A DNA stretch of 64,000 nucleotides from contig JAZOOS010000034.1 in assembly GCA_045655185.1 (NCBI GenBank), forward strand, positions 8,493 through 72,492, written 5' to 3'. Numbering within the stretch: the first letter of the stretch is position 1; each line of letters starts with the position of its first letter. The notes beneath the pieces were generated by a model, which saw nothing but the letters and a program-made list of their open reading frames with translations, searched no databases and was not told the origin of the DNA. Origin of the DNA: Eubacteriales bacterium. Lineage in GTDB: Bacteria > Bacillota > Clostridia > Oscillospirales > CAG-272. Positions 1 to 64,000 of the stretch are shown one piece after another. The position numbers were made by a program, and so were the translations under genes.

Positions 1-959
1 TTACGCATACGAAGATGTGTACGCCCGCATTTGCAGGGCTCGTAGTTTAAGGAGCAGATGTCACGCGTACGGTAACGGATGACAGGGAATCCCTCTTTCG
101 AAATCGTCGTGAAGACCAGCTCGCCTGTGCTTCCCTCGGGAAGCACGTCGCCCGTGTCGGGGTCGATGATCTCGGGAATAAAATGATCCTCCCACACGTG
201 CATGCCGCATTGGTATTCGCATTCGCAGGAAACACCCGGCCCCAAGATTTCGGAAAGCCCGTAGATATCGTAAGCCTTGATACCCAGCTTTTCTTCGATC
301 TCGCGGCGCATGCTTTCGCTCCACGGCTCGGCCCCAAAAATACCGACCTTTAAGGAAAGCTGATCGCGGACGCCCATCTTTTCGACCTCCTCGGCAAGGT
401 ACATCGCGTACGAGGGGGTACAACAGATCGCGGTTGCACGGAAATCGATCATCGTCTGAATCTGAAGGGCGGTGTTGCCCGAGGAGATCGGAATGACGGT
501 AGCCCCGATCTTTTCGGCTCCCGCATGCAGTCCAAAGCCACCCGTGAACAGCCCGTAGCCGAAGGATACCTGGAAGATATCGTCCTTCCCGAGGCCGATG
601 GCCGTCAGCATTCTCCCTACGCACTCGCTCCACATATCGAGGTCGTTTTCGGTATACCCAACGACGATGCGCTTACCCGTCGTGCCGCTGGAGGCGTGTA
701 CGCGTACGATGTTTTCAAGCGGCTCGGCAAAAAGGCCGTAGGGGTAGTAGTCGCGAAGATCCTTCTTGTAAGCGAAGGGAAGCTTGTAAAGGTCCTCGAC
801 CCCGTGGATATCGTCGGGGGTAAGGCCTTTTTCATCCATACGAAGGCGGAAGCATTCGACCCGCTCGTACATTCTTTTGACCTGCGCGCAAAGGCGCTCG
901 CTTTGCAGCTTTTTGAGCTCCCGGCGCGGCATTTTTTCAATTTCCGGTGATCTATGCAT
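1..959 (-). CDS. paaK: phenylacetate-CoA ligase (PaaK family); C-terminus runs off the left edge
   Basis: Not in the ORF track because there is no stop in the window. Manual minus-strand translation from the ATG at 959 gives [23 protein letters not shown]...[24 protein letters not shown]...[13 protein letters not shown]...[11 protein letters not shown]. It has an SSGTTGK adenylation motif and PaaK-like layout. It starts 12 nt after the upstream gene. Confidence 0.85.
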
Positions 960-971
960 GATATTTTGTCC

Positions 972-1643
972 TTATTTTTGAGTCTTTTTTCGGTTCCCAA
1001 GGCTTAAAATGATCCCAAGCACCACCGAAAGGGCGGCCGCCATAATGACCTGATATTGCGAAGGAAGCAAGAAGGTCACGGTATGGGCGGGGATCCAGAA
1101 AAGCGGCACGGTTTTCAAAATGGTAAAACCTGCAAAGCGTGACCAGTCAACCGTTTTCATAACCGTAGAAAGGCCGGCCCCCTCGCCCTTGGCGCGAAGC
1201 TCCAAGAAGGTGTCGCTGATCTTATGCACGGCCATAAAGGTGGGGCCGAAGGTCGTGTTCATCAATACACTCGTATAAAGGGCGCGTAAAAACGTGCTGT
1301 CCCCACCGGGAAGCAGGCCGCTTGCCATTAAGGAAACGGCGGCCGCCGAATAGACCTTCATCATCAGCGTGATCCAAACACCGATCACGCCCCAGATCAG
1401 AAAGCGCGCAACGATCTTCGGGGGAAGGGAAGGCTTTCCCGTCGCGATATACGCGGCGATCAGCTCGCCCGCCGTGGCTAAAACAGCAAATTTCAAAAAG
1501 CCCATCGGGAAAGGATGATTGGCCGAAAGCGAACCGAATCCTTCGCGCGTTGCGGGGATGCAGAGAATAACGGTAAACGAAAGGAGCGAGATCGCGATAT
1601 AGGCAAGAATGCCCCATTTTTTCAGCGCATCGCGGTTATCCAT
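972..1643 (-). CDS. polytopic membrane protein of unknown function, embedded in the ior/paaK operon
   Basis: 223-aa ORF with several hydrophobic segments. Gaps to iorB and paaK are 12-14 nt on the same strand. Confidence 0.6.
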   Translation of the reverse strand: MDNRDALKKWGILAYIAISLLSFTVILCIPATREGFGSLSANHPFPMGFLKFAVLATAGELIAAYIATGKPSLPPKIVARFLIWGVIGVWITLMMKVYSAAAVSLMASGLLPGGDSTFLRALYTSVLMNTTFGPTFMAVHKISDTFLELRAKGEGAGLSTVMKTVDWSRFAGFTILKTVPLFWIPAHTVTFLLPSQYQVIMAAALSVVLGIILSLGNRKKTQK

Positions 1644-1657
1644 AAGAGGATCCCTCC

Positions 1658-2227
1658 TTATTTATGGTTGTAGCCCAATTCAAAGGCGGCAAGATTCAGC
1701 TCCAAGAACTTCGGGGGAACCGTTTCTCTTATCACACGGAGAAACACTTCCTTATCGATCTCGGAAGCGGCGGCCAAAACGCCGATAAGCACGACGTTTA
1801 CCGCCTTCGGGGAGCCGACCGAAAGGCTTAACGCCGTCGCGTCGATCGCCGTTACATCACAAAGAGACGAAAGCGCTTCAACGATCCCTTCGGGATATTC
1901 GGCCGCCCCCGTGATGACAGGCATCGGGGAGATAGCGTGATCGTTAAGAATGATCTTTCCGCCTTTTTTGAGGTAGGGAAGGGCGCGCAGCGCTTCCAGC
2001 CGCTCAAAGGCCAGAATGATATCGGCCTCCCCCTTATCGATGATGGGGGAATTGACCTTTTCGCCGTAGCGAACGTAGGTAACAACGCTTCCGCCCCGCT
2101 GGCTCATTCCGTGAACCTCGGAGACCTTGACGTCATACCCCTCGCTGATAACGGCGTTTCCAAGAATGCGGCTGGCAAGCAGGGTGCCCTGCCCACCGAC
2201 GCCGACGATCATAATATTCTTCGTCAT
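1658..2227 (-). CDS. iorB: indolepyruvate:ferredoxin oxidoreductase subunit beta
   Basis: MTKNIMIVGVGGQGTLLASRILG N-terminus. The ATG at 2227 lies 1 nt after the iorA TAA stop, with an AGGAGG inside the iorA 3' end. The longer track ORF start would overlap iorA. Confidence 0.85.
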   Translation of the reverse strand: MTKNIMIVGVGGQGTLLASRILGNAVISEGYDVKVSEVHGMSQRGGSVVTYVRYGEKVNSPIIDKGEADIILAFERLEALRALPYLKKGGKIILNDHAISPMPVITGAAEYPEGIVEALSSLCDVTAIDATALSLSVGSPKAVNVVLIGVLAAASEIDKEVFLRVIRETVPPKFLELNLAAFELGYNHK

Positions 2228-2228
2228 C

Positions 2229-3965
2229 TTATGCATCCTCCTTGCTAATAGCCTTAAAGGGGCATACCCCAAGGCAAAGCCCGCAGCCGTTGCATTGCGT
2301 TTGATCGATCTTAGCCTTGCCGTTTTCAAATACAATGGCGGGGCAGCCAAGCTTCATGCACTTTTTGCAGCCGCGGCAGGCGTCTTCGTCTACCTTGCAA
2401 TGACCGCTGTACTTCACAGTCTTTAAAAGGGCGCAGGGGCGTTGTGCGATAATGACCGAGGGCTCGTCAACCGCGATCTCTTCCTTGACCGCCTTTTCAA
2501 AGCCGACAAGATCAAAGGGATCCTCTACGCGTACGCGATCGACCCCAACAGCGCGGCAAAGCGCTACAAGGTCAACCTGCTTGGTCGGCTCACGGCGAAT
2601 GGTAAAGCCGGTGGTCGGGTTATCCTGATGCCCCGTCATACCGGTGATCGAGTTATCGAGAATGATGATTGTGTGATTGCCCTTGTTGTATACCGTATCA
2701 ATAAGACCGGTGATACCCGAATGGATAAAGGTCGAATCCCCGATGACCGAAACGACCTGCTTGGCAAAATCAAGGCCTCTGGCCTTGACCATACCGTGTG
2801 CGGCGCTGATCGAGGCGCCCATGCAGATGGTGGTGTCGACCGAGGAAAGTGGGGCGACCGCGCCTAAGGTGTAGCAGCCGATATCACCCGATACCGTAAG
2901 ACCAAGCTTTGAAAGCACATAGAAGGTGCCGCGGTGCGGGCAACCCGCGCACATGACCGGCGGGCGGGCAGGGCTCGGCTTATCGGTGGAAAGCTTTTCA
3001 AGCGTTTCCCCAAGCACGACCTCTTTGATCATATTCTGGCTATATTCGCCAAGAAGAGTAAAGTATTCTTTGCCTTTAACCGAAATTCCAAGCGATTTTA
3101 CGAAGGTTTCAATAAAACCGTCCAGCTCTTCGATGACGTACAGCTCATCGACCGAAGCGGCGAATTCACGGATCTTTTCCTCGGGCAGGGGGTAGACCAT
3201 ACCGAGCTTTAAGTAATTGACCGCATCGCCCAGCGCCTCCTTGGCGTAGGTGTAGGTAACGCCCGCGGTGATAACACCAACCTTTTTGCCGTTATCCTCA
3301 ATGCGGTTAAGCGGCGTGATGTCGGCAAGCTCTGAAAGGGCCAGCTGGCGCTTTTCGACCTCTACGTGGCGTAGCACGGCGTTGGCGGGCATCATAACGT
3401 TCTTGCGGATATTTTTCTCGTAGGGCTTCAATTCGACCTCTTCGGGATCGCAAAGCTCCACAAGGCTCTGCGAGTGAGAAACTCTTGTCGAAAGGCGAAT
3501 GAATACGGGGGTATCGTAGGTTTCACTCAGCGAGAAGGCCAGCTTGGTGAATTCCTTGCATTCCATAGAATCCGAGGGCTCCAGCATCGGGATCTTGGCG
3601 GCCATGGCGTAATGGCGCGAATCCTGCTCGTTTTGCGAGGAGTGCATACCGGGGTCGTCTGCCACGCAGAACACAAGACCCGCGTTAGCGCCGATATAGC
3701 TGACGGTGAAGACCGGGTCGGCCATTACGTTAAGGCCGACGTGCTTCATACAGCTCATCGCGCGCCCACCGGCGATCGAGGCGCCGATAGCCACCTCGCC
3801 CGCCACCTTTTCATTGGGGGCCCACTCTACGTAAATATCGGGATATTCCACCACCGATTCGGTGATCTCGGTGCTGGGGGTCCCGGGGTAGGAGGAAACG
3901 ACGCGGCAGCCCGCCTCATAGGCACCTCTGGCTACGGCCGCGTTTCCGATCATAAGCTTTTTCAT
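2229..3965 (-). CDS. iorA: indolepyruvate:ferredoxin oxidoreductase subunit alpha (TPP-binding, C-terminal 2x[4Fe-4S] domain)
   Basis: 578 aa. TPP-type GDSTFIHSG motif and a C-terminal CRGCKKCMKLGCP...CNGCGLCLGVCP ferredoxin domain. Confidence 0.9.
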   Translation of the reverse strand: MKKLMIGNAAVARGAYEAGCRVVSSYPGTPSTEITESVVEYPDIYVEWAPNEKVAGEVAIGASIAGGRAMSCMKHVGLNVMADPVFTVSYIGANAGLVFCVADDPGMHSSQNEQDSRHYAMAAKIPMLEPSDSMECKEFTKLAFSLSETYDTPVFIRLSTRVSHSQSLVELCDPEEVELKPYEKNIRKNVMMPANAVLRHVEVEKRQLALSELADITPLNRIEDNGKKVGVITAGVTYTYAKEALGDAVNYLKLGMVYPLPEEKIREFAASVDELYVIEELDGFIETFVKSLGISVKGKEYFTLLGEYSQNMIKEVVLGETLEKLSTDKPSPARPPVMCAGCPHRGTFYVLSKLGLTVSGDIGCYTLGAVAPLSSVDTTICMGASISAAHGMVKARGLDFAKQVVSVIGDSTFIHSGITGLIDTVYNKGNHTIIILDNSITGMTGHQDNPTTGFTIRREPTKQVDLVALCRAVGVDRVRVEDPFDLVGFEKAVKEEIAVDEPSVIIAQRPCALLKTVKYSGHCKVDEDACRGCKKCMKLGCPAIVFENGKAKIDQTQCNGCGLCLGVCPFKAISKEDA

Positions 3966-3979
3966 ATTTTCGTTACTCC

Positions 3980-5614
3980 TTACAGCTCGTTTTCTTTTGC
4001 CACAAGCCCGTCAACGCTATAAAGCTTGCGAAGCTTCGGCTTTTCGATCTTGCCCGTGGGGTTACGGGGAACCTCGGCAAAAATAACCTTGCGGGGGCGT
4101 TTGTAGCGGGGCAGGTCAAGACAGAAGCCCATAACCTGTTCCTCGGTGAGGGTATGACCCTCTTTTACCTGTACGATCGCGGCCGAGATCTCGCCAAGAC
4201 GGCGGTCGGGAAGCCCGATGACCGCAACGTCCGAGATCGAATCGTGGCGGCGCAGATAATCCTCGATCTGCACGGGGTAAATGTTTTCACCGCCCGAAAT
4301 GATCACGTCCTTCTTTCGGTCAACGAGGTAGATAAAGCCGTCCTTATCCTCGGTGGCCATATCGCCGGTAAAGAGCCAGCCGTCCTCTAAAATTTCGCGG
4401 GTGGCCTCTTCGTCCTTGTAATAGCAGGTCATCACGCCGTCACCCTTGACCGCCAGCTCTCCGACCTCTCCTCTTTCAACGGGGCGTCGATGCTCGTCAA
4501 CGATCATGGTCTGCCAGCCGTAGCCCGCTTTTCCGATCGCGCCCACACGGTCGATGTTCTCGATGCCGAGATGCACGCAGCCGGGGCCAATCGATTCGCT
4601 AAGGCCGTAGTTGGTGTCGTAATCGTGCTTGGGGAAAATCGCTTTCCAACGGCGGATCAGACTGGGAGGAACCGGTTGAGCGCCGATATGCATCAGCCGC
4701 CAAGCGGAGAGATCGTATTTCGAAAGATCAATATCCCCGCGGTCGATTGCGTCGAGAATATCCTGCGCCCACGGCACCAAAAGCCAGACGATGCTGCAAT
4801 TTTCCTCGGCGGCCGCTTTAATGATCCACTCGGGCTCGGTTCCCTTTAAAAGAACCGCCTTGCCGCCGACCATCAGGCTGCCGAACCAGTGCATTTTGGC
4901 GCCGGTGTGATAAAGCGGTGGGATGCAAAGAAAAACGTCGTCCTTGGTTTGACCGTGGTGGTTTTGCTCCACTCTTGCGGCGTGCATAAGGCTTCTGTGC
5001 TTATGTAGGATCGCCTTCGGGAAGCCGGTCGTGCCCGAGGAGAAATAGATTGCGGCGTCATCGTCGTCGCAAAGCGAGATCTTCGGCGTATGCGAAGAGC
5101 AGTAGGTGACCAGCTTATCGTAGCTTTCGGCGTAAGCGGGGCAATCCTCGCCCGCATAGATCCACATTTTAATCGCCCGTACCTTGTGGCAGATGCTTTC
5201 CACACGTCCGACGAATTCGGGCCCGAAAACGATGTATTCGGCGTCTGCTTTATCAAGGCAATACGCAATCTCCTCGGCCGTATAGCGGAAATTCAGCGGG
5301 ACGGCGATTGCCCCCGCCTTTAAGATCCCGAAATAAATCGGCAGCCATTCAAGGCAGTTCATCAAAAGGATCGCGACCTTCTCTCCCTTTTTGATCCCGC
5401 GGGACAAAAGCAAGTTCGCAAAGCGGTTGGCGTGCTTCTGGAATTCCTTCCAAGTCAGCTCGTGCCGATAGGATTCGGCCGCCGTTGCTTGCATCAGGGA
5501 AAATTCGCGCCAGGTCATGTTCTTGTTGTTTTCAAGCTTGGGGTTGATCTCTACCAAACTAACGTCGTTTGGGTAGAAATCCGCGTTTTTGGTAAGAATG
5601 TCGGTAATGGGCAT
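3980..5614 (-). CDS. AMP-dependent acyl-CoA synthetase/ligase (class I adenylate-forming)
   Basis: 544 aa. Motifs FSSGTTGFPKAILHKH, YGLSE, TGD and a GKIxK tail. First gene of the ior operon. Confidence 0.85.
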   Translation of the reverse strand: MPITDILTKNADFYPNDVSLVEINPKLENNKNMTWREFSLMQATAAESYRHELTWKEFQKHANRFANLLLSRGIKKGEKVAILLMNCLEWLPIYFGILKAGAIAVPLNFRYTAEEIAYCLDKADAEYIVFGPEFVGRVESICHKVRAIKMWIYAGEDCPAYAESYDKLVTYCSSHTPKISLCDDDDAAIYFSSGTTGFPKAILHKHRSLMHAARVEQNHHGQTKDDVFLCIPPLYHTGAKMHWFGSLMVGGKAVLLKGTEPEWIIKAAAEENCSIVWLLVPWAQDILDAIDRGDIDLSKYDLSAWRLMHIGAQPVPPSLIRRWKAIFPKHDYDTNYGLSESIGPGCVHLGIENIDRVGAIGKAGYGWQTMIVDEHRRPVERGEVGELAVKGDGVMTCYYKDEEATREILEDGWLFTGDMATEDKDGFIYLVDRKKDVIISGGENIYPVQIEDYLRRHDSISDVAVIGLPDRRLGEISAAIVQVKEGHTLTEEQVMGFCLDLPRYKRPRKVIFAEVPRNPTGKIEKPKLRKLYSVDGLVAKENEL

Positions 5615-5742
5615 TTTGCGTATCCTTTCACCGTAAAGTGCAGTATTATTTTATAATTATACAATATATTTTTTTATATGGCAAGCGGTTTTTTCGGTTT
5701 TTTCAAATAAATAAGCGCATTTTTGGAGAAAAAAGCAAAAAA

Positions 5743-5770
5743 GAACCGAAGAGGGGAGACTCTTCGGCTC
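5743..5770 (-). terminator. rho-independent terminator downstream of the malic enzyme gene
   Basis: Arms GAACCGAAGAG / CTCTTCGGCTC with one mismatch. A T-run follows on the minus strand. Confidence 0.5.
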
Positions 5771-5781
5771 TTTATTTTGTC

Positions 5782-6960
5782 TTAAAGGCGGGCTACGCCG
5801 CTTTCGCGTGCCGCCTTTTTGACCGCCTCGGCAACAACGGGGGCGACCCGTTTATCAAGTGCCGGGGAGATAATGTTTTCTTCGGTTAACTCTTCCTCGG
5901 GGATCAGCGAAGCCAAAGCGTAAGAGGTTGCCACCTTCATTTCCTCGTTGATGCAAGAGGCGCGGCAATCAAGCGCCCCACGGAAAATGCCGGGGAATGC
6001 CAAAACGTTGTTGATCTGGTTTTTGTAATCCGATCGTCCGGTTCCCACGATGCGGGCCCCTGCGGCCAAAGCGTCCTCGGGCATGATCTCGGGGGTGGGG
6101 TTCGCCATCGGGAAAACGATCGAGTCTTTAGCCATCGAAGCGACCATCTCGCGGCTGACGATCAGGGGTGCCGAAACGCCGATAAAGACGTCTGCGCCCT
6201 TCATGGCGTCGGTAAGGTTACCCCGCAAAAGCTCTTTGTTGGTCAGCAACGCGATCTCACGGTGAGCGGGGGAGAGGTTTTCGTCGTCGCGGCTGATGAT
6301 CCCGAAGCGGTCGACCATGATAAGATCTTCAACGCCCATCGCCAAAAGATGCTTACCGATCGCGCAACCGGCAGAGCCCGCGCCGTTGATCACCACGCGC
6401 GCCTTACCGATCTCCTTCTTCACGATCTTCAAGGCGTTAAGAAGCGCCGCCGCCACCACGATCGCGGTGCCGTGCTGATCGTCGTGAAAGATCGGAATGT
6501 CGCAAGCCGCTTGCAGCTTCTTTTCGATCTCAAAGCAACGGGGGGCGCTGATATCCTCAAGGTTTACCCCGCCGAAGCTGCCGCTGATCAGGGAGATCGT
6601 ACGCACGATCTCGTCGGGATCCTTTGAATTGACACAAAGCGGAAAAGCGTCAACGTCGGCAAACTCTTTAAAGAGGGCGCATTTTCCTTCCATGACCGGC
6701 ATACCCGCCAAAGGACCGATGTCGCCAAGACCTAAAACGGCGGTTCCGTCTGTAATAACGGCGACAAGATTGCTTCTTCTCGTTAAAAGATAGGATTTGT
6801 CGGGATCCTTTTCAATTTCAAGGCAGGGCTCGGCGACGCCGGGGGTATAGGCCAGGGAAAGATCCTTGCGGTCATTGATCTTGCAGCGGGAGATGACCTC
6901 GATCTTCCCCTGCCACTCGTAATGCTTCTTCAGCGATTCCTCGCGGATGCTTTCTTTCAT
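5782..6960 (-). CDS. NAD(P)-dependent malic enzyme (short form)
   Basis: 392 aa. Motifs LSLAYTPGVA, VAVITDGTAVLGLGDIG, FGGVNLEDI and VINGAGSAG. Confidence 0.85.
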   Translation of the reverse strand: MKESIREESLKKHYEWQGKIEVISRCKINDRKDLSLAYTPGVAEPCLEIEKDPDKSYLLTRRSNLVAVITDGTAVLGLGDIGPLAGMPVMEGKCALFKEFADVDAFPLCVNSKDPDEIVRTISLISGSFGGVNLEDISAPRCFEIEKKLQAACDIPIFHDDQHGTAIVVAAALLNALKIVKKEIGKARVVINGAGSAGCAIGKHLLAMGVEDLIMVDRFGIISRDDENLSPAHREIALLTNKELLRGNLTDAMKGADVFIGVSAPLIVSREMVASMAKDSIVFPMANPTPEIMPEDALAAGARIVGTGRSDYKNQINNVLAFPGIFRGALDCRASCINEEMKVATSYALASLIPEEELTEENIISPALDKRVAPVVAEAVKKAARESGVARL

Positions 6961-7002
6961 ATCGTTTCTCCTTTTTGAAAAATAATTTTAATTTGAAGGG
7001 GC

Positions 7003-8394
7003 TTATACCATATCCTCGGGTCTTACGAATTTTTCGTATTCCTCTTCGCTAAGGAGAGAAAGGCGTAAGCAGGCTTCCTTCAACGAAAGCCCTTCGGTAT
7101 GCGCGAGCCGCGCGGCCTTGGCGGCGTTCTCATATCCGATTTTTGGGGATAAAGCCGTCACTAACATCAACGAATTGTAAAGGTTACTTTTCATCTTCTC
7201 TCGGTCAGCGCGGATGCCGGAAACGCAGTTTTTACGGAAGGAATCCATCGCTTCGGACAAAAGACGAACCGATTGCAAAAAGTTATAGATCAAAACGGGC
7301 ATATAAACGTTTAACTCAAAATTCCCGTTCGCCGCCGCCATGCCTATCGCCGTATCGTTTGCCATAACCTGTACGGCCACCATGGTAAGCGCCTCGCATT
7401 GGGTGGGGTTCACCTTGCCGGGCATGATAGACGAGCCGGGTTCGTTTTCGGGGATCGTGATCTCCGAAAGCCCACAGCGGGGGCCGCTGGCAAGCCAGCG
7501 TACGTCGTTGGCGATCTTGAAAAGATCGGCGGCAAGGGCACGAAGCGCCCCGTGGGCAAAGCAAAGCTCGCTCTTCGAGGTGAGGGCGTGAAATTTGTTT
7601 TCGGCGCTCGTAAAGGGAACGCCCGTTAAGCGAGAGATCTCTTCGGCCACCGCGACGTCAAACCCCTTTGGCGCATTAAGACCCGTACCGACCGCGGTGC
7701 CCCCAAGGGCCAGGGTCGAAAGCGGCGTAAGGCTGCTTTCAATCATCGAAGCGGCGGTTTGCAACGAGGCGCGCCAACCCGAGATCTCTTGCGAGAAGAG
7801 AAGCGGGGTCGCATCCTGCAAATGCGTTCTTCCGATCTTGATCACGTCACGGTTTTCCTCTTCCAAGCGCAAAAGCTCGTCAATAAGCGAAGAAAGCGAG
7901 GGCAAGAGCGTGTTTTTCAGCGCAAGGGTCGCCGCGATATGCATAGCGGTCGGGAAGGTATCGTTGGAGGATTGCGACATATTCACGTCGTCATTGGGGT
8001 GAAGGAGAGGCTTGCCGAGGTGGAAATTGGCGTAATTGGCAATGACCTCGTTCGCGTTCATATTGGTCTGGGTGCCGGAGCCCGTTTGAAAGACAACCAG
8101 GGGAAAATGCTCGTATAGCTTTCCCGAAAGGATACGGTCGCAGGAAAGCGTGATGGCGGTCTTCTTTTCTTCGGTCATTTTATCGGGGCGAAGGCGAGCG
8201 TTGACGATGGCCGAAGCCTTTTTTAAAATACCGAAGGCATAAAGGATTTCACGGGGCATTTGCTCGTGACCCTTGCCAATCTTAAAGTTCCTTCTGCTTC
8301 TTTCGGTCTGCGCTCCCCATAATCTGTCGGCGGCAACCTCAATCTCTCCCATCGAATCGTGTTCGATCCGATAGGTCTCATTTTGTGTATTCAT
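7003..8394 (-). CDS. fumC: class II fumarate hydratase
   Basis: Motifs FQTGSGTQTNMN and GSSIMPGKVNPTQ. The ATG at 8394 follows an AAGGAGAA RBS; the track ORF begins 63 nt further upstream. Confidence 0.9.
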   Translation of the reverse strand: MNTQNETYRIEHDSMGEIEVAADRLWGAQTERSRRNFKIGKGHEQMPREILYAFGILKKASAIVNARLRPDKMTEEKKTAITLSCDRILSGKLYEHFPLVVFQTGSGTQTNMNANEVIANYANFHLGKPLLHPNDDVNMSQSSNDTFPTAMHIAATLALKNTLLPSLSSLIDELLRLEEENRDVIKIGRTHLQDATPLLFSQEISGWRASLQTAASMIESSLTPLSTLALGGTAVGTGLNAPKGFDVAVAEEISRLTGVPFTSAENKFHALTSKSELCFAHGALRALAADLFKIANDVRWLASGPRCGLSEITIPENEPGSSIMPGKVNPTQCEALTMVAVQVMANDTAIGMAAANGNFELNVYMPVLIYNFLQSVRLLSEAMDSFRKNCVSGIRADREKMKSNLYNSLMLVTALSPKIGYENAAKAARLAHTEGLSLKEACLRLSLLSEEEYEKFVRPEDMV

Positions 8395-8577
8395 ACAGCG
8401 TTCTCCTTGCAGAACAAAGCTTTTTTTCATTATATCACTCAATTCCATGTTTTTCAAGAAAAATAGAAGGGAAAATAAAAAAGTTTAAAAAAAATGTTAA
8501 AATATTCGATTTTCCTTAGACAAAGGGTTTATTTTTTGTTATAATAAAATAAATTATGTAAACAAGGAGAAGCGAAG

Positions 8578-8778
8578 ATGGCCATTAAGCTCAATCCCGA
8601 TCAAGAGATCGTAAAAATCGTGAAAGAGGGGCTTAAGGAAAGCGGGGGATACTGTCCCTGCGTCCGAGAGAAAAGCGAGGATACGAAATGCATGTGCCGG
8701 GCGTTCCGCGAGCAGATCAAGGACCCCGAGTTTGAAGACTTTTGCCATTGTATGCTTTATTATAAAACCAAGGATTGA
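8578..8778 (+). CDS. small protein resembling the ferredoxin-thioredoxin reductase catalytic subunit
   Basis: 66 aa with a CPC...CMC...CHC cysteine pattern. AAGGAGAAG RBS. Lies 15 nt upstream of the thioredoxin gene. Confidence 0.6.
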   Translation: MAIKLNPDQEIVKIVKEGLKESGGYCPCVREKSEDTKCMCRAFREQIKDPEFEDFCHCMLYYKTKD

Positions 8779-8793
8779 AGGAGAAACGGTACT

Positions 8794-9102
8794 ATGAAAG
8801 AAATTATAATCACGACCGATAACTTTGAAAAAGAGGTTCTCGAATCGGATAAGCCGATCTTCGTTGATTTTTACGCCGATTGGTGCGGTCCCTGCCGTAT
8901 GCTCGCCCCCATCCTTTCGGAGATCGCCGAGGAAAGAGACGATGTTAAGGTAGGCAAGGTGAACGTTGATTGCGAGGGCGCGCTTGCCGAGGCGTTTGAG
9001 ATCAACAGTATCCCCGCCGTTCTTCTTTTCAAAAACGGAAGACTTTATAAGCAGGCCGTCGGTTACCGTCAGAAGACGCAGCTTTTGGATATGCTGAATT
9101 AA
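8794..9102 (+). CDS. trxA: thioredoxin
   Basis: 102 aa with a WCGPC active site. Confidence 0.9.
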   Translation: MKEIIITTDNFEKEVLESDKPIFVDFYADWCGPCRMLAPILSEIAEERDDVKVGKVNVDCEGALAEAFEINSIPAVLLFKNGRLYKQAVGYRQKTQLLDMLN

Positions 9103-9163
9103 AAGCCGCGATCCCTTTGGCATATTGTTAAAACGAACTTTTGATATAACCTCGGAGGCTTGC

Positions 9164-10879
9164 ATGTTAAAACGCTTTTTATCCTATTATAAGCCGCACA
9201 AAAGGCTCTTTGCGGCCGATATGATCGCCTCTCTTTTGGTGGCGCTTACCGCCATTCTGTACCCGATGATCACACGGCGGATGCTCAACGATCTTATCCC
9301 AGGTCAGAAATATAAGCTGATCGTTCTTTTCGGTCTGCTTTTACTGTTGGTATACGTCGTTCGTATGCTTCTCAACTTTTTTATCCAGTATTACGGGCAT
9401 ATTATGGGCGTGCGTATGCAGGCCAAGATGCGAAGCGATATGTTCGGGCATCTTGAAAAGCTGCCGTATAGGTTTTTCGATAATAACGAGACCGGTAAGA
9501 TCATGTCCCGCATGACGAACGATCTGATGGATATCAGTGAGCTTGCGCACCACGGCCCCGAAAACATTCTGATATCGGGTATTTCGATCGTTATTTCCTT
9601 TACTTATCTGGCTACGATCCGCTGGGAGCTGACGCTGATCGTCTTTATTTGCGCCCCGATCCTTGCCGTTATTGCCGCTTCGCTTCGCAAAAGAATGAAG
9701 GAAGCATTTATGGAAAGCCGCAAATCGGTCGCCGTGATCAACGCTTCCTTGGAAAGCAGCATCACGGGGATCCGTGTCACCAAGGCCTTTAACAACGAAA
9801 CGGTAGAAGAAGAGAAGTTTGAGGAAGGAAACCGTTCCTTCGTGGCCTCGCGCAAAAAGGCCTATAACGCCATGGCCAAGTTTCACTCGTCCACGACCTT
9901 CGTTGCCGATATCTTTAACGTTATCGTTCTGATCGCCGGGGGGCTTTTCCTCTACAACGGCCTCATTAATTTTGCTGATTATTCGGCCTTCGTGGTCTCG
10001 GTGAATCTGTTTATTTCGCCCTTGATGACGCTGATCAACTTTATGGAGCAGTATCAGAACGGTGTTACCGGCTTCCGCCGCTTTATTGAAATTATGGACG
10101 AGCCGCCCGAGCAAAATCGAGAGGGCGCGCGCGATGCGGGGACGCTTATGGGGAAGATCGAATTTTCCTCTGTCACCTACGGCTACGGGGAAGAGGGAGA
10201 CGTTTTGAAAGATGTCAGCTTCACCGTGGAGAAGGGGAAGACCTTTGCTCTCGTCGGCCCTTCGGGGGGCGGTAAGACCACGATCTGCCATCTCATTCCG
10301 CGTTTTTATGACGTGGAGAGGGGCAAAATTCTGATCGACGGCGTGGATATTGCCGACTTTACGCGCGATTCGCTTCGCAAAAATATCGGTATCGTACAGC
10401 AGGACGTATACCTCTTTAACGCCAGTATCCGTGACAACATTCTCTATGGTAGACCCGAAGCGACCGAGGAAGAGGTGATCGAGGCGGCGAAGAAGGCGAA
10501 TATTCATGAGTACGTGATGGCGCTTGAAAAGGGCTATGATACCGAGATCGGCGAGCGCGGCGTGAAGCTTTCGGGCGGGCAGAAGCAGCGCTTATCTATC
10601 GCCCGCGTTTTTCTGAAGAATCCCCCGATCCTGATCCTTGATGAAGCGACGAGTGCCCTCGATAACGCCACCGAGATCTATATCCAGCAAGCGCTTGACG
10701 AGCTTTGCCGCGGCCGCACGACCTTGGTCGTCGCGCACCGTCTTTCCACCGTAAAGAACGCCGATGAGATCGCCGTTGTGGAAAACGGAAGCATCACCGA
10801 GCTGGGGGATCACGGAACCCTTCTTGAAAAGGGCGGCGTTTACGCCGGTCTTTATAACATGCAATTTAAGACCCGATAA
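9164..10879 (+). CDS. ABC transporter, fused permease and ATP-binding protein (MsbA/multidrug exporter type)
   Basis: Six-TM N-terminal domain. Walker A GPSGGGKTT, signature LSGGQKQR and Walker B ILILDEATSALD. The ATG at 9164 follows a GGAGG. Confidence 0.9.
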   Translation: MLKRFLSYYKPHKRLFAADMIASLLVALTAILYPMITRRMLNDLIPGQKYKLIVLFGLLLLLVYVVRMLLNFFIQYYGHIMGVRMQAKMRSDMFGHLEKLPYRFFDNNETGKIMSRMTNDLMDISELAHHGPENILISGISIVISFTYLATIRWELTLIVFICAPILAVIAASLRKRMKEAFMESRKSVAVINASLESSITGIRVTKAFNNETVEEEKFEEGNRSFVASRKKAYNAMAKFHSSTTFVADIFNVIVLIAGGLFLYNGLINFADYSAFVVSVNLFISPLMTLINFMEQYQNGVTGFRRFIEIMDEPPEQNREGARDAGTLMGKIEFSSVTYGYGEEGDVLKDVSFTVEKGKTFALVGPSGGGKTTICHLIPRFYDVERGKILIDGVDIADFTRDSLRKNIGIVQQDVYLFNASIRDNILYGRPEATEEEVIEAAKKANIHEYVMALEKGYDTEIGERGVKLSGGQKQRLSIARVFLKNPPILILDEATSALDNATEIYIQQALDELCRGRTTLVVAHRLSTVKNADEIAVVENGSITELGDHGTLLEKGGVYAGLYNMQFKTR

Positions 10880-10925
10880 GAAAAGCCCATAGAGGGCATA
10901 CCGAAAAAACCGAAGGAGGGCGCGA

Positions 10926-11339
10926 ATGAAAAGGATCTCTTTTTTGCTGATCTTATCCTTGCTGGCGATGCTTTTTTGCGGATGCGGCGAAGAAGCGCTC
11001 ACCGTTGAGGAATACGAGTGGGAGCTTATATGGGCCGTCAAAACCGATCTTGATAGCTTGGAAAATCAAGAGCTTTCCTTTAAAAACGTCTTTATGACGG
11101 CCGAAAACGGGCTGATCACGATCCGCGACGGCGAGGGAAAGACCTATTCGGGCGTCTACATCGAAAGGGGACGCAATATCGACGGGTATGACTATACGCT
11201 GACCATCGGCGGCTTCTCGGGGCACGCTACGGTTGCCAACACCACCTACCACGGCGGAGAAAAGATCCCCACGCTTCCCATCGCCATCACGCGGGGGAAC
11301 GAGCAGTATACCCTGAAATTCCAGCCCAAAGCACCGTAA
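10926..11339 (+). CDS. putative lipoprotein, function unknown
   Basis: Signal peptide with a lipobox-like LFCGC motif. Confidence 0.6.
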   Translation: MKRISFLLILSLLAMLFCGCGEEALTVEEYEWELIWAVKTDLDSLENQELSFKNVFMTAENGLITIRDGEGKTYSGVYIERGRNIDGYDYTLTIGGFSGHATVANTTYHGGEKIPTLPIAITRGNEQYTLKFQPKAP

Positions 11340-11343
11340 AGCA

Positions 11344-11375
11344 AAAAAGGAGCAAATGCTCCTTTTTCTTTTTAA
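11344..11375 (+). terminator. rho-independent terminator
   Basis: AAAAAGGAGC-AAAT-GCTCCTTTTT followed by a T-run. Confidence 0.6.
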
Positions 11376-11541
11376 AAAAATCCGAAAGAAAAGTGAAACG
11401 GCTCTTGCTTTTTTTTCTTTTTGTGTTATAATATATAAGGCGTTTTTTTGGGCTTATATCTCATTTTGCCCCTTTGCGTGTATAAAAAATGCGTAGAAAC
11501 ACGGAATTCGCCTAAGAAAAAATCATAAATGGGAGAGCAAC

Positions 11542-12711
11542 ATGGAAATCTGGAACGCACTGAAGACCCTCTTCAACGGCCTTGTCGGCTTTGCGGAGGG
11601 CGACAACTGGAAAATGATCCTGATGTGGATCATCGGCGGTGTACTGATCTACCTCGCCATTAAGAAGGAAATGGAGCCGACGCTTCTTTTACCTATCGGC
11701 TTTGGGGCGATCTTAATGAACTTCCCCGGCGTCGTAACGGTAGCTGAAAACGGTGAAGTGATCTATAACGGCATCGCGGAGCCCCTGCATACCCTGTATA
11801 CCGCGGGTATCGCGAGCGAGTTGTTCCCCCTGCTTCTGTTTATCGGTATCGGCGCGATGATAGACTTCGGGCCCCTGCTTAATAACCCGAAGCTGATGAT
11901 CTTCGGCGCGGCGGCGCAGTTCGGTATCTTCTTCACGCTTTGCATGGCTTCGATCTTCTTCCCCGAGGCAAAGGATTTCGCCTCGATCTCGATCATCGGC
12001 GCGGCAGACGGTCCGACCTCGATCGTCGTTGCCAACAAGCTCGGCTCGAACTTCATTGGCGCGATCACGGTTGCCGCTTATTCCTACATGGCGCTGGTGC
12101 CGATCATTCAGCCCCCTGTAATCAAGCTTCTTACCACTAAGGAAGAGCGCAAGATCCGTATGTCCTATAAGCAGACCGACGTTTCCAAGACCACCAAGAT
12201 CCTCTTCCCGATCGTTATTTCGGTCGTCGCTTGCATCTTTGCCCCCGGCGCAGGGTCGCTGATCGGCTTCCTTATGTTCGGTAACCTCATTCGTGAGTGC
12301 GGCGTTCTTGATTCGATCTCCGAGACCGCGCAGAAGGTGCTGGCGAACCTTATCACCATCTTCCTCGGCATCACCATCGCCTTTAATATGACCGCTTCGC
12401 AGTTCCTTAACGTTCAAACGCTTCTGATCATGGGTCTTGGTCTTATCGCCTTTATCGTCGATACGGCGGGCGGCGTTCTCTTTGCCAAGCTTTACAACGT
12501 TTTCGCCCGTATGACCAAGAAGGAGCTGATCAACCCCATGATCGGCGCCGCCGGTATCTCGGCCTTCCCGATGTCGGGTCGTATCGTTCATAAAATGGGT
12601 ATCCAAGAGGATCCGCAAAACTTCCTTCTGATGCATTCCATCGGGGTAAACGTATCGGGGCAGATCGCTTCGGTTATCGCGGGCGCCTTGGTTCTTGGCT
12701 TCTTTATGTAA
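11542..12711 (+). CDS. sodium ion-translocating decarboxylase subunit beta (OadB/GcdB/MmdB family)
   Basis: 389-aa polytopic protein. The N-terminus MEIWNALKTLF...WKMILMWIIGGVLIYLAIKKEMEPTLLLPIGFG is typical of the family. Confidence 0.8.
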   Translation: MEIWNALKTLFNGLVGFAEGDNWKMILMWIIGGVLIYLAIKKEMEPTLLLPIGFGAILMNFPGVVTVAENGEVIYNGIAEPLHTLYTAGIASELFPLLLFIGIGAMIDFGPLLNNPKLMIFGAAAQFGIFFTLCMASIFFPEAKDFASISIIGAADGPTSIVVANKLGSNFIGAITVAAYSYMALVPIIQPPVIKLLTTKEERKIRMSYKQTDVSKTTKILFPIVISVVACIFAPGAGSLIGFLMFGNLIRECGVLDSISETAQKVLANLITIFLGITIAFNMTASQFLNVQTLLIMGLGLIAFIVDTAGGVLFAKLYNVFARMTKKELINPMIGAAGISAFPMSGRIVHKMGIQEDPQNFLLMHSIGVNVSGQIASVIAGALVLGFFM

Positions 12712-12723
12712 GGAGGGAAAAAT

Positions 12724-12879
12724 ATGGAAAATTTGATTTTTAGCCCGATCGCTTTCGTTAATAACCTCGTTTATATGCTGGCCGGTATGCTGGGTGTTTT
12801 CCTCATCATCGGGATCATCATCGGCGCCACCGTCTGTCTGCAAAAGTATACGAGCAAGAAAAAAAGCGATAACGAATAA
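12724..12879 (+). CDS. 51-aa single-TM protein, possible OadG-like decarboxylase gamma subunit
   Basis: Not in the ORF track because it is under 60 aa. Sequence MENLIFSPIAFVNNLVYMLAGMLGVFLIIGIIIGATVCLQKYTSKKKSDNE. A GGAGGG sits 6 nt upstream, it starts 12 nt after the beta subunit, and a terminator follows. Confidence 0.45.
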   Translation: MENLIFSPIAFVNNLVYMLAGMLGVFLIIGIIIGATVCLQKYTSKKKSDNE

Positions 12880-12895
12880 GGTGTTTCGCCACGGA

Positions 12896-12933
12896 AAAAG
12901 AGGATATGGAAAGCGTATCCTCTTTTTTCTTTT
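12896..12933 (+). terminator. rho-independent terminator
   Basis: AAAGAGGATA...TATCCTCTTT followed by TTTTCTTTT. Confidence 0.6.
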
Positions 12934-13143
12934 GCGCGGCGCCCCTTCTGTTGACAAATTCCGAAAATATGGTAAATTTTTTGCGTGAAGAAATTTTTCT
13001 GAAAAAAGCTGCCCGTATACGGCCTTTTTGCCCGTTGCGTTGATAATCTCCGCCTTTATACCGTTGATTTTTCCACCGAAAAGCCGGATGCACGCGATGC
13101 GATGATGCTTGACCGCGTTATAGGGTTTAAAGAGGTATAAAGA

Positions 13144-13172
13144 AAAAGCACCAACCGCGGTTGGTGCTTTTT
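13144..13172 (-). terminator. terminator hairpin after the GH20-like tandem pair (symmetric)
   Basis: Perfect palindrome AAAAGCACCAACCGCGGTTGGTGCTTTT. Confidence 0.55.
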
Positions 13173-13186
13173 GAATTGTTTTTGCG

Positions 13187-15106
13187 TTATAGGACGATGC
13201 CGTCCTCACAGTCGGCCTCGCGCCGAATTCTGGCTTCGATCGTGGCCTTGATTGCCTCGTCACCGCCGCGGTGGAAGCCGATCAGCGATACGGGAATATC
13301 CGCGCGGTCCTCTCTCGGCCGATATACGATCGAAAGAAGCTCTTTGTCGGGATGCGGATCTTCATACAGCACGCGATAAGCAAAGCCGTCGCGGTAGGCA
13401 AGCGGCAAAACGCCGTAAGCCAGCTGGCGGAATTCGATGTTGTCGATCGCGTCGGTAAAGGTAGAAGAGCCGATATGCGAGCCGTAGCGGACGGGAAGCG
13501 TTGCTTCGGTTCCGTCAGCATACGTAAGATGATAGCGGCCGAGCAGATATTTTTCATCGGTGATGAAAACGCCGTCCCAAGCGGCTTCATAAGGGATGCG
13601 GTGAGGGGTGGTATGCGTAACCGTTAAGGGGTTTTTACGGTTGTTAAGGCAAAGCCGATAGGCTTCCTCAAAGCAAAGCGCATACATAGAAGCCGCCCCT
13701 CTTGCCTCGAAATCCTCGCACCAGAAGGCGTAGGCCGAGGAGAAGAGCTTGATATACATACAGTTCTTTTGCATGGTCTCGGTATCAAACGAGCTCCAGT
13801 TGGAAACGTAGCCGCCGTTGATGCCGCGGTCGCGCCGCATATTCCACTCTTTGATCAGAAGCGGTTCAAGGTTCCCAAAGACCGTGTGCATGCCGCGCGT
13901 GAGAAAGACGTTATCGTAATCCGAGCTTCTGTGCCAGAACCAATGCAGAATGTTGAGATCGCTCGGCAACAGATCGCGGCAGGGCCACAGGGAAGGCACG
14001 TGGGCGTCGCCCTTTCCGCTTCCCGCGCCGCCGATGCGGCGATGATTATTGCCGCGGCCGTTGATCAGCTTTTCGCCCCACATATAGGTCTTGATGCCGC
14101 GTTCCGCTAAAAAGTCATGGATCTTGATGATATCGTTGGCGTAAAGGATATGGGGCTTCGTGTTTTTGCAACGGGGGCAAACGCTGACCGAGTAGGCCTC
14201 GTCATGCCCGATATGTACGGCGTGGGGCTCGAATACGTCAATAACCTCTTCGAGAATATCGAAAACATACTTATACGTATCGGGATGGTTGGGGCAATAG
14301 CTGTCGGGATGCATATCCCCCTCGCGCTCGCGGATCTCGGGGTAAGCCATTACGAGATAGTCGGCGTGCGAAAGAAGCGGACATTCGGGCATAACGGTAA
14401 GCCCACGGGAACGGCAGTAGGCGATCAAGGTGCGAACCTCGTCCTGCGTCAGAATATCCCCGCCTGCGTTATCGCAGTGGATCGAATTCTTGTGCCACGG
14501 GTAGGTCTTTGTCTGAATTTCACGCGTTCTTCCCGAATAGCGGTGCATATCGCGGCAGAATTCGGCCCAGGTCTCGTTGATCTTCGGGTGGCGGCGGTAT
14601 TCCATCGCCCCGCCGACCTCAAGGATGATCGAGTTGAATTTATAGGTCGCCAGAAAATCGACCATGCGGTAGAAGTCCTCAAATCCCGCGCGCGCCGGTA
14701 AAAAGACACGGAAGCCACGCTCGGGCGCGATCGGCAGATCGTAAATAAATCCTTCAAAAAGCTCTCCGCCCTTGGCAAGCAGCGAAAGCGTGGCGGCGGC
14801 GTAAATACAGGCCTCTTGGCTCGCCGCGAAAACACGGGTGACCTTGCCTAAAATAATGGCGTAGGCCTCTTTGTTTTTTTGATAGGCCGCCCCGATTTTT
14901 TTCCGTACCGAGGAAGAGAAGCCGATCTTCCATTCGATGCTCTCAATGGCGTCCCCGTCCCCGCCTACGGCGGAGATAAGGGCGTTTTCGATGAAATCGG
15001 CATAGGTAAGATCGGTTGCCGAAAACTCGGTCTTGGGGGTAAAAACAATTCTTTTTTCGGTGGTTTCTAAAATGCGGTATTTAAAAAACATCTTTTTTTC
15101 CTCCAA
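13187..15106 (-). CDS. glycoside hydrolase family 20-like protein (putative beta-N-acetylhexosaminidase), paralog 2
   Basis: 639 aa with no signal peptide. A block matching the GH20 pattern (RGFRVFLPAR...VDFLATYKFNSIILEVGG) and HIGHDE in place of the GH20 H-x-G-G-D-E catalytic motif. Confidence 0.55.
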   Translation of the reverse strand: MEEKKMFFKYRILETTEKRIVFTPKTEFSATDLTYADFIENALISAVGGDGDAIESIEWKIGFSSSVRKKIGAAYQKNKEAYAIILGKVTRVFAASQEACIYAAATLSLLAKGGELFEGFIYDLPIAPERGFRVFLPARAGFEDFYRMVDFLATYKFNSIILEVGGAMEYRRHPKINETWAEFCRDMHRYSGRTREIQTKTYPWHKNSIHCDNAGGDILTQDEVRTLIAYCRSRGLTVMPECPLLSHADYLVMAYPEIREREGDMHPDSYCPNHPDTYKYVFDILEEVIDVFEPHAVHIGHDEAYSVSVCPRCKNTKPHILYANDIIKIHDFLAERGIKTYMWGEKLINGRGNNHRRIGGAGSGKGDAHVPSLWPCRDLLPSDLNILHWFWHRSSDYDNVFLTRGMHTVFGNLEPLLIKEWNMRRDRGINGGYVSNWSSFDTETMQKNCMYIKLFSSAYAFWCEDFEARGAASMYALCFEEAYRLCLNNRKNPLTVTHTTPHRIPYEAAWDGVFITDEKYLLGRYHLTYADGTEATLPVRYGSHIGSSTFTDAIDNIEFRQLAYGVLPLAYRDGFAYRVLYEDPHPDKELLSIVYRPREDRADIPVSLIGFHRGGDEAIKATIEARIRREADCEDGIVL

Positions 15107-15108
15107 TG

Positions 15109-17019
15109 TTATTCTTCTTCGTAAACGCCGTCCTCAACGTCGGCTTCACGGCGAATTTTTGCGGTGATCGTGGCTTCGACCGGCTCGTCGCCGCCGCGGT
15201 GGAAGCCGATAAAGGAAACCGGGATATCCTCCCGCCCTTCGGCGGGCTTATAAACGATTGAAAGAAGCTCTTTGTCGGGATGCGGGTCTTCATACAGCAC
15301 GCGATAAGCAAAGCCGTCACGGTAGGCAAGCGGCAAAACGCCGTAAGCCAGCTGGCGGAATTCGGTGTTATCGATCGCGTCACGGAAATCCGAGTTCCCG
15401 ATGTGCGAGCCATAGCGGACGGGAAGCGTCGCCTCGGTGCCGTCCGAATAGGACAGATGATAGCGGCCAAGCAGATATTTTTCATCGGTGATGAAAACAC
15501 CGTCCCAAGCGGGCTCGTAGGGAATGGTATGCGGGGTGGTGTGCGTAATAGTCATCGGATGCTTCAGGCTGTCACGGCACAGACGGTAGGCTTCCTCGAA
15601 GCAAAGCTTATACATATCGCCCGTGTCTCTTTTCTCAAAATCGTCACACCAGAAGGCGTAGGCCGCCGCAAAGAGGTTGATATACATAAAATTCTTTTGC
15701 ATCGTTTCGCTGTCAAACGAGCTCCAGTTCGAAACGTAGCCGCCCTTGATACCTCGCTCGCGGCGGTTATTCCATTTTTTCACGAGCAACGCTTGCAGGT
15801 TACCGTAGATCACGCGCATGTTTCGATCGTGATAGACGTCGTCGTTTTTATCGGTGTAGCGCCAATACCAGTGAAGATAGGTGATATCGCGCGGCATAAT
15901 GTCGCGGCACTTATAGAGGTCGGGAATACGCTCGTTTCCGTACATATACCCCGCGCCTCCGCAACGGCGGTTGTTCTCGGCACGCGCGTTGAGAAGCTTT
16001 TCCCCCCACATATAGGTCTTGATGCCGCGCTCGGCTAAAAAGTCGCGAAGCTTGATCACGTCGTTGGTGTAGATCTTATAGGGAGAGGTTCCGCGGCAGC
16101 GGGGGCAAACGCCGACCGAGTAGGCTTCATCGTGCCCGATATGCACGGCTTCGGGTTCAAAAACGTCGATGACCTCTTCGAGAACATCAAAAACGTATGT
16201 ATAGGTATCGGGATGATTGGGGCAATAGCTGTCGGGATGCAGATCCCCCTCGCGCTCGCGGATCTCGGGGAAGGCCATCACAAGATAATCGGCGTGGCAG
16301 AAGAGCGGGCATTCGGGGATAACGTTAAGTCCTCTTGAGCGGCAATAGGCAACGAGGGCACGAACCTCTTCCTGCGTTAAGACCTCTCCTCCCGCGTTAT
16401 CGCAATGGATCGAGTTCTTCTTCCAAGGATAGGTCTGCCATTGAATTTCGCGGGCACGCCCCGAATAACGATGCACGTCGCGGCAGAATTCGATCCAGGT
16501 CTCGTTGATCTTCGGGTGACGGTGATATTCCATGCCGCCGCCGACCTCGATAATGATCGAGTTGAATTTATAGGTCGCCAAAAAGTCGACCATTTTATAA
16601 AAGGCATTAAAATCGCTTCGGGCAGGCAAAAAGACGCGAAAGCCGCGCTCGTCCCCCAGCGGGACGTCGTACAGAAAGCCCTCGCAAAGCTCGCCGTCAT
16701 GCGCAAGCAGCGAAAGCGTGGCGGCGGCGTAAATAAACGCCTTCTCGCTCGCGGCAAAAACACGGGTTACCTTACCGAGAACGATGGCGTAGCCTTCGTC
16801 ACACTTTTGATAGGCCGCCCCGATCTTCTTTTTGATCGCGGGAGAAAAGCCGAGCTTCCATTCGATGCGCTCAATGGCCTCACCGTCCCCGCCTACGGCA
16901 GAGGTAAGGGTGGCGGTGATGAAGTCGGTGTAGGTAAGCATCGCGCTTGCAAGATAGGTTTGCGGCGAAAGGATAAGCTTTTTATCGGTCGCTTGAAAAA
17001 TGCGGTAAGTAAAAAACAT
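15109..17019 (-). CDS. glycoside hydrolase family 20-like protein, paralog 1
   Basis: 636 aa, collinear with and highly similar to 13187-15106 along its full length. Only 2 nt separate the two genes. Confidence 0.55.
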   Translation of the reverse strand: MFFTYRIFQATDKKLILSPQTYLASAMLTYTDFITATLTSAVGGDGEAIERIEWKLGFSPAIKKKIGAAYQKCDEGYAIVLGKVTRVFAASEKAFIYAAATLSLLAHDGELCEGFLYDVPLGDERGFRVFLPARSDFNAFYKMVDFLATYKFNSIIIEVGGGMEYHRHPKINETWIEFCRDVHRYSGRAREIQWQTYPWKKNSIHCDNAGGEVLTQEEVRALVAYCRSRGLNVIPECPLFCHADYLVMAFPEIREREGDLHPDSYCPNHPDTYTYVFDVLEEVIDVFEPEAVHIGHDEAYSVGVCPRCRGTSPYKIYTNDVIKLRDFLAERGIKTYMWGEKLLNARAENNRRCGGAGYMYGNERIPDLYKCRDIMPRDITYLHWYWRYTDKNDDVYHDRNMRVIYGNLQALLVKKWNNRRERGIKGGYVSNWSSFDSETMQKNFMYINLFAAAYAFWCDDFEKRDTGDMYKLCFEEAYRLCRDSLKHPMTITHTTPHTIPYEPAWDGVFITDEKYLLGRYHLSYSDGTEATLPVRYGSHIGNSDFRDAIDNTEFRQLAYGVLPLAYRDGFAYRVLYEDPHPDKELLSIVYKPAEGREDIPVSFIGFHRGGDEPVEATITAKIRREADVEDGVYEEE

Positions 17020-17165
17020 AAATGCACCCCCTGCTTAATATCATAATAATATCATATTACCGTATAAAAAGCAAGGCTTTTAAGGGACTTTTGTCGATCG
17101 CGCCGCGCTTTTTTTGTCACCCGGCGCGCGCGGCCGAAATTTTTTTAAAAAAAACGAAAAAAACC

Positions 17166-17193
17166 TTGATTTTTTTGGAAAAATAAGTATAAT
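17166..17193 (+). promoter_or_regulatory. candidate sigma-A promoter of the feo operon
   Basis: TTGATT, 16-nt spacer, TATAAT. Confidence 0.4.
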
Positions 17194-17238
17194 AATATTA
17201 TAGTTAGCCATAGGTAACTGAAAGGTAGAAAACGAAGA

Positions 17239-17451
17239 ATGACCTTAATGAACGCAGAAGAAGGAAAAGAGTATACCGTCTCGGCCGTTAAGACCGAGGA
17301 TGGGGAGCTTAACGCCTTTTTATTTTCGCTTGGGTGCTATGCGGGTGAGCCGATCACCGTGATCAAGCGACGCAAAAGCGGATGCATCGTTTCGATCAAG
17401 GATGGGCGATACAGCATTGACCGTGCCCTGGCACAAGCCATTCATATTTAA
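17239..17451 (+). CDS. feoA: ferrous iron transport protein A
   Basis: 70-aa FeoA-like SH3 protein located upstream of feoB. Confidence 0.85.
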   Translation: MTLMNAEEGKEYTVSAVKTEDGELNAFLFSLGCYAGEPITVIKRRKSGCIVSIKDGRYSIDRALAQAIHI

Positions 17452-17578
17452 AGGAACGGCCGCGCCGGCTTTTCTTTTTGGTGCTTGGTTAGCGATGGGT
17501 AACCGATTTTTTCTTGTAAATAACCGATATTTTGTCTGATTTGTAAATCTTACGTATGGTTTTGGAGGATAGTGACGT

Positions 17579-19615
17579 ATGAGAATTGCTTTGGCCGGTA
17601 ACCCGAACAGTGGGAAAACCACGATGTATAACGCCTTAACCGGACAAAACGAGCACGTTGGAAACTGGGCGGGTGTCACGGTCGATAAAAACGAGCATCC
17701 CATAAAGCGTGGGTATGCAAACGGCAAGGAAGAAATGATCGCCGTTGATCTGCCCGGCGCTTATTCGATGTCACCCTTTACGGGGGAAGAAAGCATCACA
17801 AGCGATTATGTGCAGAACGAGCGCCCGGATGCGATCATCAACATTGTAGACGCCTCTAACCTTAGTCGAAGCCTCTTTTTTACAACCCAGCTTTTAGAGC
17901 TGGGGATCCCCGTCGTGATCGCCCTTAATAAGGTAGACGTAAACGAGAAAAAACGAAACACGATCGACGCCGCCTTGCTCAGTCAAAAGCTTTCATGTCC
18001 GGTTATCGAAACGGTTTCAGTCTCGGAAAGGGGGCTTTCCGAGTTGATGGAGGCAGTCCTTTCTGTTGTGGGAGGGGGGCAGACAGCGCCCTATAAGCAA
18101 GGGGGCGTTCGCCCTTCCGACAGAGCCGTGAGTGAGGCCGCCGATAAACGTCGGTATGCCTTTGTTAAAGGGATCGTCGAAGCCGTCGAAAAGAGAAGGA
18201 CCTTCACAAAAAACGAAGGGGTTGGCGATAAGATCGACGCCGTGCTTACCAACCGATGGCTGGGGCTGCCGATCTTTGCGGTCATTATGTTCCTTGTGTT
18301 TCAGATCTCGCAGGCCTGGCTCGGCGCTTGGATCGCCGATGGCGTGGTCTTTAACGAGGGGGGATCCAACGAGTTCTTTATTCCGGGGCTCGTAACGCTT
18401 ATTGAAGCGTTTGGCGCGCAGATCGCCGCGCTGATGGAAAACGCGGATCCGCTTCTTACCGCCCTGATCGTGGACGGGATCATCGGCGGCGTTGGCGCCG
18501 TGGTCGGCTTTTTGCCGCTTGTTATGGTCATGTATTTCCTTATCGCGCTGCTTGAAGACTGTGGCTACATGGCACGCGCCACTGTCGTTCTCGACCCCAT
18601 TTTCAAAAAGGTCGGTCTTTCGGGCAAATCGGTTATCCCCTTCGTGATCGGTACGGGCTGCGCCATTCCCGGCGTTATGGCCTGCCGCACCATCCGAAAC
18701 GAGCGTGAGCGCAGGGCCACCGCCATGCTTGCCCCTTTTATGCCCTGCGGCGCCAAGCTTCCTGTTATCGCGCTTTTTGCCGGCGCTTTCTTCGGGGAGG
18801 CAAGCTGGGTAGGAACCCTGATGTACTTTATGGGGATCTTTATCATCCTCGTCTCTGCGCTTCTTATCAACAAATTAACGGGAAACGGAAAAAGACGTTC
18901 CTATTTTATCATCGAGCTACCCGAATATAAGCTTCCAAGCCTATCGAAGGCCGCCCTTTCCATGTGTCGGCGCGGCTGGGCGTATATCGTAAAGGCGGGA
19001 ACCGTTATTCTGGTCTGCAACTTTGCGGTTCAGCTGATGCAAAGCTTTACTTGGCGATTACAGCCCGCGCCCGATGCAAGCGCTTCGATTTTGGCTACGA
19101 TCGCCACCCCCTTTGCCTACCTCTTCGCCCCTATCGTCGGGGTCGTTGCCTGGCAGCTGGCGGCCGCCGCGATCACCGGCTTTATCGCCAAGGAAAACGT
19201 TGTGGCAACGCTTGCCGTTTGCTTCGTGGGGCTTGAAAATCTGATCGATGCCGAGGAGTTTGCCCTTATGGAGGGGGCGGGTGCCGAGGTCGCGGGGGTT
19301 CTCGCCATTACGAAGGCGGCGGCTCTGGCGTATCTGATGTTTAATCTTTTTTCGCCGCCTTGCTTTGCGGCAATGGGGGCAATGAACGCTGAATTAAAAA
19401 GCAAAAAATGGCTCTTTGCGGGTATCGGACTTCAGCTTGCCGTCGGGTATACCGTCGGTTTCCTCGTGTTCTTCTTCGGAACGCTTGTAACGAGCGGCTC
19501 CTTCGGTGCTCTTTGGATGCCGATCGTCGGTTGGGCGATCGTTCTCGGCATTGCCGCCGTGATTGCGGCGCTTATTCTTAAAAAGAATGCGCAGCTCGCG
19601 CGTGAGGGTATATGA
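17579..19615 (+). CDS. feoB: ferrous iron transporter B
   Basis: N-terminal GTPase motif GNPNSGKTT, then a large polytopic domain. Confidence 0.95.
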   Translation: MRIALAGNPNSGKTTMYNALTGQNEHVGNWAGVTVDKNEHPIKRGYANGKEEMIAVDLPGAYSMSPFTGEESITSDYVQNERPDAIINIVDASNLSRSLFFTTQLLELGIPVVIALNKVDVNEKKRNTIDAALLSQKLSCPVIETVSVSERGLSELMEAVLSVVGGGQTAPYKQGGVRPSDRAVSEAADKRRYAFVKGIVEAVEKRRTFTKNEGVGDKIDAVLTNRWLGLPIFAVIMFLVFQISQAWLGAWIADGVVFNEGGSNEFFIPGLVTLIEAFGAQIAALMENADPLLTALIVDGIIGGVGAVVGFLPLVMVMYFLIALLEDCGYMARATVVLDPIFKKVGLSGKSVIPFVIGTGCAIPGVMACRTIRNERERRATAMLAPFMPCGAKLPVIALFAGAFFGEASWVGTLMYFMGIFIILVSALLINKLTGNGKRRSYFIIELPEYKLPSLSKAALSMCRRGWAYIVKAGTVILVCNFAVQLMQSFTWRLQPAPDASASILATIATPFAYLFAPIVGVVAWQLAAAAITGFIAKENVVATLAVCFVGLENLIDAEEFALMEGAGAEVAGVLAITKAAALAYLMFNLFSPPCFAAMGAMNAELKSKKWLFAGIGLQLAVGYTVGFLVFFFGTLVTSGSFGALWMPIVGWAIVLGIAAVIAALILKKNAQLAREGI

Positions 19616-19800
19616 TGGGGCTTGTTGATTATTTGGCTATCGCCGCGATCCTGCTTCTTGTCGGTGGGGCGCTCCTTTATATCGTTCTTGCCAAGAGGCG
19701 CGGGCAAAAGTGTATCGGCTGCCCGTACGCCAAGCAGTGTGCCGAAAAGGGGCAGGGCTGTCCCTGCCATGCCTTGGAGGAAGACGGAAAAAAGAAATAA
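19612..19800 (+). CDS. FeoB-associated Cys-rich membrane protein
   Basis: 62 aa: one TM segment followed by CIGCPYAKQCAEKGQGCPC. An ATGA overlap couples it to the feoB stop. Confidence 0.7.
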   Translation: MMGLVDYLAIAAILLLVGGALLYIVLAKRRGQKCIGCPYAKQCAEKGQGCPCHALEEDGKKK

Positions 19801-19802
19801 AA

Positions 19803-19833
19803 AAGAAAACCGCATTTGCGGTTTTCTTTTTTG
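19803..19833. terminator. bidirectional terminator between the feo operon and the alcohol dehydrogenase gene
   Basis: GAAAACCGCA-TT-TGCGGTTTTC flanked by A- and T-runs. Confidence 0.65.
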
Positions 19834-19846
19834 CGCTTTGCGCATA

Positions 19847-21001
19847 TCAGAAGATCTTTTCAAAAAGATCCATGACCTCTTGCTTTTTGGGGGTGCGGGG
19901 ATTGGTGGGGGTGCAACGGTCGTTGATCGCGGCCTCGGCCATATCCTCGATCTTATGCATATATTCATCCTTGGTCAGATTGGGGGCTGCCTCGCGGATA
20001 CAACGGGGGATCTGCATTTGGATACGCAGCTCGTCGATGTAGTTGATCAGCGTTTTTACCGAAGCGATATCGTTATAGCTGCCAACACCGATATAACGCG
20101 CAAGCTTTGCGTATTTATGTACGCAAGGGGAGGGGTTAACGAGCGACATCGTATGGCTCTCGATCCCCGTGTTATAGCTGATGACCGTCGGAAGCAGAAT
20201 GGCGTTTGCCTTTCCGTGGGGGATATGGAACTGGGCGCCCAGCTGATGAGCCATGCCGTGGTTAAGCCCAAGAGATGCGGCGTTAAAGGCCATGCCCGCA
20301 AGGTTTGAGGCGAAGTGCATCTTTTCACGCGGAAGCGTTTCACGCGTCATCTCGTAATTGTACGAGCGATAGAGGTAATCCTTACAGACCTGAGCCGCCT
20401 TTTTGGAATAAACGTCCGAGAAGGCGGTGGCGTTGGTGCTGACGTAAGCCTCGATCGCGTGGGTGAAAACGTCCATGCCCGTATCGGCGGTGATCGAAGC
20501 GGGTACGCTTTTTACCATCTCTACGTCAAGGATCGCCTCCTCGGGCAGAAGCTTTTGATCAATGATCGCGTGCTTGATATTCTTTTCGGCGTCGGTAATG
20601 ACCGCGAAGGAGGTAACCTCGCTTCCCGTTCCGCTCGTGGTGGGAATGGCAATAAAATAGGGGAAGTAATCGGGCACCATCTTCGAAGCGAACTGGCGTA
20701 CGCATTTGGCAAGATCAATGGCAGAACCGCCGCCTACGGTAATAATACAGGGCTCTTTATTTTTGAGAAGGGCGGTAACGCCCGCACCGACGGCTTCGAC
20801 CGTCGGATCGGGGGAAACCTCGGAATATAGGGTATAAGCGATCTCGGCTTTATCCAAATGCTTCGTTACGTGCTTGATCAGCCCGCTTGTGACTACGAAG
20901 GGATCGACGATGATAAAGACCTGCTTGTGTTCAAGTGAAGCAAGGCGAGAAAGCGCGTCTGCGCCGAAATGGATCGAAGTATGAAGATTAAAGCTTTGCA
21001 T
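19847..21001 (-). CDS. iron-containing (group III) alcohol dehydrogenase
   Basis: 384 aa with GGGSAIDLAK and the histidine-rich metal-site region HGMAHQLGAQFHIPHG. Confidence 0.85.
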   Translation of the reverse strand: MQSFNLHTSIHFGADALSRLASLEHKQVFIIVDPFVVTSGLIKHVTKHLDKAEIAYTLYSEVSPDPTVEAVGAGVTALLKNKEPCIITVGGGSAIDLAKCVRQFASKMVPDYFPYFIAIPTTSGTGSEVTSFAVITDAEKNIKHAIIDQKLLPEEAILDVEMVKSVPASITADTGMDVFTHAIEAYVSTNATAFSDVYSKKAAQVCKDYLYRSYNYEMTRETLPREKMHFASNLAGMAFNAASLGLNHGMAHQLGAQFHIPHGKANAILLPTVISYNTGIESHTMSLVNPSPCVHKYAKLARYIGVGSYNDIASVKTLINYIDELRIQMQIPRCIREAAPNLTKDEYMHKIEDMAEAAINDRCTPTNPRTPKKQEVMDLFEKIF

Positions 21002-21139
21002 AGACCCTTCCTTATTTCAAAAATTCGGGAAATATTATTTTATTATAAAGTATACAGGATTTTTATGTTTTAGTCAAGAGAAGAAAAGAGATTTTTAAAA
21101 GGAAAAACGTTTCTATTTGCCTTTTTGTGGCGTGGTTTC

Positions 21140-21282
21140 GTTTCGGTTCGCTTCGTTTTGGGGGAGAAAGGCGCAGATACCGCCGTTGGCGGTATGCGAA
21201 CGTGCATCTTGATGCATTCGCATCAAGACACGTTCTTCGGAAGGGTAGACCAAAAGCAAAAGCACCCCAAGCGGGGTGCTTT
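21140..21282. repeat. 143-bp direct repeat, copy 1 (tRNA-Arg trailer element)
   Basis: Differs from 21351-21493 at 3 positions by hand alignment. Contains three hairpins. Confidence 0.85.
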
Positions 21283-21350
21283 ACGGAACGGCAGAAGGCC
21301 GACACGATATGCGCATAAGCGGCTTTTTCTTTGCGAGTGCAAAGGTATTT

Positions 21351-21493
21351 GTTTCGGTTCGCTTCGCTTTGGAGGAGAAAGGCGCAGATACCGCCGTTGG
21401 CGGTATGCGAACGCGCATCTTGATGCATTCGCATCAAGACACGTTCTTCGGAAGGGTAGACCAAAAGCAAAAGCACCCCAAGCGGGGTGCTTT
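21351..21493. repeat. 143-bp direct repeat, copy 2, directly downstream of tRNA-Arg
   Basis: Offset from copy 1 is exactly 211 bp. Ends in the 19-bp perfect stem CCAAAAGCAAAAGCACCCC-AAGC-GGGGTGCTTTTGCTTTTGG. Confidence 0.85.
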
Positions 21494-21499
21494 TGCTTT

Positions 21500-21576
21500 T
21501 GGCCTGCCCGACACGATTCGAACGTGCGGCCTCAAGAGTCGGAGTCTTGCGCTCTATCCAGCTGGGCTACGGGCAG
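21500..21576 (-). tRNA. tRNA-Arg (anticodon CCG), CCA encoded
   Basis: Manual cloverleaf. Acceptor CTGCCCG/CGGGCAG, anticodon arm CAAGA-CUCCGAC-TCTTG, T arm GCACG-TTCGAAT-CGTGT, discriminator G, then CCA. Total 77 nt. Confidence 0.85.
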
Positions 21577-21605
21577 ATATGGCTTACTTATTCGCAAGCC
21601 TTATT

Positions 21606-21634
21606 ATTGTAGCATATTCTTTTTAAAAAGGCAA
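21606..21634 (-). promoter_or_regulatory. candidate promoter for tRNA-Arg
   Basis: Minus strand reads TTGCCT, 17-nt spacer, TACAAT, about 30 nt upstream of the tRNA. Confidence 0.4.
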
Positions 21635-21660
21635 CCGTTTTTTGATTTTTTTCAAAAAGC

Positions 21661-22488
21661 TTATTCCTTTTCTTCATAGCGCGCTAAATTCCGTAGGATC
21701 GTGTTGCGTCCGCGCCAGGCAAAGGCGCGCTCTTGAAATTCGTCCTTCTTCATATTCTCAACGAGGTCATAGGTCAAATGCGGAATACGTTCTTTACGGA
21801 AAAAGGGAATCGGGGAAAGGCGGCCCTCTTCAATCACCCGTTTGTTATACGGGCAGGCAAGCTGGCAAAGATCACAGCCCCAAACCGTTTTATGCTTTTT
21901 CATCAAAAGAAAGACCTCGTTAGGCAGCTCTCCCTTTTGCTGGGTAAGGGCAGAAAGACATTCCCCCTCACCCGAAAGAGCGCCCGTGGGACACGCCCTT
22001 TTGCAAGCACCGCAATGCAAGCAACCCTTAGGCTCTTGTAAAGAAGGAAGATCGATAGGCTCCAAATCGGTAAAGATCTCCCCCAAAAAGAGGAAAGAGC
22101 CGTATTTTTCGTTAATAAGAAGCCCGCTGTCGCCTACGATCCCAATACCGCAACGCGCGGCGGCGTCCCGCTCGTCGATCGGGGAATGATCCGAAAAGCC
22201 CAAAAAACGGTTTTGGGGGTAGTACGCTTGTAAATAAGCGGTAAGCCTTTCCGAAATCCCCCGCATATATACATGATAATCGCGGGCGGCGGCGTAGCGC
22301 GAAAGATTTTCGGTTTCCCCCGCGTAATAGGGGGCGGCGTAAAGGATCACGGTCTTTGGCTGAAAAGCGGGAAGTCTATCAAAAAGATCCTCCCGAAATA
22401 CACGGCACGCGTGAAGAGGCAGAACACCGAAATATTCAATTTTTTCTTCTTCAAAAAAGGGGGTAAGCCGTTCGATCTTCATAAGCAA
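21661..22488 (-). CDS. QueG-like epoxyqueuosine reductase family 4Fe-4S protein
   Basis: 275 aa with an AAARDYHVYMRGISERL block plus CLHCGACKRACP and CDLCQLACP cluster motifs. Shorter than classical QueG. Confidence 0.6.
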   Translation of the reverse strand: MLMKIERLTPFFEEEKIEYFGVLPLHACRVFREDLFDRLPAFQPKTVILYAAPYYAGETENLSRYAAARDYHVYMRGISERLTAYLQAYYPQNRFLGFSDHSPIDERDAAARCGIGIVGDSGLLINEKYGSFLFLGEIFTDLEPIDLPSLQEPKGCLHCGACKRACPTGALSGEGECLSALTQQKGELPNEVFLLMKKHKTVWGCDLCQLACPYNKRVIEEGRLSPIPFFRKERIPHLTYDLVENMKKDEFQERAFAWRGRNTILRNLARYEEKE

Positions 22489-22594
22489 ATTCTCCTAATG
22501 AAAGTATAACAAAGGAAGCACAAAAAAGCAACCCCCTTTCGGGGCTTCTTCCCCTCGCTTTTTGAAAACTATTTTTCCTTTTTTCTTTCCTCTC

Positions 22595-22623
22595 TTGACA
22601 TTTTCTTATCTTTTTGCTATAAT
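22595..22623 (+). promoter_or_regulatory. consensus sigma-A promoter for tRNA-Pro
   Basis: TTGACA, 17-nt spacer, TATAAT, about 40 nt upstream of the tRNA. Confidence 0.6.
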
Positions 22624-22662
22624 GCAAAGCGCGGCAAGGGAATGCCTGCCGTTCATATAGAA

Positions 22663-22738
22663 CGGGGTGTGGCGCAGTTGGTAGCGCGGGTGGTTTGGGA
22701 CCATCAGGCCGCAGGTTCGAACCCTGTCACTCCGACCA
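22663..22738 (+). tRNA. tRNA-Pro (anticodon UGG), CCA encoded
   Basis: Manual cloverleaf. Acceptor CGGGGTG/CACTCCG, anticodon loop TTTGGGA, T arm GCAGG-TTCGAAC-CCTGT, discriminator A, then CCA. Total 76 nt. Confidence 0.9.
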
Positions 22739-22919
22739 AAAAAAGCAAGAGAGAGGCTCGTCTTCTCTCTTGCTTTTTTGATGGATGTGTCAATTCGAAG
22801 CTGTTTTGCGAAGCAAAATGCAGGTTCGCATTCCCCGCTTGGAGATCGGCAAGCTCTCTTGTCAGGCGAAGAGCGTGGGAATCACGTAGCGCAGCGAAGT
22901 TACCCTGTCACTCCGACCA
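22693..22919 (+). repeat. direct repeat DR1 (tRNA-Pro 3' half plus 181-bp trailer ending in a second copy of the tRNA 3' end)
   Basis: Matches 24469-24694. From CCGCAGG onward there are 4 substitutions and 1 indel by hand alignment. The 17-mer CCCTGTCACTCCGACCA occurs at 22722-22738 and again at 22903-22919. Confidence 0.9.
22743..22780 (+). terminator. rho-independent terminator after tRNA-Pro
   Basis: 12-bp stem AAGCAAGAGAGA / TCTCTCTTGCTT followed by TTTTTG. Confidence 0.65.
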
Positions 22920-22920
22920 G

Positions 22921-22960
22921 AAAAAGACCTATGCTTTGATACAAAGCATAGGTCTTTTTC
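22921..22960. terminator. 18-bp perfect hairpin (bidirectional terminator-like)
   Basis: AAAAAGACCTATGCTTTG-ATAC-CAAAGCATAGGTCTTTTT. Confidence 0.55.
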
Positions 22961-23111
22961 AACGGAATAAATCCCTTGCGAGATTTGTGAATGGCTCTTC
23001 ATGTGTGAAATATGGCTACACCATGTGAAAGGCCTGTGGGTGTTGATGGCTCACGGAACTTCACTTTGTGCGAAAGTGCAAAATTTCACGATTTATACCC
23101 ATTATCTTTAT

Positions 23112-24386
23112 TTACATGGGTTCCTTTTTCTTCTTATTTGATTCTTTGAAAAATCTGGCGAACAACGGGATGCCACACAGCGGGAAGAGCATGGCAATGA
23201 GAAGACCGAGCTTCATTCCGAAACGGTCGGGAGCCAGATTGAGCGTCTGTGCAAGGTCTATAAACGTGGGATTAGTAAGTGCGATGTCGGTGATGATGCC
23301 CACAAGCTGAGGCACGACCGACGCACCGAGGTCACCGCCGGCCGCCATGATAGCATAGATGAAGACTCCGCCCTTAGGGAAGCGTTCGGGCGCAACTATG
23401 AGCATACCCGGCCAGAGCATCGAAGCGCAGAAGCCGCAAAGCGCGCAGGCGATAAGCCCAATGACGGCGAAAGGCGAAATTGCCGCAACAAAGTAGCAGA
23501 CCGCCGAGCCTATTGCGCCGAGAAGCAGTACGCGGCTGATGTTCTTGCCGAACTTAGCGTATCCGCTGCGTCCGAGTCCAAGCATGGCAGAAAACAGTGC
23601 AACTCCGAAGATATCACCGAACACCTTGGGAATGCCGAGCGCCAGTTCAAGGTAGCTCGATGCCCACTGACCCATTGTACATTCGGCGGCACCACTGATA
23701 AATATAGCCGCAAAGCATACCCACAAGATGGGATTTTTGAGATACTGCATAGCTCCGCTAGCCTTTTCGGGTGTTTGCATCTCGGGAATTTCCGCACCTG
23801 CGTAGAGTATAGCGGAAGTCAGCGGAACGAGCGTAAATATTGCGGCGAGCCACTGCCAGTTTTTATGGCCGAAAACAAGCAAGAAGACTGTGGAGACGAT
23901 GACCACACCGACGACGCCCCAAGCGTACATTGAGTGGAGCTTGCTCATTTCATGCTCGGGATCTTTTGCTGGGATAGCGGCGATAACAGGGCTTATCAGC
24001 ACCTCAGCAAGTCCGCTTGATGCCGAGATAATAATAGTCGCGATGACGATTCCAAGATAGACCATACTCGGGAAGATGAATGGCGAGAGCGCATAGATCA
24101 CCATTCCAACGACAGCGATGACCGGAATGAGCTTGACTGTAAGCGGAATATTGAAGCGGTGAGAGAAGAATGAAAAGATGAGGTCGATGGTGAGCTGTGT
24201 CGAGAAATTGATTAAAACAAGCAGACCAAGCAGAGAGAAAGATATGTCGTAAAGGTCTCGGAATGTGAGAAAAAGAAGCGGCGTAAAGTTTGAAACGATC
24301 GACATTGTCATACTCGTCGTATAGCAGGCGTATTTGACGCACGTATATTTTTTGTCCATTGTGTGCTGCCTTTCATTATGTGTCAA
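23112..24386 (-). CDS. MFS transporter
   Basis: 424 aa with about 12 hydrophobic segments. An alternative ATG at 24359 has an AAAGG RBS. GC is lower than the flanks by eye. Confidence 0.8.
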   Translation of the reverse strand: MTHNERQHTMDKKYTCVKYACYTTSMTMSIVSNFTPLLFLTFRDLYDISFSLLGLLVLINFSTQLTIDLIFSFFSHRFNIPLTVKLIPVIAVVGMVIYALSPFIFPSMVYLGIVIATIIISASSGLAEVLISPVIAAIPAKDPEHEMSKLHSMYAWGVVGVVIVSTVFLLVFGHKNWQWLAAIFTLVPLTSAILYAGAEIPEMQTPEKASGAMQYLKNPILWVCFAAIFISGAAECTMGQWASSYLELALGIPKVFGDIFGVALFSAMLGLGRSGYAKFGKNISRVLLLGAIGSAVCYFVAAISPFAVIGLIACALCGFCASMLWPGMLIVAPERFPKGGVFIYAIMAAGGDLGASVVPQLVGIITDIALTNPTFIDLAQTLNLAPDRFGMKLGLLIAMLFPLCGIPLFARFFKESNKKKKEPM

Positions 24387-24468
24387 TACAGATTATACCG
24401 CTTCGTGGCAGATAATTCAAGATGTTATTTGCAAAAGTACGGAAAATGAAGTAAAAAAATGCTTTTGC

Positions 24469-24514
24469 GTTTGGGACGTCGATGCCGCAGGTTCGAACCC
24501 TGTCACTCCGACCA
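24469..24514 (+). pseudogene. partial tRNA-Pro (anticodon loop to CCA), displaced 3' half
   Basis: GTTTGGGAC..CCGCAGGTTCGAACCCTGTCACTCCGACCA. Identical to the tRNA from CCGCAGG to CCA and diverged in the anticodon-stem and variable region. No 5' half is present. Confidence 0.75.
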
Positions 24515-24694
24515 AAAAAGCAAGAGAGAGGTTCGTCTTCTCTCTTGCTTTTTTGATGGATGTGTCAATTCGAAGCTGTTTTGCGAAGCAAAATGCAGGT
24601 TCGCATTCCCCGCTCGGAGATCGACAAGCTCTCTTGTCAGGCGAAGAGCGTGGGAATCACGTAGCACAGCGAAGTTACCCTGTCACTCCGACCA
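24469..24694 (+). repeat. direct repeat DR2
   Basis: Second copy of DR1. The 17-mer CCCTGTCACTCCGACCA occurs at 24498-24514 and 24678-24694. Confidence 0.9.
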
Positions 24695-24725
24695 AATTTG
24701 GCTTTGGGAAGCAATTCCCGAAGCC

Positions 24726-24790
24726 TTTTTCTTTGCTTACTGCGACGCAAATTTTGAGGGCTGACGGTTTGTTTTCGTCAGCCCCTTTGG
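24726..24790 (+). repeat. module-boundary motif M1 (35-nt conserved box plus GC hairpin)
   Basis: TTTTTCTTTGCTTACTGCGACGCAAATTTTGAGGG, then the hairpin GAGGGCTGACG...CGTCAGCCCC. Confidence 0.7.
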
Positions 24791-24827
24791 GTATTCATTT
24801 CTACTCGATAAATTGGAATTTGTTTTA

Positions 24828-25091
24828 TTAAAGGATTTTGGCTTTGCTTGGCTTGTCGGAACAATAAAGAACTGTCAGATTGCTTCCAACAGCAGGGACT
24901 TCTTTACCTGCTCCAATCCATTTTCTCTTAGCGTAGATTTTTCCATCTACAACATATTGCACTTTAATGATATGTGGAAAGGTTGCTCGGTCCAAAGCAC
25001 CCATTCGTACAGGTTTGGTATTCACCTTTAACCACCATTGCTTTGCAACGGATAGTACAGTTCCCATTGTTTCTTTATCCATACATTTCAC
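24828..25091 (-). CDS. hypothetical protein
   Basis: 87-aa ORF with no recognised motif. Lower GC by eye. Confidence 0.4.
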   Translation of the reverse strand: MKCMDKETMGTVLSVAKQWWLKVNTKPVRMGALDRATFPHIIKVQYVVDGKIYAKRKWIGAGKEVPAVGSNLTVLYCSDKPSKAKIL

Positions 25092-25319
25092 CCCTTCGTC
25101 AAATTCTTATTCATCGGTGAGTTTATTATATCATATTTTTATGAATAATTCAATCGTTTGCTTGACATTCACCCGTATTTATGGTATAATAATCACGTCG
25201 AATATTCGTCACCGGAGGCTGTGTACCGTAGTACCGTAATGCCGGATTAGGTGTCCAAGTGAGCTTGGGTTATTGCATTCGCAAGACCTTAGCTCTATTT
25301 TTATTTTCGGAGGTGTTTT

Positions 25320-25874
25320 ATGAAAAATATGAAGGTTACTCTTGTTCCGCTTACGGCAGACGACCGTGAGCAATTTATCCTTGACAATCAATGGGCGTTC
25401 AAGTACGGTGCGATGATGGAGTTCGGTGAGCGTGATGACCATATCGACGATGACGGTGAGATCATCTCTCGCACAACTATTGAAAAATCCATCGACAATC
25501 CCAAAAGCAAAACCTACCGCATTATGCTTGAAGGTGAGAAGGTCGGCGGTTTGATACTTACGATTGACAACGAAACGCATCATAATCACTTGGATATTCT
25601 CTTTGTACTGCCAGAAGCACACAGTAAAGGCATTGGCTACGGCGCATGGCAGGAGGTCGAGGCTCTGCATCCCGAAACCAAGGTATGGGAGACCTGCACT
25701 CCCTATTTTGAAAAGCGCAATATCCATTTTTACGTAAACAAGTGCGGCTTTCAAATCGACCAATTTTGGTGTGAATATTTCCAGCCGGATCATCCGATGC
25801 CCGATGAAGACGAGCGTGATCCCGATGAAGGCCCTGACGAAATGTTCCGTTTTATCAAGGTGATGAAGCCGTAA
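25320..25874 (+). CDS. GNAT family N-acetyltransferase
   Basis: 184 aa with a GNAT-like motif A region (VLPEAHSKGIGYGAW) and an acidic C-terminal region. A GGAGG sits upstream. Confidence 0.8.
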   Translation: MKNMKVTLVPLTADDREQFILDNQWAFKYGAMMEFGERDDHIDDDGEIISRTTIEKSIDNPKSKTYRIMLEGEKVGGLILTIDNETHHNHLDILFVLPEAHSKGIGYGAWQEVEALHPETKVWETCTPYFEKRNIHFYVNKCGFQIDQFWCEYFQPDHPMPDEDERDPDEGPDEMFRFIKVMKP

Positions 25875-25880
25875 AGCTGT

Positions 25881-25941
25881 TTTCTTTGTTTCCACCGACG
25901 CAATTTTTGAGGGGTGACAGATTGTTTTCGGTCCCCCCTCT
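25881..25941 (+). repeat. module-boundary motif M2
   Basis: GTTTTCTTTGTTTCCACCGACGCAATTTTTGAGGG matches M1 at 29 of 35 positions by hand, followed by an imperfect GC hairpin. Lies between the convergent GNAT and LysR genes. Confidence 0.65.
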
Positions 25942-25948
25942 GTGCATA

Positions 25949-26815
25949 TCACCGATATTTTATATATTCCAAAAGCTTTTTGACCGCAATAGATGCTCTT
26001 TCTTGACTTCGCAATGCAATGCCGATCTTTCGGAAGGCAGACACATCAAGCTCCTTTGCCACAATTTTATACGGTATCCTACGCAGTATCAGCTCGGGAA
26101 GGATAGCAATTCCAAGACCGCCCTCTACCATTGACATCACCGCATAGTCATCCCACGTTGTAAAATGCACGTTTGGCGTAATGCCGTTTCTCTCAAAAAT
26201 TTCGGATATCTCCGCTTTCGCACCCTTTTCAAGAAGCATAAAGGGATAGTCACACAATGCCTTTACGGGAAATTTATCCTTGTCGGCAAGTGGGTGATCC
26301 TCGGGGAGAACCACCAAGAGCTTATCTTCCTCCAAGAATATCGTTTCAAATTCATCAACCGTCGGCAATTGGAGAAAACCAAGATCGACTCGCCCCGTTC
26401 TGATCCATTCCTCAATCTCTGTGTAATCACCGAGCAACAGCTCGTAATCGATATTGGGATAGTCCTTTTGAAATTCCCGGATGATGTTGGGAAGCCAATG
26501 CGTTGCTACGCTTGAAAACGTGCCAATACGTATAAGCCCCGATTGCAAACCGTTGATCTCGTCGATCTGCTCCTGCAAGCGTTCAAATTCTCGGCAAACG
26601 CTCTGCGCGATAGGGAGTATCTTCATTCCGTCCGAGGTCAGCTTTACTCCTGTACGGTTGCGCTCCAAAAGTATAATATTCCACTCTTTTTCCAAGTCGT
26701 TTATCATACGGCTCACCGCCGATTGCGAATAGTTGAGTATTTCCGCTGCTTTGGTGAAGCTGCCATATTCTACGGTCTTGATAAACGCCATATATTTTTG
26801 CACGTTGGTGTCCAT
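25949..26815 (-). CDS. LysR family transcriptional regulator
   Basis: N-terminal HTH (FIKTVEYGSFTKAAEILNYSQSAVSRMINDLE) and a LysR substrate-binding domain. Divergent from the EamA transporter gene. Confidence 0.9.
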   Translation of the reverse strand: MDTNVQKYMAFIKTVEYGSFTKAAEILNYSQSAVSRMINDLEKEWNIILLERNRTGVKLTSDGMKILPIAQSVCREFERLQEQIDEINGLQSGLIRIGTFSSVATHWLPNIIREFQKDYPNIDYELLLGDYTEIEEWIRTGRVDLGFLQLPTVDEFETIFLEEDKLLVVLPEDHPLADKDKFPVKALCDYPFMLLEKGAKAEISEIFERNGITPNVHFTTWDDYAVMSMVEGGLGIAILPELILRRIPYKIVAKELDVSAFRKIGIALRSQERASIAVKKLLEYIKYR

Positions 26816-26921
26816 TTTTAATCCCTCGTTTCATGCGTTTTTGTAATACTGAACATGAGATATATTTGCTTGTGTAATTCTTGATAACATGATATACTAT
26901 CATCATTGAATTGTCAAGAGG

Positions 26922-27785
26922 TTGAAAATGAAAGCATCGTATTTGAAATATATCTTTGCGCTGGTGCTGTTTGGCTCAAACGGCATCGTGGCAAGTATGA
27001 TCCATTTGAGCAGTTACGAAATCGTGCTTCTGCGAACTTTGATCGGAAGCCTTTTGCTCATAGCTATTTTCTTTATAGCAAGGGAGAAACTGACCTTTTA
27101 CAAGCATAAAGCACAAAGTATTTTTCTTGCCGTGTCAGGATTTGCGTTGGGGACGGGTTGGATATTCTTGTACGAGGCATACGACGAGATCGGTGTCAGC
27201 TTGGCTTCGCTCGCTTATTACTGCGGTCCGATTATCGTGATGATGCTCTCACCGTTCCTGTTCGGAGAAAAGCTCACAAGGATCAAAATGTGCAGTTTTC
27301 TTGTAATCCTTGTCGGCATCTTTCTCGTCAACGGAACGGCGTTTGAGAATGGTGTCAGCGTATGGGGCCTTGCCTGCGGTCTGCTCTCTGCGGTCTGCTA
27401 CTCGTTGATGGTAATGTTTAATAAAAAGGCGAAGGACATCACGGGGCTTGAAAACTCCATGCTACAGATTTTTATGGCGTTTATCACGGTTGCTGTATTC
27501 TCTGTCATCAAACAGGGCTACCGGATGAAAATTGACACAGAGAGTATTATTCCGATCCTTGTATTAGGACTTCTGAATACGGGCATCGGCTGTTATTTCT
27601 ATTTTTCGTCTATCGGGAAGTTGCCCGTGCAGACGGTTGCGATATGCGGATATCTCGAACCGCTGTCAGCGGTCATTTTCTCGGTCATTTTCTTGAAAGA
27701 AACAATGCTGCCGATACAGATCATCGGCGCGGTACTTATTATCGGCGGTGCGATGCTTGGGGAATATAGAAAAAAGCAAACATAA
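26922..27785 (+). CDS. EamA/DMT family transporter
   Basis: 287 aa with 10 hydrophobic segments in two EamA-like halves. Confidence 0.85.
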   Translation: MKMKASYLKYIFALVLFGSNGIVASMIHLSSYEIVLLRTLIGSLLLIAIFFIAREKLTFYKHKAQSIFLAVSGFALGTGWIFLYEAYDEIGVSLASLAYYCGPIIVMMLSPFLFGEKLTRIKMCSFLVILVGIFLVNGTAFENGVSVWGLACGLLSAVCYSLMVMFNKKAKDITGLENSMLQIFMAFITVAVFSVIKQGYRMKIDTESIIPILVLGLLNTGIGCYFYFSSIGKLPVQTVAICGYLEPLSAVIFSVIFLKETMLPIQIIGAVLIIGGAMLGEYRKKQT

Positions 27786-27819
27786 GGTGAGGGCTGACCG
27801 CTATCAGCCCTCGTTCCGC

Positions 27820-27880
27820 TTTTCTTTGCTTACCGCACCGCAAAGTTTGAGGGGCGACCACGAATGGTCGCCCCTTTTTC
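27820..27880 (+). repeat. module-boundary motif M3
   Basis: CTTTTCTTTGCTTACCGCACCGCAAAGTTTGAGGG matches M1 at 30 of 35 positions, followed by GGGGCGACC-ACGAAT-GGTCGCCCC and a T-run. A further hairpin, GAGGGCTGA...TCAGCCCTC, precedes it at 27788-27812. Confidence 0.7.
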
Positions 27881-27882
27881 GT

Positions 27883-27965
27883 TTACGCATTCGCCGGCCA
27901 AAGATCGGCAAGCTTGCCAGGTGCAGGAATCGCGAAGCACAGCACAGTCGCCCTGTCACGTCGCC
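27883..27965 (+). repeat. degenerate third copy of the distal part of the DR trailer, including a decayed tRNA-Pro 3' end
   Basis: TTACGCATTCGCC..AGATCGGCAAGCT..GGAATCGCGAAGCACAGC..CCCTGTCACGTCGCC aligns with GGTTCGCATTCCCC..AGATCGGCAAGCT..GGAATCACGTAGCGCAGC..CCCTGTCACTCCGACC. Confidence 0.5.
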
Positions 27966-27996
27966 TATCCCTTACCGGTCTTTTTTAATTGCGTTT

Positions 27997-29382
27997 TTAT
28001 TTTATTTTCTTCCTTTTGAAGATCCGGCTTCTGAAAAGAATGACGTTCATAACGGCAAAGAAAAGAGCGAATATGATAAGCGTCAGAACCGGCTTTGTGG
28101 GGGCGAGCGTAGCGAGAAACATCATGGGGAAGCCAAAAACAATGGCCGGGAAATTTTGATACACCATATTATCCGATGCGGGCGTTTTAAAGTCGCTATC
28201 GATCTCTCGAAGAAGAATAATACCCGTGCTTGCCGTTCCCGTCAGCATCCCGTACATGGTAAGGAACTGCTCCTCCGCATAATCGGGGAAGAGGGTCTTG
28301 GCGATCAGGCGATTGTAAACGTATGTGATGATGGCGCCAACCACCCCAAGAATCAGAATAACGCCCCAATAGTTTTCAAGAATATCAAGACGGATGGCCG
28401 CAATTCCCGCAACGACCATAATATCAAAGAAGAAATTGCTGGTGCGCGTCATAAGGAAATTGTTTGTGTACTTCTTTTGGATGATCCCTTTCTTGCGAAG
28501 GAAATTCAAAAGAACCTTGATCAACGTGGCCGTCAAAACACCGATTAAGAAATTGAAGCCGTAAATCACCGATTTCATTCCGGGCAAAAGCGATCCGAGC
28601 GCAAACATCACAAGGTATGCAGCCACGTAAGCGACAACGATCAAGGCGATCTGAACGGTCATTTTGTCAATGCTTTCCTGCATGGGAATTTCATTGGCAG
28701 AATCAATTTGATCGGTGTGAAGGCTTCCGTCCGAACGGTTGGATAGGACAAGCTTTCCGCGTCTTTTCATAATGTTCAAATGAATGACACCGACGATGCT
28801 TGCGGATAAGAATCCAAGGGCGGCAATCGTAAGACCAAAGCTTTTTCCACCCACAAATCCGTACTCGTTTTCATAGATCGTGCCGTAGTTAAGCGCCTGC
28901 CCGGTGCCTTGCCCGTAGCCAAACGGCAAAAGAACGCCGGCGGCGGTGAAAAAGTCTTGTATAACCAAGGCGGTGATCATCGTTATCAAAAGGCCGACTA
29001 TGCCTTGTATCAAATAAGTGGAAACCGTTGTTACGCCCGTGTTAAAGATTTCCTTTGTCCGTTGTTTGGTCAGCTTTCCGCCCGTCGTTTTGAAAGCGGA
29101 AGCAATAAAGCCAAGCGCCAACGTATGATACGTAATAATTTCAAGATTTCCCATACCGTTTCCGCCAAAAACGGCCGTCTCAAACATCACATCACCGGTA
29201 ATGGATTTATATACGTCAGAAATGATCAAGAGGATCACACCGCCAAGCACCGAGGTCGGTATCAAAGAATTTTGCAAAAGCGGAATGCTCTTTTTTAAGA
29301 CGTTCCCGACCAAGAGGCTGCCCAGCAAAACGCCAAAGAGCAGGATCGATCCCCATACACTATAATCCCAAAAATTTTCCAT
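27997..29382 (-). CDS. GltS-like sodium/glutamate symporter family protein
   Basis: 461-aa polytopic protein whose layout resembles GltS, including GYGQGTGQA. A GGAGGGG RBS is present. Confidence 0.5.
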   Translation of the reverse strand: MENFWDYSVWGSILLFGVLLGSLLVGNVLKKSIPLLQNSLIPTSVLGGVILLIISDVYKSITGDVMFETAVFGGNGMGNLEIITYHTLALGFIASAFKTTGGKLTKQRTKEIFNTGVTTVSTYLIQGIVGLLITMITALVIQDFFTAAGVLLPFGYGQGTGQALNYGTIYENEYGFVGGKSFGLTIAALGFLSASIVGVIHLNIMKRRGKLVLSNRSDGSLHTDQIDSANEIPMQESIDKMTVQIALIVVAYVAAYLVMFALGSLLPGMKSVIYGFNFLIGVLTATLIKVLLNFLRKKGIIQKKYTNNFLMTRTSNFFFDIMVVAGIAAIRLDILENYWGVILILGVVGAIITYVYNRLIAKTLFPDYAEEQFLTMYGMLTGTASTGIILLREIDSDFKTPASDNMVYQNFPAIVFGFPMMFLATLAPTKPVLTLIIFALFFAVMNVILFRSRIFKRKKIK

Positions 29383-30580
29383 TTTCCCCTCCGTTTATTA
29401 TGTTGCGATAGCGGAAAAAGAAGTTTACGTATTTAAGCGCGTTAAATTTCTTTTCACCCTTTATTTGATATATCGAGCCACCGAAATACAGATTGAGCTT
29501 GTTCCGTCCGAGAACCGTCGCCGCCGTTAATTCATCAAAGGTGAATTTATACGTCGTATTACCGATCGCGCGGATCTCGATCCGATCCTTGTATAAAAGC
29601 AATTCAGCCTTCTTGTGAAGGACCTTTTTCTTTTTATAAACGATAACCTCGGATATTTTGGCTACATCCCGATAGATCGGCTCTTCGCCAAGCTGTAAAA
29701 GGTCCAGCCCGTTTACAAAATCCTTTTGATAGTCATACCAGTCGGCTACAAAGCGATAGGGAAAATCAAATCCCACACCGCGCAGCTCCTTCGTCGGTAA
29801 ATATTCGATCCTTCTCTTGCATTTTTTGCATTCAAGGATCGCATGATGGCTTTCAAAAGAAGAAAGGCCGCAATAAGGACACACGTAGATGGCTCTTTCC
29901 AAATGCTCCGCCGGGCGCTTATGATGAAATTCGCCGGTGATGGCGGCTTCATTGACGTATAGCTCACGGCTTATGATCCCAAGCAGCTCCTCGTCCGAAA
30001 GCGCTTGAAATTTTTCGGGCTCAAGCACGCTTGAAACATATCCTCTCATATGGCCTTTTCGTACCGCATCACTCCATCTCGGTTGGACGCCATAACCCCC
30101 CTCAATACGGTAAAGCGCAATAGGCAGATTCAATTTTCTTGCAAGCGGCACAATGGACGGATTGATATATTCGGTCCTTCCGCTGTAAGTGCGGTTTCCC
30201 TCGGGGGCGATGGCGATCGTACCGCCTTCTTTCGCCACCTTGATGCAATTCAAGACCGCTTTTACATCGGTCGTTTGCTTCCGGATGGGGATCGGCGCAA
30301 CCAAAAACCGAATCAGCGACGATAGGATCCCGTTTGAAAAAATATCTTCGGTCGCAAGATAGTAAACGGCGCCCTTGAAGGACATACCGACAAAGAATTG
30401 ATCAAACGGTGTCTGGTGGTTCATTAAGATCAGATACGGGCCCTTCTTTTGCTCCTTGAATTTCTCTACCTTGATACCGTATCTGTATCTGGCATACGGG
30501 GTCAACACAAAGGAGAGAAGATTCCTTATAAACCGATGCCGTTTCCTTATCCATTTTTTGCTTTTTCGCTTTTCTTTCAT
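29360..30580 (-). CDS. lysophospholipid (PlsC-type) acyltransferase with a C-terminal extension containing a zinc-ribbon-like motif
   Basis: HxxxxD motif NHQTPFD and an APEGNRT block. The C-terminal half carries CPYCG...CKKCKRR. Confidence 0.7.
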   Translation of the reverse strand: MKEKRKSKKWIRKRHRFIRNLLSFVLTPYARYRYGIKVEKFKEQKKGPYLILMNHQTPFDQFFVGMSFKGAVYYLATEDIFSNGILSSLIRFLVAPIPIRKQTTDVKAVLNCIKVAKEGGTIAIAPEGNRTYSGRTEYINPSIVPLARKLNLPIALYRIEGGYGVQPRWSDAVRKGHMRGYVSSVLEPEKFQALSDEELLGIISRELYVNEAAITGEFHHKRPAEHLERAIYVCPYCGLSSFESHHAILECKKCKRRIEYLPTKELRGVGFDFPYRFVADWYDYQKDFVNGLDLLQLGEEPIYRDVAKISEVIVYKKKKVLHKKAELLLYKDRIEIRAIGNTTYKFTFDELTAATVLGRNKLNLYFGGSIYQIKGEKKFNALKYVNFFFRYRNIINGGENGKFLGL

Positions 30581-30610
30581 AACCTATCTTTTTTCGTCCG
30601 CAAAGTGGGT

Positions 30611-32314
30611 TTAATCAATACTCATATCGAGCTTAAAGCGCATGATCTTACGCAGGGTATTTTTGGGGAAATCCTCACCGCGCACTTTAAGCACGCCTAT
30701 TTTTTTGTAGGGAACTGCGGTTTTATTGTATTCGTTCACGAAGCCTTGCAGATAGGCTTTTACATCGGTGATTTCGTTTTTCTCGATGTATTCCTTATCG
30801 GGAAAGATTTCGGCAACGATCGCGTTATGCTCCATGCCGCGGCGGCTTTTTCCCTCGTATACGATGATATCCTGCACACCGGGGACCGAGATCAGCTCGT
30901 TTTCAATTTCCTCGGGGTAAACGTTCTTCCCGTTAGAGAGAATGATAAGGTTTTTCTTTCGGCCGGTGATATAAAGGATTTTATCCTTGGTGAGCTTGCC
31001 GTAATCACCGGTCTTGAAATAGCCGTTCTCATCTATGGCTTCGGCCGTTGCTTCCTCGTTTTTGTAGTACCCAAGCATAACGTTGGGGCCTTTTACGTAG
31101 ATTTCCCCCTCGCCGTCCTCGTTGGCGTCAACGATCTTGACGTCGTCAATATCCACCACCGCGCCGACGCTTCCTTTTACAACGTTGCGGCTTCTGTTAA
31201 AGGAAATGATCGGGGAGCACTCGGTGATCCCGTACCCGTTAAGCACGGAAATTCCGATCCCCTCAAAGAACGAAATGATATCTTGATTGATGGGCGCGCC
31301 GCCCGTTACGATCATTTTGATCTCACCGCCAAAAGCGTTTCGTATCTGCGCGAAGAGCTTTTTCCTCATATCAATAAGGCCGAAGCTTACTTTTTTGGCG
31401 GCGTTGCTGATTTTCAGCATATCATGCACAAGCTTATCCTTGCCTTGGTTTTTAAGGTTGGCTTGGATTCTGCGGTAGAAGGTTTCAAGATACAGGGGAA
31501 CCAGGACAAGATGCCCCGGCTTTTCGGATTTTAATTCCTTTTGTATGTACTTGATCCCGTCGGATATATATACCTCGGTTCCGATCATTACGTGGGCAAT
31601 CAGCATAGTCGATGAGCCGTACGTATGGTGCGGGGGCAAAACCGAAACCGTATTTTCCGCAAAATCGACGTACGGCGTAACGACTTCCATATCGCGGATA
31701 AGCGAATCGGTGCAGAGCATAACGCCCTTTCCCTTGCCGGTGGTTCCCGAGGTATACACGAGAAGCGAAAGCTGTCTTGGATCAAACTGTACGTCAAAAT
31801 AGGGCCGTTTGTCCTCCGAAAATTTAATACGGCCCGCCGCGATCATGGCTTGCAGGCTTGCATCCCCTTGGGCGCCAAGATAGACAACGGGTGCTTCAAG
31901 CGCGCACAGCGCGGCAATCTCCCGCCCCTTTTCCGAAAGATCTCCATCGCAGAAGAGGTAATCCATATCCGCGTTTTTGGCGGTATCGGCAAGCTCGGCC
32001 GCCCCCCAATCTTTATCCAGGGGAACCAGAACCGCCCCGATGAGAAGCGTGGCGTAATAGGCTGTGATAAAATCATAGGACATTTTTCCCACAACGACGA
32101 TATGCTTCCCCTTCATACCGCGAGAAAGCATCTCGGTTGCAAGCGCCCGAACGTCATCCCGAAACTCAATATAGCTTATGCTTATTTTTTCCTCATCGTG
32201 GGGGTTTTGCCTATAAGAAAAGGCAATGCGGTTGCCGTATACGCGCGCGGCATATTCAACGATATGGCGTATGCTCTTAAATTCTCTTTTAGGGTGTATC
32301 TGTTCTTTTTTCAT
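30611..32314 (-). CDS. AMP-dependent long-chain acyl-CoA/ACP synthetase
   Basis: 567 aa with motifs YTSGTTGKGKGVML, YGITE and TGD. Confidence 0.85.
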   Translation of the reverse strand: MKKEQIHPKREFKSIRHIVEYAARVYGNRIAFSYRQNPHDEEKISISYIEFRDDVRALATEMLSRGMKGKHIVVVGKMSYDFITAYYATLLIGAVLVPLDKDWGAAELADTAKNADMDYLFCDGDLSEKGREIAALCALEAPVVYLGAQGDASLQAMIAAGRIKFSEDKRPYFDVQFDPRQLSLLVYTSGTTGKGKGVMLCTDSLIRDMEVVTPYVDFAENTVSVLPPHHTYGSSTMLIAHVMIGTEVYISDGIKYIQKELKSEKPGHLVLVPLYLETFYRRIQANLKNQGKDKLVHDMLKISNAAKKVSFGLIDMRKKLFAQIRNAFGGEIKMIVTGGAPINQDIISFFEGIGISVLNGYGITECSPIISFNRSRNVVKGSVGAVVDIDDVKIVDANEDGEGEIYVKGPNVMLGYYKNEEATAEAIDENGYFKTGDYGKLTKDKILYITGRKKNLIILSNGKNVYPEEIENELISVPGVQDIIVYEGKSRRGMEHNAIVAEIFPDKEYIEKNEITDVKAYLQGFVNEYNKTAVPYKKIGVLKVRGEDFPKNTLRKIMRFKLDMSID

Positions 32315-32496
32315 TGGAAATCTCCTCGTATTGGTTCTCGTTTCACAGATTTTAATGTTGAAACTTCAACAGACTCCCTAATAGTGTACCACAAACTCGT
32401 TGAAAAGTCAACAAACTTTTGATCGCTTTTTCTTTTTCCCGTAACCGTTTTCACTTTTTCCAAAAGAGAAGCGAGGAAAGAGAGAAGCGCTTGGGT

Positions 32497-32531
32497 GAAA
32501 ACAGCCCCCTTCATGGAAGGAGGCTGTTTTT
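32497..32531 (-). terminator. candidate terminator downstream of pdxK
   Basis: Hairpin AAAACAGCC...GGCTGTTTT. Confidence 0.4.
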
Positions 32532-32593
32532 GCTTACTGTTTTAGCGGTATGTATTTCCATGCGTTGTCGGTGCTGAACAGTGGGGATTATAA

Positions 32594-33424
32594 TCAAGCC
32601 AACATATCCATAAGATCGCCGAGGGCGGTTTCGAACTTGGCGCCGTACCAATGATCCTCATCCCCTTGGGTGTTGATGATGCATTTGACGGTATAATCGG
32701 CGGCGATCTTGGCCGCTTCTAAAATATCCTTGCCCCTCATCAGTGCGCCCGTGAAAGCAGAGGCGTAAATATCGCCCGTGCCGTGGCAACCCCCCGAAAC
32801 CTTGTCATGCTCGTAATAGCGGATATTCCCGTTCTCGTATACGATAACGCCGGTCTTTTCAGGGGCGTATCCAACCCCCGTCAGAACGACGGTCTTGGCG
32901 CCAAGCTTCGAAAGCGCGTCAAGAAGCCCCTTAACGTAGCTTTCATCATAGGTCTCACGGTATTCAACGTTGGCTAAGAAGCAGGCCTCGGTGATATTGG
33001 GGATCAAAATATCCGCCGACGCGCAAAGGCCGCGCATGGCCGCCACGTATTCGTCGTTAAAGATGGAATAGAGCTTGCCGTTATCCGCCATAGCGGGATC
33101 CACGATGCGAACGCAGTCGTCAGTTCCCATCGTATTCAAAATATCCTTTACGTATCCAACCTGCTTTACGCTTCCGAGATAGCCGGTATAGATCGCCTTG
33201 AACTTGATATTTTCCTTTTTCCAATGCGCCGCGATATCGGGCATATCGTCGGTCAGATCCCGAAAGGTGAAGCCGCTAAATCCCGCCGTGTGCGTCGAAA
33301 GCACGGCAGACGGAAGGATACAGGTCTCCATGCCGCAAGCGGAAAGGATGGGGAGCGCAACCGTCAGCGAGCATTGCCCCACGCACGAAATATCCTGTAT
33401 GGTCAGAATTTTTTTGTAAGACAT
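32594..33424 (-). CDS. pdxK: pyridoxal/pyridoxamine kinase
   Basis: 276-aa ribokinase-fold PdxK/PdxY-like protein, with ILTIQDISCVGQCSLTVALPILSACG and GTGDIYASAF. Confidence 0.8.
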   Translation of the reverse strand: MSYKKILTIQDISCVGQCSLTVALPILSACGMETCILPSAVLSTHTAGFSGFTFRDLTDDMPDIAAHWKKENIKFKAIYTGYLGSVKQVGYVKDILNTMGTDDCVRIVDPAMADNGKLYSIFNDEYVAAMRGLCASADILIPNITEACFLANVEYRETYDESYVKGLLDALSKLGAKTVVLTGVGYAPEKTGVIVYENGNIRYYEHDKVSGGCHGTGDIYASAFTGALMRGKDILEAAKIAADYTVKCIINTQGDEDHWYGAKFETALGDLMDMLA

Positions 33425-33516
33425 TACGATAATCTCCTTGCAAATTTCATGAAACCATTATATAATACTTCTGATGATACGAAAATGACCAGAATGGGAG
33501 AATTATATATAACCAG

Positions 33517-34602
33517 ATGAGATATAAAGTGGAAAAAAACGGTCGCCCGGCGTATTTGCAGATCTACGATCAGATCAAAGAGGATATCGTGAACGGAACG
33601 TTGGAGTATAAAACCAAGCTTCCTTCCAAAAGATTTTTGGCAGACGAAACCAAAACCAGCACCGTGACGGTGGAGCACGCCTACGCCTTGCTTTGTGACG
33701 AAGGGTATATCGAGGCGCGCGAGAGAAGCGGCTTTTTCGTTCTCTTTCGCCAGTCGGACGGCTTTTCCCCGGCAAGCGCCCTTCACGTCGCCCCAGCCCC
33801 GCCGAGGATGCCCCGAAACGCCTATCCCGATTTTCCGTTTTCGGTGCTCAGTAAGACGATGCGGAATATTCTTACGCTGTACGGCGAGGGGATCTTATCC
33901 CGTTCTCCGGGGGAAGGGTGCCCCGAGCTTCGGTCTGCCCTCGTACGGTATCTGGCAAGAAACAGAGGGATTCATATCTGCGCCGATCAGATCGTGGTTG
34001 GCGCGGGCGCGGAATATCTGTACAGCCTGATCATTGAAATGCTTGGGCGCGGGCGTATTTACGGCATTGAATCGCCGTCTTACGAGAAGATCGAGCAGGT
34101 GTATCGCGCATCGGACGCTCGCGTTGAGCATCTTTCCCTTTCGCACGAAGGGATCGACAGCGCCGCCCTCTTAAAAACAGAAGCAACCGTTCTGCACACA
34201 ACGCCGTACCGAAGCTTCCCAAGCGGGGTCACCGCTTCGGCCACCAAGCGTCACGAATACGTTCGGTGGGCAGACGGGGGCGATCGCTTTATTATTGAAG
34301 ACGATTTTGAATCCGAGTTTTCGGTTTCCACCAAGCCCGAGGATACGCTGTTTTCCTTGACCCGATCGGATAACGTTATCTATTTGAACACCTTTTCCAA
34401 GACCGTCTCCCCCTCGCTTCGTATCGGATATATGGTTCTTCCCAAAAGGCTTTCTTCGGTATTCAAGGAGAAGCTCGGCTTTTATTCCTGCACCGTCCCG
34501 ACCTACGAGCAGCTGGTTATCGCGTCACTCTTGGATAACGGCGATTTTGAGCGGCATATCAACCGCGTCAGACGGAATATGCGAAGGGCGCTTCAAAAAT
34601 AA
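33517..34602 (+). CDS. MocR/PdxR-type regulator (GntR HTH fused to a PLP aminotransferase-like domain), short form
   Basis: N-terminal GntR wHTH and an aminotransferase-like core with NTFSKTVSPSLRIGY (putative PLP lysine). Divergent from pdxK. Confidence 0.8.
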   Translation: MRYKVEKNGRPAYLQIYDQIKEDIVNGTLEYKTKLPSKRFLADETKTSTVTVEHAYALLCDEGYIEARERSGFFVLFRQSDGFSPASALHVAPAPPRMPRNAYPDFPFSVLSKTMRNILTLYGEGILSRSPGEGCPELRSALVRYLARNRGIHICADQIVVGAGAEYLYSLIIEMLGRGRIYGIESPSYEKIEQVYRASDARVEHLSLSHEGIDSAALLKTEATVLHTTPYRSFPSGVTASATKRHEYVRWADGGDRFIIEDDFESEFSVSTKPEDTLFSLTRSDNVIYLNTFSKTVSPSLRIGYMVLPKRLSSVFKEKLGFYSCTVPTYEQLVIASLLDNGDFERHINRVRRNMRRALQK

Positions 34603-34666
34603 ACAACCTAATATATTTGTCGCGAAAGCTTTTTGCGTCGCGTCTTAGTTTAATATACGAAACGAA

Positions 34667-34697
34667 AAAGAGCAGGCACGAACCGTGCCTGCTCTTT
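34667..34697. terminator. bidirectional terminator
   Basis: 14-bp stem AAAGAGCAGGCACG / CGTGCCTGCTCTTT. Confidence 0.6.
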
Positions 34698-34710
34698 CAT
34701 TTTTCTCTAA

Positions 34711-35484
34711 TCAATCAAACGCCAATCCAAGATAGGCGGGCGGCGGGGCGCTTGAATCTTGCAAGGGGCAATACATAGCGAACGGCTTTTCCCCCAGGGG
34801 GGCGCGAAAGCACCCTTCGGTACAGCCGAGCGACCGTAGGATGAAGGGGGCCTTGGCGGAATCCCCCAAAAGCTCGATGCCGTGAAGGTGCTCGTCCTCT
34901 TTTTTTGCTGCCAGCAAAAAGCCGTCTCCCGTATAAAAAGAGGCTTCGGTATGCAGAAAGCGTATGCTTTCTTTTCCTTGCACGATGCCGCCCCTTGGCA
35001 AAAAGGCTTTTCGCAGCGTTTCGTATTCTTTCTCATCGATCTTTTGGATCGGTACGCCCTCTTTTTCGGCGGAGCAACAAAATTCATGAACCGTGCCGCA
35101 TACCGAATACCCCATTTTTTCGTAGAACGCAAAAAGAGAGGGGGTGCCCGGCACCAGAACGGCGCCGGTATAGCCAAGCGTTGCCAGATGCCGATGCGTA
35201 TTTTCCATTAAAGCGGTGCAGATCCCACGCCCCCGATAGGCTTTTGCCGTTGCGATGGCGTAGAGATACGCAACACGCCCCCCTTCGTATGCGCCGTTAA
35301 ACCAATACAGCGCGGCGGCGGGGGTATCACAGTCGAATACAGCGCGGCATCGGTCGGGCGAAAAGGCGACCTCGAAGAAGCGGTCGAGAAACGCTTCGCT
35401 ATCCCCGAAGGCCTCGCGCCACAGAGCCCGAAGGGCGGGGATATGGATAAGGGCGGGCGTATCAATCTTCATGTTTATCCTCAC
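34711..35484 (-). CDS. GNAT family acetyltransferase with a C-terminal extension
   Basis: 257 aa with AIATAKAYRGRGICTALM (GNAT motif A). Overlaps the upstream DUF2156 gene by 23 nt. Confidence 0.7.
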   Translation of the reverse strand: MRINMKIDTPALIHIPALRALWREAFGDSEAFLDRFFEVAFSPDRCRAVFDCDTPAAALYWFNGAYEGGRVAYLYAIATAKAYRGRGICTALMENTHRHLATLGYTGAVLVPGTPSLFAFYEKMGYSVCGTVHEFCCSAEKEGVPIQKIDEKEYETLRKAFLPRGGIVQGKESIRFLHTEASFYTGDGFLLAAKKEDEHLHGIELLGDSAKAPFILRSLGCTEGCFRAPLGEKPFAMYCPLQDSSAPPPAYLGLAFD

Positions 35485-36397
35485 ATAAAAAAGCGCGGTA
35501 TTTTTCGGTCATGTGGTGGGGATGGTAGCTTTGCTTCGCCCTTCGCAGCCCCGCAAGCCCCATATCCTCCTCGCGATCCAAATAGCGGATATCGGGATAC
35601 TTGCTTTGAATATAGCGCGCGAATTCAAAGTTAATGGCCGCATACGCCCCTTGAATATCGGGGCGCGCCTTTTCAAAATGCACGTCGAAGGTATCGAAGG
35701 ATAAGCGGCTGCCCATTGTAAAGGCGAGTACTTCCTTTCCGTTAAGGAGTAAAAGCCCGTCCAGCTTCAGCGCGCGATATTCCCGAAATGCCCTTTCGAG
35801 AGCTTCTTCTTCCATACGGTAATCGGCATCGGGGTTTTCCAAAAGGCGCGTTTGATACCAGTCCCTCGCCATTTCCTTTGCCAAAAAAAGATTTCTTTCG
35901 TCAAGCGGGGCAACGGTATAAGCGGGGAAGGCCTCTCGAAAGCGGTTTAGGTGATTGCGCTTTCCGTGGTATTTTTTGCCCGGCAGATCAGCAAGATCAT
36001 CGATCGAATAGACGTAATCAAAAGAGCCTTCGTTCCGCTGAAAAAGGAATTTTTCGGGATAAAGCGATTCAAGCGTTTCCTTGGCCTTTTGGCTAAGGCC
36101 GGTGATACAGCAGGGGATTCCCCTTTCCGCAGCGTCGGCAAGGATCGCGTCAAGCACCGCTTTTTTGTCACCGCTTCCTAAGGGATAGGGGTAAACGAAG
36201 CGGTTGCCGAATTGCGAAAACAGCAGAATATGGCCGTGCAAGGCGGCAAGGCTTTGCCGCCCCCAGCAATATAGGTTGGCAAACGAGAATTCGCATCCGC
36301 GCCCCTCTTCGTTGAAAAGATAACGCTCATACAGCTCTTTGCTTTCGGGGGTGATGGGGGTAAAATCTATTTTTGTTAGCAGCTTCGTTCCGATCAT
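35462..36397 (-). CDS. DUF2156-like protein (resembles the C-terminal domain of phosphatidylglycerol lysyltransferase)
   Basis: 311 aa, soluble. Contains FSFANLYCW and GKKYHGKRNHLNRF blocks typical of the MprF C-terminal domain family. Confidence 0.6.
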   Translation of the reverse strand: MIGTKLLTKIDFTPITPESKELYERYLFNEEGRGCEFSFANLYCWGRQSLAALHGHILLFSQFGNRFVYPYPLGSGDKKAVLDAILADAAERGIPCCITGLSQKAKETLESLYPEKFLFQRNEGSFDYVYSIDDLADLPGKKYHGKRNHLNRFREAFPAYTVAPLDERNLFLAKEMARDWYQTRLLENPDADYRMEEEALERAFREYRALKLDGLLLLNGKEVLAFTMGSRLSFDTFDVHFEKARPDIQGAYAAINFEFARYIQSKYPDIRYLDREEDMGLAGLRRAKQSYHPHHMTEKYRAFLCEDKHED

Positions 36398-36496
36398 GGC
36401 TTCCTACCGAGAGAATAAAGTATTTGGATTTGAAAAATCAATTTTCCCGATCAATTATATCACAGTTCCTTTTTTCGGTCAATAAAAAAAGCAAAA

Positions 36497-36549
36497 ACAC
36501 CGTATGCGCGCCAACGCTCGGATACAGCATAAAGCGCGCATAGCGGTGT
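36497..36549 (-). terminator. terminator after the catalase gene
   Basis: Arms ACACCGTATGCGCGC / GCGCGCATAGCGGTGT, with a T-run on the minus strand. Confidence 0.5.
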
Positions 36550-36554
36550 AGGGG

Positions 36555-37217
36555 TTATTGAAAGGACGGCGCGTGGGTTTCCCCATTTGCAAAGGCGTTG
36601 GGGCCGGGATCGGAGAGCGAAAAATACATTTTGGCCGCCTTGGTCGTGCCGAAGTCGCGGTTAGAGCCACTGTTTTGAACCTTATTAAAGGCGTCGCGGA
36701 ACATCTGGTTGTGCGCTTCCTCGCGGTTAAGAAGAAAATCAATGGTTTCCCGTACCTTTTTATCCTCGATCTGGCGGTAGAGATACTCGTAAACCACCTT
36801 CGCCCGTTGCTCGGAGGCGATGTTGGAAAGAAGATCGGCGCAAAGATCCCCCGTTACGGTGACGTAATCCCCCGTCCAGGAATAACCCGAGGAATTGATA
36901 AGGCCGGGGTTCAGCCCAAGCAAAACGTGGGTTTGCACCTCGCCCGCCCCGATCTTCGTGACGTCTACGTCATGACCGTTCAAAAGATTGATGGTCTGCG
37001 CCACCATTTCCATGTGCGAAAGCTCTTCGGCGGCAATATCAAGGAAGAGATCCTTGATCTCGGGATCCTTGATCCGAAAGCTCTGCGACATATACTGCAT
37101 CGCGGCCTTCAACTCGCCGTTTCCGCCGCCAAGCTGCTCCTGCAAAAGAACCGCGTACTGCGGGTTCGGCCCTTCGATCTCTACGGGATGGAATAACTGT
37201 TTTTCGTGTTTGAACAT
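36555..37217 (-). CDS. manganese catalase family protein (CotJC-like)
   Basis: GELKAAMQYMSQSF and AEELSHMEMV di-metal motifs. Confidence 0.85.
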   Translation of the reverse strand: MFKHEKQLFHPVEIEGPNPQYAVLLQEQLGGGNGELKAAMQYMSQSFRIKDPEIKDLFLDIAAEELSHMEMVAQTINLLNGHDVDVTKIGAGEVQTHVLLGLNPGLINSSGYSWTGDYVTVTGDLCADLLSNIASEQRAKVVYEYLYRQIEDKKVRETIDFLLNREEAHNQMFRDAFNKVQNSGSNRDFGTTKAAKMYFSLSDPGPNAFANGETHAPSFQ

Positions 37218-37313
37218 ACCTATCTCCTTTTTTGTATTTGCGGTCAGTATTTCCCAAAACCGAGAAAAATATTTTACGATACATAAAAATATAAATAAAA
37301 CCGAAAAAATATC

Positions 37314-37342
37314 TTGACAAACCGACCTTCGTATGCTAAAAT
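37314..37342 (+). promoter_or_regulatory. sigma-A promoter of the T-box operon
   Basis: TTGACA, 17-nt spacer, TAAAAT. Confidence 0.6.
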
Positions 37343-37349
37343 GCTTACA

Positions 37350-37617
37350 TCACAAACGCAATGATGCGGAATAGTATGCAAAAATCCCCGCTTATAGAGA
37401 AATGCCGGTCGGTGCAAGGCATAGGGGGGCTCTTGCTGAACTCACCGCGGAGCGGCTGTTATGAAAAAAGTAGTGACAGACGGGTACTCCCGTAATAGAG
37501 TTACGGTGTGTCGGCATCGAAAGGGCATCCCTTTTGGGATGAAGAAGAGTGGTACCGCGGAAACAACGTTTTGCGTTTTCGTCTCTTTGCTGGAAGAAGA
37601 GATGAAAACGTTTTTTT
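37350..37617 (+). promoter_or_regulatory. T-box riboswitch leader, leucine specifier (CUC)
   Basis: Stem I carries AAUGAUG (K-turn), an AGUA S-turn, the AGAGA box (37396-37400) and a GGUGCAA distal loop. The specifier-loop 3' side reads GAA-CUC-A, with the codon at 37441-37443. The T-box sequence GUGGUACCGCGG lies at 37549-37560. The terminator is CGTTTTCGTCTCTT / AAGAGATGAAAACG followed by T7 (37574-37617). Confidence 0.8.
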
Positions 37618-37644
37618 GTTTATAGCTTGAAAGGGGTTAAAAAT

Positions 37645-39030
37645 ATGAAAAAGATCCAGATTGCAGACGTTACGCTGAAAAAGCTTTCGGGGGACCGTGC
37701 GGTTTCGCTCTTGTTCCGCGAAAAATCCGCCATCGCGAATTACGCGGATAAGCTGGGGGCTGACGTTTTTGAGCTTCCGCCCGTAAAAAACGCGCGGGAG
37801 GATGCGATCGTCTATAAGACCATCGCCAAAAATCTGCAAAACGCGATCCTTTCTGTTCCCGTCGGGTTCAGCGCCGCGGGGGTCGAGGAGGCTTTTGCTT
37901 GCATTAAGGAAGCTAAGCACCCCCGCCTTCGGATCGAGCTTCCCGTATCGACCATCCAAATGGAATATACCTATCACGTCAAGCAAGCCAAAATGCTTGA
38001 AGCTATCGCTTCGCTCACCAAGGCCGCCAAGGCTCTTTGCGCCGACGTTGAATTCACTGCGCTTGACGCTACGCGCGCCGATCTTGATTTTCTGATCGCC
38101 GCCGTCAAGGAGGCCGAAGCAAACGGCGCGACCTCTGTAACCGTATGCGACGATGCGGGCACCGCGACGCCCGAGGAGATCGCTTCGTTGGTCGGGGCGG
38201 TGAAGGGGGCTGTCTCTTTGCCCCTTTCGGTACAGGTATCCAACCGTATCCATATGGCCGTGGCTTCGGCGCTTTCCGCCATTGCGGCGGGGGCTGACGG
38301 CCTTAAATGCGCCATGGCGGGGAAGGATGCCCTGCTTTCGGGCGAGCTTTCGGATGCGATGAACGTTTGCGGCGCCGCGATCGGCGCCATGATCGGCCTT
38401 GATAACACCAAGATCCACGCCGGTATTGCGGATATGCTTTCGGGTATCCACCACGAACAAGCCAAGGAAGAAGCCGTAAACGAAGCAAACAGCCTTCTGC
38501 TGGATGCCGACGCCACGCTCTCGCAGGTGGCCGAGGCTGCCGCCCTTATGGGGTACGAGCTTTCGGATTCGGATATCGGAAACGTGTTGAAGGCGCTTCG
38601 TGGGGTATGCGAAAAGAAGGGCACGGTCGGCGCCAAGGAATTCGAGGCTCTTATCGCAAGCTCGGCTATGCAAGCGCCCTCTACCTATCATTTTGAAAGC
38701 TACACCACGACGAGCAGTAACCTCTCCAGCGCGATGACCCGGATCAGCCTCAGCTGCAACGGCGAAAGCATGTGCGGCGTCAGCGCGGGGGACGGCCCGA
38801 TCGATTCGGCCTTCCGCGCGATCGAGCAATGCGTCGGTCATCACTATGAGCTTGACGATTATCAGGTACAGTCGGTCACCGAGGGGAAGGAAGCCTTGGG
38901 CTCGGCCCTCGTCCGTCTTCGCTATAACGGTAAGCTTTATTCGGGAAACGGTACCTCCACCGATATCGTGGCGGCCAGTATCCGTGCGTATATCAACGCA
39001 TTGAATAAGATCGTGTTCGAGGAGGGCTGA
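37645..39030 (+). CDS. LeuA (2-isopropylmalate synthase)-like protein lacking catalytic residues but retaining the LeuA C-terminal regulatory domain
   Basis: Collinear with short-form LeuA. However, TLRDGEQ is replaced by TLKKLSGD, HCHNDLG by QVSNRIH, and SAEDATR by TALDATR. The C-terminus keeps GDGPIDSAF...GNGTSTDIVAASIRAYINALNKI. The ATG at 37645 follows GAAAGGGG; the track ORF starts at a TTG at 37627. Confidence 0.75.
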   Translation: MKKIQIADVTLKKLSGDRAVSLLFREKSAIANYADKLGADVFELPPVKNAREDAIVYKTIAKNLQNAILSVPVGFSAAGVEEAFACIKEAKHPRLRIELPVSTIQMEYTYHVKQAKMLEAIASLTKAAKALCADVEFTALDATRADLDFLIAAVKEAEANGATSVTVCDDAGTATPEEIASLVGAVKGAVSLPLSVQVSNRIHMAVASALSAIAAGADGLKCAMAGKDALLSGELSDAMNVCGAAIGAMIGLDNTKIHAGIADMLSGIHHEQAKEEAVNEANSLLLDADATLSQVAEAAALMGYELSDSDIGNVLKALRGVCEKKGTVGAKEFEALIASSAMQAPSTYHFESYTTTSSNLSSAMTRISLSCNGESMCGVSAGDGPIDSAFRAIEQCVGHHYELDDYQVQSVTEGKEALGSALVRLRYNGKLYSGNGTSTDIVAASIRAYINALNKIVFEEG

Positions 39031-39031
39031 T

Positions 39032-41494
39032 ATGAAGATCGTATTTTCGACGAAGAACGTAAGCCGATCTTCCTTTCTCGATACCTGCCGCTTAGCTTAT
39101 GAATACGGCTTTTCGGGCTTCGAAATTTACGATGCCGTAAAGGAAAGAGCCGCCCATAACGATAGCGTTTTACGGCGTGACCGCACGGCCGATGCCCGCC
39201 GCAAGCTCGTCAACCGCAATCTTGCGGTAGCGGCGCTTCGTATGCCCATAGCGTTGGAAAACGAGGCGTGCGAAGGAGACCTCGTGGCGAAATACGTCGA
39301 TATGGCGGCTTCCTCGGGTACGCCTTATGTGATCGTTCATCTTGGAAAGAGCGCTTCCTTTGATCTGTTGGATCAAAAGCTTACGGCGGCGATCAAGCGC
39401 GCCGAGGCCTGTGACGTTGGTATCCTTTTCGAAACGGTAGGCGCCCTTTCGCATACCGAAAGGGTCATTGAGATCATCAATCATTTCGCTTCCGCCGCGA
39501 TCGGCGCCGCTTGGAACGTGCGCGCCACCTATTTTTCGGCAGGGGAGACCGCCGAGGCAACCATCAAGACGCTCGGCGCTTATATCAAATACGTGCGCCT
39601 TGGCGATATGAAGGACGGGAAAACCGTTCTGATCGGGGAAGGGGATCTTCCGGTAGAGAAGCTTCTCAACGCGCTTTCTTCCTTGAATTACGAGGGCTAT
39701 ATCTGCGCCGCGTGGAACGAGGAGATCGAGGACGCCGATATCGTTTTGACTCATTTTTCCAACTATCTTTCTTCCTTGAAGCGTGAGAAAAAGAGCTTTG
39801 AGCACGGGTATTACAACCGCCAAAAAACCGGCACCTTCGTTTGGAAGAAGTATGACGTGATCGAGGCCACCTTCTCGGACGTTTTGGATACGATGGCAAA
39901 AACCTATCCCGACCAGTACGCCTTTAAGTATCCGACCCTCGATTATACGAGGACCTACGCGCAGTTCCGCCGTGATGTAGACGAATGCGCCGCCGCGCTT
40001 ATTTCGCTGGGCGTAAAGGCCGGGGACCACGTAGCCGTGTGGGCGACCAACGTGCCCGAATGGTTTATCACCTTCTGGGCCACCACCAAGATCGGCGCGG
40101 TTTTGGTTACCGTTAATACCGCTTATAAGATCCACGAGATCGAGTATCTTTTGAAGCAATCGGATACCCATACGCTGGTTCTTATCGAGTATTGCAAGGA
40201 CATCAATTATAAAGAAATTATCGAAGAGCTGTGCCCCGAGCTGAAGAGCCTTGAGCCCGGTAAGCCGCTTTATTCGAAGAATCTGCCCTTTTTGCGTAAC
40301 GTTGTTACCGTCGGCTTTTCGATGGACGGCTGTTTGACGTACGAAGAAATGCTCTCGCGCGCTTCGCTCGTTCCGCGTGAGGAGGTGCGGCGTCGTGCTT
40401 CCTTGGTTCGCCCCGACGACGTATGCAATATGCAGTATACCTCGGGTACCACGGGCTTCCCGAAGGGGGTCATGCTGACCCACCGCAACATCGTCAACAA
40501 CGGCAAGACCATCGGTGACCGTATGGATCTTTCCACCGCCGACCGTATGATGATCCAGGTTCCGATGTTCCATTGCTTCGGCATGGTGCTTTCGATGACC
40601 TCGATGATGACCCACGGCGGCACGCTTTGCCCCATTCCGTACTTTTCCCCGAAATCCTCGCTGGCTTGCGTAAACGATGAAAGGATCACCTGCTTCAACG
40701 GGGTTCCCACCATGTTTATCGCGATGTTCGGCCACGCCGATTTTCAGAAGACTGATTTTTCGCATATGCGTACCGGCATTATGGCGGGGGCAAACTGCCC
40801 GCCCGATCTGATGCGCCGCGCCGCCGAGGAGATGAATATGCGTGAGATCATTTCGGTATACGGGCAGACCGAGGCCTCCCCCGGCTGTACGATGGGCGAG
40901 GTCAACGAGGATCTTGACCACCGTGTTGAAACGGTTGGCAGCGCCTTCCCCGGGGTGGAATGTAAGATCATCGACCCCGAAACCGGAAACGAGCTTCCCG
41001 ACGGAGAAAGCGGCGAGTTCGTAGCCCGCGGCTTCAACATCATGAAGGGCTATTATAAGATGCCCGAGGCGACCGCCCAAGCGATCGACGCCGACGGCTG
41101 GCTTCATTCGGGGGATATCTGCATGCGTACGCCCGATGGCTATTATAAGGTCACAGGGCGCCTTAAAGACATGATCATTCGCGGTGGAGAGAACCTTTAC
41201 CCCCGTGAGATCGAGGAGTTTTACCTCACCAATCCCAAGGTGCGCGACGTACAGGTCGTCGGTGTGCCCGACGAGCGCTACGGCGAAGAGTGCTGTGCTT
41301 GGATCATTCTTCATAAGGGTGAAGTGGCCGATGAAGCCGAAATGCGTGATTTCGGAAATGCCTCGATCGCACGGCATAAGGTACCGAAATACTTTATGTT
41401 CGTTGAGGAGTTTCCGATGAATGCGGCCGGTAAGATCTTGAAATACAAGATGCGTGAGATCGCGGCTGAAAAGCTGGGGCTTAAAACCAAATAA
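39032..41494 (+). CDS. fusion protein: xylose-isomerase-like TIM barrel (N-terminal, about 250 aa) plus AMP-forming acyl-CoA ligase (C-terminal, about 550 aa)
   Basis: The N-terminal region has a sugar-phosphate isomerase/epimerase-like pattern. The C-terminal region has YTSGTTGFPKGVMLTH, YGQTE, SGD and a GKILK tail. The start lies 1 nt after the upstream stop. Confidence 0.8.
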   Translation: MKIVFSTKNVSRSSFLDTCRLAYEYGFSGFEIYDAVKERAAHNDSVLRRDRTADARRKLVNRNLAVAALRMPIALENEACEGDLVAKYVDMAASSGTPYVIVHLGKSASFDLLDQKLTAAIKRAEACDVGILFETVGALSHTERVIEIINHFASAAIGAAWNVRATYFSAGETAEATIKTLGAYIKYVRLGDMKDGKTVLIGEGDLPVEKLLNALSSLNYEGYICAAWNEEIEDADIVLTHFSNYLSSLKREKKSFEHGYYNRQKTGTFVWKKYDVIEATFSDVLDTMAKTYPDQYAFKYPTLDYTRTYAQFRRDVDECAAALISLGVKAGDHVAVWATNVPEWFITFWATTKIGAVLVTVNTAYKIHEIEYLLKQSDTHTLVLIEYCKDINYKEIIEELCPELKSLEPGKPLYSKNLPFLRNVVTVGFSMDGCLTYEEMLSRASLVPREEVRRRASLVRPDDVCNMQYTSGTTGFPKGVMLTHRNIVNNGKTIGDRMDLSTADRMMIQVPMFHCFGMVLSMTSMMTHGGTLCPIPYFSPKSSLACVNDERITCFNGVPTMFIAMFGHADFQKTDFSHMRTGIMAGANCPPDLMRRAAEEMNMREIISVYGQTEASPGCTMGEVNEDLDHRVETVGSAFPGVECKIIDPETGNELPDGESGEFVARGFNIMKGYYKMPEATAQAIDADGWLHSGDICMRTPDGYYKVTGRLKDMIIRGGENLYPREIEEFYLTNPKVRDVQVVGVPDERYGEECCAWIILHKGEVADEAEMRDFGNASIARHKVPKYFMFVEEFPMNAAGKILKYKMREIAAEKLGLKTK

Positions 41495-41501
41495 AAAAAT
41501 A

Positions 41502-41528
41502 AAAAAGGCTGACCGCGTCAGCCTTTTT
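41502..41528. terminator. bidirectional terminator between the T-box operon and pyk
   Basis: AAAAAGGCTGAC-CGC-GTCAGCCTTTTT. Confidence 0.65.
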
Positions 41529-41529
41529 C

Positions 41530-42942
41530 TTATATTTCGTCGATTTTGATCAAATTGGTATTTCCAGAATGCCCCGTGGTATCCCCGCCCGTAATAACGA
41601 TGCGGTCACGCTTCCCAAGCGAAAGCTCCTTAGAGGCGATCTTTTTTGCGGTATAGAAGAGTACGTCGGTCGAGGTAAATTCCTCGCACATAGCGGGAAT
41701 AACGCCCCAAGAAAGGGCAAGCTTACGCCAGGTGGTCTCGTTCGTCGTCAGCCCTATGATCGGTACGGGCGAGCGGAAGCGGGATACCATACGGGCGGTC
41801 ATTCCCGACAGCGAGCAGGCAACGATCGCCTTGGCTTCGATGTCGATTGCCATACCGCAGGTCGAATGCGAGATCGCGTCGGTCATATTCCGAATGGTGA
41901 AATCGGCGTCGTGGAAACGCTTTTTGTAGTTGATGGTACACTCGGTCGTTTCGGCAATCTTGGCCATCGTTTCGACGGCTTGTATGGGATATTTTCCGGC
42001 TGCCGTTTCTCCCGAAAGCATGATGGCACTCGTTCCGTCGTAAACCGCGTTGGCGATATCCGAAATTTCGGCTCTCGTCGGGCGGGAGTTTGAGATCATT
42101 GATTCCAGCATCTCGGTCGCGGTGATCACGCGCTTGCCAAGCATACGGCATTTGGTTATCAGCTTTTTCTGGATAGCGGGGAGGTGTTCAAAGGGAATTT
42201 CGACCCCCATATCGCCGCGGGCTACCATAATGCCGTCACAGCATTGGCAAATGTCTTCGATGTTATCAACGCCCGATTGGTTTTCGATCTTGGCGATCAG
42301 CTCGATCCCCTCGGCCCCGATCTCCTTCATATAATTTCGTACGTCTAAAAGATCCTGCTTACAGGAAACGAAGGAGCAAGCAATATAATCAATGCCGTTA
42401 TCAACCCCGAATTTGATATCCTTTTTATCCTGCTCGGAAAGATAAGGCTGCTTCATCACCTTGCCGGGAAAGCTCATGCTCTTGCGATCCGAAAGCACGC
42501 CCCCGCAAAGAACGAGGCACTCGATATCGGGTCCGTTGATCCTTTCGACGCGAAAGGAAAGAAGTCCGTTGTTAAGGAGAATGGTATCGCCGACCGAAAG
42601 CTCCTCGGGCAGCTTGGCGTAGCTGACCGAAACGCACGCGCGGTTACCTACGACCTCGTTAGCCGTAAAGGTAAAGCGGTCACCGTCCGAAAGCAGGATT
42701 TTGCCCCCCTCAAAGGTTTTGATGCGGTATTCGGGACCTTTGGTGTCCAGCATAATAGCAATAGGAAGCCCCAGTTCCCCCCGTACCTCTTTTACGAGGT
42801 CAATGCGCCTTTGATGATCGGCATGGGTGTTATGGGAAAAGTTAAGCCTTGCCACGTTCATGCCTGCTTGGCAAAGTCCCTTGATGATCTCCTTGGTTTC
42901 GCTTGCCGGGCCAAGCGTACATACGATCTTAGTTTTTCGCAT
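41530..42942 (-). CDS. pyk: pyruvate kinase
   Basis: MRKTKIVCTLGPA, NFSHN and MVARGDMGVE motifs. Confidence 0.95.
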   Translation of the reverse strand: MRKTKIVCTLGPASETKEIIKGLCQAGMNVARLNFSHNTHADHQRRIDLVKEVRGELGLPIAIMLDTKGPEYRIKTFEGGKILLSDGDRFTFTANEVVGNRACVSVSYAKLPEELSVGDTILLNNGLLSFRVERINGPDIECLVLCGGVLSDRKSMSFPGKVMKQPYLSEQDKKDIKFGVDNGIDYIACSFVSCKQDLLDVRNYMKEIGAEGIELIAKIENQSGVDNIEDICQCCDGIMVARGDMGVEIPFEHLPAIQKKLITKCRMLGKRVITATEMLESMISNSRPTRAEISDIANAVYDGTSAIMLSGETAAGKYPIQAVETMAKIAETTECTINYKKRFHDADFTIRNMTDAISHSTCGMAIDIEAKAIVACSLSGMTARMVSRFRSPVPIIGLTTNETTWRKLALSWGVIPAMCEEFTSTDVLFYTAKKIASKELSLGKRDRIVITGGDTTGHSGNTNLIKIDEI

Positions 42943-43070
42943 AGTGTTTCTCCGTTGATGTGTTATAAAAAATTATATCACGTAAGGTTTAAAAATTCAA
43001 GCGGAATAGGCGTTTTTCGCCCTTTTCGCTATGTTCTTTGCCGTTTTTTTACCGCCTTTTGGCGAAAAAA

Positions 43071-43622
43071 TCAAATGGCCGCCGCAAAATAATCGGCGAT
43101 TTTCTCAGGGCTTTCCTTCATGCCGCCCTCGATCCACCACAAAACGGTCGAAACAAAGGAGGACGCCACGTGATGAATGAAGAAATCTTTCGGCAGGGAA
43201 GCGTCTCTTTTTTCGTCAAACAAAGAAATATTTGCCCCAATAAACTTTTGAAGATTGTCCTTAAAATATCGCAAAAAAAGCTCGTTGCTTTCACAAGAGA
43301 GAAGATCAAGAAGGTGATGATCGTTTTTTTGCAGATGCTGCAAAAGATGCAAAAAAGCCGAAGAAGGGGCATCGCAAGCAAAAATATGCCGATGACCGCT
43401 TCTTTTTGGATCGGTCGAATCAAAGATATGGCAAAAAAGCTCCTCGCAAAGGGCCTTTAATAAAAAATCCTTGGTTTCGAAATGGGCGTAGAAGGTAGCT
43501 CTTCCCACGTTTGCCTCCTCGATAATTTCTCCCACCGTAATCTGCTCGTATCGCTTTTTGAAAAGCAGGGCGCTAAAGGCCCCAAAGATCGCCTCTCTCG
43601 TTTTTTTCTGGCGTCTGTCCAT
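43071..43622 (-). CDS. TetR/AcrR family transcriptional regulator
   Basis: N-terminal TetR HTH (TVGEIIEEANVGRATFYAHF). The ATG at 43622 follows GGGGGAAAAT. Confidence 0.8.
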   Translation of the reverse strand: MDRRQKKTREAIFGAFSALLFKKRYEQITVGEIIEEANVGRATFYAHFETKDFLLKALCEELFCHIFDSTDPKRSGHRHIFACDAPSSAFLHLLQHLQKNDHHLLDLLSCESNELFLRYFKDNLQKFIGANISLFDEKRDASLPKDFFIHHVASSFVSTVLWWIEGGMKESPEKIADYFAAAI

Positions 43623-43788
43623 ATTTTCCCCCATACAATATTTTAAAAATGTTCGGTATCGAACGGCTTGCATAAACTGTATGTTGACATTTGTTTTCGG
43701 TTTTGATACGTATTATACAGAACATCTTGTTCGATAACGAATATAGTGTATCATAAATTGGCAATGCTGTCAATAAAAAGGGGAGCTT

Positions 43789-44694
43789 ATGAAAAGCGAA
43801 AAAAGAATTCTCTTGGCCTTTCTTTTAAATCTTTTGTTTGCCGTGTTTGAGTTTTTCGGCGGTATCGTTACGGGAAGCGTTGCGATCCTTTCGGATGCTT
43901 TGCACGATATCGGGGATGCTTTCGGTATCGGTACTTCCTTTTTCTTAGAGAAAAAAAGCAAAAAAGGACCCGATGAAGTCTATACCTACGGATACAGGCG
44001 CTTTTCAATTCTCGGCGGTGTTATCACAACGGTGCTTCTTCTTTTCGGCTCGGTTGCGGTCATAGCGTCTGCCATCGGTCGTATCATAGAGCCCGTGGCG
44101 ATCCATTACGACGGCATGATCCTTTTTGCCGTTGTCGGCGTTTTCGTCAATCTTTTTGCGGCGGTATGTACCCGTGAGGGCGGCTCGCTCAATCAAAGGG
44201 CGGTCAATCTTCATATGGTAGAGGATGTGCTTGGTTGGATCGTTGTGCTTATCGGCGCTATCGTTATGCGCTTTACCGATCTTGCGATCCTTGATCCCTT
44301 GCTTTCCTCTTTCGTCGCGCTCTTCCTTCTGTTTAACGCTTGCAAAAATCTTCGGGAAGCGCTTTCCCTTTTCCTGATAAAGATCCCGGGTGGACTTAAT
44401 GTCGAAGAGCTGAAGAGAAAGCTTCTTTCTATTGAAGGCATCGTTGATGTGCATCATATCCACCTATGGAGCCTTGACGGACAACAAAACTTTGCAACCT
44501 TGCACGCCGTGATTGCGAAAGACACGCGCGAAATAAAGGCGGCGATCCGTGAAAAAATGGCGGAATGCGGGGTCGGGCACGTAACGGTTGAGATCGAAGA
44601 GGAGGGCGAGCCTTGCCAAGAGATTTCCTGCCGTATAGGCGATATAGCGGCTACCCCGTGTCACCATCATCACCACCACGAAAGGGTGAGGTAA
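43789..44694 (+). CDS. cation diffusion facilitator family metal efflux transporter (CzcD/ZitB-like)
   Basis: Six TM segments, SDALHDIGD and HMVEDVLGW motifs, and a His-rich tail CHHHHHHE. Confidence 0.9.
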   Translation: MKSEKRILLAFLLNLLFAVFEFFGGIVTGSVAILSDALHDIGDAFGIGTSFFLEKKSKKGPDEVYTYGYRRFSILGGVITTVLLLFGSVAVIASAIGRIIEPVAIHYDGMILFAVVGVFVNLFAAVCTREGGSLNQRAVNLHMVEDVLGWIVVLIGAIVMRFTDLAILDPLLSSFVALFLLFNACKNLREALSLFLIKIPGGLNVEELKRKLLSIEGIVDVHHIHLWSLDGQQNFATLHAVIAKDTREIKAAIREKMAECGVGHVTVEIEEEGEPCQEISCRIGDIAATPCHHHHHHERVR

Positions 44695-44731
44695 AAGGAA
44701 AAGTCCTTCCCGTTGAGGAAGGACTTTTTCT

Positions 44732-45463
44732 TTATTGCTTTTTCATCTGCCGCAAAAAGAGAAGAACGGCCAAAAGGATTGTCGCCGCGGCGTATCCAAG
44801 AACCCACCAAAGGTGCGGAAAAATACAGGCAAAATTTCCCGCCAGCACGGCGCGTTCCAGCTCCACAGCGTGGACGAAGGGAAGCGCGTAGGCGATCTTC
44901 TTAAAGGCGCCGCCGACCAGCTCAAGGTCAAACCAAGTTCCCGAGAGCCAAGCGGATAGATTCGTAAGCAGCGCGCCGCAGATGCCGCCGACCTGCTTAT
45001 CGTTGAGAATACTGCCGAAAAGCAGCCCCAGCGCGATGAAAAGCAAAGAAATGGGGAGAATGAAAAGAACCGCCCATAGGATATTGACGGTTATACCGAG
45101 CCCCAAGATTATGGCAACGATATAACAGATAAGGCTTTGCGCTACGGCAAAGGGAAGGATCGGCAGGGTATAGCCAAGGATAAAATCAAGCGGGGTAAGA
45201 GGGGTGGTATACAACCGTTGAAGCAGAGAGCTTCCGCGGTCCTTTGCGATCAGCGTGGCGGAAAACAGCGTCATAAACGAAAGCCCGAAGACGGTGATCC
45301 CAGGCGTAAGATGCCCGATCTCAAAAAGCGGTACGGGGATATTGGCTTGTATGGCGCTTAAAAGCAGGATCAGGATAAGCGGAAAGCCTAAACCGAAAAG
45401 CAGGGTTAGGGGATCGCGAAGGATCTCCTTCGCGTTTCGCTTGGCAAAGGAAAGCATCTTCAT
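44732..45463 (-). CDS. ABC-2 type transporter permease
   Basis: 243 aa with 6 TM segments. A 4-nt overlap couples it to the upstream ATPase gene. Confidence 0.8.
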   Translation of the reverse strand: MKMLSFAKRNAKEILRDPLTLLFGLGFPLILILLLSAIQANIPVPLFEIGHLTPGITVFGLSFMTLFSATLIAKDRGSSLLQRLYTTPLTPLDFILGYTLPILPFAVAQSLICYIVAIILGLGITVNILWAVLFILPISLLFIALGLLFGSILNDKQVGGICGALLTNLSAWLSGTWFDLELVGGAFKKIAYALPFVHAVELERAVLAGNFACIFPHLWWVLGYAAATILLAVLLFLRQMKKQ

Positions 45464-46188
45464 TTTACATCCCCCTTTACGATACGGATAAAGGCTTGCT
45501 CGAAGCTGGCAACACCCGCCGTTTCTTTAATTTTTTCGGCGGTGTCGCACAAAAGAAGCTTGCCGTCCTTCATGATGGCGATGCGGTCGGAAAGCGCCTC
45601 GGCCTCTTCCATATAGTGTGTGGTCAAGATGATCGTCACGTTTCCCTTTAAAGTGCGGATCAGATCCCAAAGCTCGCTTCGGGCAATGACGTCAAGCCCC
45701 AAGGTCGGTTCGTCGAGAAAGAGGATCTTCGGCTCACTGATCAGCGCCATCGCGATACTAAGGCGCCGTTGCCACCCGCCCGAAAGCTTTCCCGCTTTTC
45801 TCTTTATCACGCTTTGCAGGCCGAGAAGCTCGGTCAGCTCCCCGATCTTCTCGTTTTTCTTTTCCTTGGTAAATCCATGCACACCCGCGATCAGCTCAAG
45901 GTTTTCGCGAACCGTAAGAAAGGGGGCAACGGCGGTTTCTTGCGGCGATACCGCGATCAGCGATTTTACCTCGGCCGTATCCCTTTTTATGCTTTTCCCA
46001 AGCAAATAAGCATCACCCTCCGAAGGTGTGGTGAGGCAAGAAAGCATTTTGATGGTAGTGGTCTTGCCGGCGCCGTTTACGCCAAGCAGGGCGAAAAGCT
46101 CTCCTTCTTCAATACAAAGAGAAAGGCTGTCTACCGCCAAAACATCACGGTAACGCTTTGTAAGCCCTTCGATTTTAATAGCGTGCAT
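45460..46188 (-). CDS. ABC transporter ATP-binding protein
   Basis: Walker A GVNGAGKTT, signature LSGGWQRR and Walker B LFLDEPT. Confidence 0.9.
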   Translation of the reverse strand: MHAIKIEGLTKRYRDVLAVDSLSLCIEEGELFALLGVNGAGKTTTIKMLSCLTTPSEGDAYLLGKSIKRDTAEVKSLIAVSPQETAVAPFLTVRENLELIAGVHGFTKEKKNEKIGELTELLGLQSVIKRKAGKLSGGWQRRLSIAMALISEPKILFLDEPTLGLDVIARSELWDLIRTLKGNVTIILTTHYMEEAEALSDRIAIMKDGKLLLCDTAEKIKETAGVASFEQAFIRIVKGDVK

Positions 46189-46752
46189 TTATTTTCCCTC
46201 CGTTATGTGTCTATGTCGAATTCCTTGATATAGGTCGGTCAGCATATCACTGATAAGCTTTTCCTCAAAGGGGAAAAACGAGGTGGCAAGCATGGTTCCG
46301 ATGCCATGCACGGCAATCCACATTTCAAGGTGCATACGCTCGGCCTTTTCCTTCGTTACGCCGTTCGCTTTCATGATCATTTGTACCGATTCTTCAAAAT
46401 CGGGCGAAAAAGAGGCTTCCTCCTTCGTGCGGTCACGCATAAACAAAAGCTTAAAAAGCTCCTTTTCTTCCTTGGCGAAGCGGATATAAGCCATACCGAA
46501 CGCCTTGTAGGTCGGATATTTTCCGCTTTCGGCTTCGTTTTTAAGAAAAGCAAGATAGCGCTCGTAGGCCGATAAAATAAGTGCCCCCTTCAATTCCTCC
46601 ATCGTGGAAAAATTCGAGAATATGGGCTGTGTTGAGCAGGCAAGCGAAGAGGCGATCGCCCGCGCGTTGATCGAGCCCTCGCCGCTTTCTCTTACAAGCT
46701 TTAAAGCAGTTTTTATAATATCCTCTTTCGTAATCTTTACTCGTGGCGGCAT
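46189..46752 (-). CDS. TetR/AcrR family transcriptional regulator
   Basis: N-terminal TetR HTH. Directly abuts the ABC ATPase gene. Confidence 0.8.
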   Translation of the reverse strand: MPPRVKITKEDIIKTALKLVRESGEGSINARAIASSLACSTQPIFSNFSTMEELKGALILSAYERYLAFLKNEAESGKYPTYKAFGMAYIRFAKEEKELFKLLFMRDRTKEEASFSPDFEESVQMIMKANGVTKEKAERMHLEMWIAVHGIGTMLATSFFPFEEKLISDMLTDLYQGIRHRHITEGK

Positions 46753-46951
46753 AATAACCCCCCTTTTTTATATATCGTTCGTTATATATCTATCGTTATT
46801 TTATCGCAGAACCTGATTTTTGTCAAGAGGGAAGAAGACTTTTTTGAATGTTTTTAAATATCTTTCACGTTCGGCTTGCATTTCCCCCCATTCGGGTGTA
46901 TACTGTAAACAGGAAGACAGTAAGGCTTCCAATACGTCTTGTGAGGCAGAT

Positions 46952-47611
46952 ATGAATCAACACAAAGAATTGCGCATGTTCGGTTGCTCCTTTTTGGCGC
47001 TCTTCCTACTCTTTCTCTTTACCTATTTGTTGGCGGGGCGCATCCCTGTGACCGAGGCGGTGATCTTCGGCGGGCTTTTGATGCTTTGCGCCATTCCTTT
47101 GCATATAGCGGGGCGGTTTTGGCTCCCCTCGTACGCCTTCAGCGTCGCCGTCAATATGCTGGGCTGCGCCTTCTATATCTCGGCTTATTATACCTCGGTC
47201 GGGGCAAAGGCCACCTTCCTTTCGCTCTTTCTTTCGGTCTTGGCGCCCATCCTTTACCTTAGCGTTTTGCACCTTTTTGTTTATCTGTTTCCCAACAACC
47301 ACAAGACCTTCTGCGTCCTCGGTACGCTGCTTACGCTTCTTGGGATCCTTGTTTACGTCGTTCTTTGGATCGTTACGGGGCGTGATTCCTGTAGCTTCGG
47401 CTTCTTTGCGATGATCATCTGCTTTACGATGACCTTGGCGCTTTCTTACACCCTGCATAAAAACGAGCCGTGGGTGCTGCGCTACGCTTCCTTGGCGGGC
47501 TTCGGGTATTTTTCCTTGATCGCGATCGTCGCCTTGGCGATCCTGAGTGAAGGCGGCCTTCTGGAAGACCTTGATTTGAAGATCGATTGGAACCGCAGAA
47601 AGAAATCGTAA
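46952..47611 (+). CDS. hypothetical polytopic membrane protein
   Basis: The ATG at 46952 follows GAGG. Six or seven hydrophobic segments. Confidence 0.5.
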   Translation: MNQHKELRMFGCSFLALFLLFLFTYLLAGRIPVTEAVIFGGLLMLCAIPLHIAGRFWLPSYAFSVAVNMLGCAFYISAYYTSVGAKATFLSLFLSVLAPILYLSVLHLFVYLFPNNHKTFCVLGTLLTLLGILVYVVLWIVTGRDSCSFGFFAMIICFTMTLALSYTLHKNEPWVLRYASLAGFGYFSLIAIVALAILSEGGLLEDLDLKIDWNRRKKS

Positions 47612-47802
47612 AATGCTTTTTGTGCTAAAACCCAACACCAAAGCCCCGCTTTTTAAAGGGGCTTTTTCGTTTAAAACGATTTAACGCTTGAAAGCGGTGA
47701 AAAGGGCTTTTTTGGGGGAAAACTTTCTTTTTTACGCTTGATTTTGCTAAAGCTGCGTGTTATAATGAATTGATAAAAAATGCCCGAAAAGGATAAGCGT
47801 AT

Positions 47803-48924
47803 ATGGATAAAGAGCAGATAAAACGGTATGCCGACGAAGCGCATCGGCTGATGCGTGAGCTTTGCGCCATTCCCGCCCCCTCGCATTTTGAGGACGAGCG
47901 GGCGGCGTATTGCTATAAGTATCTGAAAGAAATCGGGTACGAAAGGGTCTATATCGACGAAGCAAAGAACGTCGTGTGCGAGGCCTTCGGCGAAGATCTT
48001 ACCGATATAACCGTTTTTGCCGCGCATACCGATACGGTTTTCCCGGACAAAGAGCCGATGCCCTATTACGAAAAGGAGGGCATCGCCTATTGCCCCGGTG
48101 TCGGGGACGATACGGCCAGCCTCGCCGTGCTGCTTGCGGCGGCTAAATATTGCAAGGATACAAGCATCCGATCCAAGCGTTCGATGCTTTTTGTGTGCAA
48201 TTCGTGCGAGGAGGGGCTGGGAAACCTTAAAGGGATCCGTGCTCTTTGCGAAAAATACGGCGCTAAAATGGGGCGCTTTATTACCTTTGACAGTCAGACC
48301 GCGCTGATGGTGACCAAATGCGTTGGCTCTCACCGTTATCTCGTTCGTGCCAAAACGGCGGGTGGGCATTCCTTTAACCGCTTTGGGAATAGGAACGCGA
48401 TCGCCGCTCTTGCCGAAATTATTCAAGCGATCTATGCGATCGAGGTACCGCAAAAAGAAGGGACAAAGACTACCTATAACGTCGGTACGATCAAGGGGGG
48501 CACCAGCGTAAACACCATCGCCGAGGATGCCGAAATGCTTTGCGAATACCGTTCCGACGAGGTTACTTGCTTGGAAGCCATGCAAGAAAAGTTTCAAACG
48601 ATCTTTCAAAATGCCAATCAAGACGGTGTTGCTATCTCGGTTGAGCGGGTGGGAGACCGCCCTTGCAGCCGTGGAGTGGACGAAGAAAAGCTTGCCGAGC
48701 TTATAAAGGGGTCGCGCGCGATTATTGAAGCCATAACGGGAGAAAGCATCCGCTTGGATCCCGGCTCGACCGATTGCAATATTCCGATGTCCATGGGGAT
48801 CCCGTCGGTTGCCGTGGGGGTTTATCGCGGAGACCGTTCGCACACCCGCGACGAATGGGTGGAGATAGCCAGTCTTCACGACGGCATCGAGATCGCCGTT
48901 TCTCTGATGAAAAAATATCTGTGA
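47803..48924 (+). CDS. M20 family metallopeptidase/deacylase
   Basis: AAHTDTVF and GVGDDTAS metal-binding motifs. Confidence 0.8.
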   Translation: MDKEQIKRYADEAHRLMRELCAIPAPSHFEDERAAYCYKYLKEIGYERVYIDEAKNVVCEAFGEDLTDITVFAAHTDTVFPDKEPMPYYEKEGIAYCPGVGDDTASLAVLLAAAKYCKDTSIRSKRSMLFVCNSCEEGLGNLKGIRALCEKYGAKMGRFITFDSQTALMVTKCVGSHRYLVRAKTAGGHSFNRFGNRNAIAALAEIIQAIYAIEVPQKEGTKTTYNVGTIKGGTSVNTIAEDAEMLCEYRSDEVTCLEAMQEKFQTIFQNANQDGVAISVERVGDRPCSRGVDEEKLAELIKGSRAIIEAITGESIRLDPGSTDCNIPMSMGIPSVAVGVYRGDRSHTRDEWVEIASLHDGIEIAVSLMKKYL

Positions 48925-48951
48925 AGTTTCTTTTGCAAAAGGAGAGAGAAA

Positions 48952-49239
48952 ATGACGCATGAAGAGAACGTGGAGCTGCTTTGTAAGGCTATGCTCCTCT
49001 TAAAGACCGAGGGGGAATGCAACGCCTTTTTGGATGACCTTTGCAGCAAGGCCGAGAAAGAGGAGATGGCGCGTCGCTTCCGCGTTGCGCTTCTTCTCAA
49101 GGAAGGGCACCTTTATAACGATATCGTGGCCGAGACCGGGCTTTCGACCGCCACGATCAGTCGCGTCAGCCGTTGCTTAAAGCGTGACGGTGGCTATAAG
49201 CTTCTCTTAAAGCGCTTAGAGGAAGATTGCGGTGAGTGA
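48952..49239 (+). CDS. YerC/YecD family TrpR-related protein
   Basis: 95 aa with the HTH YNDIVAETGLSTATISRVSRCL. Confidence 0.75.
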   Translation: MTHEENVELLCKAMLLLKTEGECNAFLDDLCSKAEKEEMARRFRVALLLKEGHLYNDIVAETGLSTATISRVSRCLKRDGGYKLLLKRLEEDCGE

Positions 49240-50002
49240 GGGGATCTATAGCCTGCTTGCCCCCTATTATGACCTTTGGAACGCAGACCTTGATTATTCC
49301 CGCTGGGCTGACGGGGTTGAAAATGCCTTTTTAAAGCACTTTAACGGGAAGGTCGACGCGGTGCTTGATCTTGGGTGCGGTAGTGGCCGTATGACGGTGG
49401 AGCTGGCAAAACGCGGCTACGATATGATCGGGGTCGATCTGTCGCACGAGATGCTGAATATCGCACGTGAGAAGGCGATCGAGAATGGGGTAGACGAGCG
49501 TATTCTTTGGCTTTGCCAACCGATGCAGGGCTTTGAGCTTTACGGGACGGTAGAGGCGGTTGTATGCTGCCTTGACACTCTTAATCATCTTCCCACGCTC
49601 TCCGAGCTTCGGGAATGCTTTTCCTTGGTGCATAATTATCTCGTACCGGGCGGCCTTTTCCTTTTTGACGTTAACAGCCCTTATAAATTCAAGCATATCT
49701 ACGGCAATAACACCTATACCTTCGAAGAAGAGGACGCGGTTTGTATCTGGCAGAATGAATATTCCGAGAAAAGCCGCAGCGTGATCTTTGATATTACGCT
49801 TTTCACCAAGGAAGAAGGCGGGCTTTACCGCAGGGATAACGATTTTTGCCGTGAAAAAATGTATACCGAAAGGATCCTGCGCCGAGAGCTTGCGACGGCG
49901 GGCTTTACGACCCTTTCGGTGGGAGATGCCCCTTATATCGATGGGGCCGATAAAATGTGTGAGCGTCTCTTCTTTGCGGCGCGCGCCGAAAAAGATCAAT
50001 AA
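49232..50002 (+). CDS. class I SAM-dependent methyltransferase
   Basis: VLDLGCGSGR motif I. Confidence 0.8.
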   Translation: MSEGIYSLLAPYYDLWNADLDYSRWADGVENAFLKHFNGKVDAVLDLGCGSGRMTVELAKRGYDMIGVDLSHEMLNIAREKAIENGVDERILWLCQPMQGFELYGTVEAVVCCLDTLNHLPTLSELRECFSLVHNYLVPGGLFLFDVNSPYKFKHIYGNNTYTFEEEDAVCIWQNEYSEKSRSVIFDITLFTKEEGGLYRRDNDFCREKMYTERILRRELATAGFTTLSVGDAPYIDGADKMCERLFFAARAEKDQ

Positions 50003-50015
50003 ACGAGGATAGAAA

Positions 50016-50891
50016 ATGGGTAAGCTTTTACGGGGCATGTCGCAAGACGGTAGCGCCCGCATTCTGGTGCTGGATTCCACCGATATCGTGAACACCGCGA
50101 TTTCGTATCATAACACCGAGCCGACGGCGAGTGCCGCCCTCGGCCGCCTTTTGACTGCCGCTTCGATGGTGGGGTCGCTGATGGGCGAAGAAAAGAACCG
50201 CATCACTTTTTCGCTGAGCGGGGACGGCCCGATCGGTAAGATGTTGGCCGTTGCCGATTATTTCGGGAACGTAAAGGGATATATCGAAAACCCGATGGCC
50301 GACCCGCCGCGTAAGGCCAACAAAAAGCTGGACGTCGGCGCCGCTGTCGGACAGGGAACGCTTTCGGTCATACGTGAGGACGGGGAAGGGGAGCCGCATA
50401 TCGGTACGGTCGCTTTGCAAAGCGGCGAGATCGCCGAGGATATTACGCGCTATTTTGCGGAAAGCGAGCAGGTGCCCACCCTTTGCGCCCTTGGCGTCAC
50501 CGTCGATCGGGATAAGACCTGCCTTTCGGCAGGCGGGGTGTTGGTGCAGCTTTTGCCCTTCGCGGATCCTGAGGTCATTACGCATTTAGAGGAAAACGCC
50601 CGCAACCTTTCGGATATCTCTCGCCTTTTCTCCAACAAAATGAGCGTTGGCGATATCGCCGAGATCGCGATGAAAAATATCCCCTTCGACGTCTTTGACG
50701 AGTTGCAAACCGCCTACGTCTGCGATTGCAGCCGCGAGCGTATGCATAAAGGCATCCTGCGCGTTGGCGAGAAGGAAATTTTGCAAATGCTTGATGAGGA
50801 GGAGGCCGAGGGGCATCCCCGCGAGTTGGAGGCCTTTTGTCGCTTTTGCGGAAAGAAATACCGCTTCACCGAAAAAGAATTGATCGAATAA
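50016..50891 (+). CDS. hslO: Hsp33 family redox-regulated chaperone
   Basis: C-terminal zinc centre CDCS...CRFCG. Confidence 0.9.
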   Translation: MGKLLRGMSQDGSARILVLDSTDIVNTAISYHNTEPTASAALGRLLTAASMVGSLMGEEKNRITFSLSGDGPIGKMLAVADYFGNVKGYIENPMADPPRKANKKLDVGAAVGQGTLSVIREDGEGEPHIGTVALQSGEIAEDITRYFAESEQVPTLCALGVTVDRDKTCLSAGGVLVQLLPFADPEVITHLEENARNLSDISRLFSNKMSVGDIAEIAMKNIPFDVFDELQTAYVCDCSRERMHKGILRVGEKEILQMLDEEEAEGHPRELEAFCRFCGKKYRFTEKELIE

Positions 50892-51049
50892 AAGACAGGC
50901 GAACGGATTTGGAGCAGAAATTGCCGTTTTCTTTCTGTTAGGCGTACTTTCGTACGTCGAAAAATGAAAGCGGCGATAGCAAACAAAATTTTAATAAATT
51001 CTTGGGAAATGAATTTCCCAAGAAAGCCGACAGAATACGGAAAATATAA

Positions 51050-51084
51050 AAAAGAGTTGCACTGCAAGTCAGTACAACTCTTTT
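51050..51084. terminator. bidirectional terminator hairpin
   Basis: AAAAGAGTTG...CAACTCTTTT. Confidence 0.5.
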
Positions 51085-51117
51085 TGTTTGCGGTTATGCC
51101 AAAATGCGACAGCCCGT

Positions 51118-51534
51118 TTATTTAGAGGCCGCTTTAATAGCAAGCTCAGAGCCGTAATAAACGATCGAGCCGATCTGCTTGATCTTCCAATCCTCTTTAT
51201 AATTGGAACGGTCTTTGGCGTATTCTTCTACGTCGTCGAACTCGGCTTTGGCGTGATCAGCGGTTTCAAAGTAGATGATCGCCACGTACTCGCCGTCCTT
51301 TTCACCGGTTACGACCGAGGTGAAATCGTCAACATCGGCGGCGTAAAGCCCAATGAGGAGAACCGATTCTGCGCCATCGGTATCGTATTTTGCTGCACGA
51401 TACTCGTTTCTTTCAAGGTTGGCTTTCGCGTCAAAGGGATCGGTCGGCGGGAAGAGACCACATGAGGTAAGCGCTACGCAAGAAAGAATGAGAACGGTGA
51501 TGAGGGAAAGAATGCGGATCATGGTTTTTTTCAT
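51118..51534 (-). CDS. putative lipoprotein
   Basis: Signal peptide with the lipobox LTSCG. Confidence 0.6.
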   Translation of the reverse strand: MKKTMIRILSLITVLILSCVALTSCGLFPPTDPFDAKANLERNEYRAAKYDTDGAESVLLIGLYAADVDDFTSVVTGEKDGEYVAIIYFETADHAKAEFDDVEEYAKDRSNYKEDWKIKQIGSIVYYGSELAIKAASK

Positions 51535-51610
51535 AGTATTTACCTCCTTGTTAGGTAGTTTGATTATAGCATATTTTATAAGAAATTACAAGATACTTCG
51601 GAAAAAAAGA

Positions 51611-52768
51611 TCAAAGATCCCGCTTCGCGCCCTTAAAGGGGTGATGAAGCACGTTGATCACCTCTTCAAAGTCCTCGTCCGAAAGGATGGTCGTGGGGGT
51701 CTGGCGAGGCGGCATAGCCTCTTCCTCTTCCTTTTTCTTTTCCTCACGCCCGGCGAAGAAGCTGTCGATCGCGCTTCTTTCGGGGGCACGTTGCATCGCA
51801 ACCGGATGCTTCGCCCCTTCAAAGCCCGTGGCGATGATGGTAATACGCATCTCGTCGGAAAGCGTGGGATCGAAGGTTGCCCCCCAGATGATATTGGCAT
51901 CGGGGTGGCTTTCGCGCGCGATAAGATCGGATGCCAGGGAAATATCGTCGAGCGGCACGTCAGGCGCGCCCGTAATACTGACGAGAATACCGGTCGCCCC
52001 GGCGATCGAGGTTTCAAGAAGGGGAGAGCAGATGGCTTGCTTGGCAGCCATCTCGGCCTTATCGGCACCGCGCCCGATGCCAACCCCCATGTGGGCAAAG
52101 CCCGCATCCTTCATAATGGTGCTAACGTCGGCAAAGTCGAGGTTGATAAAGCCGGGTACGTTGATCAGCTCGGAAACGCTGCTAACACCTTGAAGCAGAA
52201 CGTTATCGGCGATACGGAAGGCGTTGGCTAAGGTGATCTTATCCTCGGAAACCTGCTTTAAGCGATCGTTGGGGATCACGATCAGCGAGTCAACCTCTTG
52301 GCGGAGCGCTTCGATACCGGCCTCGGCCTGCGTATTGCGCTTTTTTCCCTCAAAGGAGAAGGGCATCGTTACGATACCGACCGTCAAGATCCCCGCTTCG
52401 TGCGCTTCGTGCGCGATAACGGGGGCAGCGCCCGTACCGGTTCCGCCACCCATACCGGCGGTGACAAAGATCATATCGGCGCCCGCGATCGCCTCGCGGA
52501 TGGCTTCGATATCCTCTTCGGCGGCCTTGCGGCCGATCTCGGGATTTGAGCCCGCGCCGCGGCCGTGCGTGACCGTGCGCCCGATCTCGATCTTCGTAGA
52601 GGCGCGGGAGGCGTTTAAGGCCTGCCCGTCGGTATTTACGGCGATAAACTCTACGCCGTGTATATTGTTGGAGATCATCCATTCAACGGCGTTGTTCCCA
52701 CCGCCGCCGACCCCGAATACCTTAATGGTGATACCCGAGCCGGAGATCTTTTCGTTAAAATCTTCCAT
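51611..52768 (-). CDS. ftsZ: cell division protein FtsZ
   Basis: [10 protein letters not shown] and [13 protein letters not shown] motifs. Confidence 0.95.
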
Positions 52769-52852
52769 AGGGACTCCTTTCCCATATATATTACTTTATA
52801 CATTTATTATACCATTTTCGACAAGGATTGCAACCCTTTCTTTAAAATTATT

Positions 52853-53293
52853 TTAAAGAAGAGAAAGAAGCTCCTCAATTTCCCCCTCGCTGAAAATCGG
52901 GATTCCCGCTTCCCGAAAGAGGGCGGCAGTGACCCCATTCCCATCGGTGAGGGTACGCGAAAAGCTGCCGTCGTAGATCCTTCCTTTTCCGCAAGAGGGG
53001 CTTTTATCCCGCAGAATGATCCCTTGGGCGTTATAGAGCCTTGCAAGAGAAAGCGCTTCCTCGGCCCCCTTTCGGTAGGCGGCGCTTACGTCGACCCCAT
53101 TCGCGTTTATAACGCGATCGCCTACGATCTCGGCGGGCGGACGCGGGGTAGAAAGACCCCCGAGGATCTCGGGGCAAACGGGAATAAGCGTTGCCTTTTC
53201 CATAAGCCTTTTTACCAAAGGGGAAATCGGCTTGCTTTGCCCGTCGTAGCGGCACGCGCATCCAAGAAGGCAGGCGCTGATAAGATAAATCAT
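52853..53293 (-). CDS. DUF523-like protein (2-thiouracil desulfurase-like family)
   Basis: MIYLISACLLGCACRYDG...SPSCG cysteine pattern. ATG at 53293. Confidence 0.65.
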   Translation of the reverse strand: MIYLISACLLGCACRYDGQSKPISPLVKRLMEKATLIPVCPEILGGLSTPRPPAEIVGDRVINANGVDVSAAYRKGAEEALSLARLYNAQGIILRDKSPSCGKGRIYDGSFSRTLTDGNGVTAALFREAGIPIFSEGEIEELLSLL

Positions 53294-53372
53294 AGAAAAT
53301 GCTCTCTTTCGTTGACAGTTTGAAAAAAGTATGCTACAATGCAACATACACGCAAAAAACAAGGAGAACGCT

Positions 53373-54215
53373 ATGGAAAAGGAAATGCGATACGCCCTTC
53401 GCTATCGCCGCGCTACGGCCGATCTCGGCTTCGTTGCGGTGTTGGCCATCGTGAATCTCGTCATCAGCCTTTCGGGCGGGGCGATGTATTTCTTTTTTGC
53501 CGCCTTTTCACCGACGGCGACTTTTCTGTACGGCAAATCGATCGGGATCGCAACCGGGGAAACGCTGTTTATCACCGCAGGGATCTTTCTTTCCTTCTGC
53601 CTTTGCGCCCTTTACGTGTATCTTTGGTATAAGGCGAAGAAAAATTACGGCGCCTTAGCCGTCGCTGCGGCGCTTTACGGGCTTGATACTCTTTTGATCT
53701 TTGCTTTTTCCTTGCTCGGCTACGGCACGCTCGGCTTTATCGATACCGCCGCCCATCTTTTTATCATATATAATCTGTGCCGCGGATTTCTCGGCGGCCG
53801 CGCGCTTTCAAGGATCACAAGGCTTGATAAAACCGAGGTGGAAGCCCTTTTTCGCCGCTTGCTGGAAAACAGCGAGGGAGAAACGTTTTTTGCCGAAGAA
53901 AACGGGGAAGAGAATACCCCCCCTCTTCCCGAAAGCCAACCGCTTCGCCCCGCCAAGGCGCGCAAGCATTGCTTCTTCGATACCGTCTACGAGGGAATGC
54001 ATATTGCAGCCTACCGTTCCTTCGGCCGTACCGAGCTTGTGATCAACGGCTATGTGTATGACGAGATACGGGGCATCGTCGAGGTCGCTTACCGTTTAGA
54101 GGCGGTCGTTTTCGGCCACCGCGTTACCCTTGTGATGGAACCGGGGATGACGAGCGCCGATATGGTGCTTTCGGTTGACGGAAAAGAGATCGGGCGCATA
54201 ACGAGAACGCATTAA
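53373..54215 (+). CDS. hypothetical membrane protein with a soluble C-terminal domain
   Basis: The ATG at 53373 follows AAGGAG. Four or five TM segments. Confidence 0.5.
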   Translation: MEKEMRYALRYRRATADLGFVAVLAIVNLVISLSGGAMYFFFAAFSPTATFLYGKSIGIATGETLFITAGIFLSFCLCALYVYLWYKAKKNYGALAVAAALYGLDTLLIFAFSLLGYGTLGFIDTAAHLFIIYNLCRGFLGGRALSRITRLDKTEVEALFRRLLENSEGETFFAEENGEENTPPLPESQPLRPAKARKHCFFDTVYEGMHIAAYRSFGRTELVINGYVYDEIRGIVEVAYRLEAVVFGHRVTLVMEPGMTSADMVLSVDGKEIGRITRTH

Positions 54216-54218
54216 AGG

Positions 54219-54245
54219 AAAAACGGCAACCGCCGTTTTTCTTTT
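54219..54245. terminator. bidirectional terminator
   Basis: AAACGGC-AACC-GCCGTTT with flanking A- and T-runs. Confidence 0.5.
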
Positions 54246-54785
54246 TTATTCGTTCGCTTCGAGATACGAAAGAATCGCTTCGGGATCGCCGGAAAAGAGG
54301 CATAGCGAATCGTCACAGTGATCCATAAAGCCTTCTTCCACCGCGCGATCAAGCAGGGCGCGCGCGGGATCGAAATATCCGTTGAGGTTATAAACGGCGA
54401 TCGGCTTTTTGTGACGCCCCAGCTTACGAAGCGTTAAGATCTCAAAAAATTCTTCAAAGGTACCGATGCCGCCCGGGGTGACAAGAAAGGCGTTGGAATG
54501 ATCCTCCATCGCTTGCTTTCTTTCCCGCATGGTATCGGTATAGATGAATTGAGTACACGCGGTGTATAAAACACCGTCCGGCTTAAAAAACGAGGGGGCA
54601 ACACCGAGGATCTCTCCCCCCTCCGCGGAAACGCCGCGGGCAACCGCCCCCATCAGGCCGTTCGCCCCACCCCCGTAAACGAGGCCGTGTCCTCTTTTTG
54701 CAAGCAGCCTTCCCAGCTCCTCGACCTTTTCTGTGTAAAGGGGGTCGATCTTGTTGCTGGCGGCGCCGTATACGCAAATATTCAT
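54246..54785 (-). CDS. LOG family (TIGR00730-type) nucleotide phosphoribohydrolase
   Basis: VYGGGANGLMG and PGGIGTFEE motifs. The ATG at 54785 follows GGAGG. Confidence 0.8.
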   Translation of the reverse strand: MNICVYGAASNKIDPLYTEKVEELGRLLAKRGHGLVYGGGANGLMGAVARGVSAEGGEILGVAPSFFKPDGVLYTACTQFIYTDTMRERKQAMEDHSNAFLVTPGGIGTFEEFFEILTLRKLGRHKKPIAVYNLNGYFDPARALLDRAVEEGFMDHCDDSLCLFSGDPEAILSYLEANE

Positions 54786-54906
54786 AATGCCTCCAAAAAG
54801 CAAAACATTTTATTCATTTTAACACAAACACGCTTCTTTTGCAAGAGAAACCGGTTGATTCCCCGCCAAGAAAAAAGCCACGCCCAAACTCGGGCGTGGC
54901 TTTTCG

Positions 54907-56976
54907 TTAGAAAAGAAAAAAAGACGTATGAACGGCACTTCTTTTATCGGCGTACTCTTTTTTTGACAGTAGGGAGATAGCCTTTTGATAAAGCGTGTCG
55001 GCCGTATCACGGGCACTTCCTCTTTCGTATATTCCTTTGGCATCCGAATAGCCAGCCCTTTTTGCGGCAAGGGTGATCTCATAGCAAAAATCAATCACCT
55101 TTTCGGATGCGTCCAACGAAAGAAAGGGGATTCCGAGCCCGAAGGAAAAGACGGCAAAATGAAGCCGCTCGCCCAGCGCCAGCGAGGCGCCGCAGAGAAG
55201 AGAGATCGCTTCGCCTACCGAGCGGGGGATATAGACCGTCCTCCCGCGGGCGGCTGCCTTCGCGGCGGCGAGATCTTTTGGATTCATCACAAGGAAAAAG
55301 ATATCAAGTCCCTCTTTTTCAAGGGCGGTAAGCAGGGCCGCGGGTAGCGTTTTTTCATCCTTTAACGATACCGCGACGGCGGGTCTTTTTCTCTTTTTTT
55401 TAGGGAAGCGGTCAAAGGGAAAAAAGAGGGCGGCGTCGGGTGAAAAAAAGAAATTCGGGTTTTGGGAAAGGGCGCGCGCCTTATCAAGATCCGCGTGTGT
55501 CCGAAAGACAGCGAGGTCGCAGATATCCAACGTTTTTTGAATGGTTTTCTTTGCATAATCGCCTTGATAAGATCCGATACCTATTGATTGAAGCCATATC
55601 GGCTTATGAAAAAGCTTGGCGATGCGCGCGAGCGACGCATAGTAAAGCAGCGAACGGCTGCTGCTTTCGTTTTGCAAAAGATTGCCGCCGCCCAAAACGA
55701 AAAGATCCGAAAAAAGAAGCGATAAAAAAACCGACGGGAAGAAGAAACGCCGAAGGGCGAGGCAGGGGTGCCGCTTTTTCGTTTCGCGCGGGCGTCCCGA
55801 AAGGATATTGACCGAATACCCCGCGGCCGTAAGCCGATCGTAAAGCACCGAAAGCATCGCCTCGTCCCCTACATTTCCATAGCCGTAATAGCCGCAAAGG
55901 GTGGCCTTTTTTCTTTTCTTTTTTCGTGGGGGAAGCGATGCGTACATTCTTTCGGCATCGTTTGCCATGCGGGCAACCGTATAATATTTTTTAATAAAGG
56001 CGCGGTTTTCTTCGCCACCGCCCGTTGTCGGTAAGCGTAGAAGATCAAAAAGTAATGCTTCCGCCGTAGCCTCCCGCATCCCCCGACAGCAAAAATTGCT
56101 TTTTGCGTGGCGCTTTGCATCCTTTGGGGAAAAAATACCACCGTAGCCCTCGTTGCCGCATAAAACAACGCGACATTCGGCCGCCATCGCTTCCAACGCC
56201 GCGCGTGAGACACCCACGAAGCAAGCCGCTTTTTCAAGAAAGCTCTCGGTATCGGCACGCCCCCCGTAGAAGTGGATAAATTTTCTTCCGATTCGGCGGT
56301 TTATTTCCTCACCAAGCTCCGATAACCGCAAAAAGCAATCGCCGTCTCCCACGATATCCAGGCGCTCGTATACCCCCGCTTCGGCAAGCTCGGGGGCGAT
56401 TTCAAGCAAAAGATCGGCGCATCTTTCCCGCCCCCGATCGAGGCGGCTGATATGCAGAAGCGTTTTCTCTTTTTTGCGAGCGCCTTTAAATAGCTCGGTG
56501 TCGATCCCGTTGACGGTACAAGCTGCAAGATCGGGCGACGTAGCATATTTTTCTAATAGATACGCTTTGATATCCTGCGAGACCGCCAATTGCCGTTCCC
56601 CCCACCGTGAAAGCGCCTTTTTCGGCTGCTTGGCGGAAAAGGTCCAATGCACCGTGCTGACGAAGGGGATATTTGTCTTTCGGTATAGACAATGGGCGAT
56701 GAGATTAACGGCGCGCGTATGGCCGTGGATGACCTCGATCGCTTCCTCGCGGCAAAGGTGCAAGAGAAGCCGATAATCGCGGTAGGCGATCCTTGGGGAA
56801 AGAGAGCCCCCGATCCGTACCCGACGTACGCGCGGATTAAGCGCTTCCTCCATTACGCCGCCGCGTGAGGCTAAGAAAACCGTGTGTCCCCTTTTGACAA
56901 GCTCGTTGGCTAATGAAAGGATATGGGTCTCGGCGCCCCCAAGCCCCATGGCGGTGGTTATCATCAGGATTTTCAT
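54907..56976 (-). CDS. fusion of a GT4 glycosyltransferase (N-terminal) and a CsaB-like polysaccharide pyruvyl transferase (C-terminal)
   Basis: The N-terminus MKILMITTAMGLGGAETHIL is GT4-like. The C-terminal half has GYYGYGNVGDEAML and LGGGNLLQNESSSRSLLYY, typical of CsaB. The ATG at 56976 follows GAGGAG. Confidence 0.7.
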   Translation of the reverse strand: MKILMITTAMGLGGAETHILSLANELVKRGHTVFLASRGGVMEEALNPRVRRVRIGGSLSPRIAYRDYRLLLHLCREEAIEVIHGHTRAVNLIAHCLYRKTNIPFVSTVHWTFSAKQPKKALSRWGERQLAVSQDIKAYLLEKYATSPDLAACTVNGIDTELFKGARKKEKTLLHISRLDRGRERCADLLLEIAPELAEAGVYERLDIVGDGDCFLRLSELGEEINRRIGRKFIHFYGGRADTESFLEKAACFVGVSRAALEAMAAECRVVLCGNEGYGGIFSPKDAKRHAKSNFCCRGMREATAEALLFDLLRLPTTGGGEENRAFIKKYYTVARMANDAERMYASLPPRKKKRKKATLCGYYGYGNVGDEAMLSVLYDRLTAAGYSVNILSGRPRETKKRHPCLALRRFFFPSVFLSLLFSDLFVLGGGNLLQNESSSRSLLYYASLARIAKLFHKPIWLQSIGIGSYQGDYAKKTIQKTLDICDLAVFRTHADLDKARALSQNPNFFFSPDAALFFPFDRFPKKKRKRPAVAVSLKDEKTLPAALLTALEKEGLDIFFLVMNPKDLAAAKAAARGRTVYIPRSVGEAISLLCGASLALGERLHFAVFSFGLGIPFLSLDASEKVIDFCYEITLAAKRAGYSDAKGIYERGSARDTADTLYQKAISLLSKKEYADKRSAVHTSFFLF

Positions 56977-57071
56977 ACTTTCTCCTCTTCGCGGCAAAGA
57001 TCCGCGTTACTCTATACGTAAAAAGCCCCACGGTGGGAAAGAACCGTGGGGACTTCGTTTTCTTTATCGGA

Positions 57072-57389
57072 TCAAAGAACGCCGATCTCGGCTTCTTCGT
57101 TTTGCGCTTCGTAAGCCTCGCTTTCGCGGTAGGCGACCAGCTGTACGTTATAAGCGTCGATGACCGCGCTCTCCAGCTCTTGGCGGAAGGCGGCGTTAAT
57201 GGGGTGAACGATGTCACGGAAGCTGCCGTCCGGATTTTTGCGGGAGGGCATCACGATAAAATAACGGTCGCGGGCGTAGATCACCTTGATGTCGTGTACG
57301 GCGAGCGCATCGTCGAAGGTGACCGAAACGACCGCTTTCATCGGGCCCTCATCAAAGAATTTGCGGATTTTGATGTCTGTGATTTGCAT
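57072..57389 (-). CDS. spoVG: septation protein SpoVG
   Basis: MQITDIKIRKF...KAVVSVTFDDALAVHDIKVI. Confidence 0.9.
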   Translation of the reverse strand: MQITDIKIRKFFDEGPMKAVVSVTFDDALAVHDIKVIYARDRYFIVMPSRKNPDGSFRDIVHPINAAFRQELESAVIDAYNVQLVAYRESEAYEAQNEEAEIGVL

Positions 57390-57564
57390 ATGAATATCCT
57401 TTCTGTTTAACGGGTTGATTAACTTTCTGACAGTTTCATTATATCGGGAAAATGTGAAAAAACAGAGAACTTCACTTGAACATTTTTATAAAATTTGTAT
57501 AAAAAATGTTGCTTTTTTGGTGTAAAAATCGCAAAATGCAATACTTTGTCGAGGGGGAACGGAG

Positions 57565-58980
57565 ATGGCTGTACACAACACCGATCACGCAAAAGAGGGA
57601 GCGCTTGATCTTTTGATGCCAAGGGTCAAGACGATCTATTTTATCGGCATCGGCGGAGTCAGCATGTGCGTGCTGGCAAAAATGAGCGTCGCCCGCGGGT
57701 ATTCGGTCATGGGGTCGGATAGCGCCTGCAACGAGGGGGTGATGTCGCTTTCTCTTGCGGGTATACCCGTCTTTTCACCCGGGGAGAACACTCCTATTAT
57801 AGACGCCGATTTGGCGGTTTATACCGGTGCGATCGAAAAAGATCACCCCGAGTATAAAAGGGCAAGAGATTTGGGGATCCCCCTTGTTTCGCGCGCCGAT
57901 TTTCTCGGCTGGCTGATGAAGGGATACCGCGAAAGGATCGGGATCGCGGGCACGCACGGCAAAAGCACGGTAAGCGCCATGTGTACCGTGATCGCCGAAA
58001 ACGCAGGCGTTTTTCCGACCGCCGCCGTCGGCGCGTCTTTTCCCGACCGTCTTGACGGCTACCGGGAGGGGAAAGAGGATTATTTCATTTTCGAGGCCTG
58101 TGAATATTACGACGCCTTTTTGCGCTTTTGCCCCACGGTCGCGACGCTTACCAACGCCGAATGGGATCACCCCGATTATTTTTCCGATCTGGCTTCTGTC
58201 ATCTCTTCCTTCCGCGCGTATCTTTCCCTCCCCTCGGTCAAAACGGCGGTCATCGGCATTGATTGCCAAAACGCCGTCAAAGCGTCGGTGGGGATCTTGA
58301 AGCCGATCCTGACCTTCGGGCTTTCCTGCGGGGCGGACGTTTCGGCCGCCGATCTTCGTAACTGCGGGGGGAATTATCACTTCACCCTGCTTGTCAATCG
58401 GGAAAGGATCGGGCCGATCGAATTAAAGGTTCCCGGTAAGCATAACGTAATAAACGCCCTTGCGGCCACGGCCTCGGCCTTGGCGGCGGGGATATCGCCC
58501 CACTGCGCGCTCTCGGCGCTTTCTGCGTTTTCGGGTGTCGGACGAAGGGGGGAGCTGCGCGGGGAAAAAGACGGGGTCGCCTATTACGACGATTACGCCC
58601 ACCATCCCACAGAGATCCGCGCAACACTTTCGAGCCTTCGCGGCCGTGGGCGTCTTTTTTGCATTTTTCAGCCGCATACCTTTTCAAGAACCAAAAGCCT
58701 CTTTGCCGAAACCGCCTCGGCCTTGGCGCTTTGCGACGTGCCGATCGTGGTGGGGATCTACGCCGCCCGCGAGAGCGACGGGGGGATCGTCGACGGGCGC
58801 TCGCTCGCCGCGGCGATCGGCCGTGGCGCGCTGTATTTCGAAACCCCCGAGGAAGCGATCGCTTTTAGCCGAAGCGAGGCAAAAGAAGGGGATAAGATCG
58901 TGGTTATGGGGGCGGGGGATATTTCCGCCCGCGTCTTCCGCGGGCCGCTTTCCTTTTTGACGCCCCGCGAAAAAAAGTGA
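57565..58980 (+). CDS. murC: UDP-N-acetylmuramate--L-alanine ligase
   Basis: FIGIGGVSM and GTHGKSTV motifs with Mur ligase layout. The start could instead be the ATG at 57616. Confidence 0.9.
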   Translation: MAVHNTDHAKEGALDLLMPRVKTIYFIGIGGVSMCVLAKMSVARGYSVMGSDSACNEGVMSLSLAGIPVFSPGENTPIIDADLAVYTGAIEKDHPEYKRARDLGIPLVSRADFLGWLMKGYRERIGIAGTHGKSTVSAMCTVIAENAGVFPTAAVGASFPDRLDGYREGKEDYFIFEACEYYDAFLRFCPTVATLTNAEWDHPDYFSDLASVISSFRAYLSLPSVKTAVIGIDCQNAVKASVGILKPILTFGLSCGADVSAADLRNCGGNYHFTLLVNRERIGPIELKVPGKHNVINALAATASALAAGISPHCALSALSAFSGVGRRGELRGEKDGVAYYDDYAHHPTEIRATLSSLRGRGRLFCIFQPHTFSRTKSLFAETASALALCDVPIVVGIYAARESDGGIVDGRSLAAAIGRGALYFETPEEAIAFSRSEAKEGDKIVVMGAGDISARVFRGPLSFLTPREKK

Positions 58981-59057
58981 AGATTTTTGGGGATACCTTG
59001 ATTTTTCGTCGACAGTATGCTATTATAGTAAAGATATATATTATTTGGAGTTATACG

Positions 59058-60464
59058 ATGTCTACGGAAAATCTTACTTCCCAAGGCTTTGAAGCGATAA
59101 CCGCGCATATTGAGCGGCGGCGTACCCTTGGCTTGCCGATCGGCGTTTACGTTTTGACCTTCGGCTGTCAGCAGAACGAGGCAGACAGTGAAAAGCTTAC
59201 GGGGCAGGCGGCGTCCTTTGGCTTTATCCCCGTCGAGAAGGCGGAGGAGGCGGGGCTTATCCTTCTCAACACCTGCGCGATCCGCGAGCATGCCGAGCAA
59301 AAGGCGCTCTCGATCATCGGCAGCTTTAAAAAGCAAAAAGAAAAAGACGGAGGTCTCTTGATCGGCGTTTGCGGCTGTATGACGGCGCAGGATCACCGCA
59401 TCGAGCAGTTGAGAAAAAGCTATCCTTACGTGGATTTCACGCTGGACCCCGCCTCGCTTCCCGATCTTGGAAAAACCATAGAAGAAAGGCTTAATAGAGA
59501 AAAACGCGTATTCGTAAAGGGAGAAGAAAAGCCCCCCATCGTCGAAGGGGCGCCCCCCTGCCGAAAGGAAAAGCACAAGGGCTGGCTCAGCATTATGTAC
59601 GGGTGCAACAATTTTTGCTCGTATTGCATCGTCCCTTATGTTCGTGGGCGCGAGAGAAGCCGTAACAGCGCCGATATCTTAGCGGAAGCCCGCCGTATGA
59701 TCGACGAAGGATGCCGCGAGATCACCCTGCTTGGGCAAAACGTGAATTCCTACCGCGGAGACTGTGATTTTGCCGAGCTTTTGCGGCGGATCTGCCGCCT
59801 TCCCGGTGATTTTACCGTCCGCTTTATGACCAGCCACCCGAAGGACGTGCCCGATGAGCTGATAAGGGTCGTTGGTGAAGAAAAGAAGATCGCCCCCGCC
59901 TTCCATCTGCCGCTTCAATCGGGAAGCGACCGTATCCTTTCGGCGATGAACCGCCGCTACGATACGGCGCGGTATCTTGACATTGTCAAAAAGCTTCGCA
60001 AAGCGCGCGAGGGAATCGTCCTTTCCACCGATATCATCGTCGGCTTTCCGGGGGAGACCGAAGAGGATTTTTTGGCGACGCTTGAAATTTTAAAAGCGGT
60101 GCGTTTTGATATGGTCTATTCCTTCATCTATTCACCGCGAAAGGGAACGCCTGCCGCCGGCTTAGAGGGGCAGATTTCCGACGAAAGTAAGGGCGAGCGG
60201 ATGCGCCGCTTGCTCGATACCCAGACCGAGGTCGCCTCCTCGATCGCCAAGACCTATCTCGGAAAAACCGTTTGGGTCTTTGCGGATAGCCCTTCGAAAA
60301 CCGACGAAACTATGATCAGCGGGCGGACAGACGGGGGAAAGTTAGTTCATTTTAAGGGGGATGGTGACTGTCTCGGTCGCCGCCTGCCGATTCAAATAGA
60401 CCGTGCCGACGCGTATGCGATGTACGGTGTCATAAAGGAAAGTGAGAAAGAAAATGACGGTTAA
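59058..60464 (+). CDS. miaB: tRNA (N6-isopentenyl-A37) methylthiotransferase
   Basis: N-terminal GCQQNEADSE and the radical SAM motif CNNFCSYC. The ATG at 59058 follows GGAG. Confidence 0.9.
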   Translation: MSTENLTSQGFEAITAHIERRRTLGLPIGVYVLTFGCQQNEADSEKLTGQAASFGFIPVEKAEEAGLILLNTCAIREHAEQKALSIIGSFKKQKEKDGGLLIGVCGCMTAQDHRIEQLRKSYPYVDFTLDPASLPDLGKTIEERLNREKRVFVKGEEKPPIVEGAPPCRKEKHKGWLSIMYGCNNFCSYCIVPYVRGRERSRNSADILAEARRMIDEGCREITLLGQNVNSYRGDCDFAELLRRICRLPGDFTVRFMTSHPKDVPDELIRVVGEEKKIAPAFHLPLQSGSDRILSAMNRRYDTARYLDIVKKLRKAREGIVLSTDIIVGFPGETEEDFLATLEILKAVRFDMVYSFIYSPRKGTPAAGLEGQISDESKGERMRRLLDTQTEVASSIAKTYLGKTVWVFADSPSKTDETMISGRTDGGKLVHFKGDGDCLGRRLPIQIDRADAYAMYGVIKESEKENDG

Positions 60465-60849
60465 AGAAGCAACCAAGGCGCTTGGGGTCACGCTGGGAAA
60501 GGACCCCGACATCATTGCCTTCAACGAAGCGAAACGGGCGTATGACAGCAACGGGGAGCTGCAAAATCTCCTGATCGAATACGGGGCCGAGCGCACCCTG
60601 CTTGGCGAGCTTTACGCCAAGCCCTTTGCCGATGCGGAGGCCGAGGCGGCCGCCGAAAAGGTCAATGCCCGCGTTTCTGAGCTTGCCGAGGCCATCACCT
60701 CGCACGAGGCGTACGTGGCCCTTGCGGCGGCGCAAGAAAAGGTGAACGCCTTAATGCAGCAGGTAAACGCCGATATCTCCTTCTACGCCTTCGGCGAGAT
60801 CCCCGGCTGCACGCACGATTGCTCCAGCTGCGGCGGCTGCTCGCACTGA
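60454..60849 (+). CDS. YlbF/YmcA family protein with a Cys-rich C-terminal tail
   Basis: Helical protein at the ymcA position between miaB and mutS. The tail reads GCTHDCSSCGGCSH. Confidence 0.6.
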   Translation: MTVKEATKALGVTLGKDPDIIAFNEAKRAYDSNGELQNLLIEYGAERTLLGELYAKPFADAEAEAAAEKVNARVSELAEAITSHEAYVALAAAQEKVNALMQQVNADISFYAFGEIPGCTHDCSSCGGCSH

Positions 60850-60850
60850 T

Positions 60851-63469
60851 ATGCAGGAGGCGTTAAAACGGATTGAGGAGATGACCTCTCCCTCTCCGAT
60901 GATGCAGCAATATCTCGATATCAAAAAAGAGTACCCGGGGTATATTCTCTTATACCGCCTCGGGGATTTTTTCGAATGCTTTTTTGAGGATGCCGTTACG
61001 ATCTCGCGCGATCTCGAATTAACGCTTACCGGGCGCGATTGCGGCGGCGGCATGCGCGCGGCGATGTGCGGCGTTCCCTTCCATAAGGCCGATCAGTATA
61101 TCGGGGAAATGGTGAAGCTCGGCTACCGCGTGGCAGTCTGCGAGCAGATCGGGGACCCCAAGGCCCCCGGCATCGTCAAGCGCGAGGTCATTCGCGTCGT
61201 GACCCCCGGTACCGTAACCGATACCGAGGTCTTGGAGGGTGGGCGTAACAATTATCTTGCTTCTCTTTGTTTTGGTGAAGAGGGCATCGGCGCCGCCTTC
61301 GCCGATATATCCACGGGGCAGGTGTACGCCACGCTCGTTAGCGGGGAGGACCGTATGGCCCGCCTTTTGAACGAGATGGGGGTCTACGCCCCGCGCGAGG
61401 CGGTTCTGAATATAGGGGAAGAGAAGATCAGCGAGTTTTGCGATTTTGCAAGAGAGCGCTTCGGCACGCTTATCGAAGATAAAAACGCCCCGCTTTTCGA
61501 TCTGAAAAAGGCGAAGGAAAACGCCCTTCTTTGCTTTGGCGAGAGGGCCGCTTTGCTTGATGCGAACGCGTTGCTTTCCTCGGTTGGCGCCCTTTTGGAA
61601 TATATCCGCCTTACGCAAAAATGCGAGCCTACCTTCTTGCGTGAGCTGACCGTCTATACCGGCGGCCAGTATATGGAGCTCGATCTCGCCACACGCCGAA
61701 ACCTTGAACTGGTGGAAACCATGCGAACCAAGGAAAAACGCGGCTCGCTTCTCTGGGTTCTTGATAAAACCAAGACCGCGATGGGTGCGCGCCTTCTGCG
61801 TTCCTATATCGTTAAACCCTTGATATCCTCTTCCTTGATCCGTCGCCGCCAAGGCGCGGTCAAGGACTTTTTCGGCGACTATATGCTCCGTACGGATCTG
61901 CGCGATTCGCTTTCGGGCGTTTTGGATCTTGAACGGCTTACCGCCCGCGTGGTCTACGGCTCGGCCAACGCGCGCGATCTGCTCGCGATCGGGACAAGCA
62001 TACGCGATCTGCCAAGCCTTCTGCCGTTGCTTTCTCCTTGCAAAAGCGAATGCATCAAGGAGCTTCGCACCGATTTTGATACGCTGACCGATCTTTACGG
62101 GCTGATCGACGCTTCGATCGCCGAAAATCCTCCCCTCACGGTACGGGAGGGTGGAATGATCAAGGAGGGCTATAACGCCGACGTTGATTATCTGCGCAGT
62201 ATTCAGAAGAACGGAAAGGGCTGGATCGAGCAGATCGAGGCCGAGGAAAGAGAAGCGACGGGCATCAAAAATCTGCGCGTCAGCTATAATAAGGTCTTCG
62301 GCTATTACATAGAGGTGACCAAGCTCAATTCCCACCTCGTCCCCGATCGGTATATCCGCAAGCAGACCCTTGTGAATTCCGAGCGGTATATCACCGAGGA
62401 ATTGAAGGAAATGGAAGCGACGGTTCTCGGTGCCGCCGAAAAGCTTGCGGCGCTTGAATACGAGATCTTTGCCGAGATCCGCGATACCGTCGCCGCGGCC
62501 TCCGCCCGTATTCAGAATACGGCGGCAAGGATTGCCGAGCTTGACGTCTATCTCTCGCTTGCCGAGGCGGCGGCCAAGAATAATTATTGCTGCCCCGAGG
62601 TAGACGACGGGTGGGAGCTCTTGATCAAAGACGGCCGTCACCCCGTGGTGGAAAAATTCGTTTCGGACAGCTATTTCGTACCGAACGATACCGAGCTTGA
62701 CGTAGAAAAGCATTCGCTTTATCTCATAACCGGCCCGAATATGGCGGGTAAATCAACCTATATGCGTCAGGTGGCTCTTATCACCCTTATGGCGCAGATC
62801 GGCTCCTTCGTTCCCGCAAGGGAGGCGATCATCGGGATCACCGATAAGATCTTTACGCGTGTTGGCGCGTCGGACGATCTGGCCTCGGGTCAATCGACCT
62901 TTATGTTAGAGATGAACGAGGTCGCCAATATTCTTCTTAACGCCACCAAGCGCTCGCTGATCATCTACGACGAGGTCGGTCGCGGTACCAGCACCTACGA
63001 CGGGATGGCGATCGCGCGCGCCGTGGTCGAATACACCGAAAAGAAGATCGGCGCCCGCACCCTTTTCGCGACCCATTACCACGAGCTTACGGGAATGGAA
63101 GAAGAGCTTAAAGGCGTTGTCAACTATAACATCACCGCCAAAAAGCGGGGGGATACGGTTTTGTTTCTCCGCAAGGTGGTCAGGGGCGCGGCCGATGAAA
63201 GCTACGGCATCGAGGTAGCCAAGCTCGCGGGCGTACCGCAAGAGGTCATCAAGCGCGCCAAGCAAGTCCTTGCCGAGATCGAAACCGAAGGGAAGGTCGC
63301 TTTGCCCGCCCCGAAGAAGGAAAGGGAAGAGGAGGAAGGGCTTCTCGGCGCGATCTACAACAGCGCCGCTTGCGAGGCGGCCGACAAGATCCGCTTGGTC
63401 GATCTGAATACCCTGACCCCCATTGAAGCGATGAACCTTTTGTTCGAGCTGAAAAAAATCCTGAAATAA
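60851..63469 (+). CDS. mutS: DNA mismatch repair protein MutS
   Basis: SPMMQQYL, GPNMAGKSTY and DEVGRGTSTYDG motifs. Confidence 0.95.
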   Translation: MQEALKRIEEMTSPSPMMQQYLDIKKEYPGYILLYRLGDFFECFFEDAVTISRDLELTLTGRDCGGGMRAAMCGVPFHKADQYIGEMVKLGYRVAVCEQIGDPKAPGIVKREVIRVVTPGTVTDTEVLEGGRNNYLASLCFGEEGIGAAFADISTGQVYATLVSGEDRMARLLNEMGVYAPREAVLNIGEEKISEFCDFARERFGTLIEDKNAPLFDLKKAKENALLCFGERAALLDANALLSSVGALLEYIRLTQKCEPTFLRELTVYTGGQYMELDLATRRNLELVETMRTKEKRGSLLWVLDKTKTAMGARLLRSYIVKPLISSSLIRRRQGAVKDFFGDYMLRTDLRDSLSGVLDLERLTARVVYGSANARDLLAIGTSIRDLPSLLPLLSPCKSECIKELRTDFDTLTDLYGLIDASIAENPPLTVREGGMIKEGYNADVDYLRSIQKNGKGWIEQIEAEEREATGIKNLRVSYNKVFGYYIEVTKLNSHLVPDRYIRKQTLVNSERYITEELKEMEATVLGAAEKLAALEYEIFAEIRDTVAAASARIQNTAARIAELDVYLSLAEAAAKNNYCCPEVDDGWELLIKDGRHPVVEKFVSDSYFVPNDTELDVEKHSLYLITGPNMAGKSTYMRQVALITLMAQIGSFVPAREAIIGITDKIFTRVGASDDLASGQSTFMLEMNEVANILLNATKRSLIIYDEVGRGTSTYDGMAIARAVVEYTEKKIGARTLFATHYHELTGMEEELKGVVNYNITAKKRGDTVLFLRKVVRGAADESYGIEVAKLAGVPQEVIKRAKQVLAEIETEGKVALPAPKKEREEEEGLLGAIYNSAACEAADKIRLVDLNTLTPIEAMNLLFELKKILK

Positions 63470-63481
63470 AGAGGAATTTCC

Positions 63482-64000
63482 GTGGGAAAAATCAATCTTC
63501 TGACCCAAGAGGTCGCGAATCTGATCGCAGCGGGCGAGGTCGTTGACCGCCCCGCCTCGGTCTTAAAGGAATTGATGGAAAACGCCATCGACGCGGGCGC
63601 CACCGCCATAACGGCCGAGCTTCGCAACGGTGGGGTCACGCTTTGCCGTGTCAGCGATAACGGCTGCGGTATTTCGTCTGAGGATCTGCCGATCGCTTTG
63701 CAACGCCACGCGACCAGCAAGATCAAAGAGGCCTGTGACCTTGATGAGATCGCCACGCTCGGCTTTCGCGGAGAGGCGCTTGCCGCCATTGCGGGGGTAT
63801 CGGTGCTTGAGATCGTTACGCGCACGCAAGAAGCCCCTTTCGGCACGATGCTTCACGCCGAATACGGGCAGATCACCGAGGTCTCGGAGATCGGGTGCCA
63901 GCACGGTACCACCGTCCTTGTGCGTGAGCTGTTCGGCAACGTGCCCGCCCGTCGCAAATTTCTGAAAAAGGATGCGACCGAAACGGCGACCGCCGCTTCT
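63482..64000 (+). CDS. mutL: DNA mismatch repair protein MutL (N-terminal part; runs off the right edge)
   Basis: Not in the ORF track. The GTG at 63482 follows AGAGGA. Manual translation gives VGKINLLTQEVANLIAAGEVVDRPASVLKELMENAIDAGA..., the GHKL ATPase motif of MutL. Confidence 0.9.
   Translation, partial: MGKINLLTQEVANLIAAGEVVDRPASVLKELMENAIDAGATAITAELRNGGVTLCRVSDNGCGISSEDLPIALQRHATSKIKEACDLDEIATLGFRGEALAAIAGVSVLEIVTRTQEAPFGTMLHAEYGQITEVSEIGCQHGTTVLVRELFGNVPARRKFLKKDATETATAAS

Follow-up and report, generated by a model that had tools for sequence, protein, structure and literature searches.

The analyzed window, a 64-kb stretch of DNA, carries an intact tRNA-Pro(tgg) gene of the host allele at 22663 to 22738 on the forward strand (ARAGORN; Rfam tRNA, 62.7 bits), with its own promoter at 22594 to 22623; this promoter and nucleotides 1 to 54 of the tRNA are common to a related locus, L133. 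The 17-mer from the 3′ end of the tRNA (CCCTGTCACTCCGACCA) occurs exactly at 22722 (in the gene itself, 22722 to 22738), 22903, 24498, and 24678, i.e., four times versus 0.09 expected by chance, a count reached by 0 of 100 shuffles. A fifth copy (27951 to 27965; 4 mismatches in 17), overlooked by a 3-mismatch search, terminates a stretch of ~85 nt that is collinear with the right part of a 181-nt unit, termed B. Local alignment of this right end scored 40 (shuffles: mean, 16.9; maximum, 29), a value reached by 0 of 1,000 shuffles and 0 of 283 other window tiles, and the homology is real. The five copies reported in the first-pass annotation are thus all present, but they are neither independent nor equivalent. 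Positions 22693 to 22919 and 24469 to 24694 are one duplicated block of ~227 nt, found on both sides of an MFS transporter gene. Each block consists of a tRNA 3′ half and unit B and holds two 17-mers. One 17-mer belongs to the tRNA, one to a 46-nt partial tRNA-Pro, and three (22903, 24678, and 27951) each close a diverged pseudo-tRNA-Pro 3′ half, as seen by alignment to the real tRNA.

Unit B copy 1 (22739 to 22919, forward strand; repeat D1, hairpins I18/I4, and alignment to the real tRNA) comprises the tRNA terminator hairpin (22739 to 22779), a stretch that repeats part of the tRNA end in inverted orientation (22780 to 22792), and a pseudo-tRNA half closing with the second 17-mer (22903 to 22919); as a single strand, it had no significant structure (z = −0.45). 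Copy 2 (24514 to 24694, forward strand; repeat D1), which closes with the fourth 17-mer (24678 to 24694), is 98% identical to copy 1, and homologous recombination or gene conversion would explain this identity more easily than two independent integrations. Unit B was not found in 132 related loci or in the scanned metagenome collection. Its subsegment 22824 to 22871 had a metagenome abundance 10 to 20 times that of the host. A 211-bp tandem duplication, with no cargo involved, was also found downstream of tRNA-Arg.

The partial tRNA-Pro (24469 to 24514, forward strand; repeat D3) runs from the anticodon loop to CCA and contains the third 17-mer. It reads GACGTCGATG versus GACCATCAGG in the host and is a foreign allele, 100% identical to the complete tRNA-Pro of contig L001. 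Four other loci (L141, L143, L153, and L166) have 5′ tRNA fragments terminating in the anticodon loop, and the partial tRNA is complementary to these; integrase-bearing relatives have 5′ fragments with the same end point. It is most readily interpreted as an attR-type scar.

Between the two blocks lies module X (22920 to 24468, reverse strand; Pfam MFS_1, hairpin I9, and Rfam RF01706), with a perfect terminator hairpin at 22920 to 22960 (I9), a Gut-1-like RNA motif on the forward strand at 22960 to 23036 (RF01706; 40.6 bits, under the gathering score of 50), and the MFS transporter gene (23112 to 24386, reverse strand; Pfam MFS_1) with a promoter, TTGAAT-17-TATAAT, near 24400 to 24430. The module recurs at 93.9% identity in another, unrelated genome (L220/L221/L222), the core in common with L220 being 22909 to 24442. 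In L220/L221, the module comes directly after a 17-mer of the tRNA-Pro end, a further copy lies beyond it, and all three exact tRNA-end copies there bear that genome's allele (TCTCGCCACTCGGACCA) and not the window's. As in the window, a partial tRNA of 46 nt that begins at the anticodon loop lies upstream of the module in L220. Module X has moved between genomes, flanked by host-specific repeats; the same MFS cargo with host-specific flanking repeats in two genomes points to site-specific integration as the source of the pattern.

To the right of the second block are a hairpin (24695 to 24726, forward strand; repeat analysis), D4 copy 1 (24727 to 24803, forward strand; repeats D4/D5), and motif M (24804 to 24821, forward strand; CTCGATAAATTGGAATTT; M scan). 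This stretch, 24695 to 24821, is collinear with that from the tRNA-Pro 3′ end to the integrase stop codon in integrase-bearing relatives (alignment A2 with L141, L066, and L001). An 87-amino-acid DUF3592-like open reading frame (24828 to 25091, reverse strand; Pfam DUF3592, E = 1.8e-5) occupies a variable cassette slot: metagenome contigs retain the flanks and swap the open reading frame, with 16 different genes in 16 loci, every one in the ON orientation. It is driven by a conserved promoter block read from the sequence (25096 to 25159, reverse strand; −35 TTGAAT, −10 TATAAT), which has homologs in >12 loci and adjoins D4 and the integrase in L140, L144, and L066; a degenerate M-like site (25102 to 25119) lies in the 5′ untranslated region. 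Full M is a palindrome of 9-6-9 geometry, like a tyrosine-recombinase core site. In Clostridia as well as in Akkermansia, this 18-bp site bounds single-gene cassettes of many kinds, and its flanks are unrelated.

The next unit (25161 to 25874, forward strand; Pfam, metagenome depth, and leader covariation) consists of a promoter (25161 to 25190), a conserved structured leader of ~120 nt (25200 to 25319), and the gene for a 184-amino-acid GNAT acetyltransferase (25320 to 25874). The leader shows covariation and is a candidate riboswitch. Metagenome depth over the unit was 55 to 400× versus 2 to 7× for the host, i.e., the cassette is about 10 to 100 times more abundant than the host, and it has >7,800 homologs, mostly on contigs of 0.7 to 0.95 kb; the GNAT gene also occurs as a solitary gene in unrelated contexts. 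Because depth collapses across 25880 to 25970 (from ~200 to 400× to ~25× to 0), D4 copy 2 (25880 to 25947, forward strand; repeats D4/D5 and alignment A2) marks the right boundary of the abundant unit. This copy is a remnant of the integrase 3′ flank, and its end is similar to ...CCCTCTGTGCGTTAT, where the flank meets the integrase stop codon. Beyond it, a LysR regulator (25949 to 26815, reverse strand) and an EamA/DMT exporter (26922 to 27785, forward strand) form a divergent pair (25949 to 27785) with generic family calls only (Pfam and NCBIfam); a Monoglobus plasmid record has the two genes in synteny at ~67% identity, and the metagenome depth of the pair is at host level. A terminator hairpin with D4 copy 3 follows (27786 to 27880, forward strand; repeat D4 and alignment A2), and the D4 copies together bound three gene modules. 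The segment ends where the right part of B recurs in diverged form with the decayed 17-mer (27886 to 27965, forward strand; repeats D6/D7 and alignment), a putative outermost attR-type scar and island boundary.

Pfam bore out the cargo named on first reading (MFS_1, DUF3592 for the 87-amino-acid protein, GNAT, LysR, and EamA). On the right-hand side, the genes stood as described, but they form a mosaic with a widespread small cassette, bounded by repeats (M and D4) that had gone unnoticed. The cargo had also been called visibly lower in GC than its flanks; GC content is indeed lower, but the difference is only modest and not sharply bounded (island, 0.464; MFS module, 0.484; right part, 0.443; window, 0.515), and the adjacent 5 kb on the right is similarly GC poor (0.472). 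For the four larger genes, GC3 z-scores were −0.5 to −1.6 and codon-distance z-scores were 1.3 to 2.6; the compositional signal is weak.

As first noted, none of the 55 nonoverlapping open reading frames of ≥100 amino acids in the window gave a match to an integrase, recombinase, transposase, or relaxase domain. Related gut Clostridia have a family of tyrosine integrases, found through L066; of 80 loci of this family, 51 have a tRNA-Pro downstream of the integrase and on the other strand, and 26 also retain a 5′ fragment of the host tRNA that stops in the anticodon loop. In L140 to L144 and L146, D4 comes immediately after the stop codon of the integrase as a conserved 3′ flank. The window holds three copies of this integrase-gene flank and no integrase; its 17-mer, hairpin, and D4 are collinear with the tRNA end, hairpin, D4, and integrase stop of L141. 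The order in L143 (integrase, D4, hairpin, a short remnant of a tRNA end, 3 kb of other DNA, and tRNA-Pro) displays accretion directly. The closest relative, L133, has the same tRNA interrupted at nucleotide 54 by a different insertion, and the L135 contig ends at the same break point. No empty tRNA-Pro site was found among close relatives, which are few and on short contigs. All comparative loci are metagenome-assembled genome or metagenome contigs, with possible assembly errors at repeats.

We consider it probable that 22739 to 27965 is a decayed tandem array of integrative-element remnants, built at tRNA-Pro through repeated site-specific recombination by tyrosine integrases no longer encoded here. 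With each integration into the tRNA gene, the distal end of the entering DNA would be marked by an attR-type scar in the form of a partial tRNA copy; later elements would insert beside the tRNA and shift earlier ones outward, and deletions would then strip out the integrase and the transfer genes, so that short arm fragments (unit B and D4) and cargo remain. The likely order of events begins with the outermost, oldest scar (27886 to 27965). A second layer (24695 to 27885) would derive from the integrase-proximal end of an L141/L066-type element, its integrase replaced by, or lost among, promoter-equipped cassettes (the 87-amino-acid open reading frame and GNAT) and the LysR-EamA pair, and a third would be module X, a discrete arrival flanked by tRNA-end copies. 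The earlier proposal of serial att-site scars from repeated integration gains from the MFS module with host-specific repeats in L220/L221, the foreign-allele partial tRNA, the tRNA-Pro-linked integrase family, the three D4 copies, and the L133 insertion, and is refined in that at least two types of scar are present. The L066-type family leaves 5′-half duplications with anticodon-loop junctions, and the scars of pseudo-tRNA half plus 17-mer look like a 3′-end-type core; therefore, more than one recombinase type may have been involved, although the L066-type family, rather than another tRNA-Pro-specific one, could have made every junction.

Local duplication and homologous recombination, with no dedicated integrase ever involved, would account for the 98% identity of the B copies; 181 nt plus 46 nt of tRNA is sufficient homology for RecA-dependent recombination. 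The 227-nt block would have been duplicated, or the MFS gene would have entered when homologous regions downstream of the tRNA recombined in a Campbell-type single crossover, and the pseudo-tRNA pieces would be relics of an old tandem tRNA-Pro gene duplication. The cargo-free duplication after tRNA-Arg is comparable, and the integrase-free window and weak compositional signal fit as well. We nonetheless regard this as very unlikely, given module X with allele-matched tRNA-end repeats in a second, unrelated genome, the three copies of an integrase-gene 3′ flank, and a foreign-allele partial tRNA that begins exactly at the anticodon loop, the junction of integrase-bearing loci. Segment 24695 to 27885 could instead stem mainly from a separate, integron-like or dif-module-like cassette exchange at M and/or D4, the tRNA being nearby by coincidence. 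D4 copies do bound three gene modules, M bounds many single genes and is conserved in two phyla amid unrelated flanks, one promoter-equipped slot takes 16 different genes, and L066/L140 have a cassette between duplicated D4 copies where L141 is "empty." Yet no recombinase or transposase was consistently linked to M among the M loci examined, the window has neither target-site duplications nor an intact second M, and D4 is more simply the 3′ flank of the integrase gene. Such exchange, unlikely as the main source, would add to integration at the tRNA and not replace it.

A further reading, rather doubtful but deserving some weight, is that the array consists of functional cis-mobilizable elements, still excised and transferred, one by one or jointly, by an integrase of matching specificity elsewhere in the genome or on an incoming element. 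Mobilization of CIMEs via accretion with an ICE has been described (PMC5704250). Four 17-mers are perfect while adjacent sequence has diverged, which could reflect selection on the core site, and the 94% identity of module X suggests recent movement between genomes. Against this, the outermost site has decayed at 4 of 17 positions, and no excision or deletion junctions were seen in two host-holding runs (contigs only, with the host at ~5×, too low to exclude them). The decayed array that we favor may still be excisable by an integrase in trans, as CIMEs are, or may be fixed.

Islands and prophages with tRNA-targeting tyrosine integrases reportedly use anticodon-loop and T-loop/3′-end sublocations, as Williams is said to have described in Nucleic Acids Res in 2002. 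The locus and its relatives share with such classical islands junctions in the anticodon loop, with an overlap of 7 nt, and close to the T-arm or 3′ end, tRNA-end direct repeats, and, in the relatives, an integrase gene beside the tRNA and transcribed toward it; the array differs in having no integrase, and the relatives in bringing a complete tRNA-Pro and leaving the host 5′ half, not only restoring the 3′ end. CIMEs and tandem accretion in the ICESt1/ICESt3 family of Streptococcus thermophilus (PMC5704250) likewise have attL/attR repeats of the target gene's 3′ end around elements lacking integration and transfer genes, lie in tandem beside the target, and are thought to arise by integration, decay, and further integration. 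The target there is fda and here tRNA-Pro, neither the array nor the 64-kb window has a resident ICE or IME, and one putative att scar here is a 46-nt anticodon-loop-type fragment. Dehalococcoides ssrA islands (PMC3146451) also follow a small-RNA gene in tandem; direct repeats of the 3′ end of that gene (~20 bp) lie between them, with extra conserved sequence upstream of each repeat, and some islands lack an integration module and were proposed to be cis-mobilizable; they differ in their CcrB-like serine recombinase (here, a tyrosine recombinase family) and tmRNA target, and many still carry the integrase. For M cassettes only, parallels are the dif modules of Acinetobacter plasmids (PMC6449649 and PMC13141974) and, in the Bacillus cereus group, mobile insertion cassettes (PMC6199540). 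These too are small modules of one gene that lack a recombinase of their own, occur in many contexts, and have short inverted recognition sites at their boundaries. M is unrelated in sequence to the dif consensus, is chromosomal, spans two phyla, and has its promoter block outside the inverted sites; neither a cognate Xer enzyme nor a transposase was identified, and target-site duplications were not seen.

The array is best described as a decayed, CIME-like accretion array, a known kind of structure and an ordinary type of genomic island. More unusual than the array itself are the 18-bp site, the GNAT cassette, which is unusually widespread in ruminant gut bacteria, and its candidate riboswitch leader.

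Four exact copies of the 17-mer CCCTGTCACTCCGACCA, the 3′ end of tRNA-Pro(tgg) (22663 to 22738; ARAGORN, which also called tRNA-Arg[ccg] at 21500 to 21576 on the minus strand), start at 22722, 22903, 24498, and 24678 in the window, versus 0.09 expected by chance, and 0 of 100 dinucleotide-preserving shuffles reached four. A fifth copy (27951 to 27965) escaped a three-mismatch search because 4 of its 17 positions are changed; it closes a stretch of ~85 nt that is collinear with the right part of the 181-nt repeat unit B (local alignment score, 40; shuffle mean, 16.9; shuffle maximum, 29), a score attained by 0 of 1,000 shuffles and 0 of 283 other window tiles. The five occurrences reported by the first-pass annotation are therefore real, being four exact copies and a decayed fifth, and they form the module boundaries of the island as direct repeats of the target-gene 3′ end; they are not equivalent repeats, since the tRNA itself, a 46-nt partial tRNA of foreign allele, and the copies that end unit B differ from one another.

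From left to right, the island opens with unit B copy 1 (22739 to 22919, 181 nt, plus strand), which holds the tRNA terminator, a partial inverted tRNA-end copy, and a pseudo-tRNA-Pro 3′ half that has diverged except in its last 17 nt, which are exact. Module X follows (22920 to 24468), with a perfect terminator hairpin, a Gut-1-like motif, and an MFS transporter gene on the minus strand, and then a 46-nt partial tRNA-Pro (24469 to 24514, plus strand) that begins at the anticodon loop and carries a differing allele in the anticodon stem and variable loop. Directly after this fragment lies unit B copy 2 (plus strand), 98% identical to copy 1, followed by a hairpin and the first copy of D4 (plus strand, from 24727), a repeat of ~60 to 95 nt; this copy ends in an 18-bp motif, M (24804 to 24821). 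An 87-aa open reading frame (minus strand) stands between M and a conserved promoter block (25096 to 25159), after which come the GNAT acetyltransferase gene with its own promoter and ~120-nt leader, D4 copy 2 (25880), the LysR and EamA genes, D4 copy 3 (27820), and the decayed right part of B (27886 to 27965), where the island ends. Island genes lie on both strands. The cargo calls made earlier hold (MFS_1, DUF3592 for the 87-aa protein, GNAT, LysR, and EamA); the cargo is a mosaic and the scars are heterogeneous.

Unit B was absent from 132 related loci, and its over-represented core had no match in a metagenome scan; as a structured RNA or DNA it was ruled out (z = −0.45). That 48-nt core (22824 to 22871) was 10 to 20 times commoner than the host in some runs and reached ~800× depth in the metagenome run X9.

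The nearest homolog of the MFS protein (93% identity) was found on three metagenomic loci (L220, L221, and L222), and the DNA of module X matched L220 at 93.9% identity across window positions 22909 to 24442, where the match ended. L220 carries, in order, Fic, a type I restriction-modification system, AbiH, a 46-nt partial tRNA-Pro from the anticodon loop, a terminator, a multi-hairpin unit, a 17-mer, module X, ~230 bp, a second multi-hairpin unit, another 17-mer, a 209-aa gene, TnpV, and genes typical of conjugative elements. Its three 17-mers are exact copies of its own tRNA-Pro end, TCTCGCCACTCGGACCA, not of that of the window. A module lying beside host-specific tRNA-end copies in two genomes is the pattern that site-specific integration yields, and by this comparison module X is a discrete mobile unit. 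The two multi-hairpin units of L220 (9623 to 9743 and 11441 to 11568, minus strand; ~125 nt each) precede tRNA-end copies and are predicted to fold as very stable four-way junctions (z = −7.1 and −10.9), with a closing stem that pairs inverted and direct tRNA-end copies, three hairpins, and a free ...ACCA tail. Two of the three hairpins differ in sequence yet keep their pairing; unit B of the window is not comparably structured.

A second line of evidence came from a locus identified through M (L066), which has tRNA-Pro, D4-M, a small open reading frame, the promoter block, a second D4, and a tyrosine recombinase facing the tRNA. Relatives of this integrase (55 to 94% identity) were found in metagenomes at 80 loci (L140 to L219), 51 of which have tRNA-Pro (tgg or cgg) downstream on the opposite strand at 97 bp to ~7 kb; the only other integrase-proximal tRNA was a tRNA-Leu, upstream at a single locus. 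A partial 5′ tRNA half lies 150 to 260 bp upstream of the complete gene at 26 of the 80 loci and terminates within the anticodon loop (TT[C/T]GGGA|) in L141, L143, L153, and L166. The 46-nt fragment in the window starts at the same anticodon loop and complements these 5′ fragments with an overlap of 7 nt, the pattern expected of a tyrosine recombinase; the crossover for this scar is predicted to fall within the loop sequence TTTGGGA. The allele of the 46-nt fragment is that of the complete tRNA-Pro of L001, another metagenomic locus, where a 5′ fragment of host type that has its own promoter lies upstream of tRNA-Pro (seen by eye; the automated search missed it). Elements of this family appear to carry their own complete tRNA-Pro with promoter and to leave attR scars like that of the window, and the host 5′ half, ending in the anticodon loop, appears to be left 150 to 260 bp upstream. 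Repeats of TTGACCAC near tRNA-Pro were considered as integrase arm sites and are more simply the −35 region of the tRNA promoter, copied with the 5′ half.

D4 stands directly after the integrase stop codon in six of these loci (L140 to L144 and L146) and in degenerate form in more distant members. The interval from tRNA end to integrase stop codon in L141 is 97 bp and consists of a hairpin and D4; the window 17-mer at 24678 to 24694, with its hairpin and D4 copy 1, is collinear with it, and the window D4 copies are collinear with both L141 and L066. Judged by these positions, D4 is the 3′ flank of the integrase gene, so the window retains three integrase-flanking copies without the integrase. 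Accretion is seen directly in L143, where D4, the hairpin, and a short remnant of the tRNA end follow the integrase, and 3 kb of other DNA separates these from tRNA-Pro.

The island is probably a decayed accretion array at tRNA-Pro. Elements would have integrated at this gene in succession and then lost their integrase and transfer genes, with att scars, arm fragments, and cargo left behind. The earlier proposal of serial att-site scars from repeated integration at one tRNA is supported by module X in L220, the integrase family, D4, and L143. Such a reading fits cis-mobilizable elements and their accretion as defined in the literature (PMC5704250), and the arrangement has a parallel in Dehalococcoides, where 20-bp repeats of the ssrA 3′ end separate tandem islands at that gene (PMC3146451). 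No recombinase, transposase, or relaxase Pfam domain was found in the island, in keeping with the missing integration and transfer genes of that definition, and the genes on either side of it belong to the core chromosome (FeoB, Fe-ADH, a QueG-like protein, FtsZ, MutS, MurC, and pyruvate kinase). A further part of the definition, descent by decay from elements that have an integrase for this site, is read here from flank homology (D4, and tRNA-Pro at 51 of 80 integrase loci) rather than from an integrase pseudogene.

Other classes of element fit less well. An integrase-bearing tRNA genomic island, an integrative mobilizable element, or a prophage would have its own site-specific recombinase, and the absence of integrase, transposase, and relaxase noted at first reading was borne out by a Pfam scan of all 55 nonoverlapping window open reading frames of at least 100 aa, which gave none of these and no other recombinase; a prophage origin gains no support, because neither the right-end signature nor M was found in a viral-contig collection. 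An integron or CALIN array was rejected, given genes on both strands, no intI in the window, and repeats that, judged by eye, are not attC-like imperfect hairpins (D4 being the 3′ flank of the integrase gene, and M a site of 18 bp). Within the preferred reading of a decayed array, the two B copies may owe their 98% identity to gene conversion or to a Campbell-type homologous event instead of to two integrations. More than one recombinase type may also have acted on the array, because the scars made of the end of unit B and the 17-mer resemble a 3′-end core and the 46-nt scar has an anticodon-loop junction.

Base composition added little to this argument. GC content was 0.464 for the island (module X, 0.484; right part, 0.443), compared with 0.515 for the whole window and 0.472 for the 5 kb adjoining the island on the right, where three genes are likewise low in GC. 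The cargo, first described as visibly lower in GC than the flanks, shows a modest dip relative to the window, and the right flank is also low. Codon usage of the four larger cargo genes deviated somewhat (distance z, 1.3 to 2.6), GC3 did so weakly (z, −0.5 to −1.6), and only the 87-aa open reading frame, which is very small, was extreme in composition among cargo genes. Given these z-scores and the low-GC right flank, composition makes a weak argument, and the dip has no sharp boundary.

The host is a rare Clostridia-like bacterium of the ruminant or animal gut, and most of the window was detected in two runs only (~5×). Exact-protein look-ups of flanking and cargo open reading frames returned no record, and a plasmid collection gave distant gene-level matches only, including a syntenic LysR-DMT pair in Monoglobus. 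Only three close homologs of the flanking QueG-like protein were found, at 89, 86, and 79% identity, each on a short contig. The contig with the closest (L133) follows the window from QueG up to tRNA nucleotide 54, tRNA promoter included; beyond that come 116 bp of foreign DNA, then another complete tRNA-Pro, then sequence unrelated to the window, and the contig stops 560 bp past the divergence; that with the most distant (L135) stops inside the tRNA at the same point. These two contigs served as the empty-site comparison, and no true empty site was found among the relatives, none of which extends to the right flank; the two contigs' breaks at the same tRNA mark it as a recombination hotspot in relatives. 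No excision or deletion junctions occurred among contigs of six runs, with host depth (~5× in two runs, the bovine runs being without the host) far too low for exclusion, and the array may still be mobilizable in trans; apparent joints were tRNA-Pro loci of other organisms or cassette variants.

One segment of the island is far commoner than its host. Metagenome contig depth was 55 to 400× over 24.4 to 25.9 kb (24404 to 25947, spanning D4, the 87-aa slot, GNAT, and D4) versus 2 to 7× for the backbone; across cattle, goat, and other gut metagenomes the backbone stood at 0 to 7×. GNAT homologs numbered >7,800, the best 120 all at least 81% identical and mostly on contigs of 0.7 to 0.95 kb, and the gene was solitary in unrelated contexts, inserted amid housekeeping genes (L002 to L004), such as between FTHFS and infB in one Clostridia metagenome-assembled genome. 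Such abundance, ~10 to 100 times that of the host across gut metagenomes, makes the cassette a strong candidate for a detoxification or resistance function that is mobile and under selection; searches of NCBIfam and of PDB sequences pointed to no specific function for the GNAT, MFS, or 87-aa proteins.

The ~120-nt leader (25200 to 25319) is kept wherever the GNAT gene goes, and the same leader lies ahead of a MatE efflux gene in L031 (3986 to 4112). RNAalifold predicted a three-stem domain and a terminator, with a competing alternative anti-terminator hairpin. Across nine sequences, which are the whole support for structure and covariation, pairing was kept in 97% of cells versus 28 to 42% with partners slid, five pairs were changed on both sides, and the covariation score was reached by 0 of 500 shuffles. 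Compensatory changes fell in two hairpins, the loops CGTA and TGAG were invariant, and two stems were uninformative because they are invariant. No Rfam match to the leader was found at E ≤ 1 (20500 to 28500 scanned). We consider it a candidate riboswitch or attenuator for the acetyltransferase and, at one locus, for an efflux pump.

Several other RNA and repeat features were recorded. A match to Gut-1 (Rfam RF01706) at 22960 to 23036 scored 40.6 bits (E = 2e−5), below the gathering score of 50; it is convergent with the MFS gene, and the first ~45 nt of this region (22952 to 22999) recur in L220 and L023 and were 10 to 70 times commoner than the host in metagenomes. Downstream of tRNA-Arg, on the minus strand, 211 bp are duplicated in tandem (21137 to 21509; 97% identity). 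The stem of the tRNA-Arg terminator hairpin reaches into the 3′ acceptor end of the tRNA itself and pairs with it, and tRNA-Pro has the same extended pairing (arms, 24501 to 24529 and 24539 to 24567).

Motif M (CTCGAYAAATTGGAATTT; the full 24-bp palindrome CTCGAC-AAATTGGAATTT-GTCGAG in some loci) occurred in at least 120 genome stretches (L013 to L132), in metagenome-assembled genomes of many Clostridia families and also of Akkermansia and Verrucomicrobiales. Its flanks are unrelated between loci, and it forms short inverted pairs and direct arrays or lies around single ordinary genes, with inverted pairs 150 to 380 bp apart and around single genes. Among the matches listed, M was often at contig ends, tyrosine recombinases lay beside it in a few loci only, L016 and L128 among them, and no recurrent transposase was found within the 8-kb loci; no target-site duplications were seen at M-flanked units. 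With no transposase nearby and with enclosed genes that are ordinary and diverse, M as the end of an autonomous insertion sequence is set aside for now. One Akkermansia segment was found in both orientations at M; a simple invertible switch is disfavored, as the slot between M and the promoter block was filled by a different gene in each of 16 loci, always in the ON orientation. The nearest concepts for M-bounded cassettes are dif modules and mobile insertion cassettes, and the searchable literature returned only unrelated primers for the M string.

The promoter block (~60 nt; −35 TTGAAT, −10 TATAAT, and a degenerate M site in the 5′ untranslated region; window region 24822 to 25159) drives a different single gene at each locus, each ending just before M (L001, L066, L067, L078, L031, L111, L119, L113, L023, L122, L099, L121, L082, and L125). 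Slot genes include small membrane proteins, ChrA-like and EamA proteins, methyltransferases, a glyoxalase-fold protein, and a P-loop kinase-like protein. As a speculation that we think improbable, M and the promoter block could constitute an undescribed cassette-exchange system common to gut Clostridia and Akkermansia, by which single genes of diverse kinds would be docked into an expression slot already in place, often next to integrative elements specific for tRNA-Pro. The GNAT cassette would then be its most successful passenger, under a new riboswitch class that also precedes the MatE efflux gene and perhaps senses a compound both proteins detoxify.

The island is a structure of textbook type and documents how, in an uncultured ruminant-gut Clostridium, a tRNA gene gathers small export and modification genes and keeps them after the carrier elements decay, and it ties the remnants to a concrete tRNA-Pro-specific integrase family that bears its own tRNA-Pro. 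For annotation, integrase-less stretches beside tRNAs should not be taken as core genome, and assemblies break here because the tRNA ends are repeated. Three side observations could matter more than the island: the abundant GNAT cassette, its leader as a testable riboswitch candidate, and the cross-phylum motif M as a handle on an unknown recombination or transposition system of gut bacteria.

Follow-up and report, generated by a model that had tools for sequence, protein, structure and literature searches.

The locus described here lies in a window of 64 kb (the whole stretch of DNA that was analysed, 64,000 nucleotides). It comprises a promoter, a T-box leader and an intrinsic terminator, followed by two coupled genes, ORF1 and ORF2. 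The features identified are as follows (evidence in brackets).

37314..37342, plus strand: sigma-70-type promoter, TTGACA-17 nt-TAAAAT with a TG extension (sequence read; 11/12 matches)
37352..37589, plus strand: T-box leader with Stem I, Stem III region, T-box core and antiterminator (RF00230)
37441..37443, plus strand: specifier CUC (Leu) (RF00230 alignment, sequence, Stem I fold)
37547..37559, plus strand: T-box core GAGUGGUACCGCG (RF00230 alignment, sequence)
37573..37618, plus strand: intrinsic terminator of the leader, a 16-bp stem (37573-37611) and a U-run (terminator search, folding)
37645..39030, plus strand: ORF1, LeuA paralog of 461 aa (Pfam, alignment, AlphaFold2, Foldseek)
39019..39034, plus strand: coupling junction GAGGAGGGC-TGA-T-ATG, i.e. 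ribosome-binding site, stop, one base, start (sequence)
39032..41494, plus strand: ORF2, fusion protein of 820 aa (ORF, Pfam)
39032..39811, plus strand: N-terminal xylose-isomerase-like TIM barrel of ORF2, approximately aa 1-260 (PF01261, motif comparison)
39860..41494, plus strand: AMP-forming acyl-CoA ligase domain of ORF2, approximately aa 277-820 (Pfam, PRK12583, motifs)
41502..41528, no strand assigned: bidirectional terminator closing the operon (terminator search)

A convergent pyruvate kinase gene is located beyond the last of these elements.

The leader matched the T-box covariance model RF00230 over its full length (1-219 of 219), scoring 125.5 bits where the gathering threshold is 93 (E 2.1e-27). 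In the specifier loop, GAA-CUC-A-CCGC (37438-37448), the CUC triplet is followed by the conserved purine A37444 and then by the CCGC basal helix, while the UGGU of the T-box core would base-pair with the tRNA's ACCA end. The terminator has a predicted folding energy of -21.1 kcal/mol (z -5.4; none of 200 shuffled sequences was equally stable), and shares sequence with the antiterminator (its own 5' arm with the 3' arm of the latter), so that the two helices are mutually exclusive. In T-box systems, uncharged cognate tRNA stabilises the antiterminator, which results in read-through. By this established mechanism, the CUC specifier is predicted to read tRNA-Leu and the operon to be switched on by leucine starvation.

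A preliminary description of this DNA had proposed a consensus promoter, a complete T-box leader with a Leu specifier and translational coupling of the two genes (TGA-T-ATG), and all three proposals were borne out. The promoter is near-consensus, the CUC specifier stands after structural alignment, and the sequence of the junction places the ribosome-binding site of ORF2 (GAGGAGGGC) inside the end of ORF1.

The LeuA-like protein and the ligase fusion

The listed reading frame of ORF1 begins with TTG at 37627, but the ATG at 37645, preceded by GAAAGGGG, is the likelier start. The encoded protein is composed of an HMGL-like TIM barrel (PF00682, 101 bits, profile positions 1-222 of 260), a shortened linker subdomain and a conserved regulatory domain (LeuA_dimer, PF08502, 108 bits). 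The best Foldseek matches of its AlphaFold2 model (pLDDT 87) were methylthioalkylmalate synthase and LeuA/IPMS structures. The best NCBIfam model, NF002086, reached 238.7 bits, which is below the cutoff for the LeuA equivalog (532).

Alignment with LeuA revealed the loss of metal-binding and catalytic motifs, in agreement with the earlier claim of a catalytically dead LeuA homolog. The TLRDGEQ motif, whose equivalent segment is hypervariable across the ORF1 family, is replaced by TLKKLSG, with both the R and D ligands gone; HxH is replaced by Q197-x-S199, the catalytic Glu of AEDATR is gone (L in the window protein), NGxGERAGN is lost, and a deletion of approximately 35 aa in subdomain I removes HxSGIHQDG. 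Residues that do not vary within the family are concentrated in the regulatory domain (G382, G384, G419, D440 and N454, with D387 nearly invariant), and G419 aligns with G462 of Escherichia coli LeuA, the residue altered in the leuA(G462D) allele, which serves to abolish feedback inhibition (PMC6345581). From this pattern we infer that ORF1 is a pseudoenzyme, in which LeuA chemistry has been lost and the leucine-regulatory domain retained.

The N-terminal barrel of ORF2 matched AP_endonuc_2 (PF01261) with 54.9-58 bits (gathering threshold 31.1) and gave weak matches only, MJ1311 and AsbF, among PDB structures. Metal-ligand positions, assigned by eye on a profile alignment, showed that the canonical ligands (E...D..H...H.H..D...E) are largely replaced (FET / WNVRAT / YVRLGD / CAAW in the clade of the window protein), and different clades keep different subsets of them. 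The structure model of the fusion had a pLDDT of 48.

The ligase domain was recognised by both AMP-binding (322.6 bits) and AMP-binding_C (56.4 bits). Its ANL core motifs A3, A5, A7 and A8 and the A10 lysine are intact; the corresponding segments, YTSGTTGFPKG (469-479), YGQTE (610-614), SGD (693-695), GRLKDMIIRGGEN (709-721) and GK801, are invariant in the family alignment. The nearest curated ANL subfamily is PRK12583 ('fatty acid CoA ligase family'; 675 bits, below the cutoff of 832), no equivalog was reached, and this proximity says nothing on the chain specificity of ORF2. The ligase domain is the sole intact catalytic module in the operon. PF00682, PF08502, PF01261 and PF00501 were thus all found in the two proteins, as expected from the TIM-barrel/ligase fusion and the LeuA homolog described previously.

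Distribution of the gene pair and its genomic context

In each of the 80 related loci compared, from gut Clostridia genomes, the fusion gene immediately follows the LeuA-like gene, and the specifier CUC occupied the same position in 76 of the 77 readable orthologous leaders. Adjacency of the two genes, often with a 4-nt overlap, holds in relatives with 27-48% identity, and a Leu T-box precedes the pair also at 32-48% identity (L083, L089, L091). Orthologous pairs are thus nearly always accompanied by a Leu T-box. T-boxes were absent from the distant relatives L081, L084, L085, L087 and L055; in the last of these the pair is accompanied by a LysR-type regulator. No fused (Rosetta-stone) form of the LeuA-like protein and the ligase was seen among the loci compared.

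Accessory genes occur at a number of loci: Amidohydro_2 immediately follows the fusion in 38, a MaoC-like hotdog gene is located inside or adjoining the operon in approximately 13, and an ACT-MBL gene in 6. None of them occurs in this window, and many loci lack them.

In distant relatives (27-48% identity) the pair adjoins genes of a VOR-type 2-oxoacid:ferredoxin oxidoreductase. The order in L083 is VOR delta/alpha/beta/gamma, IlvE, Leu T-box and then the pair (VorB 546 bits, cutoff 399; IlvE 470 bits, cutoff 307). The arrangement in L081 and L091 is similar, and the IlvE-type aminotransferase gene lies beside the pair in two VOR-bearing loci (L083 and L091). Within the 64-kb window neither a VOR nor an IlvE gene was found; the window encodes an IOR-type oxidoreductase of the aromatic-type family, and an iorAB-paaK cluster, with a small ACT-domain gene next to the PaaK-like ligase, lies at 6-5614.

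Neighbouring sibling units comprised 32 Ile (AUC) and 14 Val (GUA) T-boxes located before HTH-cupin ligases. The best model for these ligases was MbcS, a 2-methylbutyrate/isobutyrate-CoA synthetase (PMC10026030). In related loci, 13 Phe (UUC) T-boxes precede pairs of a PaaK-like ligase and an ACT protein. The Ile, Val and Phe units repeat the same logic as the Leu unit.

A possible route from isovalerate to leucine

Leucine synthesis from isovalerate was recognised in rumen physiology 60 years ago. We propose, with a probability of roughly 0.55, that leucine starvation induces an isovalerate-CoA ligase feeding reductive carboxylation to leucine, with the dead LeuA as a leucine-sensing regulatory subunit. 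Uncharged tRNA-Leu would favour the antiterminator and hence read-through into both coupled genes; the ORF2 ligase would convert isovalerate (3-methylbutyrate) into isovaleryl-CoA; reductive carboxylation of this thioester by a VOR-type 2-oxoacid:ferredoxin oxidoreductase, whose genes would lie elsewhere, would yield 2-oxoisocaproate; and a branched-chain aminotransferase would complete the synthesis of leucine. ORF1 probably binds the ligase, perhaps via the degenerate N-terminal TIM barrel, and would impose feedback inhibition by leucine on it. The pathway would thus be controlled twice, by tRNA charging at the RNA level and by free leucine at the protein level.

Isovalerate is the substrate predicted from the regulation and gene context alone, and the ORF1-ORF2 complex with its leucine allostery is putative; HisZ plays the corresponding part for histidine. 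A role of ORF1 as a leucine-sensing partner would be consistent with what is conserved in the protein (a dead barrel combined with an invariant regulatory domain) and with the strict pairing. The VOR and IlvE neighbours, the sibling T-box units and the IOR in the window provide independent support for the proposed isovalerate-to-leucine route. Points against the proposal are the accessory genes (Amidohydro_2, MaoC-like, ACT-MBL), which have no role in such a simple model, the lack of VOR and IlvE genes in this window, where the IOR is of the aromatic-type family, the distant relatives devoid of a T-box, and the lack of a fused form among the loci compared. If the proposal is true, the operon supplies the missing genes for the rumen isovalerate-to-leucine pathway, and gut bacteria make leucine out of a fermentation acid.

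The pathway branches at isovaleryl-CoA, and in classical rumen labelling isovalerate carbon was recovered in leucine and in lipids, which speaks for another, though unlikely, explanation. The ligase might, in the manner of MbcS in Staphylococcus aureus, supply isovaleryl-CoA mainly to prime the synthesis of iso-odd branched-chain fatty acids, so that when leucine is scarce external isovalerate is used and leucine is not degraded. Primers of this kind are provided by MbcS-type ligases (PMC10026030, PMC11167679), and the sibling ligases at related loci match the MbcS model best. However, the location of the pair beside VOR and branched-chain aminotransferase genes in L083 and L091 points to an amino-acid fate, no lipid primer corresponds to the Phe T-box/PaaK-ACT units, and a leucine-binding partner would be most sensible with leucine as the end product.

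A further, still less probable view is that both degenerate TIM barrels have been repurposed rather than inactivated and, together with the accessory genes, constitute a novel pathway of several steps to a leucine precursor, with further transformation of the ligase product as a CoA ester. This would account for the Amidohydro_2, MaoC-like and ACT-MBL genes, and some residues of the LeuA-like barrel are indeed still conserved in the family (S102 invariant; D141, R144 and D169 nearly so). Nevertheless, the absence of the accessory genes from this window and many loci indicates that they are not core components, the segments of the LeuA-like barrel that correspond to the former active site are hypervariable, and the metal-ligand positions of the xylose-isomerase-like barrel vary by clade, which would not be expected for a conserved active site.

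Least probable is that the ligase acts on another leucine-related acid (e.g. 4-methylvalerate, 2-hydroxyisocaproate or 3-methylcrotonate), or that it is an acyl-CoA synthetase of general short/medium-chain range which merely happens to be under a Leu T-box. Chain length is not assignable from the ORF2 sequence, and enoyl- or hydroxyacyl-CoA substrates would be in keeping with the MaoC-like neighbours. However, VOR chemistry requires an acyl-CoA one carbon shorter than the 2-oxoacid (isovaleryl-CoA in the case of leucine), the occurrence of one ligase per amino acid (Leu, Ile, Val, Phe) speaks for a specific, matching substrate in each case, and the unusual conservation of the ligase domain (approximately 87% identity, where ORF1 shows approximately 74%) suggests a narrow, constrained function.

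Comparison with known systems

We found no published description of a T-box/pseudo-LeuA/ligase-fusion system in the literature. The leader has its counterparts in the T-box operons for leucine supply of Firmicutes (leuS, ilv-leu), with which it shares the riboswitch class, the CUC specifier logic and the terminator/antiterminator switch. The genes under its control are different, i.e. a pseudo-LeuA and an acyl-CoA ligase fusion instead of a synthetase, a leuABCD/ilv enzyme or a transporter.

ORF1 has the same fold and the same order of TIM barrel, linker and regulatory domain as LeuA of Mycobacterium tuberculosis (1SR9/3FIG) and Neisseria meningitidis (3RMJ), and keeps the regulatory-domain motifs, including the position of E. 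coli G462. Unlike LeuA, it is devoid of any metal-binding or catalytic motif, lacks approximately 35 aa in subdomain I and misses the curated models widely. In the HisZ-HisG(S) ATP-phosphoribosyltransferase, the regulatory subunit HisZ is a dead paralog of an enzyme of the same amino-acid system, which senses the end product for a different enzyme (PMC9734150). Only this concept is common to HisZ-HisG(S) and ORF1-ORF2; the folds and partners are unrelated, and the complex and allostery are putative in the present case.

MbcS and other short branched-chain acyl-CoA synthetases are, like ORF2, AMP-forming ligases, and act on branched short-chain acids supplied from outside (PMC10026030). Genes of the MbcS type adjoin the pair under Ile and Val T-boxes. 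Unlike MbcS, which feeds lipid synthesis, ORF2 falls into a different ANL subfamily (PRK12583 being the nearest); it has a TIM barrel at its N-terminus and forms a gene pair with a LeuA-like protein. To our knowledge, T-box control of MbcS is not known.

The iorAB-paaK clusters likewise place an acid-CoA ligase beside a small protein of an amino-acid-binding type and are tied to a 2-oxoacid:ferredoxin oxidoreductase. They differ from the pair in their ligase family (PaaK), sensor fold (ACT) and aromatic substrates. By analogy, the ACT proteins may play a HisZ-like role for the neighbouring PaaK-like ligases.

Leader, operon layout and products of the Leu operon

The promoter, the T-box leader with a CUC specifier and the two coupled genes claimed by the preliminary description were all confirmed in the region. 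The T-box model of Rfam (RF00230) matched positions 37352-37589 over its full length (125.5 bits against a gathering score of 93, E 2.1e-27), which was the sole riboswitch-type match in the 64-kb window, and the leader is typical of this family. Both the model alignment and the Stem I fold give GAA-CUC-A for the 3' side of the specifier loop, with the basal helix CCGC directly after it, and the specifier was therefore read as CUC (Leu), at 37441-37443. The remaining elements are as follows:

37314-37342, + strand: promoter-like site, TTGACA-17-TAAAAT with TG extension (11/12 matches)
37547-37559, + strand: T-box core, GAGUGGUACCGCG
37573-37618, + strand: 16-bp terminator with U-run (-21.1 kcal/mol, z -5.4)
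39032-41494, + strand: ORF2
41502-41528, both strands: bidirectional terminator between the Leu operon and the convergent pyruvate kinase gene

The 5' arm of the terminator is shared with the antiterminator. A Leu T-box with a terminator/antiterminator switch is thereby established as the leader type. ORF1 (the LeuA-like gene, 461 aa) most likely starts at ATG 37645, preceded by GAAAGGGG, the TTG start given by mechanical ORF listing being less likely, and ends at 39030. Its junction with ORF2 (820 aa, a xylose-isomerase-like TIM barrel fused to an AMP-forming acyl-CoA ligase) is GAGGAGGGC-TGA-T-ATG, and the two genes are coupled. There is very little doubt that the pair is under Leu T-box control. 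Another T-box-like motif, at position 7704 of the minus strand, proved to be a false positive falling within a fumarase gene.

The minus-strand gene divergent to the Leu operon promoter encodes a Mn-catalase-like protein (36555-37217). On the same strand, a GNAT acetyltransferase gene (34711-35484) overlaps that of a DUF2156/LPG_synthase_C protein (35462-36397).

By Pfam, ORF1 combines an HMGL-like barrel with a LeuA_dimer regulatory domain, and its score is far under those required by all curated LeuA models (238.7 bits vs 532). ORF1 was aligned with solved LeuA structures, with E. coli LeuA, and across 29 family members and true LeuAs. This bore out its earlier description as a catalytically dead LeuA homolog, since metal and catalytic motifs are replaced or deleted: (i) TLKKLSG stands in place of TLRDGEQ, a segment in which the family as a whole is hypervariable, (ii) HxH has become Q197-x-S199, (iii) AEDATR has lost its Glu, and NGxGERAGN is gone, and (iv) the HxSGIHQDG motif has been lost through a deletion of about 35 residues. 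ORF1 is thus incapable of LeuA chemistry. Its best conserved part is the C-terminal domain (GDGPID, HYELDD, VTEGxEAxG, STDI, NALNK), in which the family-invariant G419 aligns with G462 of E. coli LeuA; leuA(G462D) is the allele used for abolishing feedback inhibition (PMC6345581). The AlphaFold2 model (pLDDT 87) matched first methylthioalkylmalate synthase, next M. tuberculosis LeuA, including the leucine-bound form, and then other IPMS structures. The loss of catalytic motifs, the conserved regulatory domain and the LeuA-type model matches together make the view of ORF1 as a catalytically dead LeuA that has kept its leucine sensor well founded; ORF1 may itself bind leucine. Because the defining catalytic features fail despite the LeuA fold, the protein should not be filed as LeuA.

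ORF2 carries an intact adenylate-forming ligase. Beyond the N-terminal barrel (PF01261, 55-58 bits), the remainder of the protein is a complete ANL ligase (AMP-binding domain, 323 bits) with motifs A3, A5, A7, A8 and the A10 lysine invariant. Among curated models it comes closest to PRK12583 ('fatty acid CoA ligase family'; 675 bits vs a cutoff of 832), and within the ANL superfamily it falls into no curated subfamily. The possibility of an aminoacyl- or peptide-forming adenylating enzyme was ruled out, since carrier and condensation domains are lacking and the protein is matched best by fatty-acyl/aryl-CoA ligases. For the barrel, no NCBIfam match was found, and its PDB relatives are only weak (MJ1311, AsbF). 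The usual metal-ligand positions read FET / WNVRAT / YVRLGD / CAAW in the clade of the window, and distant clades retain other subsets; judging from these residues, conservation does not extend to the canonical metal site, and the barrel is unlikely to be an enzyme of the usual kind. The AlphaFold2 model of the 820-aa fusion reached a pLDDT of 48 from a shallow alignment (17 sequences, mostly more than 84% identical), too low to be of use.

Distribution of the pair and of its T-box

Close relatives of both proteins are very numerous in gut metagenomes and MAGs, where the only names given to them are 'hypothetical protein', 'AMP-binding protein', 'AMP-dependent synthetase' and the erroneous '2-isopropylmalate synthase'; related proteins in the databases number thousands. 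Scanning one genome per species gave 309 matching stretches. The best 80 of these 309 all come from uncultured Clostridia of ruminant and other guts, belonging to Acutalibacteraceae, Oscillospiraceae, Congzhengia, Ructibacterium and Egerieisoma, and in all 80 the fusion gene lies directly 3' of the LeuA-like gene. Across the loci, identity is about 87% for the ligase fusion and about 74% for the LeuA-like protein. Representatives at 50% identity revealed a broad LeuA-like family of 455-475 aa, extending down to about 27-30% identity, after which true LeuAs appear. In six of the eight distant members looked up (L081, L083, L085, L087, L089/L090 and L091; such handles denote related loci from other genomes, in their own coordinates), the fusion again comes next, and the two genes often overlap by 4 nt; in the other two (L084, L088) the contig end cuts the downstream gene off.

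Leaders were read by motif-anchored extraction, a plain MAFFT alignment of 78 leaders being too gappy. A T-box precedes the LeuA-like gene, or a MaoC-like gene in front of it, in 78 of 81 sources; the other three (L039, L042, L055) have none. The possibility, raised in the preliminary description, that orthologous pairs usually lack a Leu T-box is clearly contradicted, as 76 of the 77 readable specifiers are CUC. For the single CCC (L076, about 2014), either a genuine change or an assembly error may be the reason. Relatives at 32-48% identity (L083, L089, L091) likewise have a Leu T-box before the pair; other distant loci (L081, L084, L085, L087) have none. One T-box subtype (L018, L024, L062/L062b), with a GAAG/CUUC basal helix and CUC followed by C or A, was detected by motif and sequence reading; it scores below the Rfam gathering threshold, so that default annotation would miss it, and the specifier readings for L018, L024 and L062b are somewhat less secure. 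The pair is an evolutionary unit controlled by a Leu T-box.

Several loci show local peculiarities. In L055 a divergent LysR-type regulator (3012-3956, minus strand) is found instead of a T-box before the MaoC, ACT-MBL, LeuA-like and fusion genes. Upstream of the pair in L085, which has no T-box, there are two blocks of CUCCACU-type repeats together with CUGCCUA repeats (100-401), possibly another kind of leader. An Amidohydro_2/TatD-like gene (about 270 aa), apparently within the Leu operon, lies directly 3' of the fusion in 38 loci (L051, 9937-10761, and 37 others; L083 copy 9902-10705), and none occurs in the window. A 146-aa MaoC-like hotdog protein is inserted in or beside the operon in about 13 loci, and a 478-aa protein with ACT and metallo-beta-lactamase folds (ACT-MBL) in six. 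Such insertions were found at L024 1100-2999 and L062 5393-5914, where the MaoC-like gene is behind the Leu T-box, and 3' of the fusion in L020, L059, L060, L074 and L019.

Sibling ligase units, oxidoreductases and aminotransferases

T-boxes were also found before two other kinds of ligase gene. Forty-six precede HTH-cupin-AMP-ligase genes, whose best curated model (450 bits) is MbcS, the 2-methylbutyrate/isobutyrate-CoA synthetase of S. aureus (PMC10026030); 32 of them carry AUC (Ile) and 14 GUA (Val), the latter preceding a second paralog. Another 14 precede PaaK-like phenylacetate-CoA ligase genes (530 bits, TIGR02155), 13 of them with UUC (Phe); where checked, the ligase gene is followed by one for a 143-aa ACT-pair protein.

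Loci of the Acutalibacteraceae type carry two paralogous HTH-cupin-AMP-ligase genes (757 and 776 aa, best model MbcS) that are divergent to the Leu operon; an Ile (AUC) T-box precedes the first of them and a Val (GUA) T-box the other. This arrangement occurs in L009 (5291-5532 and about 2649, both minus strand), L012, L017, L021, L022, L025, L033, L034, L044, L047, L051, L064 and L065. Phe T-box/PaaK-ACT units are present in L062 (2921-5046), L003, L005, L019, L037, L049, L053, L059, L067, L074 and others. In L035 the specifier position before the PaaK-like gene reads UGC, not UUC.

The distant locus L083 has the gene order HTH-cupin ligase, CbiA-like gene, VOR delta/alpha/beta/gamma, IlvE, Leu T-box, LeuA-like, fusion, Amidohydro_2 (VorB 546 bits, cutoff 399; IlvE 470 bits, cutoff 307), and L081 and L091 are variants of it. 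In L089/L090 two HTH-cupin ligase genes follow the pair, the first behind an Ile T-box. The 220-aa CbiA/ParA-like gene is always 5' of the VOR delta gene (L081 2651-3313, L083 1377-2039, L091 10724-11386; the last copy, with no Pfam match on record, was assigned by size and position only).

A scan of the whole window detected no leuABCD, ilv or VOR genes, the only 2-oxoacid:ferredoxin oxidoreductase genes being those of an IOR (aromatic-type) cluster, at which no T-box was found:

6-5614, - strand: whole cluster
3980-5614, - strand: AMP-forming ligase
2229-3965, - strand: IorA (719 bits, cutoff 651)
1658-2350, - strand: IorB (278 bits, cutoff 230)
972-1643, - strand: 223-aa ORF, no family match
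6-944, - strand: PaaK-like ligase, cut by the window start

Elsewhere on the minus strand, the segment 27997-32314, with genes for a further AMP-binding protein (30611-32314) and an acyltransferase (29360-30580), together with a 461-aa ORF that matched no family (27997-29382), looks like a separate lipid/acylation module.

Proposed route and its relation to known systems

One amino-acid-specific starvation signal per acid-CoA ligase, beside a 2-oxoacid:ferredoxin oxidoreductase and a transaminase, is what would be predicted for a route from acid via acyl-CoA and 2-oxoacid to amino acid, in which leucine's acid would be isovalerate. The ligase of ORF2 would activate isovalerate, and a VOR-type enzyme would convert isovaleryl-CoA to 2-oxoisocaproate, the substrate of IlvE. 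We assign this salvage of isovalerate for leucine a probability of roughly 70%.

The acyl-CoA may instead chiefly prime branched-chain fatty acids, sparing leucine, and such priming and leucine salvage may both be true, side by side. The substrate may also be another leucine-related acid. Alternatively, the barrels may form a longer, new pathway with the accessory genes beside the pair (those for the Amidohydro_2, MaoC-like and ACT-MBL proteins). Leucine catabolism, with energy drawn from isovaleryl-CoA, was ruled out, because AMP-forming ligases run towards the thioester and the T-box is induced on leucine starvation.

Under the salvage reading, ORF1 would bind leucine and inhibit the ligase, the degenerate barrel of ORF2 being a possible docking module. 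We regard this sensor-subunit role as close to an even chance; it gains some weight because the sibling ligases have parallel partners (Phe, the ACT pair; Ile/Val, the fused cupin). More tentatively still, all these units might form an unrecognised T-box regulon by which gut and rumen Clostridia synthesise amino acids from fermentation acids. In it, Leu, Ile, Val and Phe T-boxes would govern dedicated acid-CoA ligases feeding ferredoxin-dependent reductive carboxylation, each with its own end-product sensor (Leu, a LeuA-derived pseudoenzyme; Ile and Val, a cupin; Phe, an ACT pair), and the Leu unit would be a new type of allosteric complex composed of a dead LeuA, a degenerate TIM barrel and an isovalerate-CoA ligase.

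It has been clear since the 1960s, from classical labelling, that the building of amino acids in rumen and gut anaerobes requires or draws on isovalerate, isobutyrate, 2-methylbutyrate and phenylacetate, and we know of no gene assignment in these organisms for the enzymes activating these acids or for their regulation. If correct, the proposal would name the leucine-specific activation step and its control, and would make this step widespread (309 stretches), with the Ile, Val and Phe units as its parallels. Metabolic models of fibre-degrading gut communities would also gain from it, and the benefit of feeding branched-chain volatile fatty acids to ruminants would become easier to explain. The practical interest is high, because an old physiological pathway becomes testable at the gene level.

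A full-text search of the open literature, which cannot prove absence, found no description of the pair, of T-box-controlled branched-chain acid ligases or of a LeuA-derived pseudoenzyme, and this system was likewise not found in the literature on isovalerate-CoA ligase, T-box with reductive carboxylation, PaaK with T-box, or inactive LeuA paralogs. The precedent for the sensor idea is HisZ, a catalytically dead paralog serving as regulatory subunit of ATP-phosphoribosyltransferase (PMC9734150); ORF1 would be the second clear case of a biosynthetic enzyme turned allosteric sensor subunit. The system as a whole relates to types already known, namely T-box operons for amino-acid supply, short-chain acyl-CoA synthetases and pseudoenzyme sensors.

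Follow-up and report, generated by a model that had tools for sequence, protein, structure and literature searches.

A LeuA paralog that has lost its catalytic residues is encoded with an acyl-CoA ligase behind a leucine T-box leader

HisZ, a catalytically dead paralog of HisRS, serves as the histidine-sensing regulatory subunit of the ATP-phosphoribosyltransferase HisG. IlvN and IlvH are the small regulatory subunits of acetohydroxyacid synthase and sense branched-chain amino acids through ACT domains. Within the LeuA superfamily, methylthioalkylmalate synthase (MAM) remains catalytic, whereas its regulatory domain has been lost. MAM is a paralog derived from 2-isopropylmalate synthase (IPMS) by modular loss; the LeuA-like protein described here arose in a similar way and looks like its mirror image, having lost catalysis and kept the regulatory domain.

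On the side of regulation and metabolism, leucine T-box regulons comprise leuS and the ilv-leu operon (Wels et al. 2008, PMC2494555). MbcS of S. aureus, a short branched-chain acyl-CoA synthetase, is described as an AMP-forming enzyme that activates branched short-chain acids from the environment (PMC10026030). Rumen bacteria need isoacids, and a route by which isovalerate is carboxylated to leucine is documented in rumen microbes; both are long-standing biochemical observations cited in PMC7356843.

The LeuA-like gene lies on the forward strand at 37645-39030 of the window (the whole stretch of 64,000 nucleotides that was analysed) and encodes a LeuA paralog of 461 amino acids. According to the ORF listing the frame is open from a TTG at 37627 to the stop at 39030; since the N-termini of the homologues (MKxI...) align with the ATG at 37645, this ATG was taken as the start and the coordinates are right as given. 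The protein matches two Pfam models, HMGL-like (PF00682; residues 3-226, 101 bits) and LeuA_dimer (PF08502; residues 330-456, 108 bits, model positions 4-130 of 131), and is a member of the LeuA superfamily by evolution, with an HMGL-like barrel and a LeuA_dimer domain. Three parts can be told apart: a dead DRE-TIM barrel (residues 1-250; 37645..38394), delimited by Pfam, Foldseek and the replaced metal and catalytic residues; a long linker helix with subdomain II (residues 251-330; 38395..38634), placed by alignment to canonical LeuA, from which subdomain I is deleted; and the LeuA_dimer allosteric domain (residues 331-461 and the stop; 38635..39030), which is the most conserved part. This layout of barrel, linker with subdomain II and LeuA_dimer domain is shared with short-form LeuA (N. 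meningitidis 3rmj, L. monocytogenes 3ewb) and with CimA. The AF2 model has a pLDDT of 91.6, with 96-99 in the barrel and a drop to 53-71 near residues 260-290. In Foldseek comparisons the barrel superposed on those of 3ewb and 3rmj with an rmsd of 1.7-1.8 Å and a TM score of 0.82-0.91; the top match of the protein was MAM (6e1j), and 3hps with ketoisocaproate was among the matches.

The earlier note had presented the protein as collinear with short-form IPMS but with the active-site signatures gone. Collinearity holds overall; however, it is interrupted by two deletions that the note did not list. Alignment to canonical LeuA shows that the GERAGNA loop is lost through a deletion of 4 residues and accessory subdomain I (HESGIHQDG...TYE) through one of about 30, so that the linker region counts about 43 residues against about 72. 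In M. tuberculosis IPMS (MtuIPMS), His379 and Tyr410 of subdomain I are needed for catalysis and allostery (PMC9860122). The replacements themselves were borne out by alignments to 3ewb, 3rmj and canonical LeuAs, from which the former metal site was judged. TLRDGEQ has become TLKKLSG, with Lys12 in place of the Arg and Lys13 in place of the metal-binding Asp; the HxH ligands of HCH(N/D)D are gone, the motif reading QVSNR with Gln197 and Ser199 at the positions of the two His; and the conserved Glu of EDATR is Leu140 in the window protein. Alignment to the solved LeuA structures speaks against ligands that are conserved but shifted, and non-ligand residues were found at every site.

These losses are not peculiar to the window, and their recurrence goes well past what chance would give. 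Homology searches gave more than 5000 matches and 262 cluster representatives at E<1e-30, and the catalytic losses are common to more than 100 clusters at 50% identity. Among the 105 full-length representatives of the 50%-identity clusters, the metal Asp is retained in 9, the first His in 2 and the second in 1, and none has all three ligands together; the catalytic Glu is kept in 24 and the catalytic Arg in 33. The beta-7 motif is without any His in 102 of the 105, the GERAGNA loop is 4 residues shorter and subdomain I about 30 shorter across these representatives. What replaces the ligands is highly variable, with E, Q, K, N, D or S, among others, at the Asp site and E, Q, S, C or R, among others, at that of the first His. 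Judged from these alignments, the LeuA-like protein has lost the IPMS catalytic apparatus and is predicted to be unable to perform the metal-dependent Claisen condensation. For IPMS-type chemistry, the reading of the protein as a pseudoenzyme is thus strongly supported, as metal ligands, Arg, Glu and accessory subdomain are lost throughout the family.

The regulatory domain behaves in the opposite way. In the window protein its identity to canonical LeuA is 35-42%, that of the barrel 25-30%, in agreement with the good conservation first claimed for it, and GDGPIDSAF, STDI and AYINALNKI are all retained. Within the family the mean pairwise identity is 58% for the C-terminal domain and 33% for the barrel, a conservation gradient that is inverted relative to that of an enzyme; G382, G384, P385, D387, A388, S438, T439 and D440 are among the near-invariant residues of the regulatory domain. 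Between the window gene and its homologue at locus L002, dN/dS is about 0.15 in the barrel and about 0.025 in the regulatory domain, and intact ORFs of the gene are found at more than 150 independent loci. The LeuA-like proteins are a family under purifying selection and not one decayed gene.

The operon consists of a promoter, a leucine T-box leader, the dead LeuA gene and an acyl-CoA ligase gene. The putative promoter, a sigma-70-type sequence found by consensus scan (TTGACA, 17 nt, TG-TAAAAT; 37314..37342, forward strand) with 11 of 12 matches and an extended -10 TG, stands 10 nt 5' of a full-length T-box leader (RF00230; 37352..37589, forward strand), which Rfam cmscan scored at 125.5 bits (E=2e-27, the gathering score being 93) over model positions 1-219 of 219. 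The specifier codon on the same strand, located through the Rfam alignment and the sequence, is CUC (Leu; 37441..37443) in the stem I specifier loop GAA-CUC-A. The conserved T-box sequence AGUGGUACCGCG (37548..37559, forward strand) forms the antiterminator side that pairs with the tRNA acceptor end, and directly after the T-box, or overlapping it, a terminator scan found a hairpin of 16 pairs with a T-run (37573..37621, forward strand), which competes with the antiterminator. Downstream, a bidirectional terminator detected on both strands (41501..41529) closes the two-gene operon as well as the convergent pyruvate kinase gene (41530-42942, reverse strand). From its sequence the leader belongs to the leucine-class T-boxes and is predicted to respond to tRNA-Leu. 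The earlier note had taken the LeuA-like gene alone and missed both the T-box and the ligase partner.

A T-box motif is found 5' of the LeuA-like gene at 63 of 83 loci and is absent at about a quarter of the related loci; Rfam confirmed the leader at L005, L036, L045 and L056, and detected no other known leader at eight loci without the motif. Specifiers were called with a helix-anchored pattern checked against the Rfam alignments, a pattern built on the AGTA S-turn having been dropped after it failed on most divergent leaders. Of 62 related leaders, 52 have CUC as the specifier and 2 have CUG when read with the structure-aware pattern, and the leaders that fail the pattern read CUC or CUG by eye. 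As in known leucine T-box regulons, a canonical leader with a CUC specifier thus precedes genes that would raise the level of charged tRNA-Leu; however, those regulons hold genes for a synthetase, for de novo synthesis or for transport, while here the genes are a dead LeuA and an acyl-CoA ligase. Retention of the LeuA-like protein for ligand sensing, as the earlier note had suggested, is consistent with its regulatory domain being the most conserved part and with a leader that appears specific for leucine.

The ligase gene follows on the forward strand after a gap of 1 nt, and the last codons of the LeuA-like gene, GAG GAG GGC, are at the same time the Shine-Dalgarno sequence of the ligase; the two genes are predicted to be translationally coupled. 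The product begins with a xylose-isomerase-like TIM domain (AP_endonuc_2, Pfam 54.9 bits; residues 1-262, 39032..39817) and continues as an AMP-forming acyl-CoA ligase of the ANL type (AMP-binding, 322.6 bits, and AMP-binding_C; residues 263-820 and the stop, 39818..41494). Its adenylation motifs are intact (YTSGTTGFPKG, YGQTE and a GK near the C-terminus), and its best NCBIfam model, PRK12583 (675 bits), gives no specificity. Across 80 species-level loci the ligase is 67-93% identical, and it lies directly 3' of the LeuA-like gene at every genome locus with enough sequence. A reciprocal metagenome search with the TIM domain found the LeuA-like gene upstream at 77 of 77 loci, and the ligase domain fused to the TIM domain in 65 of 65. 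The pairing of the two genes is strict in both search directions. MbcS is likewise AMP-forming, and a branched acid as substrate is what we infer for the ligase here; unlike this ligase, MbcS feeds membrane fatty-acid synthesis and, in the account given of it, has neither a TIM domain nor a LeuA-like partner or T-box (PMC10026030).

In relatives, adjoining HTH-cupin-ligase paralogs carry T-boxes of their own, with the specifier AUC (Ile) at no fewer than 18 loci and GUA or GUC (Val) at 7. A four-subunit 2-oxoacid:ferredoxin oxidoreductase and a branched-chain aminotransferase also cluster with the operon: one or the other is found within 6 kb at about 20 loci, and they are contiguous with the LeuA-like gene and the ligase, on the same strand, at L077, L034, L038, L062 and L075. 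At L084 and L085 the operon is adjoined by two ligase genes, a CbiA-like gene, the oxidoreductase genes in the order delta-alpha-beta-gamma and an Aminotran_4 gene. In the window only the ligase operon is present at the site and no oxidoreductase or aminotransferase gene adjoins it; the only tblastn find in the window was a different oxidoreductase, of the IOR type, which together with a ligase of its own occupies 1658-5614.

Taken with the T-box and the obligate ligase, what could have been a free-standing "sensor" becomes the probable regulatory subunit of a specific enzyme in a particular pathway. We propose that the operon is a module for the salvage of leucine from isovalerate, induced by leucine starvation, in which the dead LeuA is the leucine-sensing regulatory subunit of the ligase, and we give this reading a probability slightly better than even (about 0.55). 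When leucine is scarce the operon would be read through, because uncharged tRNA-Leu would stabilise the T-box antiterminator. The ligase would most likely convert isovalerate to isovaleryl-CoA, which the 2-oxoacid:ferredoxin oxidoreductase would carboxylate reductively to 2-oxoisocaproate, and the branched-chain aminotransferase would turn the latter into leucine. The dead LeuA would dock on the ligase, perhaps at the degenerate TIM domain that the ligase itself carries. Once leucine levels have recovered it would halt this first committed step, its C-terminal domain acting on the ligase as its counterpart does on LeuA in the de novo pathway. Leucine binding, the physical complex, feedback inhibition and isovalerate as the substrate are all presumed here. 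The setting of such a route is probably that of gut and rumen bacteria. A wider scheme, which we advance tentatively and with less conviction, would have gut and rumen Clostridia salvage isoacids through three ligases behind Leu, Ile and Val T-boxes, one oxidoreductase and one aminotransferase, the dead LeuA having been recruited as a leucine-sensing subunit that docks on the partly degenerate TIM domain of the isovalerate-CoA ligase.

The LeuA-like protein shares with LeuA its regulatory-domain motifs and, so construed, would like LeuA serve the supply of leucine at the first committed step of a route to it. By analogy it resembles HisZ in concept, as a dead paralog that may have kept the amino-acid-binding capacity of its ancestor and would serve the first committed enzyme of a pathway; like HisZ, it is a dead paralog under purifying selection with an obligate genomic partner. 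Unlike in HisZ, however, the fold and the partner are unrelated, and the complex and the allosteric effect are proposals. With IlvN and IlvH it has in common that it is a separate, co-transcribed polypeptide for which feedback on a committed-step enzyme is proposed; those subunits, by contrast, are ACT folds not derived from an enzyme, and the regulatory domain of LeuA is a different fold.

The same strict pairing and translational coupling would also be expected if the ligase needed the dead LeuA as a subunit for structure, scaffolding or the handling of substrate and not as a leucine-responsive switch. It could then stabilise the ligase, channel isovaleryl-CoA or 2-oxoisocaproate to the oxidoreductase, or confer specificity, its C-terminal domain serving mainly for dimerisation; indeed, LeuA_dimer in Pfam is also the dimerisation domain of LeuA. 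At the former active-site face of the barrel, D8, S102, D141, R144 and D169, which belong to substrate-face motifs shared with LeuA, are still conserved, so that a ligand-binding role for the barrel may exist, and keto acids and CoA esters are ligands of LeuA barrels, as in the 3hps match with ketoisocaproate. However, the polar residues that would hold a keto acid through the metal are all gone, the barrel evolves fastest of the folded parts (33% identity), and the most invariant residues, those of GDGPIDA and STDI, exceed what dimerisation alone would need. We regard this alternative as unlikely.

Somewhat more doubtful still is that the module performs a different or an additional chemistry, with another leucine precursor or a related acid as the substrate of the ligase, or with the LeuA-like barrel or the TIM domain neofunctionalised in a metal-independent or differently liganded form, together with Amidohydro_2 or MaoC neighbours. 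The metal ligands E-D-H-E of the TIM domain are complete in 72 of 161 members (45%), so that this domain may be catalytic in many lineages, in which case the module could do more than simple activation; in 25 of the 161, and in the clade of the window, they read E-N-R-A. In more than half of the members, that of the window included, these ligands are dispensable. A profile search of the PDB placed Art22, MJ1311 and AsbF nearest to the TIM domain and gave no specific function for it, and the single sequence found only a marginal match there with phmmer. An Amidohydro_2 gene directly 3' of the ligase at 31 loci and a MaoC dehydratase gene adjoining the operon at L001 and L083 are left unexplained by the simple salvage model; however, neither occurs in the window, and many loci lack them. 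The ligase shares only about 25% identity with those behind the Ile and Val T-boxes and falls in a different ANL subfamily, which makes the parallel in substrates between them an assumption. Against a new chemistry in the LeuA-like barrel, the family alignment holds no conserved new polar set in place of the lost ligands, and the symmetry of Leu, Ile and Val T-boxes around a single oxidoreductase and a single aminotransferase agrees with a simple activation of isoacids.

That the protein is a genuine 2-isopropylmalate or citramalate synthase with ligands merely shifted or misaligned is very improbable. Its overall collinearity and LeuA fold would suit such an enzyme, and the homologues P0041 and P0074 bear the name "2-isopropylmalate synthase" from their source pipelines; however, three independent alignments (phmmer against the PDB, MAFFT with canonical LeuAs, and that of the family) give non-ligand residues, the beta-7 motif has no His in nearly all members and the catalytic subdomain I is deleted. 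Unlike LeuA and CimA, the protein is without metal ligands, Arg, Glu, GERAGNA loop and subdomain I, shows an inverted conservation gradient, is always paired with a ligase, and scores below every NCBIfam equivalog cutoff for LeuA, CimA and NifV (best NF002086, 237 bits against 532, the other models falling short by more). A decaying pseudogene or an annotation artefact, which the loss of all catalytic residues might suggest, is refuted by the intact ORFs, the low dN/dS in both domains, the confident fold and the conserved leader, ribosome-binding site and operon partner, and is scarcely credible.

We found in the literature no description of the LeuA-like family or of the operon, which is not proof that none exists, and no paper giving the genes or the regulation of the isovalerate-to-leucine route in Clostridia. 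The cluster of ligases behind Leu, Ile and Val T-boxes points to particular candidate genes that can be tested, and to a logic of regulation, for the isoacid route. If the salvage reading is true, it would be a previously unannotated isoacid system resolved by amino acid, and the LeuA-like protein would represent a new class of enzyme-derived amino-acid sensor, moved from a de novo to a salvage pathway; such a pseudoenzyme would be a clear new instance of an allosteric domain being recycled, through duplication and catalytic death, from the committed step of the one to that of the other. The isolated and highly conserved putative leucine-binding module could serve as a biosensor part. Thousands of LeuA-like proteins are at present unnamed or called "2-isopropylmalate synthase", and where this name is taken at face value in reconstructing the metabolism of gut and rumen Clostridia, these will wrongly be credited with de novo leucine synthesis.

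Among the homologues, some representatives consist of the C-terminal domain alone behind fragments of MFS, TGT, response regulator, MBOAT or 7TMR proteins. These "fusions" were set aside and not taken as architectures, because they resemble chimeric assemblies or gene-calling run-ons.

The plus-strand reading frame with its stop at 39030 is a genuine ORF, and the N-termini of its homologues (MKxI...) place the start at ATG 37645, which gives a LeuA-like protein of 461 aa. Pfam assigns residues 3-226 to an HMGL-like barrel (101 bits) and residues 330-456 to the LeuA_dimer allosteric domain (108 bits), and the protein falls far under the cutoff of all curated NCBIfam LeuA, CimA and NifV models (at best 237 vs 532 bits). 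The earlier note had claimed that the active-site signatures of 2-isopropylmalate synthase (IPMS) are replaced, and residue-level alignments to the solved LeuA barrels 3ewb and 3rmj and to canonical LeuA sequences bear this out: TLRDGEQ reads TLKKLSG, the HxH metal ligands are gone (HxH(N/D)D reads QVSNR) and the conserved Glu of EDATR is Leu140. Two losses that the note did not mention are those of the GERAGNA loop, through a 4-residue deletion, and of accessory subdomain I (HESGIHQDG...TYE), through a deletion of ~30 residues; IPMS catalysis and allostery depend on this subdomain (PMC9860122).

A word-indexed search gave more than 5000 matches, the best 120 of which are proteins of ~462 aa with 73-91% identity from Ruminococcaceae/Oscillospiraceae-type MAGs, carrying no name, 'hypothetical protein' or '2-isopropylmalate synthase'. 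Exhaustive HMMER searching of 50%-identity representatives yielded 262 matches at E<1e-30; among the matches listed, ~105 are full-length at 440-490 aa, with identity down to ~30%, and genuine LeuAs (~500 aa) show up only under ~200 bits. The metal-ligand Asp is kept in 9 of the 105 full-length representatives, the first His of HxH in 2 and the second in 1, none has all three together, and the catalytic Glu is kept in 24; the substitutes at the lost sites vary widely, so that no replacement catalytic set is conserved. The barrel motifs D8, PVSxxQMEY, DATR and CDxAG, which LeuA has too, are still conserved. Mean pairwise identity is 58% in the regulatory domain, 33% in the barrel and 26% in the linker, a gradient that runs opposite to that of an enzyme. 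Compared with the 91%-identical ortholog of locus L002, the barrel has a dN/dS of ~0.15 and the regulatory domain one of ~0.025, which indicates purifying selection on both, about six times stronger on the sensor domain. An AlphaFold2 model built from a 61-sequence alignment (pLDDT 91.6) fits LeuA barrels at 1.7-1.8 A and also full-length M. tuberculosis LeuA, including its leucine-bound form. The family-wide conservation, the purifying selection and the confident fold effectively exclude a decaying pseudogene, and the alignments, the deletions, the sub-cutoff scores and the 0/105 representatives with all ligands do the same for a genuine synthase with shifted ligands. Taken together, sequences and model describe a folded LeuA paralog under selection that is predicted to be incapable of DRE-TIM metallolyase chemistry. 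In some representatives (P0237, P0246, P0248, P0249, P0252), LeuA_dimer stands behind pieces of MFS_1, Response_reg, TGT, MBOAT and 7TMR-HDED; most likely these are not real architectures but products of short metagenome assemblies, either chimeric contigs or run-ons of gene calling.

The gene lies in a plus-strand operon. A strong sigma-70-like promoter (37314-37342) is followed by a full-length T-box leader (37352-37589; Rfam 125.5 bits vs a gathering score of 93), whose specifier loop, GAA-CUC-A, presents the leucine codon CUC (37441-37443), by the T-box sequence AGUGGUACCGCG (37548-37559) and by a terminator of 16 bp plus T-run (37573-37621). The LeuA-like CDS (37645-39030) ends in ...GAG GAG GGC TGA, and the codons GAG GAG GGC hold the Shine-Dalgarno for ATG 39032, which indicates translational coupling. 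The gene that starts there (39032-41494, 820 aa), the TIM-ligase, fuses an AP_endonuc_2 domain (xylose-isomerase-like TIM) to an AMP-forming acyl-CoA ligase whose adenylation motifs are intact. A bidirectional terminator (41501-41529) ends the operon together with the convergent pyruvate kinase gene. The window and L002 are syntenic in both flanks (Mn catalase, LPG_synthase_C, TetR, cation efflux); downstream of the operon, L002 has an HTH-cupin ligase, an ACT protein and a PaaK-like ligase (14322-18429), in place of which the window has its pyruvate kinase (41530-42942).

The LeuA-like/TIM-ligase pairing is obligate. Across 80 species-level genome loci, the TIM-ligase gene starts a few bases past the LeuA-like stop wherever there is adequate downstream sequence. 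These genomes are all MAGs or uncultured-isolate bins, with named sources mostly in herbivore gut or rumen, and their labels include Acutalibacteraceae, Oscillospiraceae, Christensenellaceae, Lachnospiraceae and Ruminococcus, along with bins called Eggerthellaceae, Coriobacteriaceae and Synergistaceae; identity to the window is 67-93% for the ligase domain, 27-75% for the TIM domain and 39-75% for the LeuA-like protein. Reciprocally, when metagenomes were searched with the TIM domain as query, the LeuA-like gene was upstream in 77/77 loci with upstream sequence (74 within 200 nt, 3 within 900 nt), and the ligase domain was fused in 65/65 loci with downstream sequence.

Of 83 loci, 63 carry the T-box core motif ~100 nt 5' of the LeuA-like gene. 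With a helix-anchored pattern, 52 leaders gave CUC at the specifier and 2 gave CUG, and the leaders it missed also have CUC or CUG when read by eye; independently, Rfam recovers the leaders of L005, L036 and L045, where the alignments shown have CUC, and that of L056. About a quarter of the loci lack the motif, and L001 has no T-box directly 5' of the gene. Certain motif-less loci lie within longer same-strand gene runs: in L077 the LeuA-like gene comes directly past an oxidoreductase gamma subunit, and in L046 past an amidohydrolase gene. Other conserved-looking leaders stand in loci without the motif: those of L021, L040 and L080, ~160 nt 5' of the LeuA-like gene, have ...AGCG(C/T)(T/C)G(T/G)TTGTCGTG..., then a hairpin and T-run, and L034 and L038 show a promoter and then CTTATAGTGCA...; no Rfam family matched the leaders of these T-box-less types.

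Many loci have one or two extra ligases of HTH_3-Cupin_2-AMP-binding architecture (~755-800 aa; L084 2739-7758, L085 4009-9258) adjoining the Leu operon, each behind its own T-box (for instance L005 3898-4132 (-) and 971-1219 (-), L056 10014-10254 (+)). At least 18 loci have the Ile specifier AUC there, and 7 have a Val specifier, GUA or GUC; Rfam alignments bear out AUC in L005 and L056, and GUA in L005 at 86.7 bits, under the gathering score (E=2e-19). In these ligases, the HTH-cupin module may play the part that the LeuA-like sensor has in the Leu operon, or may bind DNA for autoregulation, as in BirA. After the two ligases of L084 and L085 come a CbiA-like P-loop gene, genes of a 2-oxoacid:ferredoxin oxidoreductase with four subunits (ferredoxin-like delta, POR_N alpha, TPP beta; POR gamma in L085 only) and, in L085, a class IV (branched-chain) aminotransferase; the L084 sequence stops at the TPP beta gene. 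These genes span 1-3992 (-) in L085 and 9-2722 (-) in L084, and the block with its ligases is divergent from the Leu-T-box operon. With tblastn, oxidoreductase subunits and/or an aminotransferase lie within 6 kb in ~20 loci, contiguous and same-strand with the LeuA-like gene and ligase in L034, L038, L062, L075, L021, L069 and L077. Together with the ligases, these genes form a complete candidate set for reductive carboxylation of isoacids to branched-chain amino acids. At the operon site, the window has the Leu operon alone, and the other pathway genes are not there. A separate window operon (1658-5614, -) shares this logic of a ligase with an oxoacid:ferredoxin oxidoreductase, possibly to turn arylacetates into aromatic amino acids. 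It consists of genes for an AMP-binding ligase (3980-5614), a fused POR_N/TPP_C/Fer4 protein resembling IorA (2229-3965) and a protein like POR gamma (1658-2350), and Rfam detected no T-box in it.

Taking into consideration that (i) AMP-forming ligases push acids toward acyl-CoA and (ii) T-boxes turn genes on under shortage of the cognate amino acid, we read the cluster as an anabolic route, in which an isoacid would be converted to acyl-CoA, then by reductive carboxylation to a 2-oxoacid and finally to a branched-chain amino acid. Such carboxylation of isovalerate to leucine is documented in rumen microbes (PMC7356843). Uncharged tRNA-Leu would allow leader readthrough, the LeuA-like protein and ligase would be produced in a fixed ratio, and the ligase would channel isovalerate irrevocably toward leucine. 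The dead LeuA retains subdomain II and the regulatory domain with its GDGPIDA loop; in LeuA, these parts bind leucine and relay inhibition, and feedback-resistant mutations map to this loop. We infer leucine binding, a complex with the ligase, the sign of its effect and the ligase substrate alike: the LeuA-like protein would bind leucine and throttle the ligase post-translationally, giving the salvage route two-tier control, transcriptional and allosteric, as in the de novo route. The nearest conceptual precedent for a dead LeuA serving a ligase is HisZ, which serves HisG.

The docking surface may be the TIM domain of the ligase. Its canonical metal quartet, E-D-H-E, is complete in 72 of 161 TIM domains (alignment A2: EDHE 72, ENRA 25, KDHE 24, ENHV 10, plus others), and the window domain (39032-39817) and its clade have E-N-R-A. 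The loss appears to be lineage-specific and repeated, and the pattern is how a domain retained for structure and not for chemistry would look; with the dead LeuA barrel, this makes one module with two degenerating TIM barrels. It is possible that the LeuA-like protein is a scaffolding or channelling subunit with no leucine response, as conserved motifs persist on its barrel face. It is also possible that the module performs more complex chemistry than simple activation: 45% of the TIM domains look catalytic, 31 loci carry an Amidohydro_2 gene behind the ligase, and a MaoC dehydratase adjoins in L001 and L083. Identity between the Leu ligase and the Ile/Val ligases is only ~25%, which makes parallel substrate use an assumption.

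The Amidohydro_2 protein (PF04909, ~273 aa, N-terminus ...IDSHCHIFP) is encoded directly 3' of the ligase (for instance L085 13959-14780 (+), L003 9879-10625), in L046 upstream of the LeuA-like gene instead (5201-5986), and not in the window. The MaoC-like gene adjoins the operon in some close relatives (L001 8061-9961, L083 13882-14286), and L001 also has an adjacent ACT/Lactamase_B protein.

In full-text searches of the literature available, neither a pseudoenzyme derived from IPMS nor isoacid ligases under T-box control came up. Each component is of a known kind (LeuA regulatory domain, T-boxes, ANL ligases, pseudoenzyme regulators), but the way they are combined here seems to be a variant not yet described, in a family commonly unannotated or misannotated as IPMS. 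Elsewhere in the window, a GntR-aminotransferase (MocR-type) regulator (33517-34602, +) is divergent from a Phos_pyr_kin kinase (PF08543, phosphomethylpyrimidine/pyridoxal kinase-type; 32594-33424, -); the pair, syntenic in L002, is presumably a regulatory unit typical of vitamin B6 salvage. A tandem pair of GH20 (hexosaminidase-family) genes (13187-17019, -) and the genes of an AMP-binding protein (30611-32314) and, next to it, an acyltransferase (29360-30580; both -, within 29360-32314) are ordinary for gut Clostridia.
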